A stretch of 64,000 nucleotides of DNA from positions 27,218,001 through 27,282,000 of the forward strand of contig OZ281497.1 of NCBI GenBank assembly GCA_965637545.1. Direction: 5' to 3'. The position numbers and the translations under genes were made by a program. This DNA comes from Phallusia mammillata. Taxonomy: Eukaryota. Within the stretch, counting starts at the first letter, position 1, and each line of letters opens with the position of its first letter. Positions 1-64,000 of this stretch are shown piece after piece. The notes below the pieces were generated by a model. That model made no database searches, was not told the origin of the DNA, and saw only the letters and a list, made by a program, of their open reading frames with translations.

Positions 1-229
1 ACATCGGCTAAAGCACATAAACACCAGATCACAAAGACGAATATGCATCCTAATTAACTGCTACAGGAAATGTTACAAAGTCCGAACATGATTTGTCAAT
101 ACAGTGGGTTTGGTTAGTATACATTTTAACTTCCCCGCAGCTTTAAGCAAGCGAGTCAAACACGAGCTACTTTGGCAAACAAACATTGCAAAGTTTGCAC
201 AAACTATGTCGCAACCGCTACAGAGGTGA

Positions 230-1090
230 AATTGTGAAGTTTGGTCAAATTATTTCAAGTGGCAAAATTGTCATTGTTTATTTGCTGGTACCTTAGATCT
301 GGGGTGTACTAGCTGTAACTGTATATGGTCCAAGGCTGCAAATTTGTGTCGTCATGTTCATTTGTTCAAATATATGTACAGCTGGGCATGCCGCGTGTAT
401 TGATAAAATCTCCTATGCTACGTATTTGACTTGTTAGCTAGACTGAAAGGTGATTTTGTGTAAACGGTTAAAATATTTTGTAAGTTACTGGTATGTTTCT
501 AGGCTGTTTATTCAGGTATTGTGGACACACTGGCAATCATTAGGAAAAAGAAAAGCTGTGATGCAGCTGGAGATAAAGAAAAGCTTACCCCTTGCCTTTA
601 AAACTAAAATGAGCAGAGTTTTATTGTTTATTTTCTGCAGGCAGATTCACATAATGAGCATGTAAAGCGATCTCTTGATTATGAAGATGCACATGATGGA
701 GAAGGTATCACAAAACTTTGTAGACCAGGAGTGTGCAACTTTGCAACATTACTGATAACCAAAATGCAATGAACATGATTATATCATAGGCCACACCTTT
801 TAGTAAATTTGCCTTTGTGCTCACCAATTATGCTTTTGTTCGAATAAGTTACTAACAGATACAATTAGCAATGCACCAGACAACCTGCTTTATACCATTC
901 ATCAATGAAAAACAGCTGAACCAAAGTTTTGAACTGTTTGATGACAGTAATGATGATTTTGATGATTTTTTATCTACACTTCCTGATTCTGTAATGAATG
1001 GAAGTCAGGTTGAGTAAAAACAGTTTTTGTTTAGTGTTTTGAATAGTGTTTGTAGTTTCTTGTTTTTTTGTTTTGTGTGCCAAACTTAAC
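230..1090 (+). pseudogene. Degenerate 5' fragment (copy 1) of the FBH1-like gene
   Basis: Colinear similarity to 44290-44362, 46845-47003 and 53390-53945, and to 18490-19065. Includes the exon reading LNQSFELFDDSNDDFDDFLSTLPDSVMNGSQ, which in copy 3 lies directly upstream of the F-box exon. Confidence 0.6.
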
Positions 1091-2159
1091 TGTGTGGTTA
1101 CAAACGTTTTGATCTGACTTTTTTATCCACATGATCTTTTGTTTGTGAAAAATAAAGCTAATTAGCTTTCGAGTTAAGATTTTTGCGTTATGTTATACCG
1201 AAGTGAGGTATTTTTACACAGAGGTACCTGCTGTTTTCGGTAAACGTGATATTATTTGGTGTTCACGAGATGTGTGTGGTTGGTGGTAATTGGCTGTTAG
1301 TCACGTGACGTTTTCCTGTCTTGACAATTATCGCCTGAGACTAGTTGTGTTGGTTTATTTAAAGTGAGGTGCTTGTGCGGCGCTCTTGCAGTTGCGGACA
1401 CTTTTCGGCTGGGATTGCCAACAGATCAAATCTAGAATATGCTACATACAAAATATAGTACTGTTTACTGTGTCAAACCACTCGTAATAAACCCTCGAAA
1501 CTAAACTATGGCCCTTAGCCGGATCTTGCTCTAGGCGTCATTTTATCCTGCCCGCGAAGGTATTTTGGGTTTAACAAAACGTAACTGTTCCAAGGTAATT
1601 TCTTAAAAGTTACGCAGTAAGCAGAATCTATTACTAATTTTACCTGGTCTAACATGATTACACAATGTAATCATTGCTTTGCATATTTCCTCTTGACTAA
1701 AAAAGATATGTATGAGGTGTATACGCACTACTGCGCTATTTGGATGTGGTTTATGTTAAGTTTTACAAAAAGCTGGTTATATGGTGTCCTAAACATAAGT
1801 ATTCCATTGAAGGCACTCTATATGTGCTATAAATTGGCCTAAAAGTTTAACGATTACAAGAACATTATAATTTGTCCATGTTTAATCTTATTTAGAAAGT
1901 AATTTAAACAGGTTTGTAAACGTAGTTAACAAACATACACATTCAACGTACATAACGCATTATCTCGAGCTATTTAGGCCTTGTGGAAGTTATTTCAAAC
2001 GTTAAGCTTCATCTGTAAACAAATAAAGTGGTATATGTTCCATAACACAACACAGAATCAGTGTACGCGAATTGTCGAAAGCTACACTAAGTGACGTATT
2101 ACCGTGTCAGTTGCCTGAGTAAGCCTTAGTTTCCTGTTTGTTTTGTGTTTTCAAACCTA

Positions 2160-3940
2160 GCTTGAAAAACTTTGCTCATAAGTTTCTTATCCATATGATT
2201 TACTGTCTTTGAGAAATGTAGCTTATAAGCTTTCTATTACTTACTGTCTAATTGTGACATACTAAACTATTCGTTTCTAAACGTTTGGTAGGAAAAGCGT
2301 CTCACAGTTACAGTTACAACACGGGTATTAATGCGGCAGTTGTCTGACAGTTACATCCTGAGTGTTGATGCGGTTGTTCAGTTTTGATTCTCAATGTGTC
2401 GAAGCTGGTGTTAGAGTATGGAGTTGCGCGTTTGTGATCTTAAAAACTAAAAGCTGTGTAAATTTGACCTTTCTGTGTCATCTTTTATTACGGATTAAGG
2501 TATGTACATGTCACAGAAATTTGTAGAAAGCTTTCTGTTTCAGCTATTTAAAACTTCGTTCCGACATTCTGTACTGTATTAATTATCCCCAACTCCTTGC
2601 ATAAGTGGCCGCTTGGCTTTATTCCGCAAAATAGGCGTTATAAATGTGAAATAAACTAATTGCGTTTCAAAATTTAAAAACAAAACAGAGAGCGCAGCAA
2701 TCTCACAGGGTGACGCACTTTTGTTTTTCGCATCAAACTGTTTTTGACATATTCTTGTAAAGGTGTAAAGCAATGTATACGATTAAGATAGTGTCAATAA
2801 GCAATTGTTTAAGATCAGACCACAGCAAAACTAAACAAATAAAAATGATTGCAAACGGTCTCTCATGTTTTGTTTATCACTGAGAGCAAGACAAATAACG
2901 CCATTGGCTGATAAACAACAAATGTTGAACTAGGTCAACCATACGTTCTCTTTTTAGATGACATGTCCTCCTTTTTAACTAAAAACAAGTTGTCCCCAAA
3001 AGACTATAAAAAATGCCCAAATGTCCTCCTTTTTAAAATTTCTGTAATGACTACTAAGTCTAAATAACAATTGTTTCTTTAAAAACGGCCAAAGAGGGTG
3101 GGTTGTGGTCATTGTTAACTCTAATTAACAATTTATAGTAAGTCAAACATCATCCAAATTGGACTATAATAATTGAAATTTGTCAAATATCGCGTGCCTT
3201 CATTTTTTTGGGCACAAAGGTAATTGTTAATATTCTTTTTCAGAGATGTGTCATCCTTTTCGGTGATGAAAATATGGTAGGCCTAGTTGAACAGAAGCCC
3301 AAACGTTAAATCGAAATCTCATTGATAAAATTACATACATGTGTGTTGCGTTGCATAGATTTGCTTGGGAGAAAGTTCTCACCAAGCATTGAGATAACTA
3401 AAGCCACCGCAAAGCTTGTGTCACTGTGTTATGTGTCAACAATGCGGTTTCCTACCCACGTATTCAGGTATCTGATTGTTGCGGTGAGACTTAGTTTCCG
3501 GTTAGTGATCTCATCTAACTGTTATGATTCGTTACCATGCGACTGGAAGGCATGGTTTGTTGTTATTTTGAAACAAGTTTACCATGTCCTGAAGATATGC
3601 TGCTACCTTATAATGTTATCGCGAAAACAATGATAATATAATACGGTGTGCTGTTGGTTGTTTTGCTAGATATTGTACGTATTTTTTGATACCCTAAAGC
3701 AGGGGTTTCCCAGCTTTTTACGATCTCGTACCACTTGGACGCTCTGCACTGCTACGCTTACCACTTCTTGCACAACAACTAATTTGATGCAATCACGGCT
3801 GCTTGAAAACTTTGCTTATAAATTCTTTATCCACATGATTTGCTATTTGTGAAAATAGTAGCTGACAAGCTTTCCATTGTATACTGTCTAATTTGCAGCC
3901 ACAAAACTATGCGCTTCGTTTGGTTCAGTAGGAAAGCGTA
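2160..3940 (+). repeat. Diverged ~140-bp local direct repeat upstream of the NLR (2160-2300, 3800-3940, partial copy at 1115-1175)
   Basis: Shared core CTTGAAAA(A)CTTTGCT...TTATCCA(C/T)ATGATTT...AGCTTTC...TACTGTCTAATT. Confidence 0.55.
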
Positions 3941-4210
3941 AAACTGTGAAGCCCAAGCTTTACTGGGGTCTTTGGCAATTTCAATAGTATTATATTGTCA
4001 ATGCATATCCCATTCAACGCCAGGAAAGATCCATAGAGATATTAGTGCTTGGGCTGTCCAAAATTGGTTTGCTACTCATCTATAATGAAATACAAGTCAT
4101 ACCTCTTGAATATTTGATTTTATTTGCAGAAGTAACATGTCAAATCTTCACAAAATGCAGGTTTTGTCATTAGGTTTAATAATTTTGTGTTTGTAAGCGT
4201 TTTAAAAAAC

Positions 4211-4885
4211 ATGGAAAACCAAACTCGAAATGAAAATTCTGATTCAACTGTTGCCCAAAGTTCACGTGACCGTCCAACCTTGACACAAGAATCAGGTGAC
4301 TGTAAACTTCAAACAAGACTGCCACAAGGTTCGCCACAATCTGGTGAAGTTTTCCCTTTACCCGAAACATCAAGAGATGCTGTACCCCAACCACATCCAG
4401 CTCCACAGTGCACAGTCGATCAAGAGAACAAAGTTATAAATATTGTAGGTAATAAGAGCGACAGAGTTTGTGTATAATTTAAACGTGGTTCTATGTTTTG
4501 CAGGATAAAGCAGAGGCGCCACAGTTTGGAGACACAATCACTCACACAACTGGACCAGTTTTCAACGCACCAGTAGAACTTCATCAACATTTTTACTCCA
4601 TACAAACGCAACAAACATACGAACAACCTAACACCTCAACACAACCAGCTGCATCAGTTGGTATGGAGAAAGAAACCTTGCCAAAGTCATTTGATGAAAC
4701 CCCGCCCACATCGCATCAACCACATACATGCCGTATGCAGGCGACGACATCATCTCTGGATGCAGAACCAGAAACCCTTGACCCTACAGCAACACAACCT
4801 AGGACAGCGGCAAGGCAATCTACAGCAGCCAATGGTTTACCAAATAAAAATCAGCAAACAACACAAGCTCCTGAAAATGAAAAAT
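4211..4885 (+). CDS. NLR exons 1-2: Ser/Thr/Gln/Pro-rich N-terminal region with a RHIM-like motif
   Basis: ATG at 4211. A 59-bp phase-0 intron 4445-4503 (GTAGGT...TTGCAG) joins KVINI to DKAEAPQFGD. No death-fold pattern is visible. Confidence 0.65.
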
Positions 4886-7800
4886 GTGAGGACAGGTTTT
4901 GTTTGGTATCTGTTAAAATACAAAATTAGTAAATCTACTACCGAATAAAATTACTTAGTTTAAACTGGCGTATTGCTACTCACTCGTGTTATACAGAAAG
5001 TATCTTGTTTAGGTGAACAACTGAAATCTCTACTAAAGAGAGAAGTCAAAGCCATCGCCAGTGAAGAATCGACGCTAGCTGAGTTTTTAGATCGAGCCAT
5101 TGAACCCGTCCCCATTGCCATGGTCAACAAACCACAACAAATTGACGACGAGTTTCTTGCAGAAGGACATTATCACCGCAGACAGGAACTTTACAAAACA
5201 CCAGAAAGTGATATTACCAGTGACGAACTGTTCGTTTGTGCAAAACAGATTGCACAACAAGAGGCTGAGAAGAAATTCAATGCGCATAAAATAGAAGCAA
5301 AACAAAACTACATTGAAAAACATGGAAATGTAGTTGGTGTGGTTGGACAAGCTGGAATAGGAAAAACAACTTCAGCCAAAAAGTGGGCACTTCAAGCATT
5401 AGATGGACAATTGTGTGGAAGAGTATCAGTTTTCTTTTACATTGTAATCAGGCTCATCGACTTTCAGACTAAGATGACGTTACTCCAATTTCTGATTTCT
5501 ACTATGTTATCTGATTGGAACTGCACACCTGACGAGGCAACCATGATAATTACTGTCATTTGCAATGACCCTGATGTTTTGATCATTTTCGATGGTTTAG
5601 ATGAGCATCCATTACATCTTTTTCCGATTCAGTTTCAAAACCAGTATTGCATGGAAAAAGTACTGCAGAAAGTTACTTGAAGCATTTAGCGGGAGGAAAC
5701 TTGCTTCCACATGCACGGAAGATTTTTACATCACGACCAGCTCAACTATATAAGCTCCATCCTTCATACCGACCCAAGTTTGTAGTCCAGATACTTGGTT
5801 TAACTCCAACATCACAGAATGAACTCGGACGTCAGCTTTGTGGCGAAAAATACAATGAGATACATCAAAAACTGACCCAAAACCATAATATATTTGCGTA
5901 CTGTTATGTTCCCGTAAATTTCATATTGACACTCAACTACCTATTGAATTACGATGGAGATATTCAGTTCGTTTCACTCACACGAGTTTTTGCTTTTACT
6001 TGTTGCCAATATGTAACAACAGATCATCTTAAGGGCCAAGAATGCGAATTCGACAAACTTGCCAAAATGGCCTGGGATGCATTTCTCAAAGGCAAATTGG
6101 TGTTTAAGGACAAGAACTTTAAACAAGCAGGAATTAAACCTTCCACAGCTGACGCCTTCCTTACCACATCAGTAACAAAGCAAGTGAATCTAAAGCTGAC
6201 GATATTAGACGGACACAAAGTAAGATACTTTTCTCACCTCACCTGGCAGGAGTTTTTTGCCGCTTTCTACCTGATGATGATCATGCCCTTCAAGGAATTT
6301 CAGAAGCAACTGAAACAACTAACCGAAGACAAATGGGAAGTTGTTTCCAAGTTTGTATTCGGAATTTGCGATTCTTCGGTTTTCAATAGTCTTAAAAACC
6401 TTGTGGATGCGAGTTCAAGTGAAGATTGGTCACAAAAGAAAATTAGGCTCACCGAATTCTTGACTGGAATGAACAGAACAAATATGAAGCGTGTGTGTAG
6501 CTGGGCTCATGAGTCAAATGATCCAGATATTACTTCTCTACTTCCTCATGAACTCAACTTGGGAAGTTTATCTATTTTTCCTGACGACGTCGAAAACCTT
6601 TCCTTTGTGCTTCAAAACAGAGAGATCCCGGTATTAATGTGGTTTAAATTCTGCTTGCCAGGACAACGTTTATATTGAAAAAGTTAACAACATGATTTTG
6701 AGGATATTGTAAAAGTTAACAACATGATTTTGTTCAAACAAAATCAATATGAATATCTGGTTAATTTTAATGTTTAAATAAGAAGTATTTGTAAATAATT
6801 ACTGAAAATATGCAAAAACAATTTTCGGCAATTGCTAATGAGGCAATTTCTCTAATTGTTCGTTTTGTTGTGACGAAAAAATAACGAGTGAAGTCACAGG
6901 TTTCTGTGTTAGGATTTAGTTACAGTAATTTCTTGAAACATTGAAAGCTTTTTTTCTTGGCAGCTTGCGGCACTATTAGTTATATCCAGTATGTAAACAC
7001 GTGCCACTGTCAGTAAATAAAGTGTGGCATTTCAGAATGCGAAACTAAGTACTACTTTGACATGCGGTTAATATGATTCTCATGCTTTATTTTAAGGAGT
7101 AAGTAAAGCTATTTTGTATGTAATGCAGGACCTTATGAACAGCTTATGTTGGCATTAAAACACAAAATATTTTGCTATAGTAACAAAATATTTCTCCTCC
7201 CAAGTTTTACCATGTTTTTCAATTCATCGACTTAAAATGTCGAACAATATTGCATAAAGGATGCACATGCAAGTTTTGACTTGTGGTGATGCGTTTTATT
7301 TAAATAATGCGACTTGCCTAATAGAATGTCAGCTGTGACTTGTTACTCGTTACAAATTATTTGAAAGATAAATGGAAGCACCTATTGCTAAGGTCAGAAA
7401 AGTTCACTGTGGTGTTTATTATCTTTGTATGTTTCGTTATGTGTTAACATCTGCTTTTTTTCATCAGCTGAAGAAACTCAACCTCTCCGACAACAAGATC
7501 GGTGATCTGGGTGCATCTTCGTTGTCCCGTTGCCTTCACAAAATCGAAAAGCTTGTGCTACGTGGATGTGACATCGGAAGTGAAGGAGTCAGACAACTCT
7601 GCGATTCTGTACTTCAATTAAAAACGCCTGTAAGTAACTTATCCTACGTATGTGAAAAATTTCAAGAAAAAGTTGGTTACAATTTTGAGTGATTGCGTGG
7701 GTCATACAGGATTCTCATATAGGAAAGACTGCCATTGTTTTCTTATTTTTATGTATATTTACGCAGTGACTCACATGCGTAATCGAACATCTACTTGTGA

Positions 7801-10800
7801 TGCTGGTCAAAGTCTATATAAAATAGAAGTTGGCCAATTATTACCGGAAAAAGCGTATGAAGCGATGTTGTTTCCAAAATAATACTGCGGCTATTGGCGG
7901 AAAAACACATTTATTCTGATTTTTTTACAAACTGGAGAGCTTAAACGCGAATTTGATTCGCCATATTGAATAAAAAACTTAAATGGGTTTTGACATTTAA
8001 TCGTAATATTGCAAGCAATGGAAAAAATTAATCCTGATCAGAATTGAGTCGTTTTTGTTTCGGCCCTCCAACATAATTTTTTTTGAGTGGCTTCTTTCCA
8101 ACATTAATTACCCACCCCTGGTTTATAGGAATATTTAGAAACTTAACCTGCATTATTCTAACAAACGTCACATTTGTTGATTTCTAACATTGACTTTGTG
8201 GCGAATTGACATTGTGGCGAATTGACATGTTTTATTTTGCTTTAAACATCAGCTGAAGAACCTCGACCTTTCCTGGAACAAGATCGGTGACATGGGTGCA
8301 TCTTTTTTGGCTCGTTGCCATCACAATATCGAAAAGCTGGATCTGAGGTGGTGTGACATCGGAAGTGAAGGAGTGAGACAACTCTGGAATTCTGTACTGC
8401 AACTGGAAACACCTGTGAGAAATTTTTATTCATGCACGTGAACAACTATATAGAATATTTTACTTGCCAGTTTCAGTGATTACGTGGGTCAGAGTACATG
8501 ATGCTAGAAAGCTTACGCATCAAATTTCCGCTGATGACAGCATTATAATCATCTTCTATAATGCTTACATTTAGAATAACCTTTTATCGTTATCAGCGGT
8601 AGCCTACATTTTGCCTCTTTCCACTTTATTTGACTGCAAAAAAGCACTTCACACCATAAAGATCGCGTTTGTCTTCCTAATCACGGATAAACATAACATT
8701 ACAAATCAAGTAGTACATTAGACAAAGTGGAAGAATTGCTTCATAATTTGCGCAAACCTTTTAGGCGCCACACGAACACAAGAAATTGGACCTGTATTAA
8801 ACAAAATAACCATTGACTTAATAACTAAGCACCGGTTTTTAGTACTGCGACTAAACAAACATTTCCACATTGCTCAACATACTTCTGAAGGAGCAAAAAA
8901 TAAATACAAAATCTATCTTCGACCACGAATGACTTCAGGTCCTTAAACGCATTGCGCGCACTACAGGAAAGGCTTAAATGAAAAATTATACATATTCATT
9001 TAACTCTTTCAAAAAAATCATTTAAAATTTTCTAACAAAACATTACCTCAAGCTTTGTTTTGCTGAGGTCTACAGACAGCATATACCTTAAATAAGGTAC
9101 CGTGTATGACGTAACTAACCGTGTGTTGACACTTTGCGTGCGTTATATCAATGCATGAAAAGCAAAAAGCAATTAACACCAACAGTAGTTACACAAAACA
9201 GAACAGGAAAACAGACGGGGTGCTTTGATTCATGCTGCCAGGCGAATGGGAAAAAATATTACTGAAAAATATCATCCCAAAGAACATTAAGTAAAAAAAA
9301 AACAATGTAAACTGTAAAATAGAACAAAGATCCACCACATACGCGTGATTTTAATTTGATTACATGATATGTGTTCCATCAATTAAGCTGTTTAACAAAT
9401 ATTGCTCTTCTAGAAAACTTTTACTGTTGAATAAATTTCGACGTCCATACGGGTTTTCTGACTCTTCACTGCTCACATGATTATGAAACAACATATGCGA
9501 CATGACGTTGCATGTAACATTACAAAACTTCTGTTCAAAGTTTACTTAGAATAGCTATTTAAACATTGTCCAGAAAATTAGCACATTCCTTGTCAGACCC
9601 AAACAAACGTAATTTCGCAACAAATGTGTACCGAACCAAGTGTCCACCATTGTTATGTTATATCATCATTTCTTGTTATACAATTGGGTAAGCTTTCAAG
9701 TGCTACATAAATGCAAGAGCATGAACATGTACGAATGTGAAAAATCAACATCAGTATTTACAGCAGACCTGGGAAGTTTACGGTTGGCTGTACCTGTTTC
9801 GCCCGCGTGAGCTCAAGTAAATTAAAACCTAAATAAACTGAAGGCGTACTTATTATGTGCACGAAATACGGCATTGTTGCTTTTATTTTGGAAAGGCTGC
9901 CATTGTTTGCTTATTTTTGTATATATTTACGTAGTGACTTACATGCGTAAGCGAGCAGCTGCATGTGATGCTGGTCAAAGTCTATATAAAACACAAGTTG
10001 TCCAACCCATCGTTACGCGATAAAGCGGATATAGAAGGAAAAACACATTTATGGTTTGACTTTTACAAACTGGAGAGCTTAAACGCGAATATGACTGGCT
10101 ATTTTGAATAAAAATTTCGGGTTTTGACATTTCAGCGTAATATTGCAAGCAATGAAGAAAATTATTCCTGGGCAGAATTGAGTTCAAGTTATTGTTGCTT
10201 CGGCCCTCCAACACAAGTTAGTCTTTTAGGTGGCTCCTTTCAAATATCAATTGGCAACCCCTGGTTTATAGGAGTAGATAGAAACTTTGCATGCATTAAT
10301 ATAACACACTTCACATTGTTGATTTTACACGTTTGCTATGTTACGAATTGAGATGTGATATTTTGTTTAAACATCAGCTGAAGAAACTCAACCTCTCCTC
10401 GAACAAGTTTGGTGATGTGGGTGCAGAATCATTGGCTCGTTGTCTTTACAATATCGAAATGCTGGAGCTGAGGGGATGTGAGATCGGAAGCGAAGGAGTG
10501 AGACTGCTCTGCGATTCTGTACTGCAACTGGAAAAACCTGTAAGAAATTTTTACTCGTGCACGTGAACAATTTTAAAAAATATATTTAGTTTGCCATTTT
10601 CTGTGAATACTTTGGTTAGAGTACTTTGATACCATATAGCAGGGGTGGCCAAACTGCGGCTCCCGAGCCGCATGTGGCTCTTTGAGCCTTCGATTGCGGC
10701 TCTTTAATGTTGCACATGCAATAATTGCAAAGTTTAGCCAGAAAACGTTGTAAGAAATAACTGCAAAAAAGAAAGGAAACAAACACTTTCCCATCATCTC

Positions 10801-13800
10801 AGCCTAATTTCAAACACCTTGCAGCCCAGGTGGAGACACACAGTATCACCACACAACAATTATCAATATTTGATAGCGTAGACTTCATTCCGAGTGAATA
10901 AATTCGTTTTTGTTTTTCTTTGCGTTGCGGCTCTTTTAAGTTTATCCGTCATCAGAATAGACAAACGCGATCTTTATGGTGTAAATGTGTGTTTTTGCAC
11001 TTTCGACAAATAAATTAGAAAGGAACAAAATCTACGCATTTGCAGAAGAAAAATGTAAGCATTGCAGAAGATGATTATAATCCTGTTATAAGCGAAAAAA
11101 ATTAATGTTTATTTCAAACTTAACATTAAGGCGTATCCTATATGGCAGGGTTGGCCAGACCTGCTTCATGCTCGAGCCGCATCTCACAAAACTTAGTTTT
11201 AACATCACAAGTTAAGCAGTCACTTTACTTCTGGTTTCATTCGTTTTCAGTCGTAAGCTAATTATACTTTAAGGCATAGGCTTAGATAGGAGTGATTATG
11301 AGTCAATATGCTGCAGTCAAGAAATGTCAGTAAATGTTTTACCACACATTGTCGGATTGGGTCACCTTGCATGTATCAAACGAGCAACTTAATAATAAAC
11401 ATCAAGCGACTTAAAAAAAAAAGCAAAACTGCATTAGCAACATCACAGTTGACCCCAGGTCGTTGAATTCTATTTGCTTTGCCAATACGCAAGTGTTGTG
11501 ACATCGCATTTCAGGCTAGATTAAATTCCAAGCGGGATGCAATCAAAAACATTTAACGACTACATTTTGTTTACACTTTGTTCTAACATTTAGTAATTTT
11601 TTTACACTAATCAACGATAAAAAAGAGCATTATATTATCACTGCATGCGCAACTTTAGTTTCCTCTTCGGAGGATTTTGCTTTATTTTACACTGTGAAAA
11701 ATGCTATACAATGTCATGTAGCAGCCCTTAAGTTGTTTTATCTATCGACGAAAATAATGCTGATGTACCTGTAACACTTTTTATTGTTCTGCCCATATGT
11801 TTTAATAATTTTTGGTCATCTTCCATGAAGGGGATACATATTGTTTTAGTCGATATTTTTTTTCTTTTTTTGTCTGACGCAAATTTATTTGTTTAAATTT
11901 TAAATTTATTTAAATTTGGACAGATGTTAGTTTTTAGTCCGAGTTTGATCCTTTTGAAGTTTGACCCCGAATGACTCAACTATTCACCCATTTGCAATGT
12001 AAGGCTTTCTAAAGAATTTTGTAACTTTTAATAGGATTCACCCATTCACCCTTGTGTCCAAAATAGGATTTTTTTACCATTTTTGATTTCTTTTCAACTA
12101 AGTGTTTTTCATGATTGTTAGGAAGTGGGTTTACACAGAATTAAACCAGGAGTTGGCAATTAATTGGTTCCGGAATCACTGTAAAAGGGCCGGTTTCAAG
12201 GGCATTATCGTAAAATTTGCTGCAAATTTGAAACTGGTATTGCCTTGCGTAATTGACTGCTACGTTTGTCAAACGAAGGTCCGCAAATTGACCCCGATTG
12301 GACCCCCTAAAGCCGAGCATTGCTCCTCTTTGTAACATAAGAAATGCTGTTGTTCGTGCACGATCTAATGTCTCATTACGTTTTGCGGGTACGCTAAAAG
12401 TGAAACAGACAATCGGAAGCTCCTTCACAGTATCGCACTCGTACTCTGATCAGCAATAAATTGGTTTATTACACTTCAGTCATCCCTTATTCAAAATGAA
12501 TGGTAATACAAGAAAAATGATTACTTACAGACACAGTAAACGATTGTAAGTTAAAATATTATATCAAATTACATTTGTGGACGAAAACAAAAGAAACTAG
12601 AATAGGGGTTTTCTTATATATTGCCAGTTTATATATACTACATCATATTTAACAATGTATCACATATACCATTTACCATATTTATATTTGTCACCCACAT
12701 TTCATTGCGTCCCTATCTTTTTCTTGAGCACTTAATATATTTGTTTAACATATTTGTTTCTACAAGCATAATCTAATGGGTCCCCACACATGTGCATATG
12801 CGATTGGAAACAGACAACATAGGACACAATCATTGTTAAACTGGAATAGTGCGTCGATTTTTCGCGGTTTCATTTCTGTCAGCGATCATTGTCTCGCCGC
12901 CTGCGAATGTTTTTCGATAAAGATATGGCGCCGATCGCGACAGGAGGGGCCTGTCGTTAACCGCAAACAGACGCAAAATTGCGCGATACAATTCAATTGC
13001 ATAACTAACGTTTTTAAGTGATCTACAAACATATCTTAATTGCACAGTGTAAAAAGACTATCTGATAGCACGCCCAGTTATGTGAGAGGCCGAAATATTT
13101 GCTTTCAGTAGCCAGGTTTGCGCTTTTCGCGTCCAATTGCTATTTTTTCAATATTGATTTGCGTGTTGTTTTCACGAGGTGGACAATGGATGAGTCCAAC
13201 TATTTAAACTTTTAACAAAGTTTCAACATTAATAGCCCTTTGTTTGTTGAATTATGATTTTTAATCCGCATATAGCGTTCCCAACAGTACGATTGCTTAG
13301 CTGGGCTTTTTATGTCCAAAACCTGTTCTGAAACAGTTTTATGAACGCTTTCAGTTTGAGAAGTCACGTTACACAGGTGTAACAAATCGTGCTGCGTTGT
13401 CGCTCTGCGTATATTTTTCACAAATGAGTTGACCTACATTACCTTTTACAGCGCAGTATGACTAACATCATAACATCTTAGTTCAAACCGGTGAGAAAAT
13501 GGTCGACTGTGTTTATGCGTGAAGCAGAGGCATGTTTTTTCCATGCGCCACTATCCTTAATCACTCCCATAGCGTCAGCTGTGTACCGAGCGAGCACAAA
13601 TTTGACAAAAGACAGCATGTAAAAACATATTTGGGGCTGTAAGAGTAATTACTGAGTCGATTGCACTGAAATTTTTAACAGCCAACAAGGAGCACCCTAT
13701 CCACAGCTTTTTAAAGTTACAGCAGGTTAAGTCTTGTATTTCTGACCTCATTAACATGTGAACAAACAAACAAATATTTGGGAGTAGAGGGTTGAAAATG

Positions 13801-16082
13801 GTCATGTACTATCGGGTGAGCTCGATCTATAGCACATTTGTGACATCTAACAATGCTTTATCTTTATTATGTTGTATTATACTGCCCTAGGACAGTGGTC
13901 TTCAACCTTTTTTAAACGCGACCCAAACTGAAGAGAAAATGAAATAAGCATTTACATGCGACCCCATTTTTTTAAAAAAATGTTTAAAGCAATCCCGAAA
14001 CTGAATGTGAAGTTATATTTTCATTTGTTAACGCTTGCTTCACAATTTGCGCAATCTTTTAAGCGGTACGCAAATGCAAAAGCATTGACCTGTCCGAATC
14101 TGAAATATCAACATCAGTATTTACAGCAGAACTGGGAATTTTGCGGCCCGCGGGCCACATCCGGTGTGTTGACTGTACTTGTTTCGCTGCATACGTGAAG
14201 TTTCGCTGCACTAAAACAAAATTAAACATGGCGTATTTAGGATGTGCATTTACCATTTGAGTGTAATATTGCAAGCTATGGGGGAAAAATGAGCAGAATT
14301 AAGTTCAAGTTATTGTTGGTTCGGTTCTCCCATCCCTGATTTGTTTATTACAACAATAGAAATATTTTGTAACCTAACCTGCATTAACCTGATAAACGTC
14401 ACATTGTTGATTTCTCACTTTTGCTTTGTTACAAATTGACATGTGACATTTTGCTTTAACATCAGCTGAAGAACCTCGACCTCTCATGGAACAATATCGG
14501 TGATCGTGGTGCAGGTTTATTGGCTGGTTGCCTTCACAATTTCGAAATGCTTGTGCTGTTCGATTGTGGGATCGGAAGCGAAGGAGTGAGACACCTAAGC
14601 GATTCTGTACTGCAACTGGAAAAACCTGTAAGAAAGTTTTATTTATGCACGTGAACAATTATAAGGAACGTTTAGTTTTCCATTTATGCCCGATTACTTG
14701 GGTAAGAATGTATTGATTCTATAAAGGATATGCTATAGCATATATATATAAACAGTAAATTTGAAACATACCATAACTCTTAGTACGCCAGGCCTATAAA
14801 AGGCGTTATACCGAATCGTTACAATTCGTGTAGACTACCAAGCGGTTAACACATGCCAAAGCATGAACCTGTACGAATCTGGAAAATCAACTGCAGTATT
14901 TACAGAAATATATTATTACTTGGTCTGCAAACGTCACATTGTTGATTTTTTACGTTTAATTTTTTACGAATTGACATGTGTTATTTTTCTTTAACATCAG
15001 CTGAATAGCATCAACCTCTCCAAGAACAAGGTCGGTGATCAGGGTGCATCTTTATTGGCTCGTTGTCTTCAGAATACCGAAATATTAAGGCTGAGGTCAT
15101 GTAACATCGGAAGAGAAGGAGTCAGACAACTGTGCGATTCTGTACTGAACCTGGAAAAACCTGTAAGTCGTTTTGTGTATCCACGTGTACAGCCTTAAGA
15201 TAAAAATGGATTTATAATTAGCACATTTTGTCGCTGATAACAACAGCATAAAACTGTTCTACAAAGTTTGTTTTCAGATTGGCCTTTAGTGTCAGCAGTA
15301 GATGTTGTCCCTTATCGATTATTTTTGTCGGATAAAAGATCGCGTTTGCCTACCCTGATGGCTTTCCAACATCACAAATCAAGCAGTCACATAACTACTT
15401 ATTTTTTTGTTTCAAGTCTAAGTCGCGCAAACCTTTCTGCTGGAATGGATTTCACAATGATTTGTGTTTAATAGCTGTAGTCAGCCCATGCCAATACAAA
15501 TTTTTACCACACATTTTTGGATTGGCTCGAATCGCATGCTTTAAACGAACAACTCTAAAAAAACACAAATCTAAAAAAACACAAAAACTTTAAAAAATCT
15601 AAATAGTTTTAAAAAAAATAAGGCAAAACAACAACAGCTATAAGATAATGCGCAGCTGGATTTGCAGATGTTAACCATAAACAACTGGAAAATATTAATT
15701 TGGTTGTAAAGACATATCATTACATTATTAAGTGTTTTCTGCGAAATAGTTCCTAGCTTAGTTTGATTGACAAGAAAAATACAGTTTTGCAATTCTTATG
15801 TCTGGTCATCATGTTGTTTAAGTACGATTACGTAATATAATGACATAATATTTTTAAAATTGATTCTGTAAAAATACATAAATCATACTGATGGAATTTA
15901 GCAGTTGTTTTATTTAGATGGAATTTCTTGATCTGTCTAACAACAAGCTGACAGATGAAAGTGCTCAGTCATTGGCTCGATGTGTTCACAACATCAGCGT
16001 TTTGTGTGTTTCGTTTAACAACTTCACACGAGCAGGAAAGGATCTCATCAGATCAAAATCGCGAGGAAGAGTTAGGTTCTAA
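4211..16082 (+). CDS. NACHT-LRR (NLR) innate immune receptor, 9 predicted exons, ~1069 aa if the 1-nt frameshift at ~5605 is corrected
   Basis: Predicted exons 4211-4444, 4504-4885, 5013-6630, 7468-7629, 8253-8414, 10378-10539, 14466-14627, 15001-15162 and 15918-16082, all with GT-AG boundaries and compatible phases. Walker A GQAGIGKT, Walker B LIIFDGLDE, sensor-1 IFTSRP, winged-helix FSHLTWQEFFAA, RI-like LRRs. Confidence 0.85.
5013..6630 (+). CDS. NLR NACHT/WH/HD2 exon (frameshifted at ~5605)
   Basis: ORFs 4973-5680 and 5647-6678 carry the two halves. GQAGIGKT at 5345-5368, DGLDE ending 5605, CYVPVNF, FSHLTWQEFFAA. Confidence 0.9.
7468..7629 (+). CDS. NLR LRR cassette exon 1 (162 bp, phase 0-0)
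   Basis: CATCAG|LKKLNLSDNKIGDLGASSLSRCLHKIEKLVLRGCDIGSEGVRQLCDSVLQLKTP|GTAAGT. Confidence 0.9.
8253..8414 (+). CDS. NLR LRR cassette exon 2
   Basis: CATCAG|LKNLDLSWNKIGDMGASFLARCHHNIEKLDLRWCDIGSEGVRQLWNSVLQLETP|GTGAGA. Confidence 0.88.
10378..10539 (+). CDS. NLR LRR cassette exon 3
   Basis: CATCAG|LKKLNLSSNKFGDVGAESLARCLYNIEMLELRGCEIGSEGVRLLCDSVLQLEKP|GTAAGA. Confidence 0.9.
10639..10710 (+). mobile_element. MITE-like terminus (CAGGGGTGGCCAAACTGCGGCTC...GAGCCGCA). Related termini at ~3700, 11146, 13893, 19083, 19903-20279, 20287, 32487 and 53960-54436
   Basis: CAG(G/T)GGT-type terminal motifs with short subterminal palindromes, typical of non-autonomous hAT-like MITEs. Full boundaries were not resolved. 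Confidence 0.45.
14466..14627 (+). CDS. NLR LRR cassette exon 4
   Basis: CATCAG|LKNLDLSWNNIGDRGAGLLAGCLHNFEMLVLFDCGIGSEGVRHLSDSVLQLEKP|GTAAGA. Confidence 0.88.
15001..15162 (+). CDS. NLR LRR cassette exon 5
   Basis: CATCAG|LNSINLSKNKVGDQGASLLARCLQNTEILRLRSCNIGREGVRQLCDSVLNLEKP|GTAAGT. Confidence 0.88.
15918..16082 (+). CDS. NLR terminal LRR exon
   Basis: TTTAG|MEFLDLSNNKLTDESAQSLARCVHNISVLCVSFNNFTRAGKDLIRSKSRGRVRF*. Confidence 0.85.
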   Translation: MEFLDLSNNKLTDESAQSLARCVHNISVLCVSFNNFTRAGKDLIRSKSRGRVRF

Positions 16083-17779
16083 ATACGTCATAAAAAATTC
16101 ATCAGTTTAAACAATTCCAAACAATTATCCGAAATGTTGTTTTGATAACCAACTCTAGTTCTTGTGCGTAACAGATATGGGCGCCGAACAAGGTTATAAA
16201 AGACAAGTGTAAAAACGCATTACTTATGTCACACGGTATTTGCTTGCTGTGCGGATAATGCAGTGTTACACTGTTTGTGTTGTACAAACGTTTTTGTAAA
16301 AGCATTAAATCATATTTGTTACCAAATAGTAATTACTTTAGTGTTTCAGTAAATCCGTCTATATTGTTTCATTGTGGCACTCTCGCTCTTGTAGGCCTTA
16401 CACATTACACGTAACTTTCTCAGCACCACAACCCTGTTCGTCTAGCGCCACCACTGTTGACACTACTATTAATCCGTATGTTGGCTTTGACGGCATCTCA
16501 TGATTTGATGCATTCGTCGCAATGCCGATTATTATTCGAGTTCCTGCTTGGTTTGACAAATCTCAAATTTAAATATAATTTTTTGCACTTTCTGGCCAAT
16601 TTGTTGTGACGTATTCATTAAGTGCGACTCCATTTAAGGTATTTATTAAAAACAACCTTCGAATGTAAATCTAAATGAAATTATTATGAAATTTTTTTCT
16701 GTGCTTGTATTCTTTTCATATTGTCACTTGTTGAAAACTGAAGTGCTGTAAAACTATTTTGTTTAAGGTTCCACTAAATACGTTGCTGTGTGTTTGATTG
16801 CTGTGAATTGGTTTCAAGCTTGAGCTTAGCGATGAAGGATTCTATATCGTTTAAAATTGTATTTAATTCTTGTGCTTTTTGACAATTTCGTTATGGTGTT
16901 GGGCTTTTTACTATTGCAGAGTCAAAATCTTGTGTCTTAGACTCGAATATACAAAGCTGTAATGTTACACATATTCACTCGTTTTCTGTGCATTTTTTAC
17001 TTCTTATTGTCAGCGCTCAGTATTCAGTTTGTGGGTTTAGATTTATGGTCGACTTTGTGTATTCGGATTTAACTACTTAGTTTAACACAAAATCGTATAT
17101 GATTATGTGTGATTGAAACACTAAATATTGCGTTTGTCTGGTCAGGAGAAATGAGTTTCCTAAAAACATGACCGTTTAAACGTAAACTGTACTTCGCGAA
17201 CCCATGTTCTTTGAACACAAACGGATCGACTAATACTTGCCCAAAAGAGGTATATGCGATTGAATTCTAATGATATTGGAATTACAAAGTCCTGACCATC
17301 AAAATTGTAAATTTGTTTTTTGTTTTATAAAATGATTGGGTATAGAACCCAACACGAAAGGCTTTGGCTTTCATCGCCATTTTTTGCCCTGATTTTCTGT
17401 ATGTATTTGTGCTGACCTTATCTTGTTTTACTCTCGACCGCCCCACCCGATTTAAGTCGTTTTTTATCATTTTCCCTCCACGTGGTGACTGTATGTTTCG
17501 CTATCTTTACCAGGCTTTGTCATTCAAGGTGGCTAAAAGCGATAGTTTGTTGTATTTTGTCCCGAATAAATCAAATGTGCTCAAATTTAGATTCCTTAGG
17601 CCAGAATCTATTCGATTCAATCACTTACTTTATACGAAATTACTTATGTGAAAATCTTTGTCTCATTTGACCACACCGACAGTTGCAAACTCAAATAATC
17701 CTAACCATAAGTAGAAGTGATCTCAAGTAGTCTTTTAATTTATAGTCGGCTACAGGTTATTGATATCGCTCACCGAGAC

Positions 17780-19450
17780 GGTATTCCAGTGCTTTTGTGA
17801 TTGATGGGTTCTGGGTTGCTTTTGTAAAAAAATGACTGTGCATTGTATTTTTAAAAAATGATCTGCCTTCTAGTTTATATCACTTTGTAAGATACAGCGC
17901 TGTATTATTAGTTCGATAGAGAAAGTAAATGGTGATCTGTTGTGAGTGAGAGCAAGACAAATAAACTGTTACAAGATTTTCGTACTTCGGTGAACATTTA
18001 AGACGCAAGAAGCTGAATCATTACGGTGACGTTCTTAGTAAAAGCATGTGCACTGAACAATTATTACTAAACAAAATTTGAAACATAGAAAATATATCAA
18101 AATTCGTCTGCTAAAGCAAATTGATTTACTGTGACGTTGTGAAAATCATTATGTTGGGGACTTTCCCGTTTCCACCAAACTTTAGCGAATGAGTGAGTTT
18201 ATATTTCTAAACTGTTGATATCCAGAAAGTAGGAACAGTTCTCGCTACCGGTATAACTTATTTGTTTTTTTGGTCCTCGTTTGTTACGAAGTAATAACAT
18301 GCAAGCACAATAAACCAAACAAGGTCAACGTGTGACATGATTTCCCCGTCAAATTCTCACAAGAGAAAAGCTGCATCTTCACGCACCCCATTGTCCAATA
18401 CACCTTCAAAAGTTACCTTGCATAGTAATGAAGCATTAGTCAACACGCTGAGTGCTGTTTGTAATATATAATTTGAGGATTTTGCTGAAACTGTGATGTT
18501 TGGTGAAATTATTTCTAGTGGCACAGTTATCATTGTGTATTTGCTGGTACCTGAGATCTGGGCAGTGGCGGAATTCAATTTTTATTTTGCTTGTTCTATC
18601 ACAAAAGTCTTATTTTTAAGACCCTGTGATGCAGCGGGAAAGAAAAACTAGAGTTAGAGAAAAAAATGACCCTTTCCATAAATACTAAAATTAAAACGAA
18701 AATATGTTACAAAAGAGTTTTATTGTTTATTTTCTGCAGCCAGGTAAAGAGCATGCAAAGCGATCTCTTGTTTATGAAGAAGCACATGATGGAGAAGGTA
18801 TCACAAAACTTTGTAGACCAGGGGTGTGCAACTTATATTACTCAAAACCAATATACAGCTAACATGATTAGATCATAGGTTACACCTAGGAGTAACTTTG
18901 CCTTAACTGTTTGATGATAGTAATGATGATTTTGATGACTTTTTATCTTTACTTCCTGATTCTGTAATGAATGGAATCCAACTATGGCCAGGCCGAGTAA
19001 AAATAATTTTGTTTTGTGTTTTAAATAGCGTTTATTTATTTTTTGCACCAAGCCTAATTGTGTCAAGCATGATGTGTAGAGCTGGGGTGTCAAACTCAAA
19101 CAACTTTGAGGGCCAAAAACAAACTTTTAAGTAAGTCGAGGGCCGCACTATCATTTGTTAAAGTGTAATATGACAACAACAAAAGTGCATAATTAAAACA
19201 TAAAATGTTCATCAAAGTCATTACCTACATTAAAAAACAATCTTGTAATAAATAACAAACAGATATATAGTGTAGTTGAGTTAAAGAACAAACTGTACTT
19301 TATTGCTTTGTTTAAAAACAATAGCTTACAACAATGCAACAATCACAATTGCTGATTCTAAAGATGGGCTATTTCTATTGCCCTATCAAAATGTTGCATA
19401 TACCACTATAGGAAAATGATTGTATTATGTGAAATTTCTGGTCTGACAGA
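17780..19450 (+). pseudogene. Degenerate 5' fragment (copy 2) of the FBH1-like gene
   Basis: Similar to 43890-44362 and 53390-54330, e.g. the exon SHKRKAASSRTPLSNTPSK. The donor GTGAGT of copy 3 is CTGAGT here. Internal deletions. Confidence 0.6.
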
Positions 19451-20485
19451 GTATTTCACCTGCTCACAACAACAGAAGAGTTTCTAGTAGTTAGCTATAA
19501 CCGCGTCTAAACCATGAAGCGTAAAGATGTAAACTGGCGCGCATGTTAACACACAAGCTAACTGTTTCGTTTTGCACTGTGTGTGCGCGTAACAATACCT
19601 GTTTGTTACTAGTTGTCTAACAATAGTTGTCTATAAACATCTGTGTCTCAAGAAAACACGACATTCGATGCTACGTGGTAACGTGGGAAGTTTCATTTGC
19701 TTTAACTGTGTATCTAATATGTAAGGAACTAACTAACAACAAAAAGTCGAAAGTCGCAGTGGCATTTTATTATAAATGTAAAAAGGTTACGAAGGATCAG
19801 AGTATCGTATCTAACGTTTTCTCGTGTCGCCGTCTGTGGGACTTTCGAATGTTCAAAATTTGTTCCGTAATAGTAGTGATTGGATCGCAAAATGATTAAC
19901 GCAGCGGTTCTCGGATCCGGGGTCCTTTAGGGGTCCGTGAGGCAATTTGGGTACCGCAAAAAGGTGGAAGTAATTCTATATTCCTATTTGCCGTCAGTTT
20001 GTGCAACTGAATAAGTGAGAATAGACCGTCTCCATTTCTTAACTAAGCTTTTGTTGCACGCTTAACAGTGATCTCACACAAACATTATGACGTCACAATA
20101 GAATAATTCACTATCACGCCAAATAGCCATGAAATTGTTATTGGGAAACAATTTATAGCCTTGAGAAAAAAATAATGTTTCGAAACGTAGATGCTCCAAT
20201 TGTCACAAAAACTAGCGACCCAACACAATTTACAGGCGACCCAACTTTGGATCGCGACCCATAGGTTGGGAAACACTGCCTTATACCAGTGTTTCTCAAC
20301 CTTTTTTCTTTTACGGCCCCTTTTACGTGTACGTGATTATAAACGACCCCTCAAAACTGACAAAAATCAAAACGTTATTGCTTCCCGTACAATTTCAATG
20401 CGATAATTGAGAGCCGAATGCTTGACAAGATATGTTTTAGCACCGAATCATGAATATTCATGGTTAATTCAACAGGATACCACTA

Positions 20486-21414
20486 CGGTACCTGAAGGTA
20501 TATAGGCCCGGAAGGTAATAAGGCCCACTGCTAATATTTTTGTGCCAGGAAAATGCTTCCGTTTTGATGTAATTTTAAAATATATTTGTACTCAAAATGA
20601 TTTACAAAGTTTTGGACCTGAAAGTTATATGTAATTGTTATCATGACCAATCCAAATTAAGAAGTGTTTATTTTTAACTTTTTATTATTTTTTGTTAAAA
20701 TTGGTAACAAAAATGAAAAGGTTGTGTTGTCGAAATGAAAACTTATTAAGATATATTAGTAATGGGGTCATTTTAGTTTAATTGGAGCATTATCCGATCT
20801 GGAAAAAAGAATACTTCAAATAAATTTTATTACGGTTTTGTTTGTCAGCCATTGCTTGCAATAAGGCCCAACGATTTTTTGTCATTTTCTCAAGTGTCTT
20901 TTGTAGCGAAGGCGACTGATATGCACAAAATTTGCTTTTTTGCTTTCTTAGGGAGATAAACAGTCCGAATAAGATGTTTGTGGAAGTAGTCTTGGATTTA
21001 ATATTTTTGGTTATCAAACGTCAAGGGGTCGTTTATTCTTTGTTTTAGTACCTTCAGATTAACAGTTATATGTCTTAGTTAACAGTATATATGTAATGAG
21101 TTAATAACGTTGCTTGTTTGAACTTTTATTTGACCGAAGCAAAGTATAAATGAGTTTGATTGGTTTCTAGACTATTTTTAAAAACATGAAAATGTTGGGC
21201 TTTATTAACAACATAGGTTTGTATTAAGGCCCAAGTTTTAATTTTTTTTAAACTGTTATCCTACAAAAACAAAACTTGCAAACGTCTTCAAAATTTAATG
21301 GATGTTTAATATCAACCTCTGCAACAATCATGCCGAATTTGGCCTGGAACGGTTAAATGGGTTTTCACTTATACGCAATAGCTTTTTAATGGGCCTTGTT
21401 AGCTGCAGGTACCT
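20486..21414 (+). mobile_element. ~930-bp TA-target MITE (Tc1/mariner-like non-autonomous element), copy 1
   Basis: TA|CGGTACCTG...CAGGTACCT|TA. Near-identical reverse complement of 50412-51348. Confidence 0.85.
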
Positions 21415-22122
21415 TAAGTGCAGACAGTGCTCATTGCATTTAGCTTGGTACGCACGAATGGCCAAAACTGACATTCCCCATTTCAAGGTTTTTTTTAAAA
21501 GCCCCCTTTGTATTCCCAAATACGGCCCGTATTTAAGATGCATATGTTTCTGCATGACATGTAAGGAAAGACAACGCTAAGTGAAACACCAACATTTTTA
21601 TGAAGCAAACGGCAACTAATTAAAATCACTTTCAGTAAGCGTGTTCCCACTATCTGACGTTTTTGAAACGTTTTAAAAAGTTTTTTTTTCTCGGGGACCC
21701 TACTTCTGTACGTCAACAGTAAAAAAGCCACACGTACTCGGGTGCTAGCTAGGTTCGACCAAGCACAAGTCAATTAGTACCTGCAAATTTTGCTTTCAAT
21801 TTTTTTTGCTTTCAAAAGTTTGCTTTCAGACAAGCTCCGACAAATGACGCATTGTGATTTGTATAAAATGCATTGCCAATCGCCCAATTATTCTCCAGCG
21901 CCCTCTTACTGATAGGAAACGCCCCCAGGGGGCGCTGGCGCGCCTGTTACGAACTGCTTAGACTGACTGGAGTGTTTTAACTGCAGTAAACGTGAGCATC
22001 ATGCAAGGGTCTGTCACATCGAGAGAGCAGGATCTGGTTAAGGTTTGCCTCAACCAAATGTAACCAGATCCAACCAAATGTTTTGCGCCAACCAGAATAA
22101 AACTTATTTACTGAGTTTGCAG

Positions 22123-22279
22123 CTCCAGCGAATGCTATGACACTTTGCAACTATATTAACATGTGAAAGTCCTTAATCAATTTGGAAGCGGCGGCAATCC
22201 AACTAATATCTATGATAATACACACGGGGTTAATGACAAATTGGATTCAGTTTACGATAAGGTTCGACGTTACAAATAA
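22123..22279 (+). pseudogene. Internally deleted lectin-receptor remnant (start of TM exon fused to ITIM tail end)
   Basis: CTGAGTTTGCAG|CTCCAGCGAA matches the TM-exon acceptor at 40612-40633. It is followed by YDTLQLY*HVKVLNQFGSGGNPTNIYDNTHGVNDKLDSVYDKVRRYK*, homologous to 41612-41755. Confidence 0.75.
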
Positions 22280-22730
22280 CCCAAACAAACTGAAATTTGA
22301 TTTCAAACTGTTGAATAATTAAATCTCATTTTTTGTGACCATCTGCAATCATGAAGTTAATTACGAAAGCATTTTACAATTTTTTTTAACCGTTTTGTAC
22401 ACGAACATATTTTGCAAAAATGAGCGTTTTTTCGGGTTTCCATTCAAGAAAGCCATTGCCAGCAATACAGAACAAGTTTGTCTGCGTATAGGCGACCGAG
22501 CGTTTTAGACAACGTTCGTCTTTGGCCCAAAGTGGATATCTATGTTTCATTCTTTTGCTTTCTTCAATTTACACAATAAACCTAATTATTATAAAACCTG
22601 TGTTTGCCAGTTTGACAAATCAGCTCAAAAATGAACAGTTGCGTTGTATGTTTATTTACATTTTGTAATCAGCAGCATTGCCAAATAAAGTAAGCGTTAG
22701 CTTGTGTTGTAAGTGTAAAGGCAAATGTAA

Positions 22731-23180
22731 ATACAAGTTACATGGATAGAAATTATTTAGCAAAAGTGTCGAATTAATTTTTGTCAGGTATTGTGTTATT
22801 CCGATTTGTACATGAAAGGCTTTTCGAACATAAAAATAACACGTAGTGAATGTAACTTTGGGTGTTCCTGGTCCAATAATTGCCCTTCATTACACCAGAG
22901 TTCAGGCTAATGTTATAAACTGAGCGGTGATTAGAATATTCAAATTCTATTGAAATTTCACGTCATGAAGTTATTGTATTGATGTCTTTTTTTGTTTGGT
23001 ATTTTCAAGAATATTCGTTCCGAGAGGCTAATTTCGTGCCCATAAGATAAGTTCTTGATTAATGCGTTAATACAAAGTCGGAAGCATCAAATTGCAATGT
23101 AGAAACTTTTAGCAGTAGTCACAGTATACTTATTGCTAAAGAGTTTAGTGGTTAAGGTGAATAGATGTTCTGTTATTATT
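22731..23180 (+). repeat. Duplicated upstream block preceding lectin genes (second copy 28261-28740)
   Basis: Colinear similarity, e.g. CTGAGCGGTGATTAGAATATT and AGTCACAGTATACTTATTGCTAAAGAGTTTAG in both copies. Confidence 0.7.
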
Positions 23181-23457
23181 TTTTTCCATAACTTATTTCA
23201 CTTTCTTACCAGCCAAAACATTTTGCAAAAGACAATATCTCCAAACCTTTAAGTTTTCAGATTGATATGTTTGTAACTACCACTTACAATCCAGACTTTT
23301 TCTTTTTACTTATTTTATAGACTTGAGTGTCAAAGGTATTGAAAAAAATAACGAGGTATAAACAAATATATCCATATAAGCAAGCTCCTGTCTGAGCCTA
23401 AGGTTTAGTAAAAGACTGTCTTTGAAGGAAGTTGTTATTGCTAAAAATTTAACAAAG

Positions 23458-25703
23458 ATGGTGTTAGTTTGGTTGTTTATGTTCTGTTTGTCTGTTCCTT
23501 CTGAAGGACGAATTTGGCACAACTTCGATGGATTTCAATATTCCGTTGAAATGACTCCAGTCTCTTCATATGCTGAAGCAGAGATGGGTTGTTCTGCGTT
23601 GCAAGCTAAAGTAGCTAACGTTAGAACTATAGAAATCTTTGAGTTTTTAAAGAAATTCATAAACCTGACAGGTAACAAATAAACAGTTGCTGCAATGGTA
23701 TCAATAAGATTTGCTCCTCCTTCAGTTTTTTTTTCTTTTGTAAACATCCTAGGTTACCCATACGATGTCGCTTTGTATCAGTGCTTTTCAACCGGGTGTT
23801 TCGTACACCGCAGGGTGTATCATAATTTTTGAAGGGTGTACCACTTTGATGGGGTGTAAATGCTTGTAAAGCAATACTTATCTGACAGACCTTTTATTCA
23901 TCCACATTACTCTTTTGTTAACCTGTACGAAATATTACATTTTGAACTGATTTAATGCAACATATATTTTCCGTACACGGTATAAGTGATGTTTCGGCGC
24001 AAAATGACGTAATACAGCTGTGACGATATTAACCTGACCCTATTGATCACAAAAGTAGCAATACTAGTTTTATTTTTGACTTACGTTTGGTTGAAATTAG
24101 ACATAATTAGATATTGTTTGCAAGCAAGTAACTTTGTGCTGTTTGCACACTAACAAAAACTGTAATTTGAACTGTTACTGTCCGCTTTAGATGAGCCATT
24201 CTCGCTTTACATCGGTGCTAAAAGTGTCGGAAACACACATAAGTTTCGATGGAATGATGGAAGCAATGTTCATCTTACAACATCCATGTGGTCTTCTGGA
24301 CAACCAGATAACAATAGAAGTGATAATTGCGTCACAATGGGTATTTTTTACGAACGACATGTTGATCGGAAATTATATAGATGGTATGACGTACCATGTA
24401 CACATTACAATTCGAGATACATTTGTGAGAAAAAGTCAGCAGGTAATCAAGGATTGGTTGCGGCGGTTGGTGTAATGAGTGGTAAAATAGAATCAAACTT
24501 AAATGTATCATTAAATCCTATTGTGATAAGAATGTCTCATCAATTTGTTGTTTGTATCGGTAGCAAGTTAGTTTGCAAACTGCTGCTTGTATTAAAATGA
24601 TGAACTAAATCTGACATAAATCTGCTTTGTCTGTTGCAGCCACATCATTATTACCATCTTTTAAACCACCAACAACTAGTGTGCAAGCATCTACCAAACC
24701 AGCTACTACAATGAAATCAACACGATCCATATCAACCACAAAAGTCATTTTATCATCCACCAATTTACCAACAAGTCTACAACCATCTATCAAACCAACT
24801 GATTCAACCATATTAACACCATCCACTCAAATAATTGCTACTGAAAGCTCGCATACTGTCAACACTACACAAGGTAACAAGAAAAAAATGTAAATTTTTG
24901 TGAAAGCAGAATGGATCGAACAATCACATTACAACATTGAAATCTTAAAACGCCAACACAGGGAACAAAATGTCAGCTTTTTTAGTTGTATTTACAAGCG
25001 AATGTGGCTTAGTAAGTATAAGCCTGTTTCTTTGTAATTGTGCAGATAGACCGAAACTCAATACCGCCATCATTGCTTCCACAATTGGCGGATGCGTCAT
25101 ATTGGTCGTAATTTGCATCGCCATTGTCTTTGTTACGTCACGCAAGAAAAGAAGGTAACAATAGGACGTTTGAGTACAATAATGAATCGTGGTGACATTC
25201 ACTTTCATAAACCTTTAAAAATACTGTAAACATACTGTACGAGACATTATTAAATACCTTTGGTAGATCATTTCGCTTTATACTTTTCGCAGGGGAAACA
25301 AACTGGTGAACGAAGCGGTAGTAATTGAATACAACACAGGGGGTAGGAAAACAAATGCTGGTTGTTTATAATAGTTACAGTAACTTAGTTGCCTGACAAA
25401 AACACGTAACTTAGTGTGTATACACTGTCTTGAAGTAGTTTTTATTGACACAAGAATGTTATGAAATAAAATGTATTTTGTTAAACAGCTGGAGAGTTCA
25501 AACCCGAAGGAACGTACAACATTCCTCAAATTAAAGAAAACAGTTTTGCCATTCAACATTCAACACAATCACCATCACGTCATCAAAGCGATGACGCAAT
25601 CCAGGGGCCACGTCACGTAGTTGGACAGGCAGCAGCAAGAAGCAGGGATGTCTACGCTCAGGTCAGAAGGTTAAAACAATCAACAAAAAGTTCACCACAA
25701 TAG
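23458..25703 (+). CDS. Type-I transmembrane C-type lectin receptor L1 (357 aa; QPD motif; mucin stalk; short tyrosine-motif tail)
   Basis: Exons 23458-23671, 24191-24442, 24640-24873, 25046-25154, 25293-25342 and 25489-25703 total 1074 nt and are in frame. Signal peptide; CTLD with YIG, FRWNDG, W..GQPD, C, WYD.PC, YICE; Ser/Thr stalk; TM IIASTIGGCVILVVICIAIVFV followed by RKKRR; tail YNIP and DVYAQV. Confidence 0.85.
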
Positions 25704-26959
25704 ACACACGATCCAATGAACCGGATTTACCCTGCGCTGAAATACGTCGGGACAAATAAATCGAGAAATGATTGCAACTAATCATCGACATTTAGCTTAT
25801 TGTGTCCATCTGTGGAACAACTTGCAAACTCGTCTCATTTTCTGCCCTATATTTTACTAAATCTGACTATATTTTTGCTATACTTTATAAATCTATGTTT
25901 TTGTGGTTGAAATCTTGTGTTTAATTCCTATGTTTTCCTACATTTTTTCAGGATTTTCCCGTTTGTTGTTTCTGTAGTTTGTTTAGGACGGTTGCGATGG
26001 GGTTATTTGTATATGTTTTGATCATGCGTCTTAGTCTATTCGGCCAAATGCTTACCTTTTTTCTCGGAATTTGTAGCATACATTTACGTTTCAAACTTGT
26101 TTAACATACATGGACTCGTTTCGTTTGCATCTACTTGTATTGAGTCACGAGTTTTTGACAATCGTTTATACCAGCGGCCGTCAACTCTCGATATGTGTAA
26201 AACCTTTATCGTCATTTTTTGGTTGTCTATTAAATTTTTTTTTACTAGCAACGCGCCAACACCCCTGGCACAAACCATTATTAGACACAAGAATGAATGA
26301 TATTAAAAAAGCATGTTGTGTTGTGTTTTTATTTACAATCTGTCATTAGACAACGCCAAATGTTGTTCTCCAGAGTGTTTTAAATGTTAAGGTCCAAACC
26401 TAAATTTGAATGTTTGGCAAACATGCACCCAGAGATACCTGGAGCTACTTTTAAATGTTTTAGAATAGAGTAGCGACTTGGATACAAACACATAACAAAT
26501 TTGTTGCAAAACGTTCAGCGTAGTTAAGTCAGGCTGCTTAATTTTAAGTCTATTCAACAGTAATGTTACAACAAAGAATAGAAGGCAGAAACAAAGTTAT
26601 CAAGACGAAGCACTATAAGTGAAAATAGGTATAAACACCAGCAATTTGTGTAAGCTAAAGTAAGGCTTTGAATATCAACTAATAGTTTATTGACAATGGG
26701 AATATTCAAATTTTATTTCAATTTTACGTCGTGCGTCAAAAACACGGTTTTAAAGGGTTTCTATAAGCCTAGCGATTTTCTTGACGTAAGACTTTTTTGA
26801 ACCACGTACTATTAAAGCGTTCAGTGACATAATAAATTATTTTAATGAGTCAGGTTCGGCTACGAATAATAGAAAGGTTTTGTAAATGCTCTGTTCTCCG
26901 AAACAAATGTCTATTATAAATTACTAGAATAGACCAGAATTTATATGTAAGTAACTTGC

Positions 26960-28070
26960 TACTGGGTGTTTATTATTGCAAAACGGGTGAAAACCGATAA
27001 GTTTAAGTGGAATGATGGCGGCTATGTTTTAGTACCAGCGAAAATTTGCCACCAGCCTAATTACTACCAAAACATCACAATCCACCAAACCAACTACTAA
27101 CACCGTATTAGTATCTACCAGGACTAATTGCCCCATACACCAAACAAACTATTACTGCACTAATATTACTCTCAAGCATATTAACACCATTAGCGTTACC
27201 ACTTTAATATTCATTAAACAAACCAAAAAACACTCTATTGCCGTTCTCAAAGTTATGAACACGATGGTGTGTGCGGCCACTTGTGAATTGACTGTCACGT
27301 TAAGTACTTTAATGCATGCAACAAGCAAGTTTGGAAAGTAAAATGTGCATGTGAAACAAATCTATGGAGGCAGGTGTTGCTTGTTAATTCGTGTGTTGCA
27401 TTGTTTTTTTCCAATGGAACAAACTGTGCAACAAATTTAGTTCACGCACTAGCGTCCGGCAACAAATAATCCACACAGGTGAATTTGCCAAGTAGAGAAA
27501 TATATCAAACACGTTTACTTTGTATCAACACATTAGCTGATTTGATCGCGATGAGGTGATTTCTATGGATATCAATCATGTTGTGGGTTTGAATAAAATG
27601 CCGCTCAAGAAAACAATTACCTGAATTACGTGCCCGAACCTCAATAGAGTAGCACCAACTTGCGGACTCTGATGGTTCCGGCAATAAATAATAGAGCCTT
27701 GCACCTACTCTTGGTTAGGAAATGTTTTCCTGAGTCAGCTGAGCTTCTTGGGCTATGTTCTTCTTTACTTGTTGCTTTCGCTTCTTTTTGTCATTTATTT
27801 TTACATTAAAATTTTGCAGCTGCTGTTGCTCCAGCAATAGCCAACACAGTCATCATTGATTTAACAACAGGCGGAAGCGTCATATTAGTTACCATCTGTA
27901 TTGTATTTTGTTTTTACTATCTCACGAAATAAAAAGAGGTAACTGTGTTTGCAATATCAAAACTAATCGACTCACATTTAGTTATTTGTGCTTTTGCATC
28001 TTTTCTCTTTAGGAGAAACAAACCGGTGAATGAAGAAGTGACTTATAACGTTATTTATTGCAACGCAGAG
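26960..28070 (+). pseudogene. Degenerate lectin-receptor paralogue (partial CTLD, stalk, TM and juxtamembrane exons)
   Basis: FIIAKRVKTDKFKWNDGG at ~26968 runs into Thr-rich sequence. TM exon 27820-27938 has a frameshift/stop. Exon 28013-28070 reads RNKPVNEEVTYNVIYCNAE. Confidence 0.7.
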
Positions 28071-29457
28071 GTAGTTGACAGTTTCGGTTACCATATCATT
28101 CATATGAGTAGGAAACAAATCAATTATGTATCCTGAGAGTTATTTGTACAACTTATTTGCCGAATTTATGTTAAGTAGTTTTCTGTTATTTAAACCTAAA
28201 CGTTTTCCTGACAAAAAAAATCTTTGAAAGAGTCGATAAATTGAAACGCAGGCTATTACAAATATAAGTTACATGGGTGAAAGTTATTGAGCAAAAGTGT
28301 CAAATTAATTTCTGGCAGGCTATTAGAACTATTAGAACATGAAAACAACACGCAATAAATGTAACCGTGGGTGTTCCTGGTTTCAACAATTGCCCTCCAT
28401 TGCACCAAAGTTTAAGCTAATGTCTAACCTGAGCGGTGATTAGAATATTTAAATTCTATTGAAATTTCATGTCATGAAGTTATTGTCCCAACGTCTATTT
28501 TGGGTTTGTATTCTCAAGAATATTCGTTCCATTATTCATTCCGTGCCCATTAGATACTTCTTCTTTGTTCTATAAGTTCTTGAATAAACCGTTGATTGTG
28601 AACAAAGTCAGAAGCATCAAATATAAATGTAGAAAGGTCTAGCAACAGTCACAGTATACTTATTGCTAAAGAGTTTAGTTGTATAGACGTTCTGTTATCT
28701 CTATTTTAGGCTGAATAGACGTTCTGTTATCTTTATTTTGATCTGTAAAGCATTTTTTACCTCATTATTCATAAAACGTCTCAAATCTTGTATTCATCAC
28801 ATTTAACTTTTGTTTTAAATTGTTTGCATGTATATAACAGTCCAATCCACTCACTTTCTGTAACTAATTACAAAACCTTGGAATGTTGTATGTTATTCGC
28901 ACATTGTGCTTTCCTTTACAACAAAGTTGTTTTAGGCATCAAAAAACAAGTAGGAACTTAGATCAAAACTATATTCGTGGACATATCAACTTTGCAAATT
29001 CTGTTTGCAAACTGTAGGTCACGGGGATTTCTCATCTAGGCGAATTAAGTCGTTTGAAAAAGTGACCTTGTCGTAATACGATTTTTTTTTAATCAATCGA
29101 TGTAGGCAACAAAGTGTTCGAAAATACCTATAGTTTAGTAACTTCGCGACTATGAACATAGGCCTTATCCAGAAAGGCTTTCTATTGCAGTAAGGTTCAA
29201 ACTAATGTTGTATATTCTGCGGATAATATTTAGATTTTATTCAAATATTACATGACGAACTTTCAAAACACTTTTCTCCTCCACATGAACCTTGAAAGTT
29301 GTTAACAGATTGAATCTGATCTTATGCAAGCGCACGCGAGTGTGTTGTTGGTTGCCGTAAATACAGAAGGTTGAAAACGATTGGTTTAGGCTATATGTGT
29401 CTAATTGGTATTGCTTATACAATGAGTGGATGCTTTTAGATTTGTAGGACCATAAAT

Positions 29458-30196
29458 ATGAGGTGGTTGGTTTTGCTGTTTATGTTGAGTTTGTCAGTTT
29501 CTGCTGAAGATCAAAGTTGGCATAACTTTAATGGATTTCAATATTTCATCGACATGACTCCAGTCAATTCATATGCCGAAGCAGAGAGGGGATGTTCTGC
29601 GTTGCAAGCTAATGTAGCTGAAGTTAAAACTACGGTTATCAACAACTTTTTAAAAGGATTCCTAAAGCGGCCAGGTAGAATTTGAGTTACTTGATGTTTG
29701 TTTAGGTTGTATCGACATGTGCAAAACAGTAACATGTGATTTAACATTTGTAAAACAATACACCTACAACTTTTAATAACTTTTTATTGGAGGTTTATTA
29801 CGTTTTAGATTTGTATGTAATGTAAGGAACAAATAAAACTAATCCACTCAAAGTTTATTCCTCTTTCAAACTGATATGAATAATGGGTGTTTTTATTTAA
29901 ATTGAAACGGTAAACTATAAAATGTTTGTTTAGGTGCCATTTATGGGCTGTATATTGGTGCTAAAAGAATCGATAACACAAATACGTTTCGATGGAATGA
30001 TGGAAGCAATGTTTCTCTTACAACCACTATGTGGGCTACAGGGGAACCAAATAACAAATTCGGAGAAGAAAATTGTGTTGCTATGCTGGTGAAAAAAATT
30101 GGCAATTATGAACCTTTCAAATGGTTTGATGTACCCTGTAGATTATTAGGCACAGGATATATTTGCCAAAGAGTTTTTACGTATTTTTGCACTTAG
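29458..30196 (+). CDS. C-type lectin L2 (EPN motif), predicted 159-aa secreted form lacking stalk and TM
   Basis: Exons 29458-29674 and 29934-30196. Signal peptide, LYIGA, FRWNDG, WATGEPNN, WFDVPC, YICQR, then VFTYFCT*. Confidence 0.75.
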
Positions 30197-30264
30197 AGAA
30201 GTAAAATCTGAAAAATATATGTATTCATCTGCCTCATTAAAACCGAGTAATATTTGCTGTGCAG

Positions 30265-31167
30265 AAATGAGTTGTCGAGAAATGCAGTTGAAAGTGAATA
30301 CGTTGACATGAGTAAGTATTTTTGTTTAAACCCTAGTTACGTAGTAGATTTACCACAAGTTGCCAAATATGACTGCCTGTTCATGCTAGGCGTTTGCAAA
30401 AAAAGGTTCGGCCTATTAATTAGGCTAGAATTGTTTATGTTCAAGGTAAATTTTATGTAAAGATGCCATCCTCGGTCAAGTTTGGTATTTGTATTTGTCA
30501 ATGCAATGTTGAGGGTTGCTCATCAAAAATCCTCTCATCGAAATCATCTTTAATATGAATCAATTTTGGAACTTTTTTAGACAGTATTGAGATTTTTATT
30601 CGGAATTTCTTTTGTCTGTTTAATTTGTTTTAAAGTGTGTTTGTTGCAAACAGCTATAAATCGCCGGATTACAGAGTCGCACAACCGTGAACCAATCTAC
30701 ATCAACAACTTCCTGCAACTGTCATCGGTAAAACAATCGGATGGCATTAGTCCTTATAACGTCTATCATGCTCATGGTACTAATTGCCTTTCAATATCTA
30801 AAGTATGTACTTTGCAGCATGGATTAAAAAATATTTTTATTTTAAATATTTAAAAATGTAGCTTATCATTGATTGGCTCTATGCTTTTATATTTTAAAAA
30901 TATTTTTTTTAATTCTATCAATCGGTTTTGTTTTGATATTTGTATTGTCCATCAAATCCCTGCAAACGATTCGTTAATCGGTTATGAAACGCATATTATT
31001 GCAAAGTAGTTTTATAAAGATGAAATTCACCTAAATTTAGAAACACATTCACCAATCTATGTGAATACTTCGGGACAACCAACCACATACAATCACAAGT
31101 TGATGATATCAATCCCTACTGCGTCAGAGAGCGTCGTCCTGATTGCATAACAGTTGATCCTTGGTAA
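30265..31167 (+). pseudogene. Orphan cytoplasmic-tail exon set, type B, copy 1 (30265-30311, 30654-~30802, 31041-31167)
   Basis: NELSRNAVESEYVDM; EPIYINN...DGISPYNV; SPIYVN...DDINPYCV...RRPDCITVDPW*. The first exon has a phase-2 acceptor like the post-TM exons of L1/L3. Phase conflicts are present. Confidence 0.55.
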
Positions 31168-31615
31168 GTATTTTATTTCCGTTTCCATAAATGTTTAGAG
31201 AAACCACATTTTAACCCAGTATTCATTGGCCTCGAAAGTTCGACGGGCCTGCAGGCGTCCTTTTTCCACCCTTGCAATTAGCAGTCTAATTCCAGTTGAC
31301 CTTATTTCTTATCAGTGGTCTGACTGTTTTGAAATGTCGTATACACTAACACGTATAAAAGTTAAAGAGTGTCACAAAAAACGTGAAAATCATTACATTG
31401 ACATAAACACGTTTGTGCTCATTATGTCTGGTGAAAAGTTGCGTGACCTCATAGGATTATAATTTCTAACAGTTTTATTACATAGTGTTGATACATTTAA
31501 ACAAACAAATATGCAAACATTTTGGTGTATAGCGACATAAACTGTTTCGCATCTTCCACTTTAACACTATATGTCGCTATTGAGGTAACATAAGCATTTT
31601 TTAACGAAGATCAAA

Positions 31616-31712
31616 GGCCGAATGGTCTGGCGCGCCTGACCCATACACACACATAAAAAATGATCGGGATTCGTCCCCGGGAGTGTCCTGGGTTCGAACC
31701 CCGTGAAAAAAG
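31616..31712 (+). mobile_element. tRNA-derived short SINE, 5'-truncated copy
   Basis: Partial A box GGCCGAATGG, B box GGTTCGAACCC, A-tail, 7-bp TSD GATCAAA (31609-31615 / 31713-31719). Matches 58385-58500. Confidence 0.8.
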
Positions 31713-32417
31713 GATCAAACTTAACTTGCAGAGATAACAACCTGATCCCTCACAGAAGCCAAACTGTTTTTCGGCGGTTTAAACATTATATCGTCATTTT
31801 ATCACGAACGAAAATGTACAGAATGTGTATTAGAGTTTCGCGGTGTGTTTGTTTTTGTTAACGACGTATAAACTATGGTGGCATTCACATTGGATCAAAC
31901 TTTAAGCATTTCTGTGGTTTGTCTGTGAATTTTTAGGCCGAAAAATCAAAATCTATTTTGCCTGCGACACTTTGATTGTCAACTCTTCAGAAAATCAGAA
32001 AAAATCAGAAATGACGATATGTAAATGTTCTTATAGACTTGAGCTTTAATATTTCTATGTTTATCGACATCCTCTTGTGTAAATATCCTCACATTTAACT
32101 TCGATTAGATTTGTCAAATTCAATAAAAATAAATGCTAGTAAATATTTTTTTTGAATTTAAATTCATAACAACCATGGTCGGAAAAGGTCCGTTAAAAGG
32201 CTTTAGCACTTTGGTTGCAAACACGAAAACCAGTATTGTTGTACTGTAAAAAAGTAATTACAGCAGAACGTTTCTACACTAATTTTTTTAATTAAAAATT
32301 AGAAAACGGTGATTTTTCTAAAGAAAATCTGAAATAGCAGTGGTTAATCTGTCTAGTTTCCCGAAAGTTGGTTATCCTATTTACTCAACCAAGATGAAAA
32401 ATTTAGTTGTTTTACAG

Positions 32418-32486
32418 ATAAAGAAAACCGAAGAAACGTACAACATTCCTCAAATCGAAGAAAACAGTTTCGCCAACCATTTAATA
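32418..32486 (+). pseudogene. Orphan start of a type-A tail exon, truncated by a MITE-like insertion
   Basis: ETYNIPQIEENSF, nearly identical to the last exon of L3 (KTYNIPQIEENSF). Confidence 0.65.
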
Positions 32487-34891
32487 CAGAGGTGTCCACC
32501 CCGTGGCCCGTCGGAAGGTTCTGAGTGGCCCACGTAGTATTTTTTAAAAAGACCCATATTTGCAACTTATTCGCCTACGTAATTTATGGCGAACTTTCAT
32601 TCTGAAAAATTGGCATTTATTGTTTGCTTTATTTCTTTGTTATTAGAGTAGTAATACACAACTGTTCAAGTTACTTTTATTGCGTCACAATACGCGTTGT
32701 TACGCATCACAATGTTCATATTGTTACGTTACAATCTGACTCGTGCTTCAAGAGTGAGTCAGTAATGTTTCTTGGTTCATTGAGATACATCTGGTATCAG
32801 AGACTCGCACAAAACGCATTTAGTAGTAAAAAAACAAAACGCATTTAGCAGTAAAACATCTTATGCACTCTGCAGTGATATACTTTATGCCAAACAGGAA
32901 ACAAAAAGCAAGTAACGCTAACAGACCTTTCCAGGAAAGGTTGACATGTGACTTTAAATCCCCTGCGAGATCAGAAATTTCTGACAGCCATATGGAAAAA
33001 AAAACCGCTTTGCATTGCTCTGTAGCGATTGTGACATAATTTGTGCAAACTTTGCAATATTTGTTTACCAAAATAGCTCGGTTTTGACTCGCTAGCTCAA
33101 AGCTTGCGAGGAAATTAAAATGTATAGCAACCAAATTCAACTGTATTGACAAATCATGTTCGGACTTTGTAATATTTCCTGTCGCAGTTAATTAGGATGC
33201 AATTACGTCATTGTGATGTGGTGTTTATGTGCTTTAGCCGTATGTTTTGTACTGTGCTGTGATTGGATGCTGTTTTGTGTGGGAATTGTGCAAGAGCCAA
33301 TCGCAAGAGCACATGTGTACGATTTAACGCCTTTTTCCGGGGTAAATATAAAACCGCACTCGTTCATTTCGATCTTTCTCTTCCTCTTCTTCTGTTTCTC
33401 ATTCTCTCCAATAAACAAACGAACTGAAGTGCAAGACAACTGTGTGGAGTTTCCAGGACTCTGTCCTGACAAGCCCAGGAGCTTGGGAGATTAAGGACGG
33501 TGGTATACCTTTCTAATTTGTAGTGACTCGGTTTTATAGCTTGTACCGAAACACCTTATTAACACTACAGCTCCATCGTCCATGTCAAGCTCACTGACTT
33601 TGGTTCATCGAGTTCATTGTTCAATTCCCATGTGTCACATTTGTTTTCCCGTTTCGAGTTTCGTTATTCGTTGTTCACTCAAGATCGCTGGACCTATAAA
33701 TACCTCGCCACAAACTTTGTATCTCATTCTAGTTCTCATTTATCTCATTAATGCTGATTCTAGTTTTTTAACGGTTAAAATACTGTTCAAAGTGCGAATT
33801 TATGTTCTGATAATATTCGCCTCGACATCGTGTCTCTTGTCAATTTGATGTACCGCTGAACTTATAAACTAAGTAATTTCTGTTTGTTTATTTGTGTGTT
33901 ACTATTAATAAACTCGTGAAGTAGATACCTAAGTCTGGGCTATAGCAGTTATTAATCGGAGTCAGCTTTGCATTCGCTGCATGTCATTATCAGTGCAGGT
34001 TAAAACGTCTGCACTAAGAAGTATTCTATATACACATGCTTTCTGACAGTTAAGATTTTAGTTAAATCAAATCACACAACAAAGTCTTGAAGAATTAAGC
34101 ATAGTACACAAACAAAAATAAATCTTTTTGCAAGTTCAAAACAATATTGGTGTCCAGGGACAGTTTATAAACATTGCCAAGCAAAAATGCCACCTGGCAT
34201 TACAAAGCAAATACTAAGCTTACATCACCTGATATTACCAAGCAAACACTAAACAGTCGCTAAATAACACTTATTCAAATTCGCGCTACTTCAGTCGGCA
34301 TCATGCACTTGCAGCCGAATTTATAGCAAACTGCAAACCCCCATTTTGTTCTTCTTGTCAGACTGGTTGCTGAGCAATGCCTTTTTTTTTTCTGCGAAAA
34401 CAAGTTCCGATCAAGCCACGAGTTGAGAAGAAGTGGAACATTTTCACAAAACTAAAGTGCTCTGACGGAAAATCCTGTTAAAATACGAATTAAAGACAAG
34501 TGTAATCATAGAGCACAAATACTAGAGAGGTAACTATTTGTTCACTCAAGCGTGAAATCAATCATAACTTGTCTTGTTTGGCAAATATTTTGATTTTTGA
34601 AGCAATAAGGTATTTAACATCTTCTTTCTATGGAATACAGTTTAGACCGATTCATGATGCACAAATGTTTAGCTAAAGTAAAACTGATTGAAGTCTCCAT
34701 ATGTTTGCAGTACAATCATAGCATTAAAATGCAAGCCCATACTAAACAACGTATTTTTCAAGTTGTATAAATGTAAAGCAATGAAAGCGTTACTTGAGTT
34801 GCACACCAAAAACGAGCAATTATAGAGTTTGGCTCATTGAAACACCATCTTTTAATTAACGTGATTAAAAAAGAATTTATTTGTTTCGTAG

Positions 34892-35933
34892 GAACGAGAT
34901 GTCAACGAGGAATGCAGATGAACCGAAAAACGTTAACACGAGTGAACACTTTTTAACAAAAAACAGGACTTACATAGTAAAGTAAAACAAAAACAGAACC
35001 ACAAGTTGCCAAATATGAATGTCTCTCCATACTGAGGGTGTGCAAAATGGGTTCGGCGCGCGGGCCTAATGCGACCTATTGAATAAACTTTGTGTGATCC
35101 GCGGAGACGTCTTGATTTCAAAGGCAGTGTGGCCACTTAACAATTTAATGTGGACCCTACAACGATTCAATTGTTTTTTCTTTTCTCACTGGAATAATGC
35201 GTCTTGGTTGATTCTGCGACCCGACAATGCGGACTCACTTGCAAATATTACTGGGTTGCTGTTAACACTACTGTTTATGTCCGTGTGCTGGTACGGAACA
35301 CAGTAAAACAAATGTAAGGATGTTGCCAGCGATCCAATTTTGGTAATTGTATTTTGCCCATCAGTGTTGAAGGTTGCACAACCCCTGCTCGAAATCAATG
35401 TGAACATAAATCGCTTTTTGTTTTTGTTTACACTTTAATATATTCTGAAATTGTAAAACAGTGTTCTTTTTTAAACAGAAAATAGAATCATAAAAAATCC
35501 CACGAACACACCAATCTACGACCATAATGCCTTACAAGTTGCAGTGGCACAAAAACAAGCTGATGACATCAGTCCTTATTGCGTCAGCCACAAGCAAGGT
35601 CCTGATTGCATATTTTTATCCTCAATGTGTATTTTACGGTCTATCTGTATTTAGAAATGTTCAAATAAGGCGCATTACAATCATTCTTTTTTCTATTAGT
35701 TTGTTTTTACATCTTACATGTAAAAGCGATATTTTATTCAGGTATAAAATACATTTCAATGCAAAGTTGTTTCCAACAGATGGAATTCAACTAAATACAA
35801 CAATCCACCAACCTATGTCAAAAACTCGTACAATTAACCATCAACCACGTCACAATCACAAGCTGAAGACGTCAATCCCTATTGCGTCAGCCAAGATCGA
35901 CGTCCTGATTACATAACATTTGATCCTAATTAA
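34892..35933 (+). pseudogene. Orphan cytoplasmic-tail exon set, type B, copy 2 (34892-34941, 35479-~35626, 35780-35933)
   Basis: NEMSTRNADEPKNVNT; TPIYDHN...DDISPYCVS...GPDCI; PTYVKN...EDVNPYCVSQDRRPDYITFDPN*. Contains an internal stop and a frameshift. Confidence 0.55.
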
Positions 35934-37282
35934 TTTTAGATACAGTACATTGCGACACTATTTTTTTTGCATTAGCTTTGTTTATATGTTACTGTAAATG
36001 GCATTTTATTCCAGTTTAAAATGTAAATATGTGTAGAGCTATTGTTTCTGCGCCTAAAAACCAATGAATAGACCGCGCGCTACCCTTAATGCTTTCGCAA
36101 CACAGTAACAAATAAGCAATCTGACTTTTGTTCTTGTTATAAATGCGGTCTAAAATACGCACGGTTTTAGACAACAAAATTGGGCTAACGTTGCACTTAA
36201 AAACATGATAAAAACCACACAAATCGGTACTAAAAGTTCCCACAAGCAAAGGGCACGTTATTACAAGGCCGACCAACCAAGTCTGCCTGATCGTAGTTTA
36301 CCGCCCTCACGTCAGGGAGCCACCCTCGAGGAAAAACACAAGTTAATTGAGAAAAGTCCCGACGGCGTGTAAAATTAGGACAACACACTGGAATGCCAAG
36401 GCAGCGCGGTGGGTTGCATTCGAAACGCCAAAATGAAAGCAATAAGAAAACGACAAGAAAACAAACAATAAAAACCTATGGTGAAACAAAAACAAAGAAG
36501 ATGAATAACATACAGTGACGTAGCAACAAACAAACTTAGTGCCGGTATAGTTAACAAATAAACAAAGGTGATATTATTCGCAAAATATATATTATGGGAA
36601 ACGAACAACATATAGTGACAAAACAACAAACGAAATGAGTGGCACAACAGTGCAATAAATAAAGTAGTAATATTACTCGTTTGTAAATTTTGTTTGTTTT
36701 GGAAACGATGAAGATACCATTGAAACCAACTAACACTGTATACTGTACAACTATCCACTAGATACCAAGAACAATAACAACATGAAGATGTCAATCTCTA
36801 ACAAAGTAGGACATCGGCCCAAATAACCGACATGGTTTATCAAAAGTGGCGGACATGCAGGCGTTTGTTTCCCGTTGTAAAAATTAGCAATCCTAAACCA
36901 ATTTCATTACTTGATAAACTAGTTGTTCGAAGTGTTGCCCTTCATGGGAGTATAAATTCGTGTTAGTGGCCAGCGTTAATAAAACCAAGTAAGAATCAAA
37001 CAAATGTATGTACGAATATAACACATTCGGTGAGTGCTAGATGTCAGAAACTGCTTTCAAAGCCATTTAAGCAAGGTGTCGATATTGAGGTAAATATGCA
37101 TAATTGGGACATTCAACTTCAAACTGCTATTTTAGATTCGTGTTGTTATGTTGTATCGGTTTTAACGTTTGATTTTGTTGTCGAGAAGTGTGTTGTCGTT
37201 GTAGCAGTCTCTTTTTATTATTATTATTTTTACATCTTTTATTGCCTAAATACCTTAATTTTATTTTATTTCTTGCTTAGAA

Positions 37283-37314
37283 CTGAGGATGCCATTATAT
37301 CGGCGAAATCGATA
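37283..37314 (+). ncRNA. Degenerate minimal hammerhead ribozyme motif
   Basis: CTGAGGA-T-GCC(ATTATATC)GGC-GAAA-TCGA-TA. Stem I is weak. Confidence 0.55.
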
Positions 37315-39071
37315 TTATTTATTTACAATACATTGCAACACGAAAAACACAGATTGATTTGGGTGTACTGAAAGCTTCAGTTTACTAAGTTATGCTATTT
37401 TAGATATTTAAATGGTAAACAGAAAGGAAACGTTATTTCTAGGGTTTGAACCTAAAATCAATTAATTTTTAACGTAAAAAGGAATTTACAAAACGTGCAG
37501 TAAGTTTACCTATACGCATATTGTTGTTACGGACGTAATAAAAATATTTGTTCACGTTCTGCGATTCTTACACGACATACAGGTTTGATGACATATATGG
37601 GATCATATGGGTAAGCAAAAAAAATCAATTTTACTTTTGTCAAAAAAGTAATCAATTCTCTCCACGCAAAGACAACTTTCTGAAATAAGATGACGTCATT
37701 CCAATAAAACTTCCGTGTTACAGTTTCTGTGCATGAGCAAAGGCGTCAGTTGGTCGATTGCTGCTAGTCAGGCTATATATTTAACACTAAAACAAACATG
37801 ATTTCGTGGTAAATGCACAAGACTGACATAATATATCAAACAAATAATTCAAAAATTTAATATCGGAGTCACGTGGTAGTATTGTCTATTTTTAACGAGA
37901 AATAGTCAAAAGATTTCGATCAAATAGCAATGACAATTAAAAACCAATATGCATGCATGTTCACGACCATGGAAGGCAGTTAGCTTGATTTCACTTTTCT
38001 TTCACGGATAATCAATTATCTCAATTGAGGATACGGAAAGTGCTGCGACGTCATCATAATAGAATTTCCTTGTTGTAGTTTATGTGTGCATGAAGAAAAC
38101 AGTCGCGCGGTTCTTTGTTATCTTTGTAGGCAGTTATGTAGGTTATACCCATGTAGCCGCTGCTGCCTCGATAGCGACTTGTTAAAGGCGGCTACAGTGT
38201 AAACTATGATGTTCATTGCAAATTGTTTGGTGAGTCTGATCTTTGCATCTCAATTACAGCTGACTGATTACAGCCCCACAGAGTGTTTCTTATTTCTTTG
38301 TACTCTTGAGTAAACGTTTAAAGGCGAACGATTAAATCAGCTTCCACATCCCCAAAGGGAGAAAAATAGAAGAAAATAGACTACCAGATGACTAAAAATA
38401 GTCCAAGAATAGACCCAGAATTCCCCGGCGACAAAGTCGAAAATAAGCTATATATATAGTAGAGCAAAATATTGGCTATTACGTGAAACCTTTTTTCCTT
38501 TAAGTTATAGAATTCATTTTATGGCAAAGGTGCAATTTATAAAGTCATAGCGCCCTCGAACCGAGCTGCTATGCTTCTTCTCAAGTACGAGCGGCTGTGT
38601 TCTACTTTAAACTTGAAACGGAAACGACAGTATAAACAAGAGGAAGTATGCGTAATGATGAACAAACACCTGTTTGTGCAGAACATTCTAGAATAACAAA
38701 ATGACTCAAAATATCTTATGACTTGCATGAGAACGGAAATACCAACACTTGCATCCAGTTAAAAAGAGGTTAAACACTTCCCCTACATGCTGTGCAACAT
38801 TATTGCAAACAACATGCTAACGTTAAACATAAACTTTGTGCACATTAATATCATGACCGCTACACCCAGAGCACATGCAGGTTTTGCAAGAAAAGCAAAT
38901 TTGAACTTAAAAACTATTATTTTTGAGCAAAGCCTGATTAGGGTTTATTTATTTGTCAGAAAGCTTGAACAAAGTCCGTTTCGTGGGTTTTGTAATGTTT
39001 TAAACACCAGAATGTGTTGCATTTTTATGTGTGCAGTTTGTGCTGAAGAAGCTTAAATTCTTTGAACAAAC

Positions 39072-41755
39072 ATGGTGTTGTTAGTTATTTTTTGTATGTT
39101 GTATTTATCTGTTTCTGCTGACGGGCGAACTTGGCATAACCTCAATGGATCTCAATATTCCATCGAAATGACTCCAGTCCAATCATATGATGAAGCAAAG
39201 AGAAATTGTTCTGCGTTGCAAGCTAATGTAGCTAATGTCAAAACCACCGAAATCTTTAAGTTTTTAAAGACTTATATAAACCTTTCAGGTGACAATATAG
39301 CTCGTTGTTTTGTTATTTCGATAGGAATTGTTTTTAGATATGTTTGTACTTCGGTTTCTGCCACTATGTGACACTAGGATCAAATAACAATTTAGATGAA
39401 CGAGAAAAACGCTTTTCTGAGGACTTAATAGTACATCCAGACGAAAAGGGTTCACAAACATATTACTTCTAATCTGTTTTTATTTTCAAAGATAAACCCC
39501 ACTCTTTTTACATCGGTGCGAGAAGAGTAAAAGGCACACTTAACTTTCGCTGGAATGATGAAAGTGATGTTACTGTTCCAAGAAGTATGTGGGGTTCAAA
39601 ACAACCAAATAATCTTGGCGGAATAGAGGATTGCGTCACAATGGGTTATGCATATTATTTTGTTTCATCTTACAAATTTCATGACGTAGTATGCAGAGGA
39701 CACAGAGCGAGATACATTTGCGAGAAGAAAACTAATGAGAAAAGTGAGCAGAAGTAAAAAAAGTGTCATCGTTTCACAAGTTTCCGCTCAAATAAACAAC
39801 ATATTTTAAATTAGGATGTGCCATTATACACCAAAGGTAAAGAGTAAAATGTGATAAAATAAGTTATTCCACCAAAATGGAAAGCACTTTCGTAGTTTAC
39901 TTTCTGTTATACTCCTGCTGATAGTATAAATGTAAATAATTTGAATTGTTGCATCCACGACCACGTTATTAGTGCTAAAACTATCTACTACCAATGTATT
40001 GAATCAGGCCTTTTACATGGAAAACCAACCGCTTCAACCGTGATGCTATCTACAATGTCAACCAGTTTAACCATGTCTACAGAATCCAGAAGTGCGTTTG
40101 TTAACAACACAACACATGGTAAGTAAACTACATTGAAACTTTTGGCGGATAAAGTTTACTAGATAATTAAAAGTTTTGAAAAATATGTCACTCTGTTTAA
40201 AATGACAGTCGCATCGTCTCACACAAAACAAACGCGATTGCAAATATTTGATTTATTAGGAAATGAAACTGACATGACGTCATACCTATATAATTTCCGC
40301 GTAATAGTTTCTGCTTAAAGCAGCGCAAGTGACTGCAAGTGTGAATTCAAATTTGTAATGCCTTCCTTTTGCCAAACTGGAAAAGAAATACACAACCCAT
40401 GGCTATTTCATCTGACTACTGAAAGATTAAGCTAAACTTTGTGAAAGCATGTTATATGCAAACAAGGTAATAGTAAAAAAAATATAAATTGATTGATTGT
40501 CAACGTTGTGTTGGTGTATTCATGTTTATCCCTGTAAGGATGAACTTGGCACAACTTTAATGCTTTTCAATAATTTCTAAATGCAAACATTCATACTCCA
40601 ATGTTGCTTTCCTGACTTTGCAGCTCCACCGAAACTCAACACATCCATCATTGCTTCAGCAGTAGGCGGATGCGTCATATTAGTCATAATCTGTATCGTC
40701 ATTTTCTTTGTTACGTCTTTGAAGAAAAGAAGGTAACAGCAGAACATTTCTGCTCATCAAACATCAGTACTTCTCTTTGATATACTACATGTTTTAGACA
40801 TACAATAGCAAAGCATCATTTATTACAAGAATGTTCTAACCTAATATACTACTTTGGTACTTTATCAATTTTGTTTGTTTAAGTAATTTTACATTTCCGC
40901 AGGAGAAACAAACCAGTAAACGGAGCGGTAGTGATTGAATACAATGCAAGGGGTAGGAAAATATATGGAATTTGCTTATAATAGTTACTGTAATTATTTT
41001 TTCTTTAGAAAAGTAAAAATTTTGAATGCTTAATTTTTCCCAATCTGCATAAACTTCTGAAGTATGTGTTACTTCTTATATCTATCATAGTAAGTTTCAA
41101 AGCGAAACTATTCTGTTAAAGGCGCAAAATTATTCACTACCGTACATATGTGTTAATATTTAAACATTTTGGTGAGCTCATGTACATAACTCTTTATAAT
41201 ACGGTGTAGCTGAAGCGCGTTTAGTCATGATCCAACAATTGTGCCTTCCACTGTTTTGCGCTCCATATCGTTTCAACCAAGCAAAAAAACTCAACTAAAC
41301 TTAACTAAACTCAAACAGGTGACGATTTTGAACCTGAAAAAACGTACAACATTCCTCAAATCGAAGAAAACAGTTTCGACCATTCAACACAACCGCCCTC
41401 ACGTCTTCAAAACGATGACGTCAACCATTACCACGCAATCCTAGAACCACGACACGAAAACATAATTGTTGACGAAGTCGCACACCAACAAGCGGGAAGC
41501 AGTGATGTCTATGCTCAGGTCAGAAAGTCAAAACAATCAACAAAGGTTCACGACAATGGAGAACAATCACATGATCGAAAATGCGATCACGATCAATTGG
41601 ATGAAGTCAGTTACGACACTTTGCAACTATCTCAACATGTGGAAGTCCACAATCAATTTGCAAGCGGCAGCAATCCAACTAATATCTATGACAACAGAAA
41701 TGGGGCTAATGACGAATCGGATTCAGCCTACGATGAGTTACGCCGTCACATATGA
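39072..41755 (+). CDS. Type-I transmembrane C-type lectin receptor L3 (391 aa; QPN motif; long tail with two canonical ITIMs)
   Basis: Exons 39072-39288, 39492-39743, 40008-40118, 40624-40732, 40903-40952 and 41319-41755 total 1176 nt and are in frame. The CTLD, TM and juxtamembrane exon lengths equal those of L1 (252, 109 and 50 nt). Tail motifs YNIP, YHAI, DVYAQV, VSYDTL, IYDN, SAYDEL. Confidence 0.8.
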
Positions 41756-42089
41756 ACAAAACAAACTGAAATTTGATTCAAAACTGTAAATTAACATTTT
41801 TGATGGAATAGTGATGTCTATTTGTAGTTACTAGCTTCTATCTATTTTTGGAAAGTTCCAAAGTTGTCGCACTGTTTGCATGTATATTTTGTCCAAAAGT
41901 AATATTTTTTTTAGTTCGGTGCATTTCGGCCTGTTTCTTACGGTTTAGAATGAGTGTTCTGACATCGAGCGGTCGTACATGTGTTTGAACAAAGTGGAAA
42001 CGATAAATCTTTTGTAAGCCAATGATTGCCTCATGATTCGCGCAACCCTGTGACACGAACGTCAGGATTTGAGCATGTATAAAACAAAA

Positions 42090-43000
42090 TAACCATTCAC
42101 AAACGAAGCACTGATTTTCAGTACTGCAACTAAACAAACATTTTCACATTACTCAACATACTTCACAGAAGCGCAAAAAAACATAAACGAAACATTTCTG
42201 TAAGAAAAATTGAATTAAGCCGAAAACGCATGTTTAATCATGTACTTTTTCGACTTTGTTTGACACATTGAGTTGGAACAAACCAATCGCAGTCAAAGTG
42301 GCCCATGTAAAACCTGAAGCTTAAATCTGACATATACGTGATAAACGCAGTTTACAAACTTATACACAGCGCCTCCTAGTGTCAGACACGACATAAGCAT
42401 AAGAAAAACAGCAAAAAGTTAAAAAAATGAAGGCAAATAATGCGCAGCTGAATTTGCTGGTGTCGACAATAAACAACTGGAAAATATGATGATTGTAATA
42501 ACGTACTATTACCATGTTTATTATGTGAAATAATACTTTTGTATAGCCAAATAAAATACATTTCTGTATTCTTTTGTTTTGATTTCCTATCCTCAGCTGT
42601 TTACGTACGATTACGTGATAAAAACAATTTAATTGGTTTCCGTTAAAATATATTAATTATAAGTTACTGATTGAATTACCTTAGCAGTTGTTTTTTGAAT
42701 GGAATTTCTCAATCTGTCTTACAACAACCTGACAGATGAAAGTGCTGAGTCATTGGCTCGATGTGTTCACAACATCAGCGTTTTGTATGTTTAGGGAAAC
42801 AACTTCACAGAAGCAGGAAAGAATACCATCCGGTCAAAGTCGCGAGAGAGTGTTCTAAACATTAAATGAAAACTTATGTTAAGACAAAATCACATGTCAA
42901 CAACTTTAATATTACGCTTATAACCATCTCTGATTCTTGTGCGTAGAAAATATGAGTGCCGAACATTGTTATGAAGGACACGATGGTTTACCACACAAAA
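42090..43000 (+). pseudogene. Orphan NLR 3' remnant with dead terminal LRR exon (42699-42869)
   Basis: MEFLNLSYNNLTDESAESLARCVHNISVLYV*GNNFTEAGK. The acceptor AG is lost (TTTTGA|ATG) and there is an in-frame TAG at 42792. Flanks match NLR intron sequence at ~8830-8910 and 15620-15917. Confidence 0.85.
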
Positions 43001-45299
43001 ATATTGACTTGTTCAATATGTCGTAAAAAAGGTTCACTTTAATCAATACGTCGTACAAAATTTACGTGCGATGCTGATAATGTAGTGTTACAATGTTTTT
43101 GTTGGCATAAAAGTTCTAATGAAAAATAAATATTGGTTTCAAACCAGTTTTTTTTAATCTTTCTCTATTGTTTTATTTCAATACGCACGGTCCTGTAGAA
43201 CTTCCACGCGCGTAACTTCATAGCACCACAACCCTGCGTGTCTAGCGTCACCACTGATGATATTATGGTTAGTACGTTAGCCTTGACATATTCTTACCTT
43301 GTAGCCTATAATTTGCTTTCTGAGCTTGTGTGCATTTTATATTTTCGCCTATTAAAACTTTCAGTGCTGTAAAAATATCATAATTCTGCTAAATATGTTT
43401 CTGTATTTTTTAATTGCTGTTATTTGGGCCTAAACTTGAACTTAGTGATAAACGATTTCGATACCGTAACTGTGTTTAATTCTTGTATTTTTGACAATTT
43501 CGTTATTTTTGACAATTTTTGTAAAGACTTTTCATTATTAGAGAGTCATGCTCTTCTATACATAGTTGTAATGTAACGCATATTTGCCTGTTTTCTATGC
43601 ATTTTTTACTTCTTATTAGTATCGTGAACATTATATCACATGATGTTCGATTTCCTTTTTTCTGATTTATTTGTTTAGTTTGAAAAATCTAAATCTAACT
43701 GAAAATCGTATCTAACTGAAATCATATATATGATTCTGTGGATGAAACATCAAATCTTAGATTTTTGCGTGGGGGGTTTGCTTTTGCTAAAACGTGACCG
43801 TTTAAACGCATACTGTATGTGCTTGAATTACAGTCATTTACTGGTAAAATATAAAACTGACCGATATAGTTTAGACATAACAGTACTTTTACGATTGATG
43901 GGATTTGGATTGCTTCTGTTGAAGTAATGACGCTTCAGCGTATATTTGAAAACAGTTGTCTTTACTGTCTTTTAGTATAAGTTGGGGACTTTCCCACCGA
44001 AGTTTTAAAAATTTAGCAAACAAGCGAGTTTTGATTTTTTATCCAAGAAGCAGGGTCAGTTCTTGTTACTGGTATAAGAATTAAAGCATCGTTGTGTGAC
44101 GATGTAATAACATGCAAGCACAATAAACCACACTAGTTGAACGTGTGACACGATTTCTCCGTCATCTTCTCACAAGAGGAAAGCTGCATCTTCACGAACT
44201 CCATTGTCCAGTACACCTTCCAAAATTACAAGAACCTTGTATAGCAATGAAGCATCAGTCAACACGGTGAGTGGTGTTTGTATTATAAAATTTATTTTCC
44301 TTAAATTGTGAAGTTTGGTGAAATTATTTCTAGTGGCAAAGTTATCATTGTTTACTTGCTGGCCAGATTGGAAAGAATGGTAAATTCTCCGCGCAATATT
44401 TTGGATTTTCCCTCTTAATCCGCGCAGACATAGGCTTTTGACGTGTAATCCGCGCAATAAAATCTTGTCCGAGCAACTTAGCACAGCTTGCATATAACTT
44501 CAATAAACTTTCTGTAAAATTTTATATTTATGTTGCACAATGAAGTTCTATGTCGTCACAAGCCTTATTTCGCGAATAATCCACGGAAATCAGTCAAGCG
44601 CATCGTTACTTACCGATCGTCAAGCTTGCAATGATATTTCTAATTCGCTAACGTAGTCGTTAAAAGTACATTTTATCAGTGTTTTTAGGACGTAGTTATG
44701 ACATTAAAGTGACTGTCGGCTAGATCAGTTACAGAAATAATATTTTCTGTTTGACAGTTACTTAAAAGCAGTTTGGCATTCTGAAATTACTTCAAAAGAA
44801 AGAAATGTAACAGCAAAAATTGTTTGAATCGTTATCAGTGTTGCCAGGTTGCGCGTTTGTCGCCAAATTGGGCTACTTTTGATATCGGGTTGCGGGGTTG
44901 CGCCTTTTTGAGCGGGTTTGCAAATGAAATTTTCTACCGTATGACGAGTAAAGGCCTGTTTACACTATGCTTAGCGACGCCTAACCTAACCTTACCTTGC
45001 GACCCCTTCCGTTTACACTGCGATTATCGGTGCGTACCTAAGCTTACTAAATAATATACTATACGTCTTTTTTTAGCTCACGGAAGCTGTCGATGACCAT
45101 AAATCACGACATAAATTTATTGTTACCTATTTTACATCGATAAAACTTTGTATCAATCTAAATTAAATCATATTTTGTTAGTAAACATGATTTTGCATCT
45201 TGGTAATCATGTAGGATTGTTCTGGATGTTGTTCCATAGATTCGAAATTTGAGAGGACTGTCTCAACTGCCAACAGAATCAGTCAGTAAATTAGAAAGT

Positions 45300-45340
45300 A
45301 GGAATATATATTTCGCCTAATAATGGCATCATCAGTTCCT
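45300..45340 (-). ncRNA. Type I minimal hammerhead ribozyme
   Basis: Reverse complement of AGGAA-CTGATGA-T-GCC(ATTATTA)GGC-GAAA-TATA-TA-TTCCT. Confidence 0.8.
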
Positions 45341-46062
45341 GAAAAACGCAAAATATCAAGAAATGTAAAACAAACACAATGTTCTAAGCAACTCAACAAC
45401 GCGAGTGTCGCCAAACACAAAATCGTTAAAAACCTTGCAAACCCAGCAACGCCTGGAAAACCTAAAGGTAACACCTGTGAAAACCTGGCAAGACCTACAC
45501 CATGGACAAATGTAAAGAGAAAAAGGGGGGTGGCAAAAAGAAACCAAGGCGCTCGCAACTAAAAGCCGATAAAACGATAAAAAAGATAAAAAGAAGATAA
45601 AATTAAAAAATTAAACTGCCGTAAACCGTACCCAAAGGCCGTGCAATTACTGACCACTGACACACACAAGTCACACACAAGTATGAAACACGATCACGAA
45701 AATTATCGAATCTTGGGCAGCAACATATTTTGAATATTAAGCGTTGCGCCAGTAAGTTTCAGCCATTTGGCTTCGCAGTGATTCAAACGATCAACATTGG
45801 GTTGCTCCACAAAGGTGACCGTAAAACATTCCGCGATATCTGGTCTCTTCATAAATATATCGTGGTGGTGGATGGCGAAGTGATGGCCCAGCGAGGCGTT
45901 GTCATTGTCACCGCTGGTTTTAAACGTGTTCCACACTGTTTTTAGTTTGTTTTAAGGTTTTTAACGATTTTGTGTTTGGCGACACTCGCGTTGTTGAGTT
46001 GCTTAGAACATTGTGTTTGTTTTACATTCTTGATATTTTGGTGTTGATCTATTGCGTTTTTC

Positions 46063-46103
46063 AGGAACTGATGATGCCATTATTAGGCGAAATATATATT
46101 CCT
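46063..46103 (+). ncRNA. Type I minimal hammerhead ribozyme
   Basis: AGGAA-CTGATGA-T-GCC(ATTATTA)GGC-GAAA-TATA-TA-TTCCT. Stem I AGGAA/TTCCT is perfect and stem III is the palindrome TATA. Confidence 0.82.
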
Positions 46104-47007
46104 ACTTTCTAATTTACTGACTGATTCTGTTGGCAGTTGAGACAGTCCTCTCAAATTTCGAGTCTTTTAACAATTTGCACAGTTATCGTCGGTATGCATG
46201 GCGGCTGTTGGAGGTTTAGATATTGCCCATCCACGACAATTTCTCTTGTTCCATAGATTTGTGACATATTTATCTTACTTTTATGTTTCTATAACATGTA
46301 GTCCCCTGTGATAGGGTAAATGTATATTTTAAATGCACTTAATTACAAAATTTAAACACAATAAAACACAACATGCAATCATAACCATGTAATAAATACT
46401 TAAATTGAAGCCAAATAACGTGTCATCATTTATTTTTGGCAAATGAACCAGCTTTTTTAAATCAGAAACCCGTACACAGCGATAACACAAACCGTTTGCG
46501 CAGGTTCAAGCAGCTTGATATGCAGAAAAACGCTCGGAAGGCGATCGCTCGCTCATTTCTACCAGACTTGAGCGCCCGAAATCAGTCAAGCGCGAAACCA
46601 GACAGAAAAAAGGAAACAAACAAACATACGCACGTTTGAGCGAGCGCGATACGCATAGTGTAAACGGGCCTTAATGATTGCATTATTATTGTGACGTCAA
46701 AAACGTTGTAAATTGAATTTTGACAAAAGAACTAATGAAACTGCCCAGAGCGTCGGAGATTTAACATCCAGCAGAGCAAAAGAATGCTTTTAGTCCATGC
46801 AATGCAACGTTCATTTCCAAACAAAGAAATTTAATAAACGTTTTCTGGTACCTTAGATCCGGGGTGTACTGCATGTAACTATATGGTCCAAAATTCAACT
46901 TTGTGCTTTCATGTACATATGTTGAAATATATGTACTGCCGTGCATGACCTGTGTATTAGTAAAATCTCCTATGTTACATATGTGACGTGTTAACTTGAC
47001 CAAAGTC

Positions 47008-47347
47008 TATATAAAACACAAGTTGTCCAACCTATTGTTACGCATTAAAAGCTAAATTGCTTTTTTTCATGAAAATTTTTTTTTTTTTCAAAAAATTTTG
47101 CCTCTTATTTTTCATGTAAACTTAAAATATTTGCATTCAGCGTGCGTAATCACGCTCAAATGTTAGAACCCAAAAGTTTTATTTTGATTTTGCCTATTAG
47201 TTTCGCGTTAAAGCTCACCAGTTTGTAAAAATCGGACAACTTATGTGTTTTTTTTCTATATACCTGCTGTATTAAGTTGGACACAAAATGGTGTCCATGG
47301 AGCTCTATCGTATAACAATGGGTTGGACTACTTGTGTTTTATATATA
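47008..47347. mobile_element. MITE with ~35-bp TIRs (TATATAAAACACAAGTTGTCCAACC...). One-ended copies in NLR introns at ~7814 and ~9983
   Basis: Inverted copy GGTTGGACTACTTGTGTTTTATATA at 47321-47345. Confidence 0.6.
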
Positions 47348-47795
47348 TTCAAGTGGGGTAAAAAAAAACAATTTTTTGAAACTTCGTTGCCAAACTTTTA
47401 TGTTAGGCAACAAAAGGTCAGTTTTTCTTCCCAACAAAGCTGATGGGGCTACTTTTATAGTTATGTGTTAAGTTTTTAATTTTACTAAAAAACAAAAAAT
47501 ATATTTGACGAAAACTGTTGTTGTTTTTTAACCTGAAAAAGGTACAAAAAAAAACAATGTCGGGGTAAAAAAAACAAGTAGACATTAGGACCAGTTAAAA
47601 AAAAATAGGTGGCAGTTGGAACTTTAATTGAATTATATGAACTTAATTAACCATCTTGAAGTCAAAGATAAGACAGAAATTTCATTAATACATTTGTTAC
47701 AATAAATAAGCCAAAAAAACACAAGCCACATCAATTTTTTTGTTTTCTAAATTCTGCAAACCAAACTTGCAGCAGTTAGCAAACTGTTTGTAAAC

Positions 47796-47961
47796 TAATC
47801 ACAAACATTACTGCCAAGGTAGAGGTGTATATAGAATACATCGTTCAGACGTTTCGACAATCTCTGTTGTCATCATCAGTGCATGTATTCTATATACACT
47901 ACTACCTTGGCAGTAATGTTTGTGATTAAACTACTTTTCAAGTCCGTGTATGGTGTTCCTA
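47796..47961 (-). mobile_element. Small Penelope-type foldback insertion with a hammerhead core in the loop (47848-47879, minus strand)
   Basis: 46-bp inverted arms at 47796-47841 and 47883-47928. The minus strand reads CTGATGA-T-GACAA(CAGAGA)TTGTC-GAAA-CG-TC. Flanking direct repeat TGTTTGTAAACTAAT (47785-47799, 47962-47976). Confidence 0.7.
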
Positions 47962-48799
47962 TGTTTGTAAACTAATTAAACACTCTTAAATGGATGCCAA
48001 GACTTTCCATGGCTTTATACCTTTATTGCACTGCATTTATTGCCTTTGATTTGTTTTGTTTTTTTCATTTAACTGGGTTTTATTAGTATGCAACTATGTT
48101 TAAATAGAGCTCACCCACTTACAGGCCTGCCATGTAAGCCACTTTTTGAAATAAAGTTTTATTTTCTGTCCAAAACTAATTGAATTACCCCAAAATGAAT
48201 TGATTCCCCCCTTTTCATTACTTTTTGGCATTTTTCATAAGGCCTGGACCCAAATTTGTATTGTCAGCAAGGCAGGTATACTTTTTGGTAAAAAACTTCT
48301 TCAAAGGTAGGTCCCAGAAGCAATTTTGTACAGCTTTGGTTTAAATACATGTTTTATAGGCTTACTTTTTTATTTTCTCAACTTCCAGGTGATAAATAAA
48401 AAAAATTGGGCAGAAAAAAAATTTGGGGTGTAAAAAATACGTTTTTTTTACCCCATTCCTATAGAACCGTTTGGGGTAAAAATGAACAACAGGATATCTG
48501 AAAAAATATAGAAGCTAGCCAAGTGGAGTCTTTTTTGTTTTATAGGTCATAGTTATGTGTCATAACTTATGACACAACACAGACAAAAGGTCATTGACAC
48601 CAAACTTATAATAAAAAATCTGCAGGTAAGTTTCTAAAGGTTGTTGAAGACTTTTCAACATACGAATTTTACTACCCATGTTTCAATCAGCAGAACATTG
48701 CCTAAAAACAAAATCTGAAAATGATTTATGGCTTATTGTTTGGGCACAGGATAAGTACATCTGGTGGCCAAAACATCAGCAAAAATACAAGTTATGGAC

Positions 48800-49052
48800 T
48801 GTGGTGAATGTTATTTCTATGTTGTGTTCCTGTTTACCTTGTTTCGTTTTTTCCTTTCCGTTACGTCCCGTTACTTCCTTCCGGTCATTAGTGTTTTGTC
48901 TCGTTAGCGGTAGGATGTCTAGTTTTCTCTTGCGTTTGGGCTTATTTGTTTTCTACATTTCCTGAGTCATTTATTGTTTGTGTTGCAGATACATTGCTGT
49001 ATTTTTACTTTAATAAAGCCAGAGTTAAATTAACTCCTCAATGGTCATCACA
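48800..49052 (+). repeat. 5' LTR (253 bp)
   Basis: Termini TGTGGTGA...TCATCACA, AATAAA at 49012-49017, 28 nt upstream of the gag ATG. Confidence 0.7.
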
Positions 49053-49080
49053 ATTTATTAAAGTAAATTAAATTTTCATC

Positions 49081-49869
49081 ATGGAAAAGCAGCAACTACC
49101 CAGACCGAAGGAACTCACAATAGACACAACGTATCCTGAAGCTTCAAAAATATTTACATATTGGCTAAGGACCGTTAAAGACTATATTGCATATCTTGAA
49201 GAAGGCAGAAGTGGTTCCTCTCCGGCCGTTAACAAAACTCGAGTAATTATAAGTTGTCTTTCACCTTCTGTGTACCCACTAGTGGAAGACGTCGAATCTT
49301 ATGACGATATTGTGGCAACTCTGCAAACCGCGTACGTAAAGAAAAAGAACAACGTGTATGCTCGTCATCTTTTTGTCAGCCGCCATCAACAAATGGATGA
49401 GGCCGTAACAGAATTCGCACAAGCTTTAAAATCTTTGGCTAAAGATTGCACTTTTAAAGTTGTATCGGCAAGTGAGTACAGGGATGAATTAACCAGAGAT
49501 GCATTTATAAATGGTCTCGTTTCGCCGTTTATACGACAACGAATTCTGGAAAAGGACGAGCTGACACTTCTCCAGACCATAGAACTTGCTGATAGCCTCG
49601 ATCGCACACAGAAGCAGGCGGCAAGCATGGGCAGAAGCCAGTTAGCTGTATCTGCTGTGCCTGGAGCTCAATCAGCTGAACAACACTCACCAGTTTCACG
49701 AGATGATAATTTAGTATCGTCAGAACTGTTGGCCGCATTCAAAAGTGGAAAAGCGCGCAAAAGATGTTATTTTTGTGGTGGTGGCTTGCACACCAGCCGA
49801 CGTTTATGTCCTGCACGCAATGCAATGTACATTGCAACAAACGTGGCCATTTTGCAAAGGCTTGTTTAA
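49081..49869 (+). CDS. gag: Gypsy Gag (zinc knuckles split by a frameshift)
   Basis: RDAFINGL...IRQRILE motif and CYFCGGGLH...CPARNA. The second knuckle CNKRGHFAKAC continues in the next frame. Confidence 0.85.
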   Translation: MEKQQLPRPKELTIDTTYPEASKIFTYWLRTVKDYIAYLEEGRSGSSPAVNKTRVIISCLSPSVYPLVEDVESYDDIVATLQTAYVKKKNNVYARHLFVSRHQQMDEAVTEFAQALKSLAKDCTFKVVSASEYRDELTRDAFINGLVSPFIRQRILEKDELTLLQTIELADSLDRTQKQAASMGRSQLAVSAVPGAQSAEQHSPVSRDDNLVSSELLAAFKSGKARKRCYFCGGGLHTSRRLCPARNAMYIATNVAILQRLV

Positions 49870-52800
49870 AGAAACCACCTGAGGCCGACAGCGCGGTATC
49901 AGTAGCTTCTGCTTCAGGCGCCCTTGCTTCTTTGGGCTTGTTTGCCGATAACGCGCACTGTTCATCAAGAATAATTGCGTCTGCCCCAAGCGGGCTCGGT
50001 CCCGCAGTTGCCAAAGGAAACGTTAAAGGCCAGATTGTTGACGTGTTGATAGACACAGGTGCATCAGAAAACTTTATCAACAAGAATGCTGCTGGGCGAT
50101 TGCAACTTACAGGACGCGGGGACTCGGAACAAATTTCGTTGGCAATGCACAAAATGGAGGCCAAAATTGAAGGAAGAACAGAAGCTAATATCACATTGTT
50201 GGGTCGAGAATATTCCAATTTGCAACTCGGTGTAATGCCAGATCTCTGCGCTGATGTAATCTTAGGACAGAATTTTCTTAAACTACATTCGGAAGTTGTT
50301 TTCCAGTACGGCGGACCTAAACAACCATTAAAAATACCTCTTGTTAAGACTCGCCCAGTGCTTAATGTTTCAGCTGCCAAACTGAAACCTTCGAGAATAT
50401 TTCAGTTCTTAAGGTACCTGCAGCTAACAAGGCCCATTAAAAAACTATTGCGTATAACTGAAAAACCATTTAACCGTTCCAGGCCAAATTCGGCATGATT
50501 GTTGCGGAGGTTGATATTAAACATCCATTAGATTTTGAGGACGTTTGCAAGTTTTGTTTTTGTAGGATAACAGTTTAAAAAAAATTAAAACTTGGGCCTT
50601 AATACAAACCTATGCTGTTAATAAAGCCCAACATTTTCATGTTTTTAAAAATAGTCTAGAAACCAATCAGACTCATTTGTACTTTGCTTCGGTCAAATAA
50701 AAGTTCAAACAAGCAACGTTATTAACTCATATTACACATATACTGTTAACTAAGACATATATAACTGTTAATCTGAAGGTACTAAAAAAGAATAAACGAC
50801 CCGTCGACATTTGACAACCTAAAATACTAAATGAAAGATTACTTCCACAAACATCTTATTTGGACTTTTTATCTCCCTAAGAAAGCAAAAAAGCAAATTT
50901 TGTGCATATCAGTCGCTTTTACTATAAAAGAAACTTGAGAAAATAACAAATTATCGTTGGGCCTTATTGCAAGCAATGGCTGATAAACAAAACCGTAATA
51001 AAATTTATTTGAAGTAATTCTTTTTTCCAGATCGGATAATGCTCCAATTAAACTAAAATGACCCCATTACTAATATATCTCAATAAGTTTTCATTTCGAC
51101 AACACAACCTTTTCATTTTTGCTACCAATTTTAACAAAAAATAATAAAAAGTTGAAAATAAACCCTTCTTAATTTGGATTGGTCATGATAACAATTACAT
51201 ATAACTTGCAGGTCCAAAACTTTGTAAATCATTTAAAGTACATATATATTTTAAAATTACATCTAAACGAAAGCAATTTTTCTGGCACATAAAAAAATAT
51301 TAGCAGTGGGCCTTATTACCTTCCGGGCCTACATACCTTCAGGTACCTTAGATCCAAGCTGCAAACCTATTGCCACAAAGTCACGCCGATATAGCTCTGA
51401 TGATCGCAATTTCATCGAATCGGAATTTAAACGTCTGCTGGCGGCAGGAATCGTAGAACCAGCAAAATCACCTTGGCGAGCCCAAGTGTTGGTAGTGGAA
51501 CAAAACGGAGGAAAGAAGCGTCTTTGCATCGACTATTCAGTAACTATTAATAAATTCACTTACCTAGATGCTTATCCTTTGCCTCGAATCGAAGAATTAG
51601 TGAACAAGATCGCAAATGACACTGTATACAGTTCATTGGATATGAAGTCCGCTTACCATCAAATTCCACTGTTTCCTGAAGAGAGACCAATGACCGCATT
51701 TGAAGCCAATGGGAGGCTGTATCAGTATCGCCGACTGCCCTTTGGTGTAACTAATGGAGTTGCAGCGTTTCAGCGAGTTATGGACGAATTTATACAGCGC
51801 CATAGATTAACTAAAGTGTATGCGTATCTTGATGACTTGACTGTAACTGGTGCTACCGAAAAAGAGCACAAAGAAAATCTTGACCGTTTGCTGGCGGCTG
51901 CCAGAACTGACGGTTTGACTTTTAATGAAGCAAAGTCAAAAATTGGTGTGAGAAGTTTGGACCTACTTGGATATCGTGTGTCCCACGGGGAAGTACGTCC
52001 TGATCCAAGCCGTTTGCAACCGTTACTCGATATACGCCCGCCGACTTCTACTAAAGAACTGAAAAGAGTGAATGGATTATTTGCATACTACGCGAAATGG
52101 ATTGTAGATTTCTCGGAAAAGGCTCTACCCCTATTGTCAGCTACTGAATTTCCTCTGCAAGGTAAGCCTCTTGAAGCTTTTAATGTCTTGAAATCTGATC
52201 TTGGAAAAGCAAGCTTAGGGGCAATTAAAGACAACGTTCCGTTTGCATCTGATTATGCCGTAGCAGCGATATTGTCACAAGATGGTCGACCCGTGGCGTG
52301 CATGTCCCGTACGCTCAACAAATGCGAGCGAAATTATCCTGCTGTTGAAAAAGAAGCTTCGGCTATCATCGAAGCCTCTCGTAAGTGGTCTCAATTTCTC
52401 AAAGGCAGGCATTTTACTTTAATCACCGATCAACGTTCCGTTAGCTTTATGTTCGATCAGAAAAATCGAGGAAAAATTAAGAATACAAAAATACTTGCAT
52501 GGCGCCTTGAACTTGGTCAGTTTAGTTACTTTATTCGTCACAGACCAGGAATTTAAAACGTTGCACCCGATGCCATGTCTCGCATTTGTGCTTCCGTCAC
52601 ATCACCTAAAACCTTACGTGTGATTCACGAACAGCTGGGTCATCCAGGTTTTGCCAGACTGTATCACTTTATCCGGACCCATAATCTTTCATATACAAGT
52701 GAAGAAGCGAAAAGCGTCGGGCAACAGTGTCAGACTTGCGCAGAAATCAAGCCTCGGTTCTTTCAACCTGTTCCCCAATCCCTAGTCCAATCAACTAAAC

Positions 52801-53300
52801 CGTGGGACCGATTGTCAATTGATTTCAAAGGACCTGTGAGAGGACCAAATCCATACTTACTTGTAGTTATTGATGAATATAGCAGATTCCCTTTTGTCTT
52901 TCCGTGTTCTGCGATGACATCTAAAACAGTAGTTAGTTGTCTAAATACTCTTTTCTGTCTCTTCGGTTTTCCTGCTTACATACATAGTGACCGAGGTCTG
53001 TCGTTTATGAGTCGCGAAGTTAAACAATTTCGTTCAGAACGAGGCATTGCAACAAGCAAATCTTCTCCATACCACCCAACAGGTAATAGCCAATGCGAAC
53101 GCGCAAATCAAACTATTTGGCGCACCATTAAACTTCTGTTACACAGCAAAGGTTTGTCAGAAGAAAAATGGGAAAGTGTTCTAAATGAAGCTCTCCATGC
53201 AATTAGGACATTAGTTTGTACAGCAGTGAATGAAACGCCATATGAAAGAATGTTTCGTTTCCGAAGAAGAGCTATGTTCGGAGCATCGAAAAACAACTAG
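49830..53300 (+). pseudogene. pol: Gypsy pol: protease, RT, RNase H, integrase (disrupted)
   Basis: Protease LIDTGA and DVILGQNF; RT LDMKSAYHQ, LPFG, YLDD; RNase H EKEA, TDQ; integrase HEQLGH..C..C, SIDF, SDRG, NSQCER. Confidence 0.92.
50412..51348 (-). mobile_element. TA-target MITE copy 2 inserted in Gypsy pol
   Basis: TA|AGGTACCTG...CAGGTACCT|TA. Removing the element plus one TA restores in-frame F-L-D-P-S-C-K-P (TTC TTA GAT CCA). Confidence 0.9.
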
Positions 53301-55154
53301 TATTTTTGTTTAACATTACACCAGTTGAACGACATATTTGTTAAATATGCAACCTGGTGGACGAAAACACCTGTTCAGCATTTTCAACAAAAAATATGTT
53401 ATAACAGAGTTTTATTGTTTCTTTTCTGCAGCCAGATCCACATAATGAGCATGCAAAGTGATCTCTTGTTTATAAAGAAGCACATAATGGAGAAGGTATC
53501 ACAAAACTTTGTAGACCAGGGGTGTGCTACTTTCATTACTGATAGCCAAAATGCAATTAACATGATTAGATCATAGGCCACATCCTGAAGTAACTTGCTT
53601 TTGTGTTCACCAACCATTCATGCATTTCAATAAGTTACTAACAGAAGCATCTATTACCGAAATAGTTTAGTGGGCTGCATTTGGTTTGCAGGTTGCTCAC
53701 AACCTGCTCTAGACATTTCAACAATGAAAACTACATTTTTTTATTCACAACAGAATCTGAAAAGCTGAACCAAAGTCTTGAACTGTTTGATGACAGTAAT
53801 GATGATTTTGATGATTTTTTATCTTCACTTCCTGATTCTGTAATGAATGGAAGCCAACCATTGCCAGGCCGAGTAAAAATAGTCTTTGTTTTGTGTTTTA
53901 AATAGTGTTTACTTCTTTTTGCACCAAGCCTAATTGTGTCAAGTGTAGTGTGTAGAGCACGCATGTCAAACTTAAACAACTTTGAGGGCCAAAAGCAAGC
54001 TTTTAAGTAAGTTGAGGGCTGCGCTATCGAAACATTTGTTACAATGTAACATCACAACAACAAAATACGTGATTTCAAAGTAAAATGTTCATTATTATCA
54101 TTACCTACATTAAAAAACAATATTGTAATAAATACGAAAGACATATATAGAGAGTAGCAGAGTGAAAGAACCAACTGTGCTTTATTGCTTTGTGTGAAAA
54201 CAATGGCATACAATGATGCAGCAATTGCATCCCTGATTCTAAACATGTGCCATTTCGATCATCCTATTAAAACAATGCATGTACCACTAATAGAGAATGA
54301 TTGTATCATTTAAACTCACTGGGCTGACAGGGTATTCTGCCAAAGTTAAACACATAACTTCTAAAAGTTACTTTGCAGGCCTGCATAAACACTCTTGGAG
54401 GCCTGTAACGGGCTGTGTGTTTGACACATCTGGTTTAGAATATGCTCCAAAGAAAAGTGTATGATCAAAAGTATTAGTTTAGCCTGATTTTGTCATTATG
54501 TTGCAGTTTAAAGCAAGTGAATTGCCTGATCATGTATTGGAAAACATTTTCTCATGTTTGCCGATCCGAGATATGTTACTGTCCTGTTCGCTTGTTTGTC
54601 ACAGATGGAAAAATATCATCATGGATGAAAAGGTAATTGAATAACCAAATGATAAAATTAATGTAAAAATGTAAAATAAAAACTTGAGCTTGAAAATGAT
54701 TTACCTTAGTTTATCATCTTGAAAACAAACTTACAAAAATTATGAGTTGATTGCTGACTGAGCAATTTGTTCAGTTTATGTTGTGGAAAAAGTTTTATCA
54801 CAAAGTTCGTGATAATGATCAAGAGGCAATAAGTCACATTGAGGGTTTGCTGAAGTCAACTGATTTGCTGATGGAAAGCACAGATAATGATCCTCTTGTG
54901 GCATATCGTATTGGAAATATTATCCGGTGTCTACAAAATATAAATTTAAAAATTTATTGTTTTTACTTTTTGAGGAATTACACAAGTCAACAAAAAATAC
55001 TGAAACCATCTATAGTCACTGAAAAACTTTTGTCACCTAAGGAATCTCCTGCAGACAATAGAATGTAGAAAAGAAAGATTCTTGCTTCTTATCAGTAGTA
55101 TATTTCGACTGTTTCATGAAGAACAGGTACAAAGCATAAATCATTTCTTTAAAA

Positions 55155-55201
55155 ACAGAAATATATATTTCGCCTTGAATACAGGCATCATCAGTTTCTG
55201 T
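55155..55201 (-). ncRNA. Type I minimal hammerhead ribozyme
   Basis: Minus strand ACAGAAA-CTGATGA-T-GCC(TGTATTCAA)GGC-GAAA-TATA-TA-TTTCTGT with a perfect 7-bp stem I. Confidence 0.82.
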
Positions 55202-55348
55202 AAAAAAGCAGCAATGTTAAGAAAATGAATCCATTGCATTCCAATCTCCCACAACGCAGGAACTTTTGGCCAACAGTCTTATTTCTTCAAAAAATTGAAA
55301 ATGTATGCCACAAGACTGAAAAAAAGCAGAGAAGCAATCTGCTTTTTT

Positions 55349-55395
55349 ACACAAACTGATGATGCCTGTATTCAAGGCGAAATATATATTTCTGT
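55349..55395 (+). ncRNA. Type I minimal hammerhead ribozyme
   Basis: ACACAAA-CTGATGA-T-GCC(TGTATTCAA)GGC-GAAA-TATA-TA-TTTCTGT, with one stem I mismatch. Confidence 0.78.
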
Positions 55396-57315
55396 TTTTA
55401 AAGAAATGATTTATGCTTTGTACCTGTTCTTCATGAAACAGTCTAAATATACCATCTATAGTCAATTGTAATTAAACAAGTGTATGTATGTCATTCAATT
55501 AGGGTAAAAACTGCTTTGTGTTGGTTGACATAACTGATTTAGCATTGTTGTTTTGTGTGTTTTATAGATTTGCAAGAGAAACATCCATTAGGGATGTTTG
55601 ATAGTGATTTAATGAAGGGATTGTTCCGATCATTGAACAAACATCCATTGTACAAACTTTTCCATGACTGTGACTAACAGAAGAGTTCTGTTATTTAGTA
55701 ACAATGTATGTAGAATCTAACACCATTTTGGTCATGGTGTGCTGTTTAAAATAAAGCATGAAAACCTTAATTTAAAAACATATTCTGTATTAAGTTAGTT
55801 TGAAGAAATTTATTTGTTTCAGTTGAAGAATGACTATGATGTCTGGGTTATTTGTACCACAATCTTGCTTCTTTCACCAGATGAAAATCATATGCAACGT
55901 TTAAAAAACAAGTTATGTTGCTTCAAACCTTTACCCATGTGATGGATTTCCTTTACATGTTGTCACTATTAATGTGGATGCTACATCGACATCAACTGAT
56001 GAGTCAAGAGTAAGTTTCTAATTTGAGTTTAACAGTTGAACAAACTACTGACTTCCCAGACTTTGCTTTTTGACCCAACTTTCTTGCCCTTCAGAAGTAC
56101 ATAAATAAATAAGATAACACAATAGATTAGTGACAGGTCTTATGGTTCTAGCTAATTTGATTTAGGTAATAAAAGGTCAAATTTGCCAAGCTTTCACTTG
56201 GAGTAAACTGAAATATACAAACCTTATTATGAAAAGATGGTATAAGTTTTTTTAGTTTTAGATGGTAATTTGTTCATCTGTAAAAGTCCAGAAACTGATG
56301 ACAAGGAACTTCAGTTTTCAAGATCAGTTTTTAAAGGATTTTAACCACCAGTTGATCTCATAGATTGCTAATGAATTAAGGCTTATGTCATTGGTTGTTT
56401 TGACTTTGAAAGAATTGCTTTCCTGACCCAACCTTGCCTACACCAACTTGCTTTATTTGTTTCTGTAGATATCATTACAGACTTTACGACTTTACTGCTC
56501 AATTTCCCTCCTCTAAAACACTGTAACACCACTGCCAGTGTGGTAACTAAAAACTTTTGATTAAAATTGTTACTGTTTAAAGCTGTATAACTTTTTTAAT
56601 ATATACCAAATATTCAGTCAATTAAAAGAGTCCTGCAACTTCAACTGGACCCACGGCAAGCAAAGAGTCATAGGTCATGAGTTCAAACCAAGTCAACTGG
56701 TGTGAGTGATGGCTTATGCTGAATCTGAGAAGATAAGCACATCATGTAAATGCTAATTTACAAAAACGATTTCTCTACACACTTTTAAGCAGGTAAATCT
56801 TATTTGTGGTTTGTATCAGACAAATTAAGGTCCAATTTTTCTAAATTATTTAACATTTGTTTATTGATTTTTAGGGTCAATTTTTGATCTTGGTAAGGAG
56901 GCATGTTTTAAATATTGTAATAAACTGCGCAACTTTGCACAGTCTTTTTTATATTGCTTTATTATATTTATGCTTCTAGAAAACTGTTTACTTAAAAAAC
57001 ATTTTTTTCTTTAAATGCTTACACTGTATTGCAAATTGACATAACTACGAGTAACTTATCCAGTCATTTGTGCCCCAGGTTTCACTGTAAAATGTCACCT
57101 TGTTGCATTGCATAACGTGATATGCGTGAAAAACTGGGCATGGTCTTGATGTTCAAAAAAACCTTGGTATGGAAGTTTGTGAGGCGACCGATGCAGATGA
57201 ATGTGGTTGCAGCTCAGAGAGTCAATTATGTTGGATGCCGGTCTTCTGTACGACATTTACATTCTTACGAAATCCAAGAAAAGGAATGGTAAGTTTTTTG
57301 TACTTTCTTACCAAC

Positions 57316-57367
57316 CCATACTGTGGCATTCAAGCCTATATCCATACCGTGGCATTCAAGCCTATAT
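57316..57367 (+). repeat. 26-bp tandem duplication
   Basis: CCATAC(T/C)GTGGCATTCAAGCCTATAT x2. Confidence 0.9.
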
Positions 57368-58384
57368 CCGGCTTCTGAATATCCTTGCAAACCTAAAAAA
57401 AGGTTTGAAACATGAACAAAAGCCTAAATTTCGTATGAATGCGAAACGCGTAATTGCGAATTTTCTGTACATTGTCTGGATAAACAACACAGCACCCGAA
57501 CAAAATGTTGGCCTCACCCTTTGCTTCGTTGCAGAGAATTGCCATGTTGCGTTGTGTAAGCTGGCGTGAAAATGTGGCTTTGTTTCCATGCGTATAATTA
57601 GTCATAACTTACTGTATAAGTGCCAGGTTGGTTGCCTTCTTTTTGTTATCAGCTTAAAACCGTTAACACGTGAATTAAACTTTTTAAATTGCAAAACAAG
57701 AAATTTTTAGGGTTTAAAATTTATTGGTGGTGCACTTGATTCGTAAGCATCAAAACCAATTTGTCATCTTTTATGTATACAGCAATGAACACAATTAAAA
57801 TGCTAATAACTCACTGTTAAAGTCCAGGCGACCCTGCAAGGGTGAATGGATGGCATCGGAGCAGGTGGCCGCATCGTTTCGGCCGTTTTGCTTAAATGTA
57901 CCCGCCTTACAATCATTTGTTCGACATCAGCAAAAGCTGGTCAGAACACCAGTGTCAGCACCGAAAGCAAAATCATCCAAGTCCAAAACACGATGAAAAA
58001 ACGTTCATTTGTTCCCATTGGGTGTCGCGTCGCATACATTTGCTTTGCAAATTGTTCTAACCATCTCACATAGTTTGTTTCGCCACATATGTGGCGACAA
58101 AATGGTTTCCTAACCACGTGTTCAGGTATTTCATGTTTGTGCAAATCTAACTGTTTCATTTTTTTTCTTGCGATCAGAATCCACCAGCTGAATTAAGTTT
58201 ATAAGGTTTTAAATATAGCACTGACTATATTGCCAATTATATATTATGAGACTTACACCAAAAAATTATCATTCGACTAAAACCGGTTTCCCGATTCAAA
58301 TATGTTCCTTCTGCAAAGTTTAGCCTCTATTTATCTCTTTTAACACTGTTGTTAGGATATGTGTCTTTTCATCGTCAGCTTTAA

Positions 58385-58500
58385 AAATTTTTTTTTCACG
58401 GGGTTCGAACCCAGGACACTCCCGGGGACGAATCCCGATCAGTTTTTTTATGTCTGTATATGGGTCAGGCGCGCCAGACCATTCGGCCAAGTTCCTGCCC
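58385..58500 (-). mobile_element. tRNA-derived short SINE, full-length copy
   Basis: Minus strand GGGCAGGAACT-TGGCCGAATGG (A box)...GGTTCGAACCC (B box)-CGTG-poly(A). 13-bp TSD TCGTCAGCTTTAA (58372-58384, 58501-58513). Confidence 0.85.
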
Positions 58501-61500
58501 TCGTCAGCTTTAACATATTGTAATGAAATAAATATTCTGTGATTTGGCGCCACCACCTGTCCAGCGCCATTGGTATTTGAATAATTTGTTTGCTTTTCGT
58601 GTTTTATTCGCACGAAAAATGAACTGATTTAATCAACATTGGTGACTTTTTTCAGTTTCATCGAAATGTGGATGGAACAAATTTGATCAGTTTTTCGTAA
58701 TTTTGCTGACCAAGCGTTGTTCTGACCCATGTGAAATTATAACGATGCAAATTTGCCTTCAATGCATGAAACACGTACCTATAATGGGTTTGCATTTGTC
58801 ACACTGTACTGACTCTTGCGCAGATTTAACTGTTTTTGTGACTTTGTTACTAAATGTTGCGAGAAAACAAGCATGGTATATGTAGAGAGATTACAATTTT
58901 ACTCCTCCAAATCATATTATTTATTTCAAGATTTTACTGTCTTTATTTGACTAGCTACAAAACAACCAAAACCGTTTTCGTTTGTCGGTTTTAATGTCCC
59001 TTATGCTCATATACCACGGGAATGTGAGCCTGGTATAGAACACATTGTCGCTTCATTTTTAAATATCGTTTTCGAAGAAGAAGTGTCAACCTTATTTATT
59101 ACATTTCTCGCCGCTTTATTTTACTGATCACGATAAAATATTTTCAGGTGCCAAAATCGTCATTGTTTAAAAACTAGCTAAACTGTTTCAATTTGCGCGA
59201 AATGTTTAGCACTGTCATTAATTTGTAGAAGCAATTTGTAATATAGTTGTCAGATAACACACTACTGTTACAAATAATAAATGTGGTGCTTTTGAAGTAA
59301 AATTATTGTTTTATTTTATTTTGATTGTGATGCGAAACTAGCCATCAGGAAGCACGTATACTACAACTCAAAACTTTTCGCTATCTTTACAAGCGTAAAA
59401 TTTGTAATAGTTTTCTTGTTTTGCTTTCGTTTTGCCGCCAACAACAGATTTCAATTCGTTTGTGCTCGTATTTCGAAGATTACAGGTCGTGGTGTTGTTG
59501 TTGTTAAGGTTTGCAAACGTGCTGGTTAACCCTTCTCCTGTTTTAACAGATACATCCGTTACCACCCGATTCTGCACTGATCCTGTGCATGTATTTATGT
59601 TATTGTGGTGCTGATTTTATCTCTGGCTCCACCTGCTGTTCGTATTACCCTAAAGGCCCAAAGGTAAAGTGAAACACAAAGGCGGTTTGATTGTTTTTCA
59701 TGTGGCACTGAGCTAACTATAATTCTGTTGCGTATCATTGTATTCGTGGTTCGGGTAAGTGTCAGATTTTTACATCCGTTTATTACCTTTTTGTTCAATT
59801 TGCTTCTTAACTTGGGTAAAAAGAAAAAAATGCAAATAAACAACTGATACCCAAAGCCGTAGGCTGCCACGCACAAGTACAACGGCCCACAATAAAAAAA
59901 ATTGATATTTACCTACACATTTTGCTGACATATTTTTGTTGTTGTCACAAATTTTCAACCCCAGTAGATTAAAATATAATGTTCCGCTGTTTGCTGTATG
60001 TCTTGTATTACGTAACAGTTGCAAGTATGTGGTATTGTTTTAATTGGAATTGTGATTGTTTTATTTTAATAAGAATATCAATTGCTTTTTCAGTTGCTGG
60101 TTAACGTGGTGGAAGTTTGGTTACATCTTGCTCGGTAGCAAACTGTGTGCATTCATGGGACATACACAAACCTACTTGCCGAAGAAAAGTAAACGCAATT
60201 ACAACTGTCTCCACGATCATTGGTAAGTTCATATTAGGGGTTAAATTTTAGGACAGTAACCATGTTGATGTTTGTTCGAATATTAGTGTGTGCATGTTAA
60301 TTTAATAGTTTTGTGTCAATAACGGAAAGAGCATTTAGGCGACGGACATGTAGATTGCTATTTTTTGCAAACAGAATGTTATCTTCAAAACAATTTACAT
60401 TTTTGGACGTAAAATTCTTGCTTTAGCAAAAACAGTCACGTAAAGTACAAATATTTTGCCTTTGCTGTCCACTTTTGTCAATCACACATTTCTGTCGCTT
60501 GGTGTCAGTAGGGACATATAAACATGAAGTAGTGCCAGTAACGTCCAGTTACGATATCCAAAGCGATTACAGATCTAGGTTGTCACACAACTTTCTTTGC
60601 ACTAGACTTGTTCGCACTTCCATGTGCTTGTTTTTGTCTTTCGTTTCCTTAAACTATTATTATTTCATTCAGTGTTGTGCTTGAAATGTATTTTTAAGTT
60701 GCTTACATTTACCGTGTGTTTTAAATTGTAAAAAATGTAACAGTTTAATCTGCAATTTTAATAATTAAGCCAAAATGACTGGAAGTTCTTTTAGTTTGCT
60801 TCCAAAGGCAAAATCACGATGAGTCTAAAATATAGGCGCTACTTGAAGCGCTTGAGTGCGTTTTCACATCCGCCTACGTCGTGATGCGTAACGACGCCGC
60901 CGCGAAGCTTATCACGAGGCGTGACCTCATTTGCATTCAAGTTTTACCGCTTGATGGAACTAAAGCGCAGTCTGCTAAGCTTCTTAACCGTTTTTTCATG
61001 TTTAAAATTCGGCAGATTTTAAAGATAAAGTTTATAAGTTTGATAAAACAGTTTCATCGACAACAATTCTACATGTTTGAAACATTTTTGCTTTCTTATA
61101 TTCACCCCTAAAGCATGTCAGATTCAATTCTTGGTTGGGAACCATTGCAGTACGGCAACAAAATCGAAAATCATATCATGCAATTGGACTTCAACAAGCA
61201 GCAAACTGCTGTCAGTCGCCAATCGCGAGTAATAGGCTTTTCGTCAAACATTTCATCAGTTCAAAATATTTATTTTGCTATTTAAACTGAAGACTGCTTA
61301 GCAAAAGTGGTGAACAGACCCAAAAAACTTTTTTATTCATTTTTTCCTTAATTAGACTGTTGTCGTTGGGTTTCGTCTACTGCCTTGCATTTTCCTGCAG
61401 ACCAGATTGCCGCTGTTAAGCTTCGCTATAAATATGATGATATTCACCAACAAGAAAACACTCAAAAATTCTATTTTCTGTGTGCCCAATTAGTTATTGA

Positions 61501-64000
61501 TAGGTAAATGTGTTTGCCCTCTTGTTGCAAAACTTGCCGCGTTTCTTGCAGTCATCTTTTGTCAGCGATTACCAACCTGCCGCCCGGGCACTTACTGCCA
61601 AATGCCTTTTTCCCTATAGATGTTTTGGTGCAGGCACTAAAATGGTACAGTAACGTTTGCCCATTTGTGTGCAATTGTTTTAATGGTGGCTGCTGGTGTG
61701 AGCTTTTTGTCAGATTTCTAACACAGGTTGTAACTAATTCTTATCAGCGTTTTTAGCACAAATGTTTTGCAGTTCTTTTGTATTTTTGATTTGTTGTATT
61801 TAAGTGGAAATGAGTACTTGATACTTCTGTGCTATAGTTGTTTCCTAGCAAGGAAAACTGTCGCGATTTGATAGTTTGATTTACTACTGTTCAAAGATTT
61901 ACTACTTGTAACAAATATTGGGACCAATGATTTGTTGTTGTTGCAAACCAGTGAAAACATTGAAAAATATTTCTTTACATCGCGGTAAATTCTAATTAAA
62001 GTGGCAATTACTTTTTTATAAGGTACTTCCAATGATATACTTCAACTACATCATGCTTAGTTTATCATTTTAACTTCTATTTACTCTGCTTCCATATTAC
62101 TTTTTTCAACGAATTACAGAATGGTTTTCAGCAACTTGTTCTAATTAGTGATTTGCCCTGTAGCTTAACATAACGCGTTCCTCTTTAATTGCAAATCATT
62201 CGTTTGTTCGGTTTTCATGTTGGTACAGAATTTGTGCCAGCTTGGTTGTGTAGTAATTACTACAGTTGAATTTTTCTACAGTTTTGTATACGATGACATA
62301 GTCAGCAATAAGGTACGCGTTTTTAGATAGACTACCGTCGCGTATCATTATTATTTTTGTATAATTATAAGATGCTGTAAGTCATTACCAACATTCTGCG
62401 ACAGTTTGTTTCCAAAGTTAAGTTGGTAAGAATTTTAAAACCAATTCGATTGTTTGACAAGGTTTTTATTGACGTCTGAACTTGCTAGGATGTATTTTGA
62501 ATCTAGTTTTTACTTCATACTTTGCTTTCCAAAATATAAGTTGATATGTCCGTTCCATAACGAGAGCTGTGTATATGCTGGTTTATTCTATGCTGTTCTA
62601 GATTTAATTATTGTCAATACTATTCGGTTCGTGTTCAGTTTTTTATTGTATAACGAGTCGCGATCTAAAGAAGTGCGTCATTTACGAAGACAAGGTAAGC
62701 CATTATTATATAACAGTGAATTCCCTTTTGCAGATTTCTATGGTCTTTTTGCAACCACTGGTTACCTGTTGTTTTGTTTGTCAACAAAGGCTTAAAAAGC
62801 GACAAAAACATTTTTGATCCACCGTGTTTTTGCCCATGAAATTTTCTTACTAGAGTATCTCTGAGAATCACGAGTTTCATGTAAAGTTTTAATTGGCAAA
62901 CACTGGCGTGTCATGATGCTTTTACCATGGCGTGTATAAAATCACAAAAGCGATTATTTTGTCCATGTAAGTCAATATATAGCTGAAAATGTATTTTTGT
63001 TTTGCCGAGTATTACGCGCTCTGCAATTTTTATGCTGCAGTAGCACTGGAAACCAATATTTTTTGAAACGTCCCTTCAACATCTTTTTAAGTAGAAAAAT
63101 TTGATACGTTCAAATGGGTTGTTATTTAAATATTTTATTTCTCTATTATGTATTGCCTGAACGCTATTTTTCATTGTTATTGTTTTTGGAACATGTTGTT
63201 GCAACTTGTTGTAACTATCAAAACTTATTGCTACATTAGTTCTAATAACTTAGTTGCATGGTATACTATAATAATGATTTATAAAAAAAATATGTGATGT
63301 GATTGGCGTCAGTTATAATTAGTTTGCAAATTTCCAGTGAGTCTGTTATAAAGCATAAAAACTTAAGATTTCCTTTTTTGGTACAAAACCGCTCCAATCA
63401 AACTAAAACATTCAGGTTGGAGTTAAAAGTCGGGCAGCTTTTTCAGGCCTTTTTGTTTTTGGACTTGAGTTAAATTAAATGGACTTGACATCACACTCGG
63501 AATAATGATTGCTTCATTTTCACCCACTTTTGGTCTGAATCGGGCTTACAAAAATAAAACTGGTTTCGGCCGAGTTTTGGACATTCTCGCTAAAAATACT
63601 TTCAAAAATCTTAAAGCTTGGCAACCAATTGTATATGACCTTATCTATTAGAATAGTCTCACATGCAAATTTAAACACCAAATACATAAAATATAGTTGT
63701 TGTTTCGTTATTTCCATTTAAACATAGCCATAATGGAAACCGTTTAAAAAAGTAATGATACGTATTTTAAAAGTGGATGTGGGTAAATGAAACCTACAAA
63801 TGACTCAGCACTTGACACTAAACTTTATGTTTTATATGTATTTTACGCAGAAGGTTTTTAAAGTCTTGTTTCTTGGGATTACTCCACGCATACTGTTTGT
63901 GTTTGTTTTGTATTACAGCGTTGTGTCGCGCAAAGGGTTGTTGCCGGGACAAACGGGATTCAGCTTGCAAAATATTTTCAAAAAGTCCCTTCGTAGGTTA

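Follow-up and report, generated by a model that had tools for sequence, protein, structure and literature searches.

Three lectin genes and their surroundings

The window (the whole stretch of Phallusia mammillata DNA analysed here, 64,000 nucleotides) holds a single unit of a multigene family that is specific to Phallusia and encodes type-I membrane receptors. It contains three paralogous lectin genes, L1, L2 and L3, arranged head-to-tail on the + strand, the strand of all the features described below. This arrangement had been proposed in a sequence-only reading of the window, and exon 2 of each of the three genes indeed scores above the Pfam Lectin_C cut-off.

L3 (39072..41755) is the only fully intact lectin receptor gene in the window. 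Its six exons (39072-39288, 39492-39743, 40008-40118, 40624-40732, 40903-40952 and 41319-41755) give an open frame of 391 residues in the model, with GT-AG at all junctions. The protein consists of a signal peptide, a C-type lectin domain (QPN motif; Lectin_C, 29.4 bits), a Ser/Thr stalk of 37 codons, a membrane span and a tail of type A. This tail is full-length and has seven tyrosines, two of them in motifs (VSYDTL and SAYDEL) that fit the ITIM consensus; at least two such matches are found in 1.5% of shuffled L3 tails. The 'RNA?' contigs over the genes of the window are tiny, and the one at 39575-40039 is unspliced.

L1 (23458..25703) also has six exons (23458-23671, 24191-24442, 24640-24873, 25046-25154, 25293-25342 and 25489-25703), with GT-AG throughout and an open-frame model of 357 residues. 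The lectin domain has a QPD motif (35.2 bits), and the Ser/Thr stalk is 78 codons long. The tail, of type A, is cut by a stop at 25701-25703 and aligns by tblastn to residues 3-79 only of the L3 tail. YNIP and DVYAQV remain in it, and IEYN is located in the mini-exon, while the L1 tail has no ITIM-consensus motif. The earlier description of two complete receptors is therefore correct for L3, with six open exons and an ITIM tail, but not for L1.

L2 (29458..30193) encodes only a signal peptide (exon 1, 29458-29676) and a lectin domain (exon 2, 29942-30172; EPN motif; 34.7 bits), and is placed with the B2 subfamily in the tree. Its frame closes seven codons past the lectin domain, where comparison with the junction in the paralogue L049 indicates that the usual splice donor is gone. 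Cytoplasmic exons of the parent receptor follow at 30265..31147: a mini-exon ending in ESEYVDM (30265-30311) and two tail-B modules (30650-30775 and 31010-31147). These carry EYVDM, NPPIYVNN and SPYxV, their splice sites are intact, and their homologues lie behind stalk and membrane exons in the paralogues L039-L049. L2 is a derivative of a second-subfamily receptor that lost about 1 kb, including the stalk and membrane exons. The soluble lectin predicted earlier is thus accurate as to what L2 encodes, but the gene is a degraded receptor with its tail-B exons persisting downstream.

Together with these orphan exons, at least five remnant blocks are found, compared to the four or more first noticed. 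A distal tail-A exon (22133..22276, with NIYDN, SVYDKV and a stop; DNA repeat D7) is 66% identical to residues 101-147 of the L3 tail (tblastn, E 5e-17), and no other part of that receptor gene lies upstream of it. A decayed receptor copy at 26969..28040 (tblastn E 0.01 and 0.006; ORFs; DNA repeat D10) comprises a lectin-exon fragment (26969-27061), a Ser/Thr-rich stretch, a membrane exon (27843-27905) and a piece that resembles a mini-exon. The tail-A exon fragment ETYNIPQIEENSFANH is located at 32430..32501 (tblastn, 71% identity, E 1.5e-4), and an orphan tail-B module (NTPIYDHN..DDISPYCV) at 35484..35591 (tblastn E 1.3e-5, with an own-genome match). From the unit pattern, this module is probably the last trace of the middle gene in a [B,B,A] unit.

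The lectin genes are flanked by an NLR gene and an NLR remnant, as the earlier reading had it. The upstream NLR has its central NACHT/winged-helix exon at 4973..6678 (Pfam NACHT, 45.3 bits; NOD2_WH and NLRC4_HD2 below the Pfam cut-off). This exon is broken into two overlapping reading frames, and its open frame is 357 residues, compared to 557-612 for most paralogues. Repeated exon cassettes 3′ of this exon (7457..15209; direct-repeat families D1 and D2) are taken as candidate LRR exons of the same gene. Downstream of L3, an NLR 3′-end remnant with its spacer (42103..44369; pieces 42103-42177, 42699-42866 and 43528-44369) matches upstream ORFs by tblastn with 72-89% identity. It duplicates 8722-8943 and 15918-18648 (DNA repeats D9 and D11). 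The duplicated spacer is interrupted by an LTR retroelement, with gag-pol ORFs of 262-416 residues read by eye at 49081..53300, and resumes at 53387-54225 (tblastn).

The lectin domain

The N-terminal signal peptide, the single hydrophobic span and the KKRR on its inner side support a type-I topology, in agreement with the original proposal. The best match of the lectin domain among solved structures is CTLD2 of DEC-205 (E 1e-9), and CLEC4D, CLEC4A, Langerin and Mincle are also matched in sequence.

The Asn residue of the WND motif is a ligand of both calcium and sugar in canonical C-type lectins. None of the four copies compared (L3, L1, L2 and P0001, a public protein described below) has it: His, Tyr, Phe or Trp stands in its place, and its column is variable among 18 A-type copies. 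Canonical calcium-dependent sugar binding is therefore doubtful, and so is the glycan-sensing role suggested before.

The sequence-only reading had also called for dN/dS values in the lectin-domain loops. On the canonical binding surface dN/dS is 0.70 (1.10 in close pairs), compared to 0.26-0.29 for the framework. Pairwise values over whole exons (lectin exon 2, 0.38; tail exon, 0.50) are below 1 everywhere, so positive selection is not shown.

Two tails on related lectin domains

Tail A has six invariant tyrosines, in the motifs YNIP, (S/N)HYxAI, DVYAQV, VSYDTL, NIYDN and SxYDEL, of which two or three fit the ITIM consensus. All six are within the 25 invariant columns, out of 148, of 19 full-length tails (hypergeometric P 1.3e-5). 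VSYDTL is also hemITAM-like, as it is preceded by DE. Tail B, located behind lectin, stalk and membrane exons, has EYVDM (a YxxM motif) followed by at least one NPPxYVNN...SPYxV module (NPxY and YxN). The membrane span of the B receptors has no charged residue and their tail no ITAM. Vertebrate NK-complex and myeloid activators, in comparison, either pair a charged residue in the membrane with ITAM adaptors or use a hemITAM. Whether a tail activates or inhibits is not readable from sequence, and an inhibitory role for tail A is suggested by motif matches that fit YxxPhi endocytosis signals just as well. Syk/ZAP70-type kinase genes were found in the genome; a search of it did not single out an SHP-type phosphatase gene.

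In pairs of receptors with different tails, exon 2 is 80-87% identical, compared to about 50% among the genes of the window, and the AU test rejects a single clade of A-tailed lectin domains (p 1.5e-5). These two observations show a paired-receptor layout and directly support the earlier idea of paired receptors. In the membrane and tail exons dS is 0.22-0.26, a third of the 0.79 in exon 2.

The motifs could instead serve in uptake. In this explanation the receptors would be endocytic or scavenger lectins for glycoconjugates, microbes or debris, as are the mannose receptor, DEC-205, CD302 and the asialoglycoprotein receptor, and YxxPhi motifs in tail A and NPxY in tail B would recruit clathrin adaptors. 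Tyrosine-based uptake motifs are known from single-pass lectin receptors of type I, with NPxY a classic signal for endocytosis, and DEC-205 is the top sequence match among solved structures. All the ITIM-consensus motifs double as YxxPhi sorting signals (YHAI, YAQV, YDTL and YDEL fit this pattern), and NPPIY fits NPxY. However, six invariant tyrosines in about 146 residues, with conserved acidic flanks and YxN and YxxM contexts, exceed what sorting needs, and the exchange of two tails on near-identical outer domains is the pattern of paired signalling. We consider a purely endocytic family unlikely. Uptake and signalling can coexist in one receptor.

A family among NLR genes

The lectin receptors belong to a large, undescribed and fast-turning-over family situated among NLR genes. 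There are 48 matches to tail A in the genome, about 19 of them full and open, and 30 to tail B in the same cluster. Region C4 (26.8-29.15 Mb, 2.35 Mb) contains 19 full and 21 partial tail-A, 30 tail-B and 30 NACHT matches, and the reported interleaving with NLRs thus extends to the megabase scale. At least 15 of 20 tail-A loci examined are colinear, in the order exon 1, exon 2, (stalk), membrane exon, mini-exon and tail. The many broken copies fit the birth-and-death that had been proposed along with the tandem family.

The window copies might be a graveyard of decaying duplicates, with L3 just not yet broken. More than half of the tail-A matches are partial or have stops, and the early stop in L1, the exon loss in L2 and the fragments listed above agree with this. 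On the other hand, framework and tail have dN/dS values of 0.26-0.5, the tail-A tyrosines are invariant, and the full-length open tail exons and a public protein product also argue against it; we regard a lack of present function as very improbable.

That product, P0001 (CAB3231619.1, an unstudied Phallusia mammillata protein), is the one relative that the tail has in a set of 1.84 billion representative proteins. In it a signal peptide and lectin domain are joined through a membrane span to tail A, which is 81% identical to the tail of L3. P0001 maps to the paralogue L019 in five GT-AG exons with 91-99% identity. The case that no molecule links lectin domain to tail had been named earlier as a point against the receptor proposal; P0001 has the joined architecture, and its origin from a transcript is only likely. 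Its source is plausibly an mRNA-based embryonic transcriptome, the assembly of which built a consensus in peptide space (PMC7237864), and paralogues could therefore be merged in it.

If P0001 is from this egg-to-larva material, expression of one member precedes the stage at which adult immunity matters, as would suit recognition between cells or gametes (self-sterility, larval settlement, tissue adhesion) instead of defence. Since a single block with both NLR 3′ ends and lectin genes was duplicated, their linkage may be mechanical, an accident of a duplication-prone region. Polymorphic gamete self-recognition systems exist in ascidians. However, the lectin family showed no relation in sequence to the known self-sterility genes of ascidians, and it far exceeds known gamete systems in size and decay. 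We find this explanation improbable.

A paired signalling-receptor family with swappable A and B tails, amplified with the NLR genes and decaying fast, is the reading we favor, at a probability of roughly 0.6. In an intact member the single lectin-like domain is spread over two exons, the Ser/Thr stalk exon is optional, and the tail is modular, with several small exons. Tail exons were swapped between lectin-domain lineages, giving neighbors with near-identical outer domains and different tails, and amplification proceeded in [B,B,A] units along with NLR genes, followed by quick decay. A ligand at the variable loop surface may cluster the receptors, and Src-type kinases may then phosphorylate the tail tyrosines. 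SH2 and PTB proteins could dock there, of the SHP/SHIP type on tail A and PI3K, Grb2 or the Shc type on tail B, with the opposing signals integrated by the cell. The lectin-NLR region looks like an innate recognition-receptor complex, and its receptors may be immune in function or serve in self/non-self recognition, as first suggested.

The vertebrate NK-complex and myeloid receptors (Ly49, NKG2/CD94, DCIR/CLEC4A, Dectin) likewise have a single lectin-like domain and tandem clusters with pseudogenes; their ITIM and activating members resemble each other in the outer domain, and their turnover is rapid and lineage-specific. They are type II with an N-terminal tail, however, whereas the Phallusia tail is C-terminal, behind signal peptide and stalk, and has its own YxxM, NPxY and YxN motifs in type B. 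As no protein related to the tail is found beyond Phallusia, there is no orthology with them. Siglecs, KIR and LILR share type-I topology, C-terminal ITIMs, paired members, clusters and birth-and-death, but their outer domain has the Ig fold and is unrelated in sequence; the 'Siglec-like' label holds as an analogy of logic. The mannose receptor family with DEC-205, CD302 and layilin are type-I receptors with an outer lectin-like domain and a tyrosine-bearing cytoplasmic tail as well. They are single-copy, conserved and mostly endocytic, many having several lectin domains and other modules, and none of them forms a tandem family with ITIM-consensus tails like the Phallusia one.

Among tunicates, the CD94/NKR-P1-related receptors BsCD94-1 and CiCD94-1 of ascidians also have a C-type lectin-like domain on a membrane protein and are expressed in blood cells. 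They differ in being type II and in single or few copies, and no ITIM tail is described for them in the text consulted (PMC5465252). The Fester/FcoR allorecognition receptors of Botryllus schlosseri are type-I membrane proteins from polymorphic multigene clusters. Their tails contain ITIM, hemITAM and 'core' tyrosine motifs, including core-2, [A/D]VYxxV (PMC12582321). DVYAQV of tail A fits core-2, a likeness by motif alone. Both FcoR and the Phallusia family switch signalling motifs in their tails and are amplified as linked genes. The outer domains are Ig and Sushi in FcoR and lectin in Phallusia, a solitary animal with no colony fusion, unlike Botryllus. Motifs are switched by alleles and alternative splicing in FcoR, and by exon exchange between genes in Phallusia.

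Gene structure, topology and lectin domain

The window was placed at G000:C4:27218001-27282000 in the 240-Mb assembly of the animal's own genome (G000), and consists of eukaryotic DNA with 33-40% G+C and zero gaps. Three lectin genes, L1 (23458-25703), L2 (29458-30193) and L3 (39072-41755), lie head-to-tail on the + strand. Their signal-peptide/lectin exons, starting at 23459, 29462 and 39076, are 77-80% identical in DNA sequence, and the second lectin exons are 70-82% identical among the three genes (repeat families D3 and D6).

The L3 gene has six exons (39072-39288, 39492-39743, 40008-40118, 40624-40732, 40903-40952 and 41319-41755, + strand), giving an open frame and a 391-aa model. L1 has the same number (23458-23671, 24191-24442, 24640-24873, 25046-25154, 25293-25342 and 25489-25703, + strand), also with an open frame, and a 357-aa model. 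The exon borders were placed using the paralogue boundaries defined by P0001, a public Phallusia mammillata protein (see below). Every internal junction of L1 and L3 is GT-AG, and both reading frames are uninterrupted. The stalk is encoded by a cassette exon of phase 1-1, which has 37 codons in L3 and 78 in L1 and is missing from P0001. With the L3 exon peptides as query, a membrane exon and a tail exon are found behind both L1 and L3. The same peptides match a lectin fragment with a membrane exon (26969-27905) and two tail fragments (22133-22273 and 32430-32501), all on the + strand.

Both models begin with a hydrophobic leader ending in ..SVSA, ahead of the mature end. On the Kyte-Doolittle scale the top 19-residue window reaches 3.11 in L3 and 2.88 in L1, and KKRR follows the span. 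With an N-terminal signal peptide, one span and a basic C-terminal side, L1 and L3 are predicted to be type-I single-pass membrane proteins. They do not have the type-II topology, as the signal peptide is N-terminal and the tail C-terminal. This is the reverse of the NK-complex lectin-like receptors (Ly49, NKG2 and CD94), which are type II with an N-terminal tail.

The sequence-only reading had called for a search for described homologues of L3. When the tail exon was scored against 1.84 billion representative proteins, the single match was P0001 (NCBI CAB3231619.1, UniRef A0A6F9DA46; 355 aa, E 4e-64, 81% identity), so that tail A, the tail kind of L3, has one relative, in Phallusia, and none outside it in this set. 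The source name of P0001, 'C-type lectin domain family 4 member G-like [Phallusia mammillata]', is only automatic. A word-based protein search with P0001 found P0001 itself as the sole match, and an exact-sequence contig look-up gave zero matches. P0001 runs in the order signal peptide, lectin domain, membrane span, mini-exon and tail A, with the stalk absent. Mapped to the genome, it aligns at 91-99% identity with five exons of the paralogue L019, which lies on the minus strand at C4:28.2034-28.2084 Mb; the exon borders are GT-AG. Its source is therefore a different individual, of this species or of one very close to it.

The accession date of P0001 agrees with an origin in the transcriptome of PMC7237864. 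No lectin names were found in the supplement of that paper, so the tie is by date and species only. If P0001 is from this transcriptome, one member of the family is transcribed with its lectin domain joined to its tail. A lack of transcripts linking the two had been named as a finding that would count against the sequence-only reading; P0001, if transcript-derived, answers this for the paralogue and not for L3. Over the region of L3 itself (38500-42400), X1-X4, from runs with no RNA record, show DNA-like coverage, a few tiny contigs and no exon-exon joints. One tiny contig, its source runs not on record as RNA, continues unspliced across 39575-40039. In the stalk exon (40074-40129), X3 and X4, from DNA runs, carry seven linked differences in 56 bases at a depth about that of the reference form; their source is either an allele that has diverged or a near-identical paralogue mapped to the same place.

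Exon 2 alone scores 35.2 (L1), 34.7 (L2) and 29.4 bits (L3) against Pfam Lectin_C (PF00059; cut-off 22.6), and the whole lectin domain of P0001 scores 43.5 bits. At E<1e-3, 29 solved lectin-domain chains match. The four canonical cysteines are present in L1, L2, L3 and P0001 (in GCSAL, (D/E)(N/D)C(V/I)(T/A)M, DV(P/V)C and YIC), as is the WIGL-type core motif, in the form of YIGA or YIGS. By profile, cysteines and core motif, the domain belongs to the C-type lectin-like domain family (PF00059). Lectin_C is the sole domain found outside the membrane; the V-set Ig domain by which Siglecs bind sialic acid was not found there.

The position of the EPN/QPD triplet is occupied by QPN in L3 and P0001, QPD in L1 and EPN in L2. 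All four retain the acidic residue after the triplet and the Asp of WND. The Asn of WND is replaced by H, Y, F or W in these proteins, and its column varies across the 18 A-type exon-2 copies. The canonical calcium-dependent carbohydrate site 2 thus appears to be incomplete, this Asn being missing. In mannose-binding protein the WND Asn ligates calcium as well as sugar, and canonical sugar binding by these lectin domains is doubtful as a result; the glycan sensing proposed by the sequence-only reading stays a hypothesis.

Two tails and their exchange between lectin lineages

There are two kinds of tyrosine-rich cytoplasmic tail in the family, tail A (YNIP...SxYDEL) and tail B (EYVDM and NPPxYVNN...SPYxV). 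A tail-B query (30581-30850) has 30 matches in the own genome, every one within the lectin cluster on contig C4, and most of them sit 1-2 kb downstream of a listed match to lectin exon 2. The twelve tail-B loci fetched are complete genes, with exon 1, exon 2, stalk, membrane exon, mini-exon and at least one tail-B module. Their membrane exon is either A-type or the divergent TM2, which marks a second lectin-receptor subfamily, and two kinds of mini-exon occur, IEYN-type and ..E(S/P)EYVDM. The tail-B module is a phase 1-1 exon reading ..ETHxNPPxYVNN...DDIxPYxV...QG. Its conservation among paralogues starts only after the AG acceptor, and the charged (lysine) membrane span considered for L2 at 30581-30650 is therefore intron. 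In paired families the activating partner carries a charged residue in its membrane span or an ITAM/hemITAM; the spans of the B receptors here lack charged residues, and tail B carries YxxM, NPxY and YxN.

The lectin exons of L2 cluster with the TM2 subfamily in the exon-2 peptide tree. L2 has lost the usual donor after ..YICQ(K/R).., and a stop is found seven codons on. An intact EYVDM mini-exon (30265-30311) lies about 90 nt past this stop, followed by tail-B modules; at the corresponding place its paralogues have about 1 kb with the stalk and membrane exons. The lost donor, the missing 1 kb and the remaining tail-B exons therefore show that L2 derives from a B-type receptor and has been reduced to the lectin part. 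The earlier assignment of L2 as a soluble lectin is borne out as to its lectin-only reading frame, with loss of the stalk and membrane exons as the cause; judged from these exons, L2 may be a secreted lectin or a pseudogene.

Paired receptor families are defined by very similar outer regions and opposite signalling (PMC3533184). Neighbouring A- and B-tailed genes are 80-87% identical in exon 2 and 75-82% in exon 1, as compared to just 43-50% in exon 2 among L1, L2 and L3. In a tree of exon-2 peptides from 18 A-tailed and 11 B-tailed genes, the TM2 group stands apart, and the B-tailed genes with an A-type membrane exon are interspersed among the A-tailed genes. To account for this tree, the tail must have changed at least seven times. 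An AU test rejects a single clade of A-tailed domains (delta lnL 90, p 1.5e-5); a quick tree had been seen beforehand, the groups, however, being set by an independent trait. Closely related ligand-binding domains are thus joined to different tails, as in a paired receptor family, and the earlier suggestion of paired receptors gains from these comparisons.

At 0.22-0.26, the dS of the membrane exon and the tail exon is one third of that of exon 2 (0.79), a pattern in keeping with 3′ exons that were exchanged or homogenised. Read in the direction of transcription, the chromosome shows a recurring order of genes, [B,B,A]. The region at 29-42 kb of the window is one such unit, with its middle gene probably cut down to a tail exon at 35484-35591.

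The lectin cluster and its NLR neighbours

The tail-A exon has 48 matches in the own genome, all but four on C4 at 26.8-29.04 Mb and those four on C1 at 3.6-3.75 Mb. By our own count from the match table, about 19 of the 48 are full-length and open, and the remainder are partial or have stops. Lectin exon 2 has at least 150 matches; among the matches listed, all but three are on C4. The colinear exon order is retained in at least 15 of the 20 tail-A loci fetched. The second, smaller cluster of tail-A receptors, at G000:C1 3.60-3.75 Mb (L007, L009, L012, L018, L020, L023 and L024), contains near-identical duplicate pairs, and exon 2 is identical in L018 and L020.

Pairwise dN/dS is highest in the membrane exon (0.79), lower in the tail (0.50) and in exon 1 (0.49), and lowest in exon 2 (0.38). 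Exon 2 was partitioned by canonical lectin-domain landmarks, giving 0.70 for loop and binding-surface codons (1.10 in close pairs) as compared to 0.26-0.29 for the framework. The lectin binding surface is therefore relaxed or diversifying. The measurement had been proposed by the sequence-only reading as a check on the CTLD loops: their ratio is raised over the framework, and positive selection is one possible cause.

The gene upstream of the lectin genes has a NACHT domain (45.3 bits at 4973-5680, with traces of NOD2_WH and NLRC4_HD2), followed by repeated exon cassettes at 7457-15209, which are putative LRR exons. With this combination it is a probable NLR (NACHT-LRR) gene. Its NACHT exon is broken into two overlapping frames (4973-5680 and 5647-6678), and the open NACHT frame has 357 aa as compared to 557-612 aa in most paralogues; the frameshift reflects either a pseudogene or an assembly error. 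Downstream of L3 are copies of the last exons of the NLR and of its spacer, interrupted by an LTR retroelement. The retroelement, with gag-pol ORFs at 49081-53300 (read so by eye), lies within 44400-53400 inside the duplicated spacer, which picks up again at 53387-54225.

The NACHT exon has 123 matches in the own genome, about 90 of them on C4 at 23.9-30.6 Mb (6.7 Mb, one contig), which is a very large expansion for a tunicate. The 2.35-Mb lectin zone holds 30 NACHT matches, typically one per two to six lectin genes. The shared duplicated blocks show that pieces of NLRs were duplicated along with lectin genes. Their linkage is genuine, but it may be mechanical rather than functional.

Tail tyrosines and a possible signalling route

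The last exon of L3 contains YNIP, NHYHAI, DVYAQV, VSYDTL, NIYDN and SAYDEL, and the 50-nt mini-exon contributes IEYN. Two of these, VSYDTL and SAYDEL, match the ITIM consensus [S/I/V/L]xYxx[I/V/L]; two or more matches occur in 1.5% of shuffled L3 tails. The 19 full-length tail-A sequences have one to three matches each. Among their 148 columns 25 are invariant, and these include all six tyrosines (P 1.3e-5). L3 is thus, by its motifs, a candidate ITIM-bearing inhibitory receptor, and L1 is not. An internal deletion in the L1 tail took out the HYxAI site and the stop comes early, at 25701-25703; YNIP and DVYAQV are kept, and an ITIM-consensus motif is absent. L1, previously described as a complete receptor, is therefore not one of the L3 kind. 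ITAM spacing (YxxL/I, 6-12 residues, YxxL/I) was looked for in tails A and B, and neither has any.

Beyond the gene structure, modularity, conservation and clustering observed in the family, a signalling route can be proposed. Clustering of the receptors by ligand would lead to phosphorylation of the invariant tail tyrosines, and SH2 or PTB proteins would dock next, with different partners for the two tails. Tail A would present the ITIM consensus, the Botryllus-type DVYxxV and YxN, and tail B would present YxxM (p85-type), NPxY (PTB-type) and YVNN (Grb2-type). The main alternative is that the tail motifs are YxxPhi and NPxY uptake signals. Uptake and signalling roles can coexist.

The paired clusters of the vertebrate NK complex and LRC, and FF/FcoR of Botryllus (PMC12582321), would be alike in working, but the Phallusia family belongs to none of them. 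The Ig outer domain of the Ig-family receptors is not present in it. DVYxxV of tail A is also present in Botryllus FcoR. A literature search found no description of the lectin-receptor family or of the Phallusia NLR expansion. This analysis newly describes a second kind of tail, an exchange of tails among lectin lineages, how L2 arose, the [B,B,A] units, and a map of the family and the NLRs at megabase scale.

With a chance that we put at about one in four, the supercluster of roughly 2.3 Mb is an equivalent, built by a solitary ascidian, of the NK-gene and leukocyte-receptor complexes of vertebrates. Type-I lectin receptors with exchangeable inhibitory-type (A) and activating-type (B) tails, co-amplified with NLR genes, would set opposing signals against each other when self is told from non-self or microbes are discriminated, and tunicates may share a private phosphotyrosine code, because DVYxxV also turns up in Botryllus FcoR. 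To our knowledge, detailed understanding of friend-versus-foe recognition in these animals is confined to colony fusion in Botryllus. If this reading is true, paired-receptor logic would have been invented independently in a large lectin-based family with swappable tyrosine tails, tied to more than 100 NLR genes, and with a combination of domain and topology that vertebrates leave unused for this purpose. The family is also a tractable system in which to ask how recognition domains come by shuffled signalling tails, and whether tunicate recognition systems share phosphotyrosine docking motifs.

Scans of the own genome with the Y_phosphatase and SH2 profiles never put both domains of an SHP-type phosphatase in one gene. 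The tandem-SH2 ORF that was checked proved to be a Syk/ZAP70-type kinase. Two genes of this type, apparently intronless, lie in tandem at L051:666-2552 (G000:C2:25608465-25610351) and near G000:C2:25619108, and the one checked encodes a tyrosine kinase domain and two SH2 domains in an ORF of 628 aa. More tyrosine-signalling gene families seem to be expanded in the genome. More than 60 tyrosine-phosphatase-domain exon matches are found in a single 1.8-Mb array (G000:C1 0.02-1.83 Mb), and SH2-domain matches are clustered at G000:C5 22.70-22.86 Mb.

Follow-up and report, generated by a model that had tools for sequence, protein, structure and literature searches.

Self-priming of reverse transcription has been shown for the retrotransposon Tf1 and, in the papers covered, is tied to its chromovirus kin; the one further case there, in plant Copia elements, is predicted. 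Tf1 RNA pairs with the primer site through its first 11 bases and is cut by RNase H between bases 11 and 12 (PMC7175516). The fold has been described as a three-duplex pretzel with site-adjacent strands (PMC10085805), and hairpin priming has been proposed to be ancestral (PMC3601003). For the plant Copia lineage TAR, self-priming is predicted from a complement of at least 10 bp starting 0–5 bp after the 5′ LTR (PMC6317226). In the literature covered, mostly open-access main texts, self-priming is reported for Tf1/sushi, Tcn1 and plant Copia TAR, and for no member of the clade analysed here.

We have analysed a Ty3/Gypsy element, together with the clade to which it belongs, in a stretch of 64,000 nucleotides from Phallusia mammillata (the window, meaning the whole stretch; positions refer to it unless stated otherwise). 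The clade resembles Tf1, Tf2 and Tj1 of the Tf1/sushi group in its Gypsy domain order, a site complementary to the 5′ LTR, the lack of a tRNA site and helices flanking the duplex. It differs from Tf1/sushi in having no chromodomain, a Mag-like Gag and a separate, long-stemmed pol clade, and from Tf1 in that the duplex has 10–18 nt and ends in WTAAA^RCY (usually with a poly(A) hexamer; the caret marks the predicted cut), with a predicted second helix right after the arm. Like the TAR lineage of Ty1/copia (Houba, Osr-1), the window element has a complement of at least 10 bp that begins within 0–5 bp of the 5′ LTR; TAR elements, however, are Copia elements of plants, and the Tcn1 chromoviruses belong with Tf1/sushi. 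As far as its published description goes, TAR shows that a separate origin of self-priming has a precedent.

Results

The element is a broken copy of a Ty3/Gypsy retrotransposon spanning positions 48800–53289, in which the 5′ LTR, gag, protease, a 935-bp foreign insertion, RT-RNase H and a truncated integrase follow each other without a 3′ LTR. Pfam domains occur in the order Gag-protease-RT-RNase H-integrase, LTR pairs and a target duplication are found in other copies, and the best match in the structural database (PDB) is Ty3 RT. Contigs carrying an empty allele join 48798 to about 53289; the insertion is thus polymorphic, the surrounding stretch is unbroken in those runs, and the 3′ end of the element is deleted. 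The features are the following:

48800..49052 (+): 5′ LTR, 253 bp, TG...CA; same end base in 3′ and solo copies, 5-bp target duplications
48910..48988 (+): intron-like stretch within the LTR, from a GTAGGA donor at 48910 to an acceptor-like TTGCAG whose last base is 48988
49004..49017 (+): LTR arm, the self-primer predicted from the sequence; final AATAAA at 49012–49017
49018..49021 (+): GCCA, the clade motif RCY right 3′ of the predicted cut; 5′ strand of the second helix
49022..49036 (+): inner hairpin GAGTTAA/TTAACTC, 6 bp predicted, centre varying between copies
49042..49045 (+): TGGT, 3′ strand of the second helix
49053 (+): single-base spacer from LTR end to primer site; register identical in 16 families and in a blind scan
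49054..49067 (+): putative primer-binding site, complement of the LTR arm, no TGG
49081..49869 (+): gag, starting 13 nt 3′ of the primer site; frameshift near the zinc knuckle
49710..50411 (+): end of gag and protease, in a different frame
50412..51346 (no strand assigned): foreign insertion, 935 bp, short terminal inverted repeats
51347..52556 (+): reverse transcriptase and RNase H, terminating in a stop
52557..53289 (+): integrase, truncated; neither polypurine tract nor 3′ LTR remains

The 935-bp insertion at 50412–51346 is AT-rich and MITE-like, with inverted ends of the AGGTACCTG type and a TA duplication. Long inverted-repeat MITE-like elements are also present at 45238–46165, 47008–47345, 47796–47928 and 55098–55452 of the window, two of them with related ends, and a frame at 54500–54640 (+) resembles an F-box motif by eye.

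The LTR was delimited as 48800–49052 because its 3′ and solo copies part ways directly after CATCACA, and because of the LTR pairs and 5-bp duplications of the full copies: the LTR pairs are 98.0–99.2% alike in three full copies, two of which have perfect 5-bp duplications. No TGG follows the LTR end at 49052, where CA is succeeded by ATTT, and none is found at the LTR junction of any clade element examined; an earlier note on this DNA had rightly pointed to the missing TGG in describing a Gypsy element without a tRNA primer site. After the CA comes one A and then TTTATTAAAGTAAA (49054–49067), the perfect complement of TTTACTTTAATAAA at 49004–49017. This exact 14-nt complementarity, claimed in the same note, is confirmed: the 14-mer occurs at just these two sites of the window (two matches in 0 of 100 shuffles), and the longest match between primer site and LTR, 14 nt, compares with a mean of 5.4 and a maximum of 10 nt for 1000 shuffled LTRs (p = 0.001). 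The best match of the site to a tRNA is 5 nt, in a comparison that covered about six tRNA types from this genome and also bears on half-tRNA priming, in which, as in some Copia elements, the site matches an internal stretch of the tRNA; the Rfam tRNA search gave 63 matches, nearly all of them from one Lys/Glu array. In this genome tRNAs form long tandem arrays (Lys/Glu, Ser-type and a third type) at G000:C1:30.95-31.02 Mb, C4:7.79-7.88 Mb and C8:13.65-13.68 Mb, and a Mag-like element, L116, sits inside the Lys/Glu array.

The 5′ end of the element has 35 matches in the genome. Full 14/14 pairing is retained in 8 of the 11 family loci that have the primer site; the remaining three carry one G-U change or, in two duplicated copies of one insertion, 1–2 mismatches; in these three loci, 1–2 changes of the site stand without a matching change of the partner. 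Twelve of the 14 arm/site pairs are A-T and the copy in the window is broken, as would suit an AT-rich inverted repeat arisen by chance in one dead copy. This reading has a negligible probability and is refuted by conservation, given the shuffling result above, the retention of all 14 pairs in 8 of 11 loci and the fact that arms of differing sequence occupy this one place in 16 families.

Searching the same genome with Gag gave 77 matches, and 40 stretches were retrieved. A sister family, whose Gag is 54% and whose RT is about 65% identical to that of the element's family, has a 274-bp LTR followed by one A and by a distinct 13-nt site matching its own LTR. Its copies differ at arm position −6, where the pair is C-G, T-A or G-C. 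Furthermore, in sister copy L201 both partners at −12 are changed, among only 8 differences in 342 nt (about 0.006 by chance); such instant compensation is explained if the primer is copied into the site.

Rearranged copies were observed as well. One sister-family copy (L098, L202–L204, L224–L226), duplicated three times, is a recombinant whose 5′ and 3′ LTRs come from different subfamilies (87% alike, with different arm letters). Another insertion, L263 769–5424 (G000:C1:22218269-22222923), consists of two inverted partial copies of the window element's family, its right end being a 16-nt piece of the LTR 3′ end; the insertion as a whole is flanked by one 5-bp duplication and resembles a reverse transcript that mis-jumped and was integrated nonetheless.

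The comparison was extended with a metagenome scan, from which 67 loci were kept; 29 of them contain the LTR-gag junction, and the other 38, without it, were left out. Overall, 28 elements from the same genome and the metagenome fall into 16 families at 70% Gag identity. Watson-Crick pairs at arm positions −1 to −12 are present in 14–16 of the 16 families. At the variable positions −5 to −13, 136 of 144 positions are paired with their own partner, as compared to 82.9 with permuted partners; this count leans high because the arms were chosen by maximising pairs across 13 positions. Three loci were shifted by one base to fit the common register. The count for positions −14 to −16 is free of the bias from arm choice: 33 of 48 are paired as compared to 20.1 after permutation, and beyond −16 pairing is at chance level. 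C at arm −10 is found only in the family of the window element, and its primer site has the matching G.

The register of the duplex is fixed. The primer site begins one base after the LTR CA across the 16 families. When the metagenome loci were scanned blindly with nothing but the rule "CA, one base, 12 of 13 pairs", 24 of the 29 that include the gag-side junction gave a hit there, the other five showing weaker pairing or an altered CA. A perfect match of 10–17 nt was found in 14 of the 17 clade elements with refined boundaries (less than 10 nt in L099, L136 and L191); the 16 elements for which boundary refinement failed are left out of these counts. As for the controls, tRNA-type elements from the same genome match their LTR over only 4–5 nt in 15 of 15 cases, and nine further Gypsy elements (the refinable ones of 20 retrieved) have a TGG and a 4–8 nt LTR match. 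Compensatory changes between the two arms, by which the earlier note had proposed to judge its reading, are found both across the 16 families and within the sister family. Judged from these sequences, the self-match is a trait of the whole clade and no one-off.

Covariation alone cannot separate priming from another use of the duplex. The end of an LTR is fixed by the base where minus-strand synthesis starts, so that a duplex ending one base from the CA in family after family marks the primer. One alternative is that the duplex does no more than conceal the 5′ LTR's poly(A) signal, while a tRNA fragment or another host RNA serves as primer. Such a reading could draw on the arms themselves, which have a loose common motif (G at −10 in 15 of the 16 families, and TAAA) and whose last bases are AATAAA or ATTAAA in 11 of the 16, and on the few tRNA types of this genome in the comparison. 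We hold it to be very improbable, since masking requires no exact one-base register at the LTR end, the sites vary between and within families and track their own LTR rather than a fixed host RNA, the best match to the compared tRNAs is 5 nt and the AATAAA of the sister family is in the loop, outside the duplex. The position of the sister-family hexamer also limits the suggestion that the pairing would mask the AATAAA of the 5′ LTR, which agrees with the arm-final hexamer of the 11 families and does not extend to the sister family.

The arm ends in a conserved WTAAA^RCY, with WTAAA in most families and then R-C-Y. A helix of at least 4 bp beginning at the first base after the arm is found in 12 of the 16 families, as compared to 3.9 expected (maximum 10 in 2000 shuffles); in the window element it is predicted to pair 49018–49021 (GCCA) with 49042–49045 (TGGT). 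RNA 49004–49083 has a folding z of −5.6. The inner repeat GAGTTAA/TTAACTC (49022–49036), which the earlier note had pointed out, is indeed present, but only 6 bp are predicted for it because its arms are 1 nt apart, and its centre is variable. It was rejected as the conserved inner helix, a role that belongs to GCCA/TGGT. The three-duplex pretzel of Tf1 is not predicted by the folding program, which cannot draw pseudoknots.

The 5′ arm lies 24–68 nt from the site, and the predicted folding probability is near 1 in most elements. This proximity matters for an alternative in which the same arm is the primer but comes from elsewhere, namely from the 3′ LTR of the genomic RNA, a second RNA of the particle or short LTR transcripts. 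The arm is present in every LTR, so that the DNA sequence cannot tell its copies apart and covariation would look identical with a primer from another arm copy; moreover, the poly(A) hexamer that ends the arm in 11 of 16 families is near the RNA 3′ end. We nevertheless consider this source unlikely, because the 5′ copy is so close to the site and is predicted to fold there, a cut in the 3′ copy would destroy the repeat needed for strand transfer, and the 5′ copy is the one used by Tf1 (PMC7175516).

Contigs of three presumed-RNA runs (two studies) follow an LTR copy to 48909, leave it exactly at GTAGGA and join it to unrelated exon-like sequence. These contigs start in host sequence and hence reveal a donor that can be used, but not the element's own start. 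The donor at 48910 seems to be used, and an LTR elsewhere seems to lend its splice donor to a host transcript. An acceptor-like site ending at 48988 was called by a simple rule, with no junction between it and the donor observed. Acceptor-like sites are found 26–43 nt before the arm end in the window family, the sister family and some others (4 of 16 representatives by the rule), further upstream in L142 and L174, and before the arm throughout the RT subclade of the element; L174 and L176 also have good donors upstream. As the donor at 48910 seems used and acceptor-like sites precede the arm, the RNA may begin well upstream, and leader trans-splicing is a possible use of these sites if the hosts are ascidians. 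Precise genomic loss of 48910–48988 was seen in none of 30 aligned loci, and no conserved TATA-like column was found upstream of the arm in the 16 families. The contigs of four runs have no cover over about 48966–49087; contigs cannot show starts and carry no weight either way. A/T at −11 and G at −10 pointed to a primer of 11 nt beginning at an initiator-like A (49007), a reading that was not adopted because pairing and compensatory change reach −12 and beyond. Perfect runs of 10–18 nt followed by chance-level pairing would agree with an RNA that starts close to where each run ends, here at about 49004, and we lean slightly towards a replicating RNA that starts at about 49003–49007.

The placement of the clade was analysed with Gag and with pol. 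Its Gag profile scores 55–85 bits on five of six tRNA-primed Mag-like elements (12.7 on the sixth) and at most 3.4 on chromodomain elements, which bears out the view that this Gag is unlike that of Tf1/sushi. Pfam finds no chromodomain at the integrase end of 8 of 8 clade proteins (L091 stops short, L094 extends as far as the 3′ LTR) and detects one in L283 and L286. The Mag-like Gypsy elements of the same genome have the closest Gag outside the clade and form the nearest pol group; like the clade, they have a 5-bp duplication, a short LTR and one long frame, while they differ in their TGG-type sites, the absence of a self-match and an RT that is about 28–37% identical. One of their TGG site types corresponds to the 3′ end of tRNA-Ser(GCT) from this genome, and the other we take to be that of tRNA-Leu. 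The name Mag for these tRNA-primed elements is likewise provisional.

Two further groups of Gypsy elements were encountered. In L247, L258 and L259 the integrase is ahead of RT (Gmr1 order), L247 having also a SCAN domain. L279–L293 are eukaryotic Gypsy elements in bacterial genome bins, two of them with chromodomains, and are likely contamination.

In every tree a long branch with a support of 100 sets the clade apart, and in the RT-RH-IN tree the clade groups with the Mag-like elements (95 SH-aLRT). With RT-RH-IN, a grouping of the clade with a fish/fungal chromovirus pair (Astyanax/Penicillium stand-ins, Tf1 and sushi being absent) is rejected (p-AU 0.0008), whereas a sister position to the core chromoviruses is not (p 0.22). 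RT-RH alone rejects neither chromovirus grouping (p 0.08 for the fish/fungal pair and 0.27), and the mixture-model tree leaves the sister group of the clade unplaced. These trees are quick searches in which the stem of the clade is long and Tf1, sushi and a named Mag reference are not included. Short or stop-rich pieces and near-copies were dropped, 26 rows in the first tree and 7 more in the mixture-model tree; 16 of 52 rows were dropped in the RT-RH tree and 19 in the RT-RH-IN tree, outgroup included. The RT-RH-IN phylogeny thus separates the clade from the fish/fungal pair and leaves core-chromovirus sisterhood standing.

Related proteins with a named source belong to Ciona, shrimps, Trichuris, Acropora, Actinostola, a leafhopper and a sea spider, those of Ciona being the nearest; this comparison covers proteins only. 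No relatives were found in viral contigs, and the Atlas search gave only generic RT clusters. Cigr-1 of Ciona intestinalis, whose LTR and reading-frame sizes are presumably similar to those of the element, is a possible relative. A small Cigr-1 clade is described, also in molluscs, in a paper whose text does not mention primer sites (PMC6238403).

Discussion

The absence of TGG, the fixed one-base register and the covariation across 16 families and within one family support the self-priming that the earlier note proposed, and we think it likely that elements of this clade prime reverse transcription with their own RNA and not with a tRNA. The primer site would pair with the LTR arm of the element's own RNA, and, if Tf1 is a guide, this RNA would be cut where the arm ends on its 3′ side (after 49016 or 49017), the element's RNase H being the probable nuclease. 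The cut would fall after the AAA of the arm, at the junction of two helices; the freed 3′ end would then be extended by about 36 nt back to the cut, and strand transfer would make use of the stretch between the cut and the poly(A) site. A poly(A) hexamer usually closes the arm, so that the same duplex would also conceal this signal in the 5′ LTR.

By its sequence features the clade likely works like Tf1, yet it is no member of Tf1/sushi. The suggestion of an independent origin is favoured by the Mag-like Gag and the pol placement, although sisterhood with the core chromoviruses remains compatible with the data. On balance, the trait probably arose apart from Tf1/sushi, beside tRNA-primed Mag-like elements. 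If hairpin priming is ancestral, as has been proposed (PMC3601003), self-priming in the clade is possibly a retained ancestral habit. Taking the separate origin further, we incline, if only by a little, to a scenario in which a widespread animal Gypsy clade (of ascidians, cnidarians, arthropods and nematodes, by its named relatives) independently left tRNA priming from Mag-like ancestors. A segment holding the poly(A) signal would have become the primer, cut at a conserved UAAA^RC between two stacked helices, and one duplex would both prime copying and silence the 5′ poly(A) signal; in the subclade of the element, a spliced or trans-spliced leader may even supply the primer.

WTAAA^RCY together with the stacked helix provides an exact candidate cut site. 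Annotation tools that demand a tRNA site would miss or down-rank such elements. Silencing by 3′ tRNA fragments is described as targeting elements with tRNA sites (PMC7472051), and elements without such a site would escape it. The tRNA-primed and the self-primed group, if sisters, let one ask what RT and RNase H must change. Finally, a separate origin, if true, would be a second one of self-priming in Gypsy elements, in a broad animal clade, and the switch from tRNA to self-primer would be repeatable.
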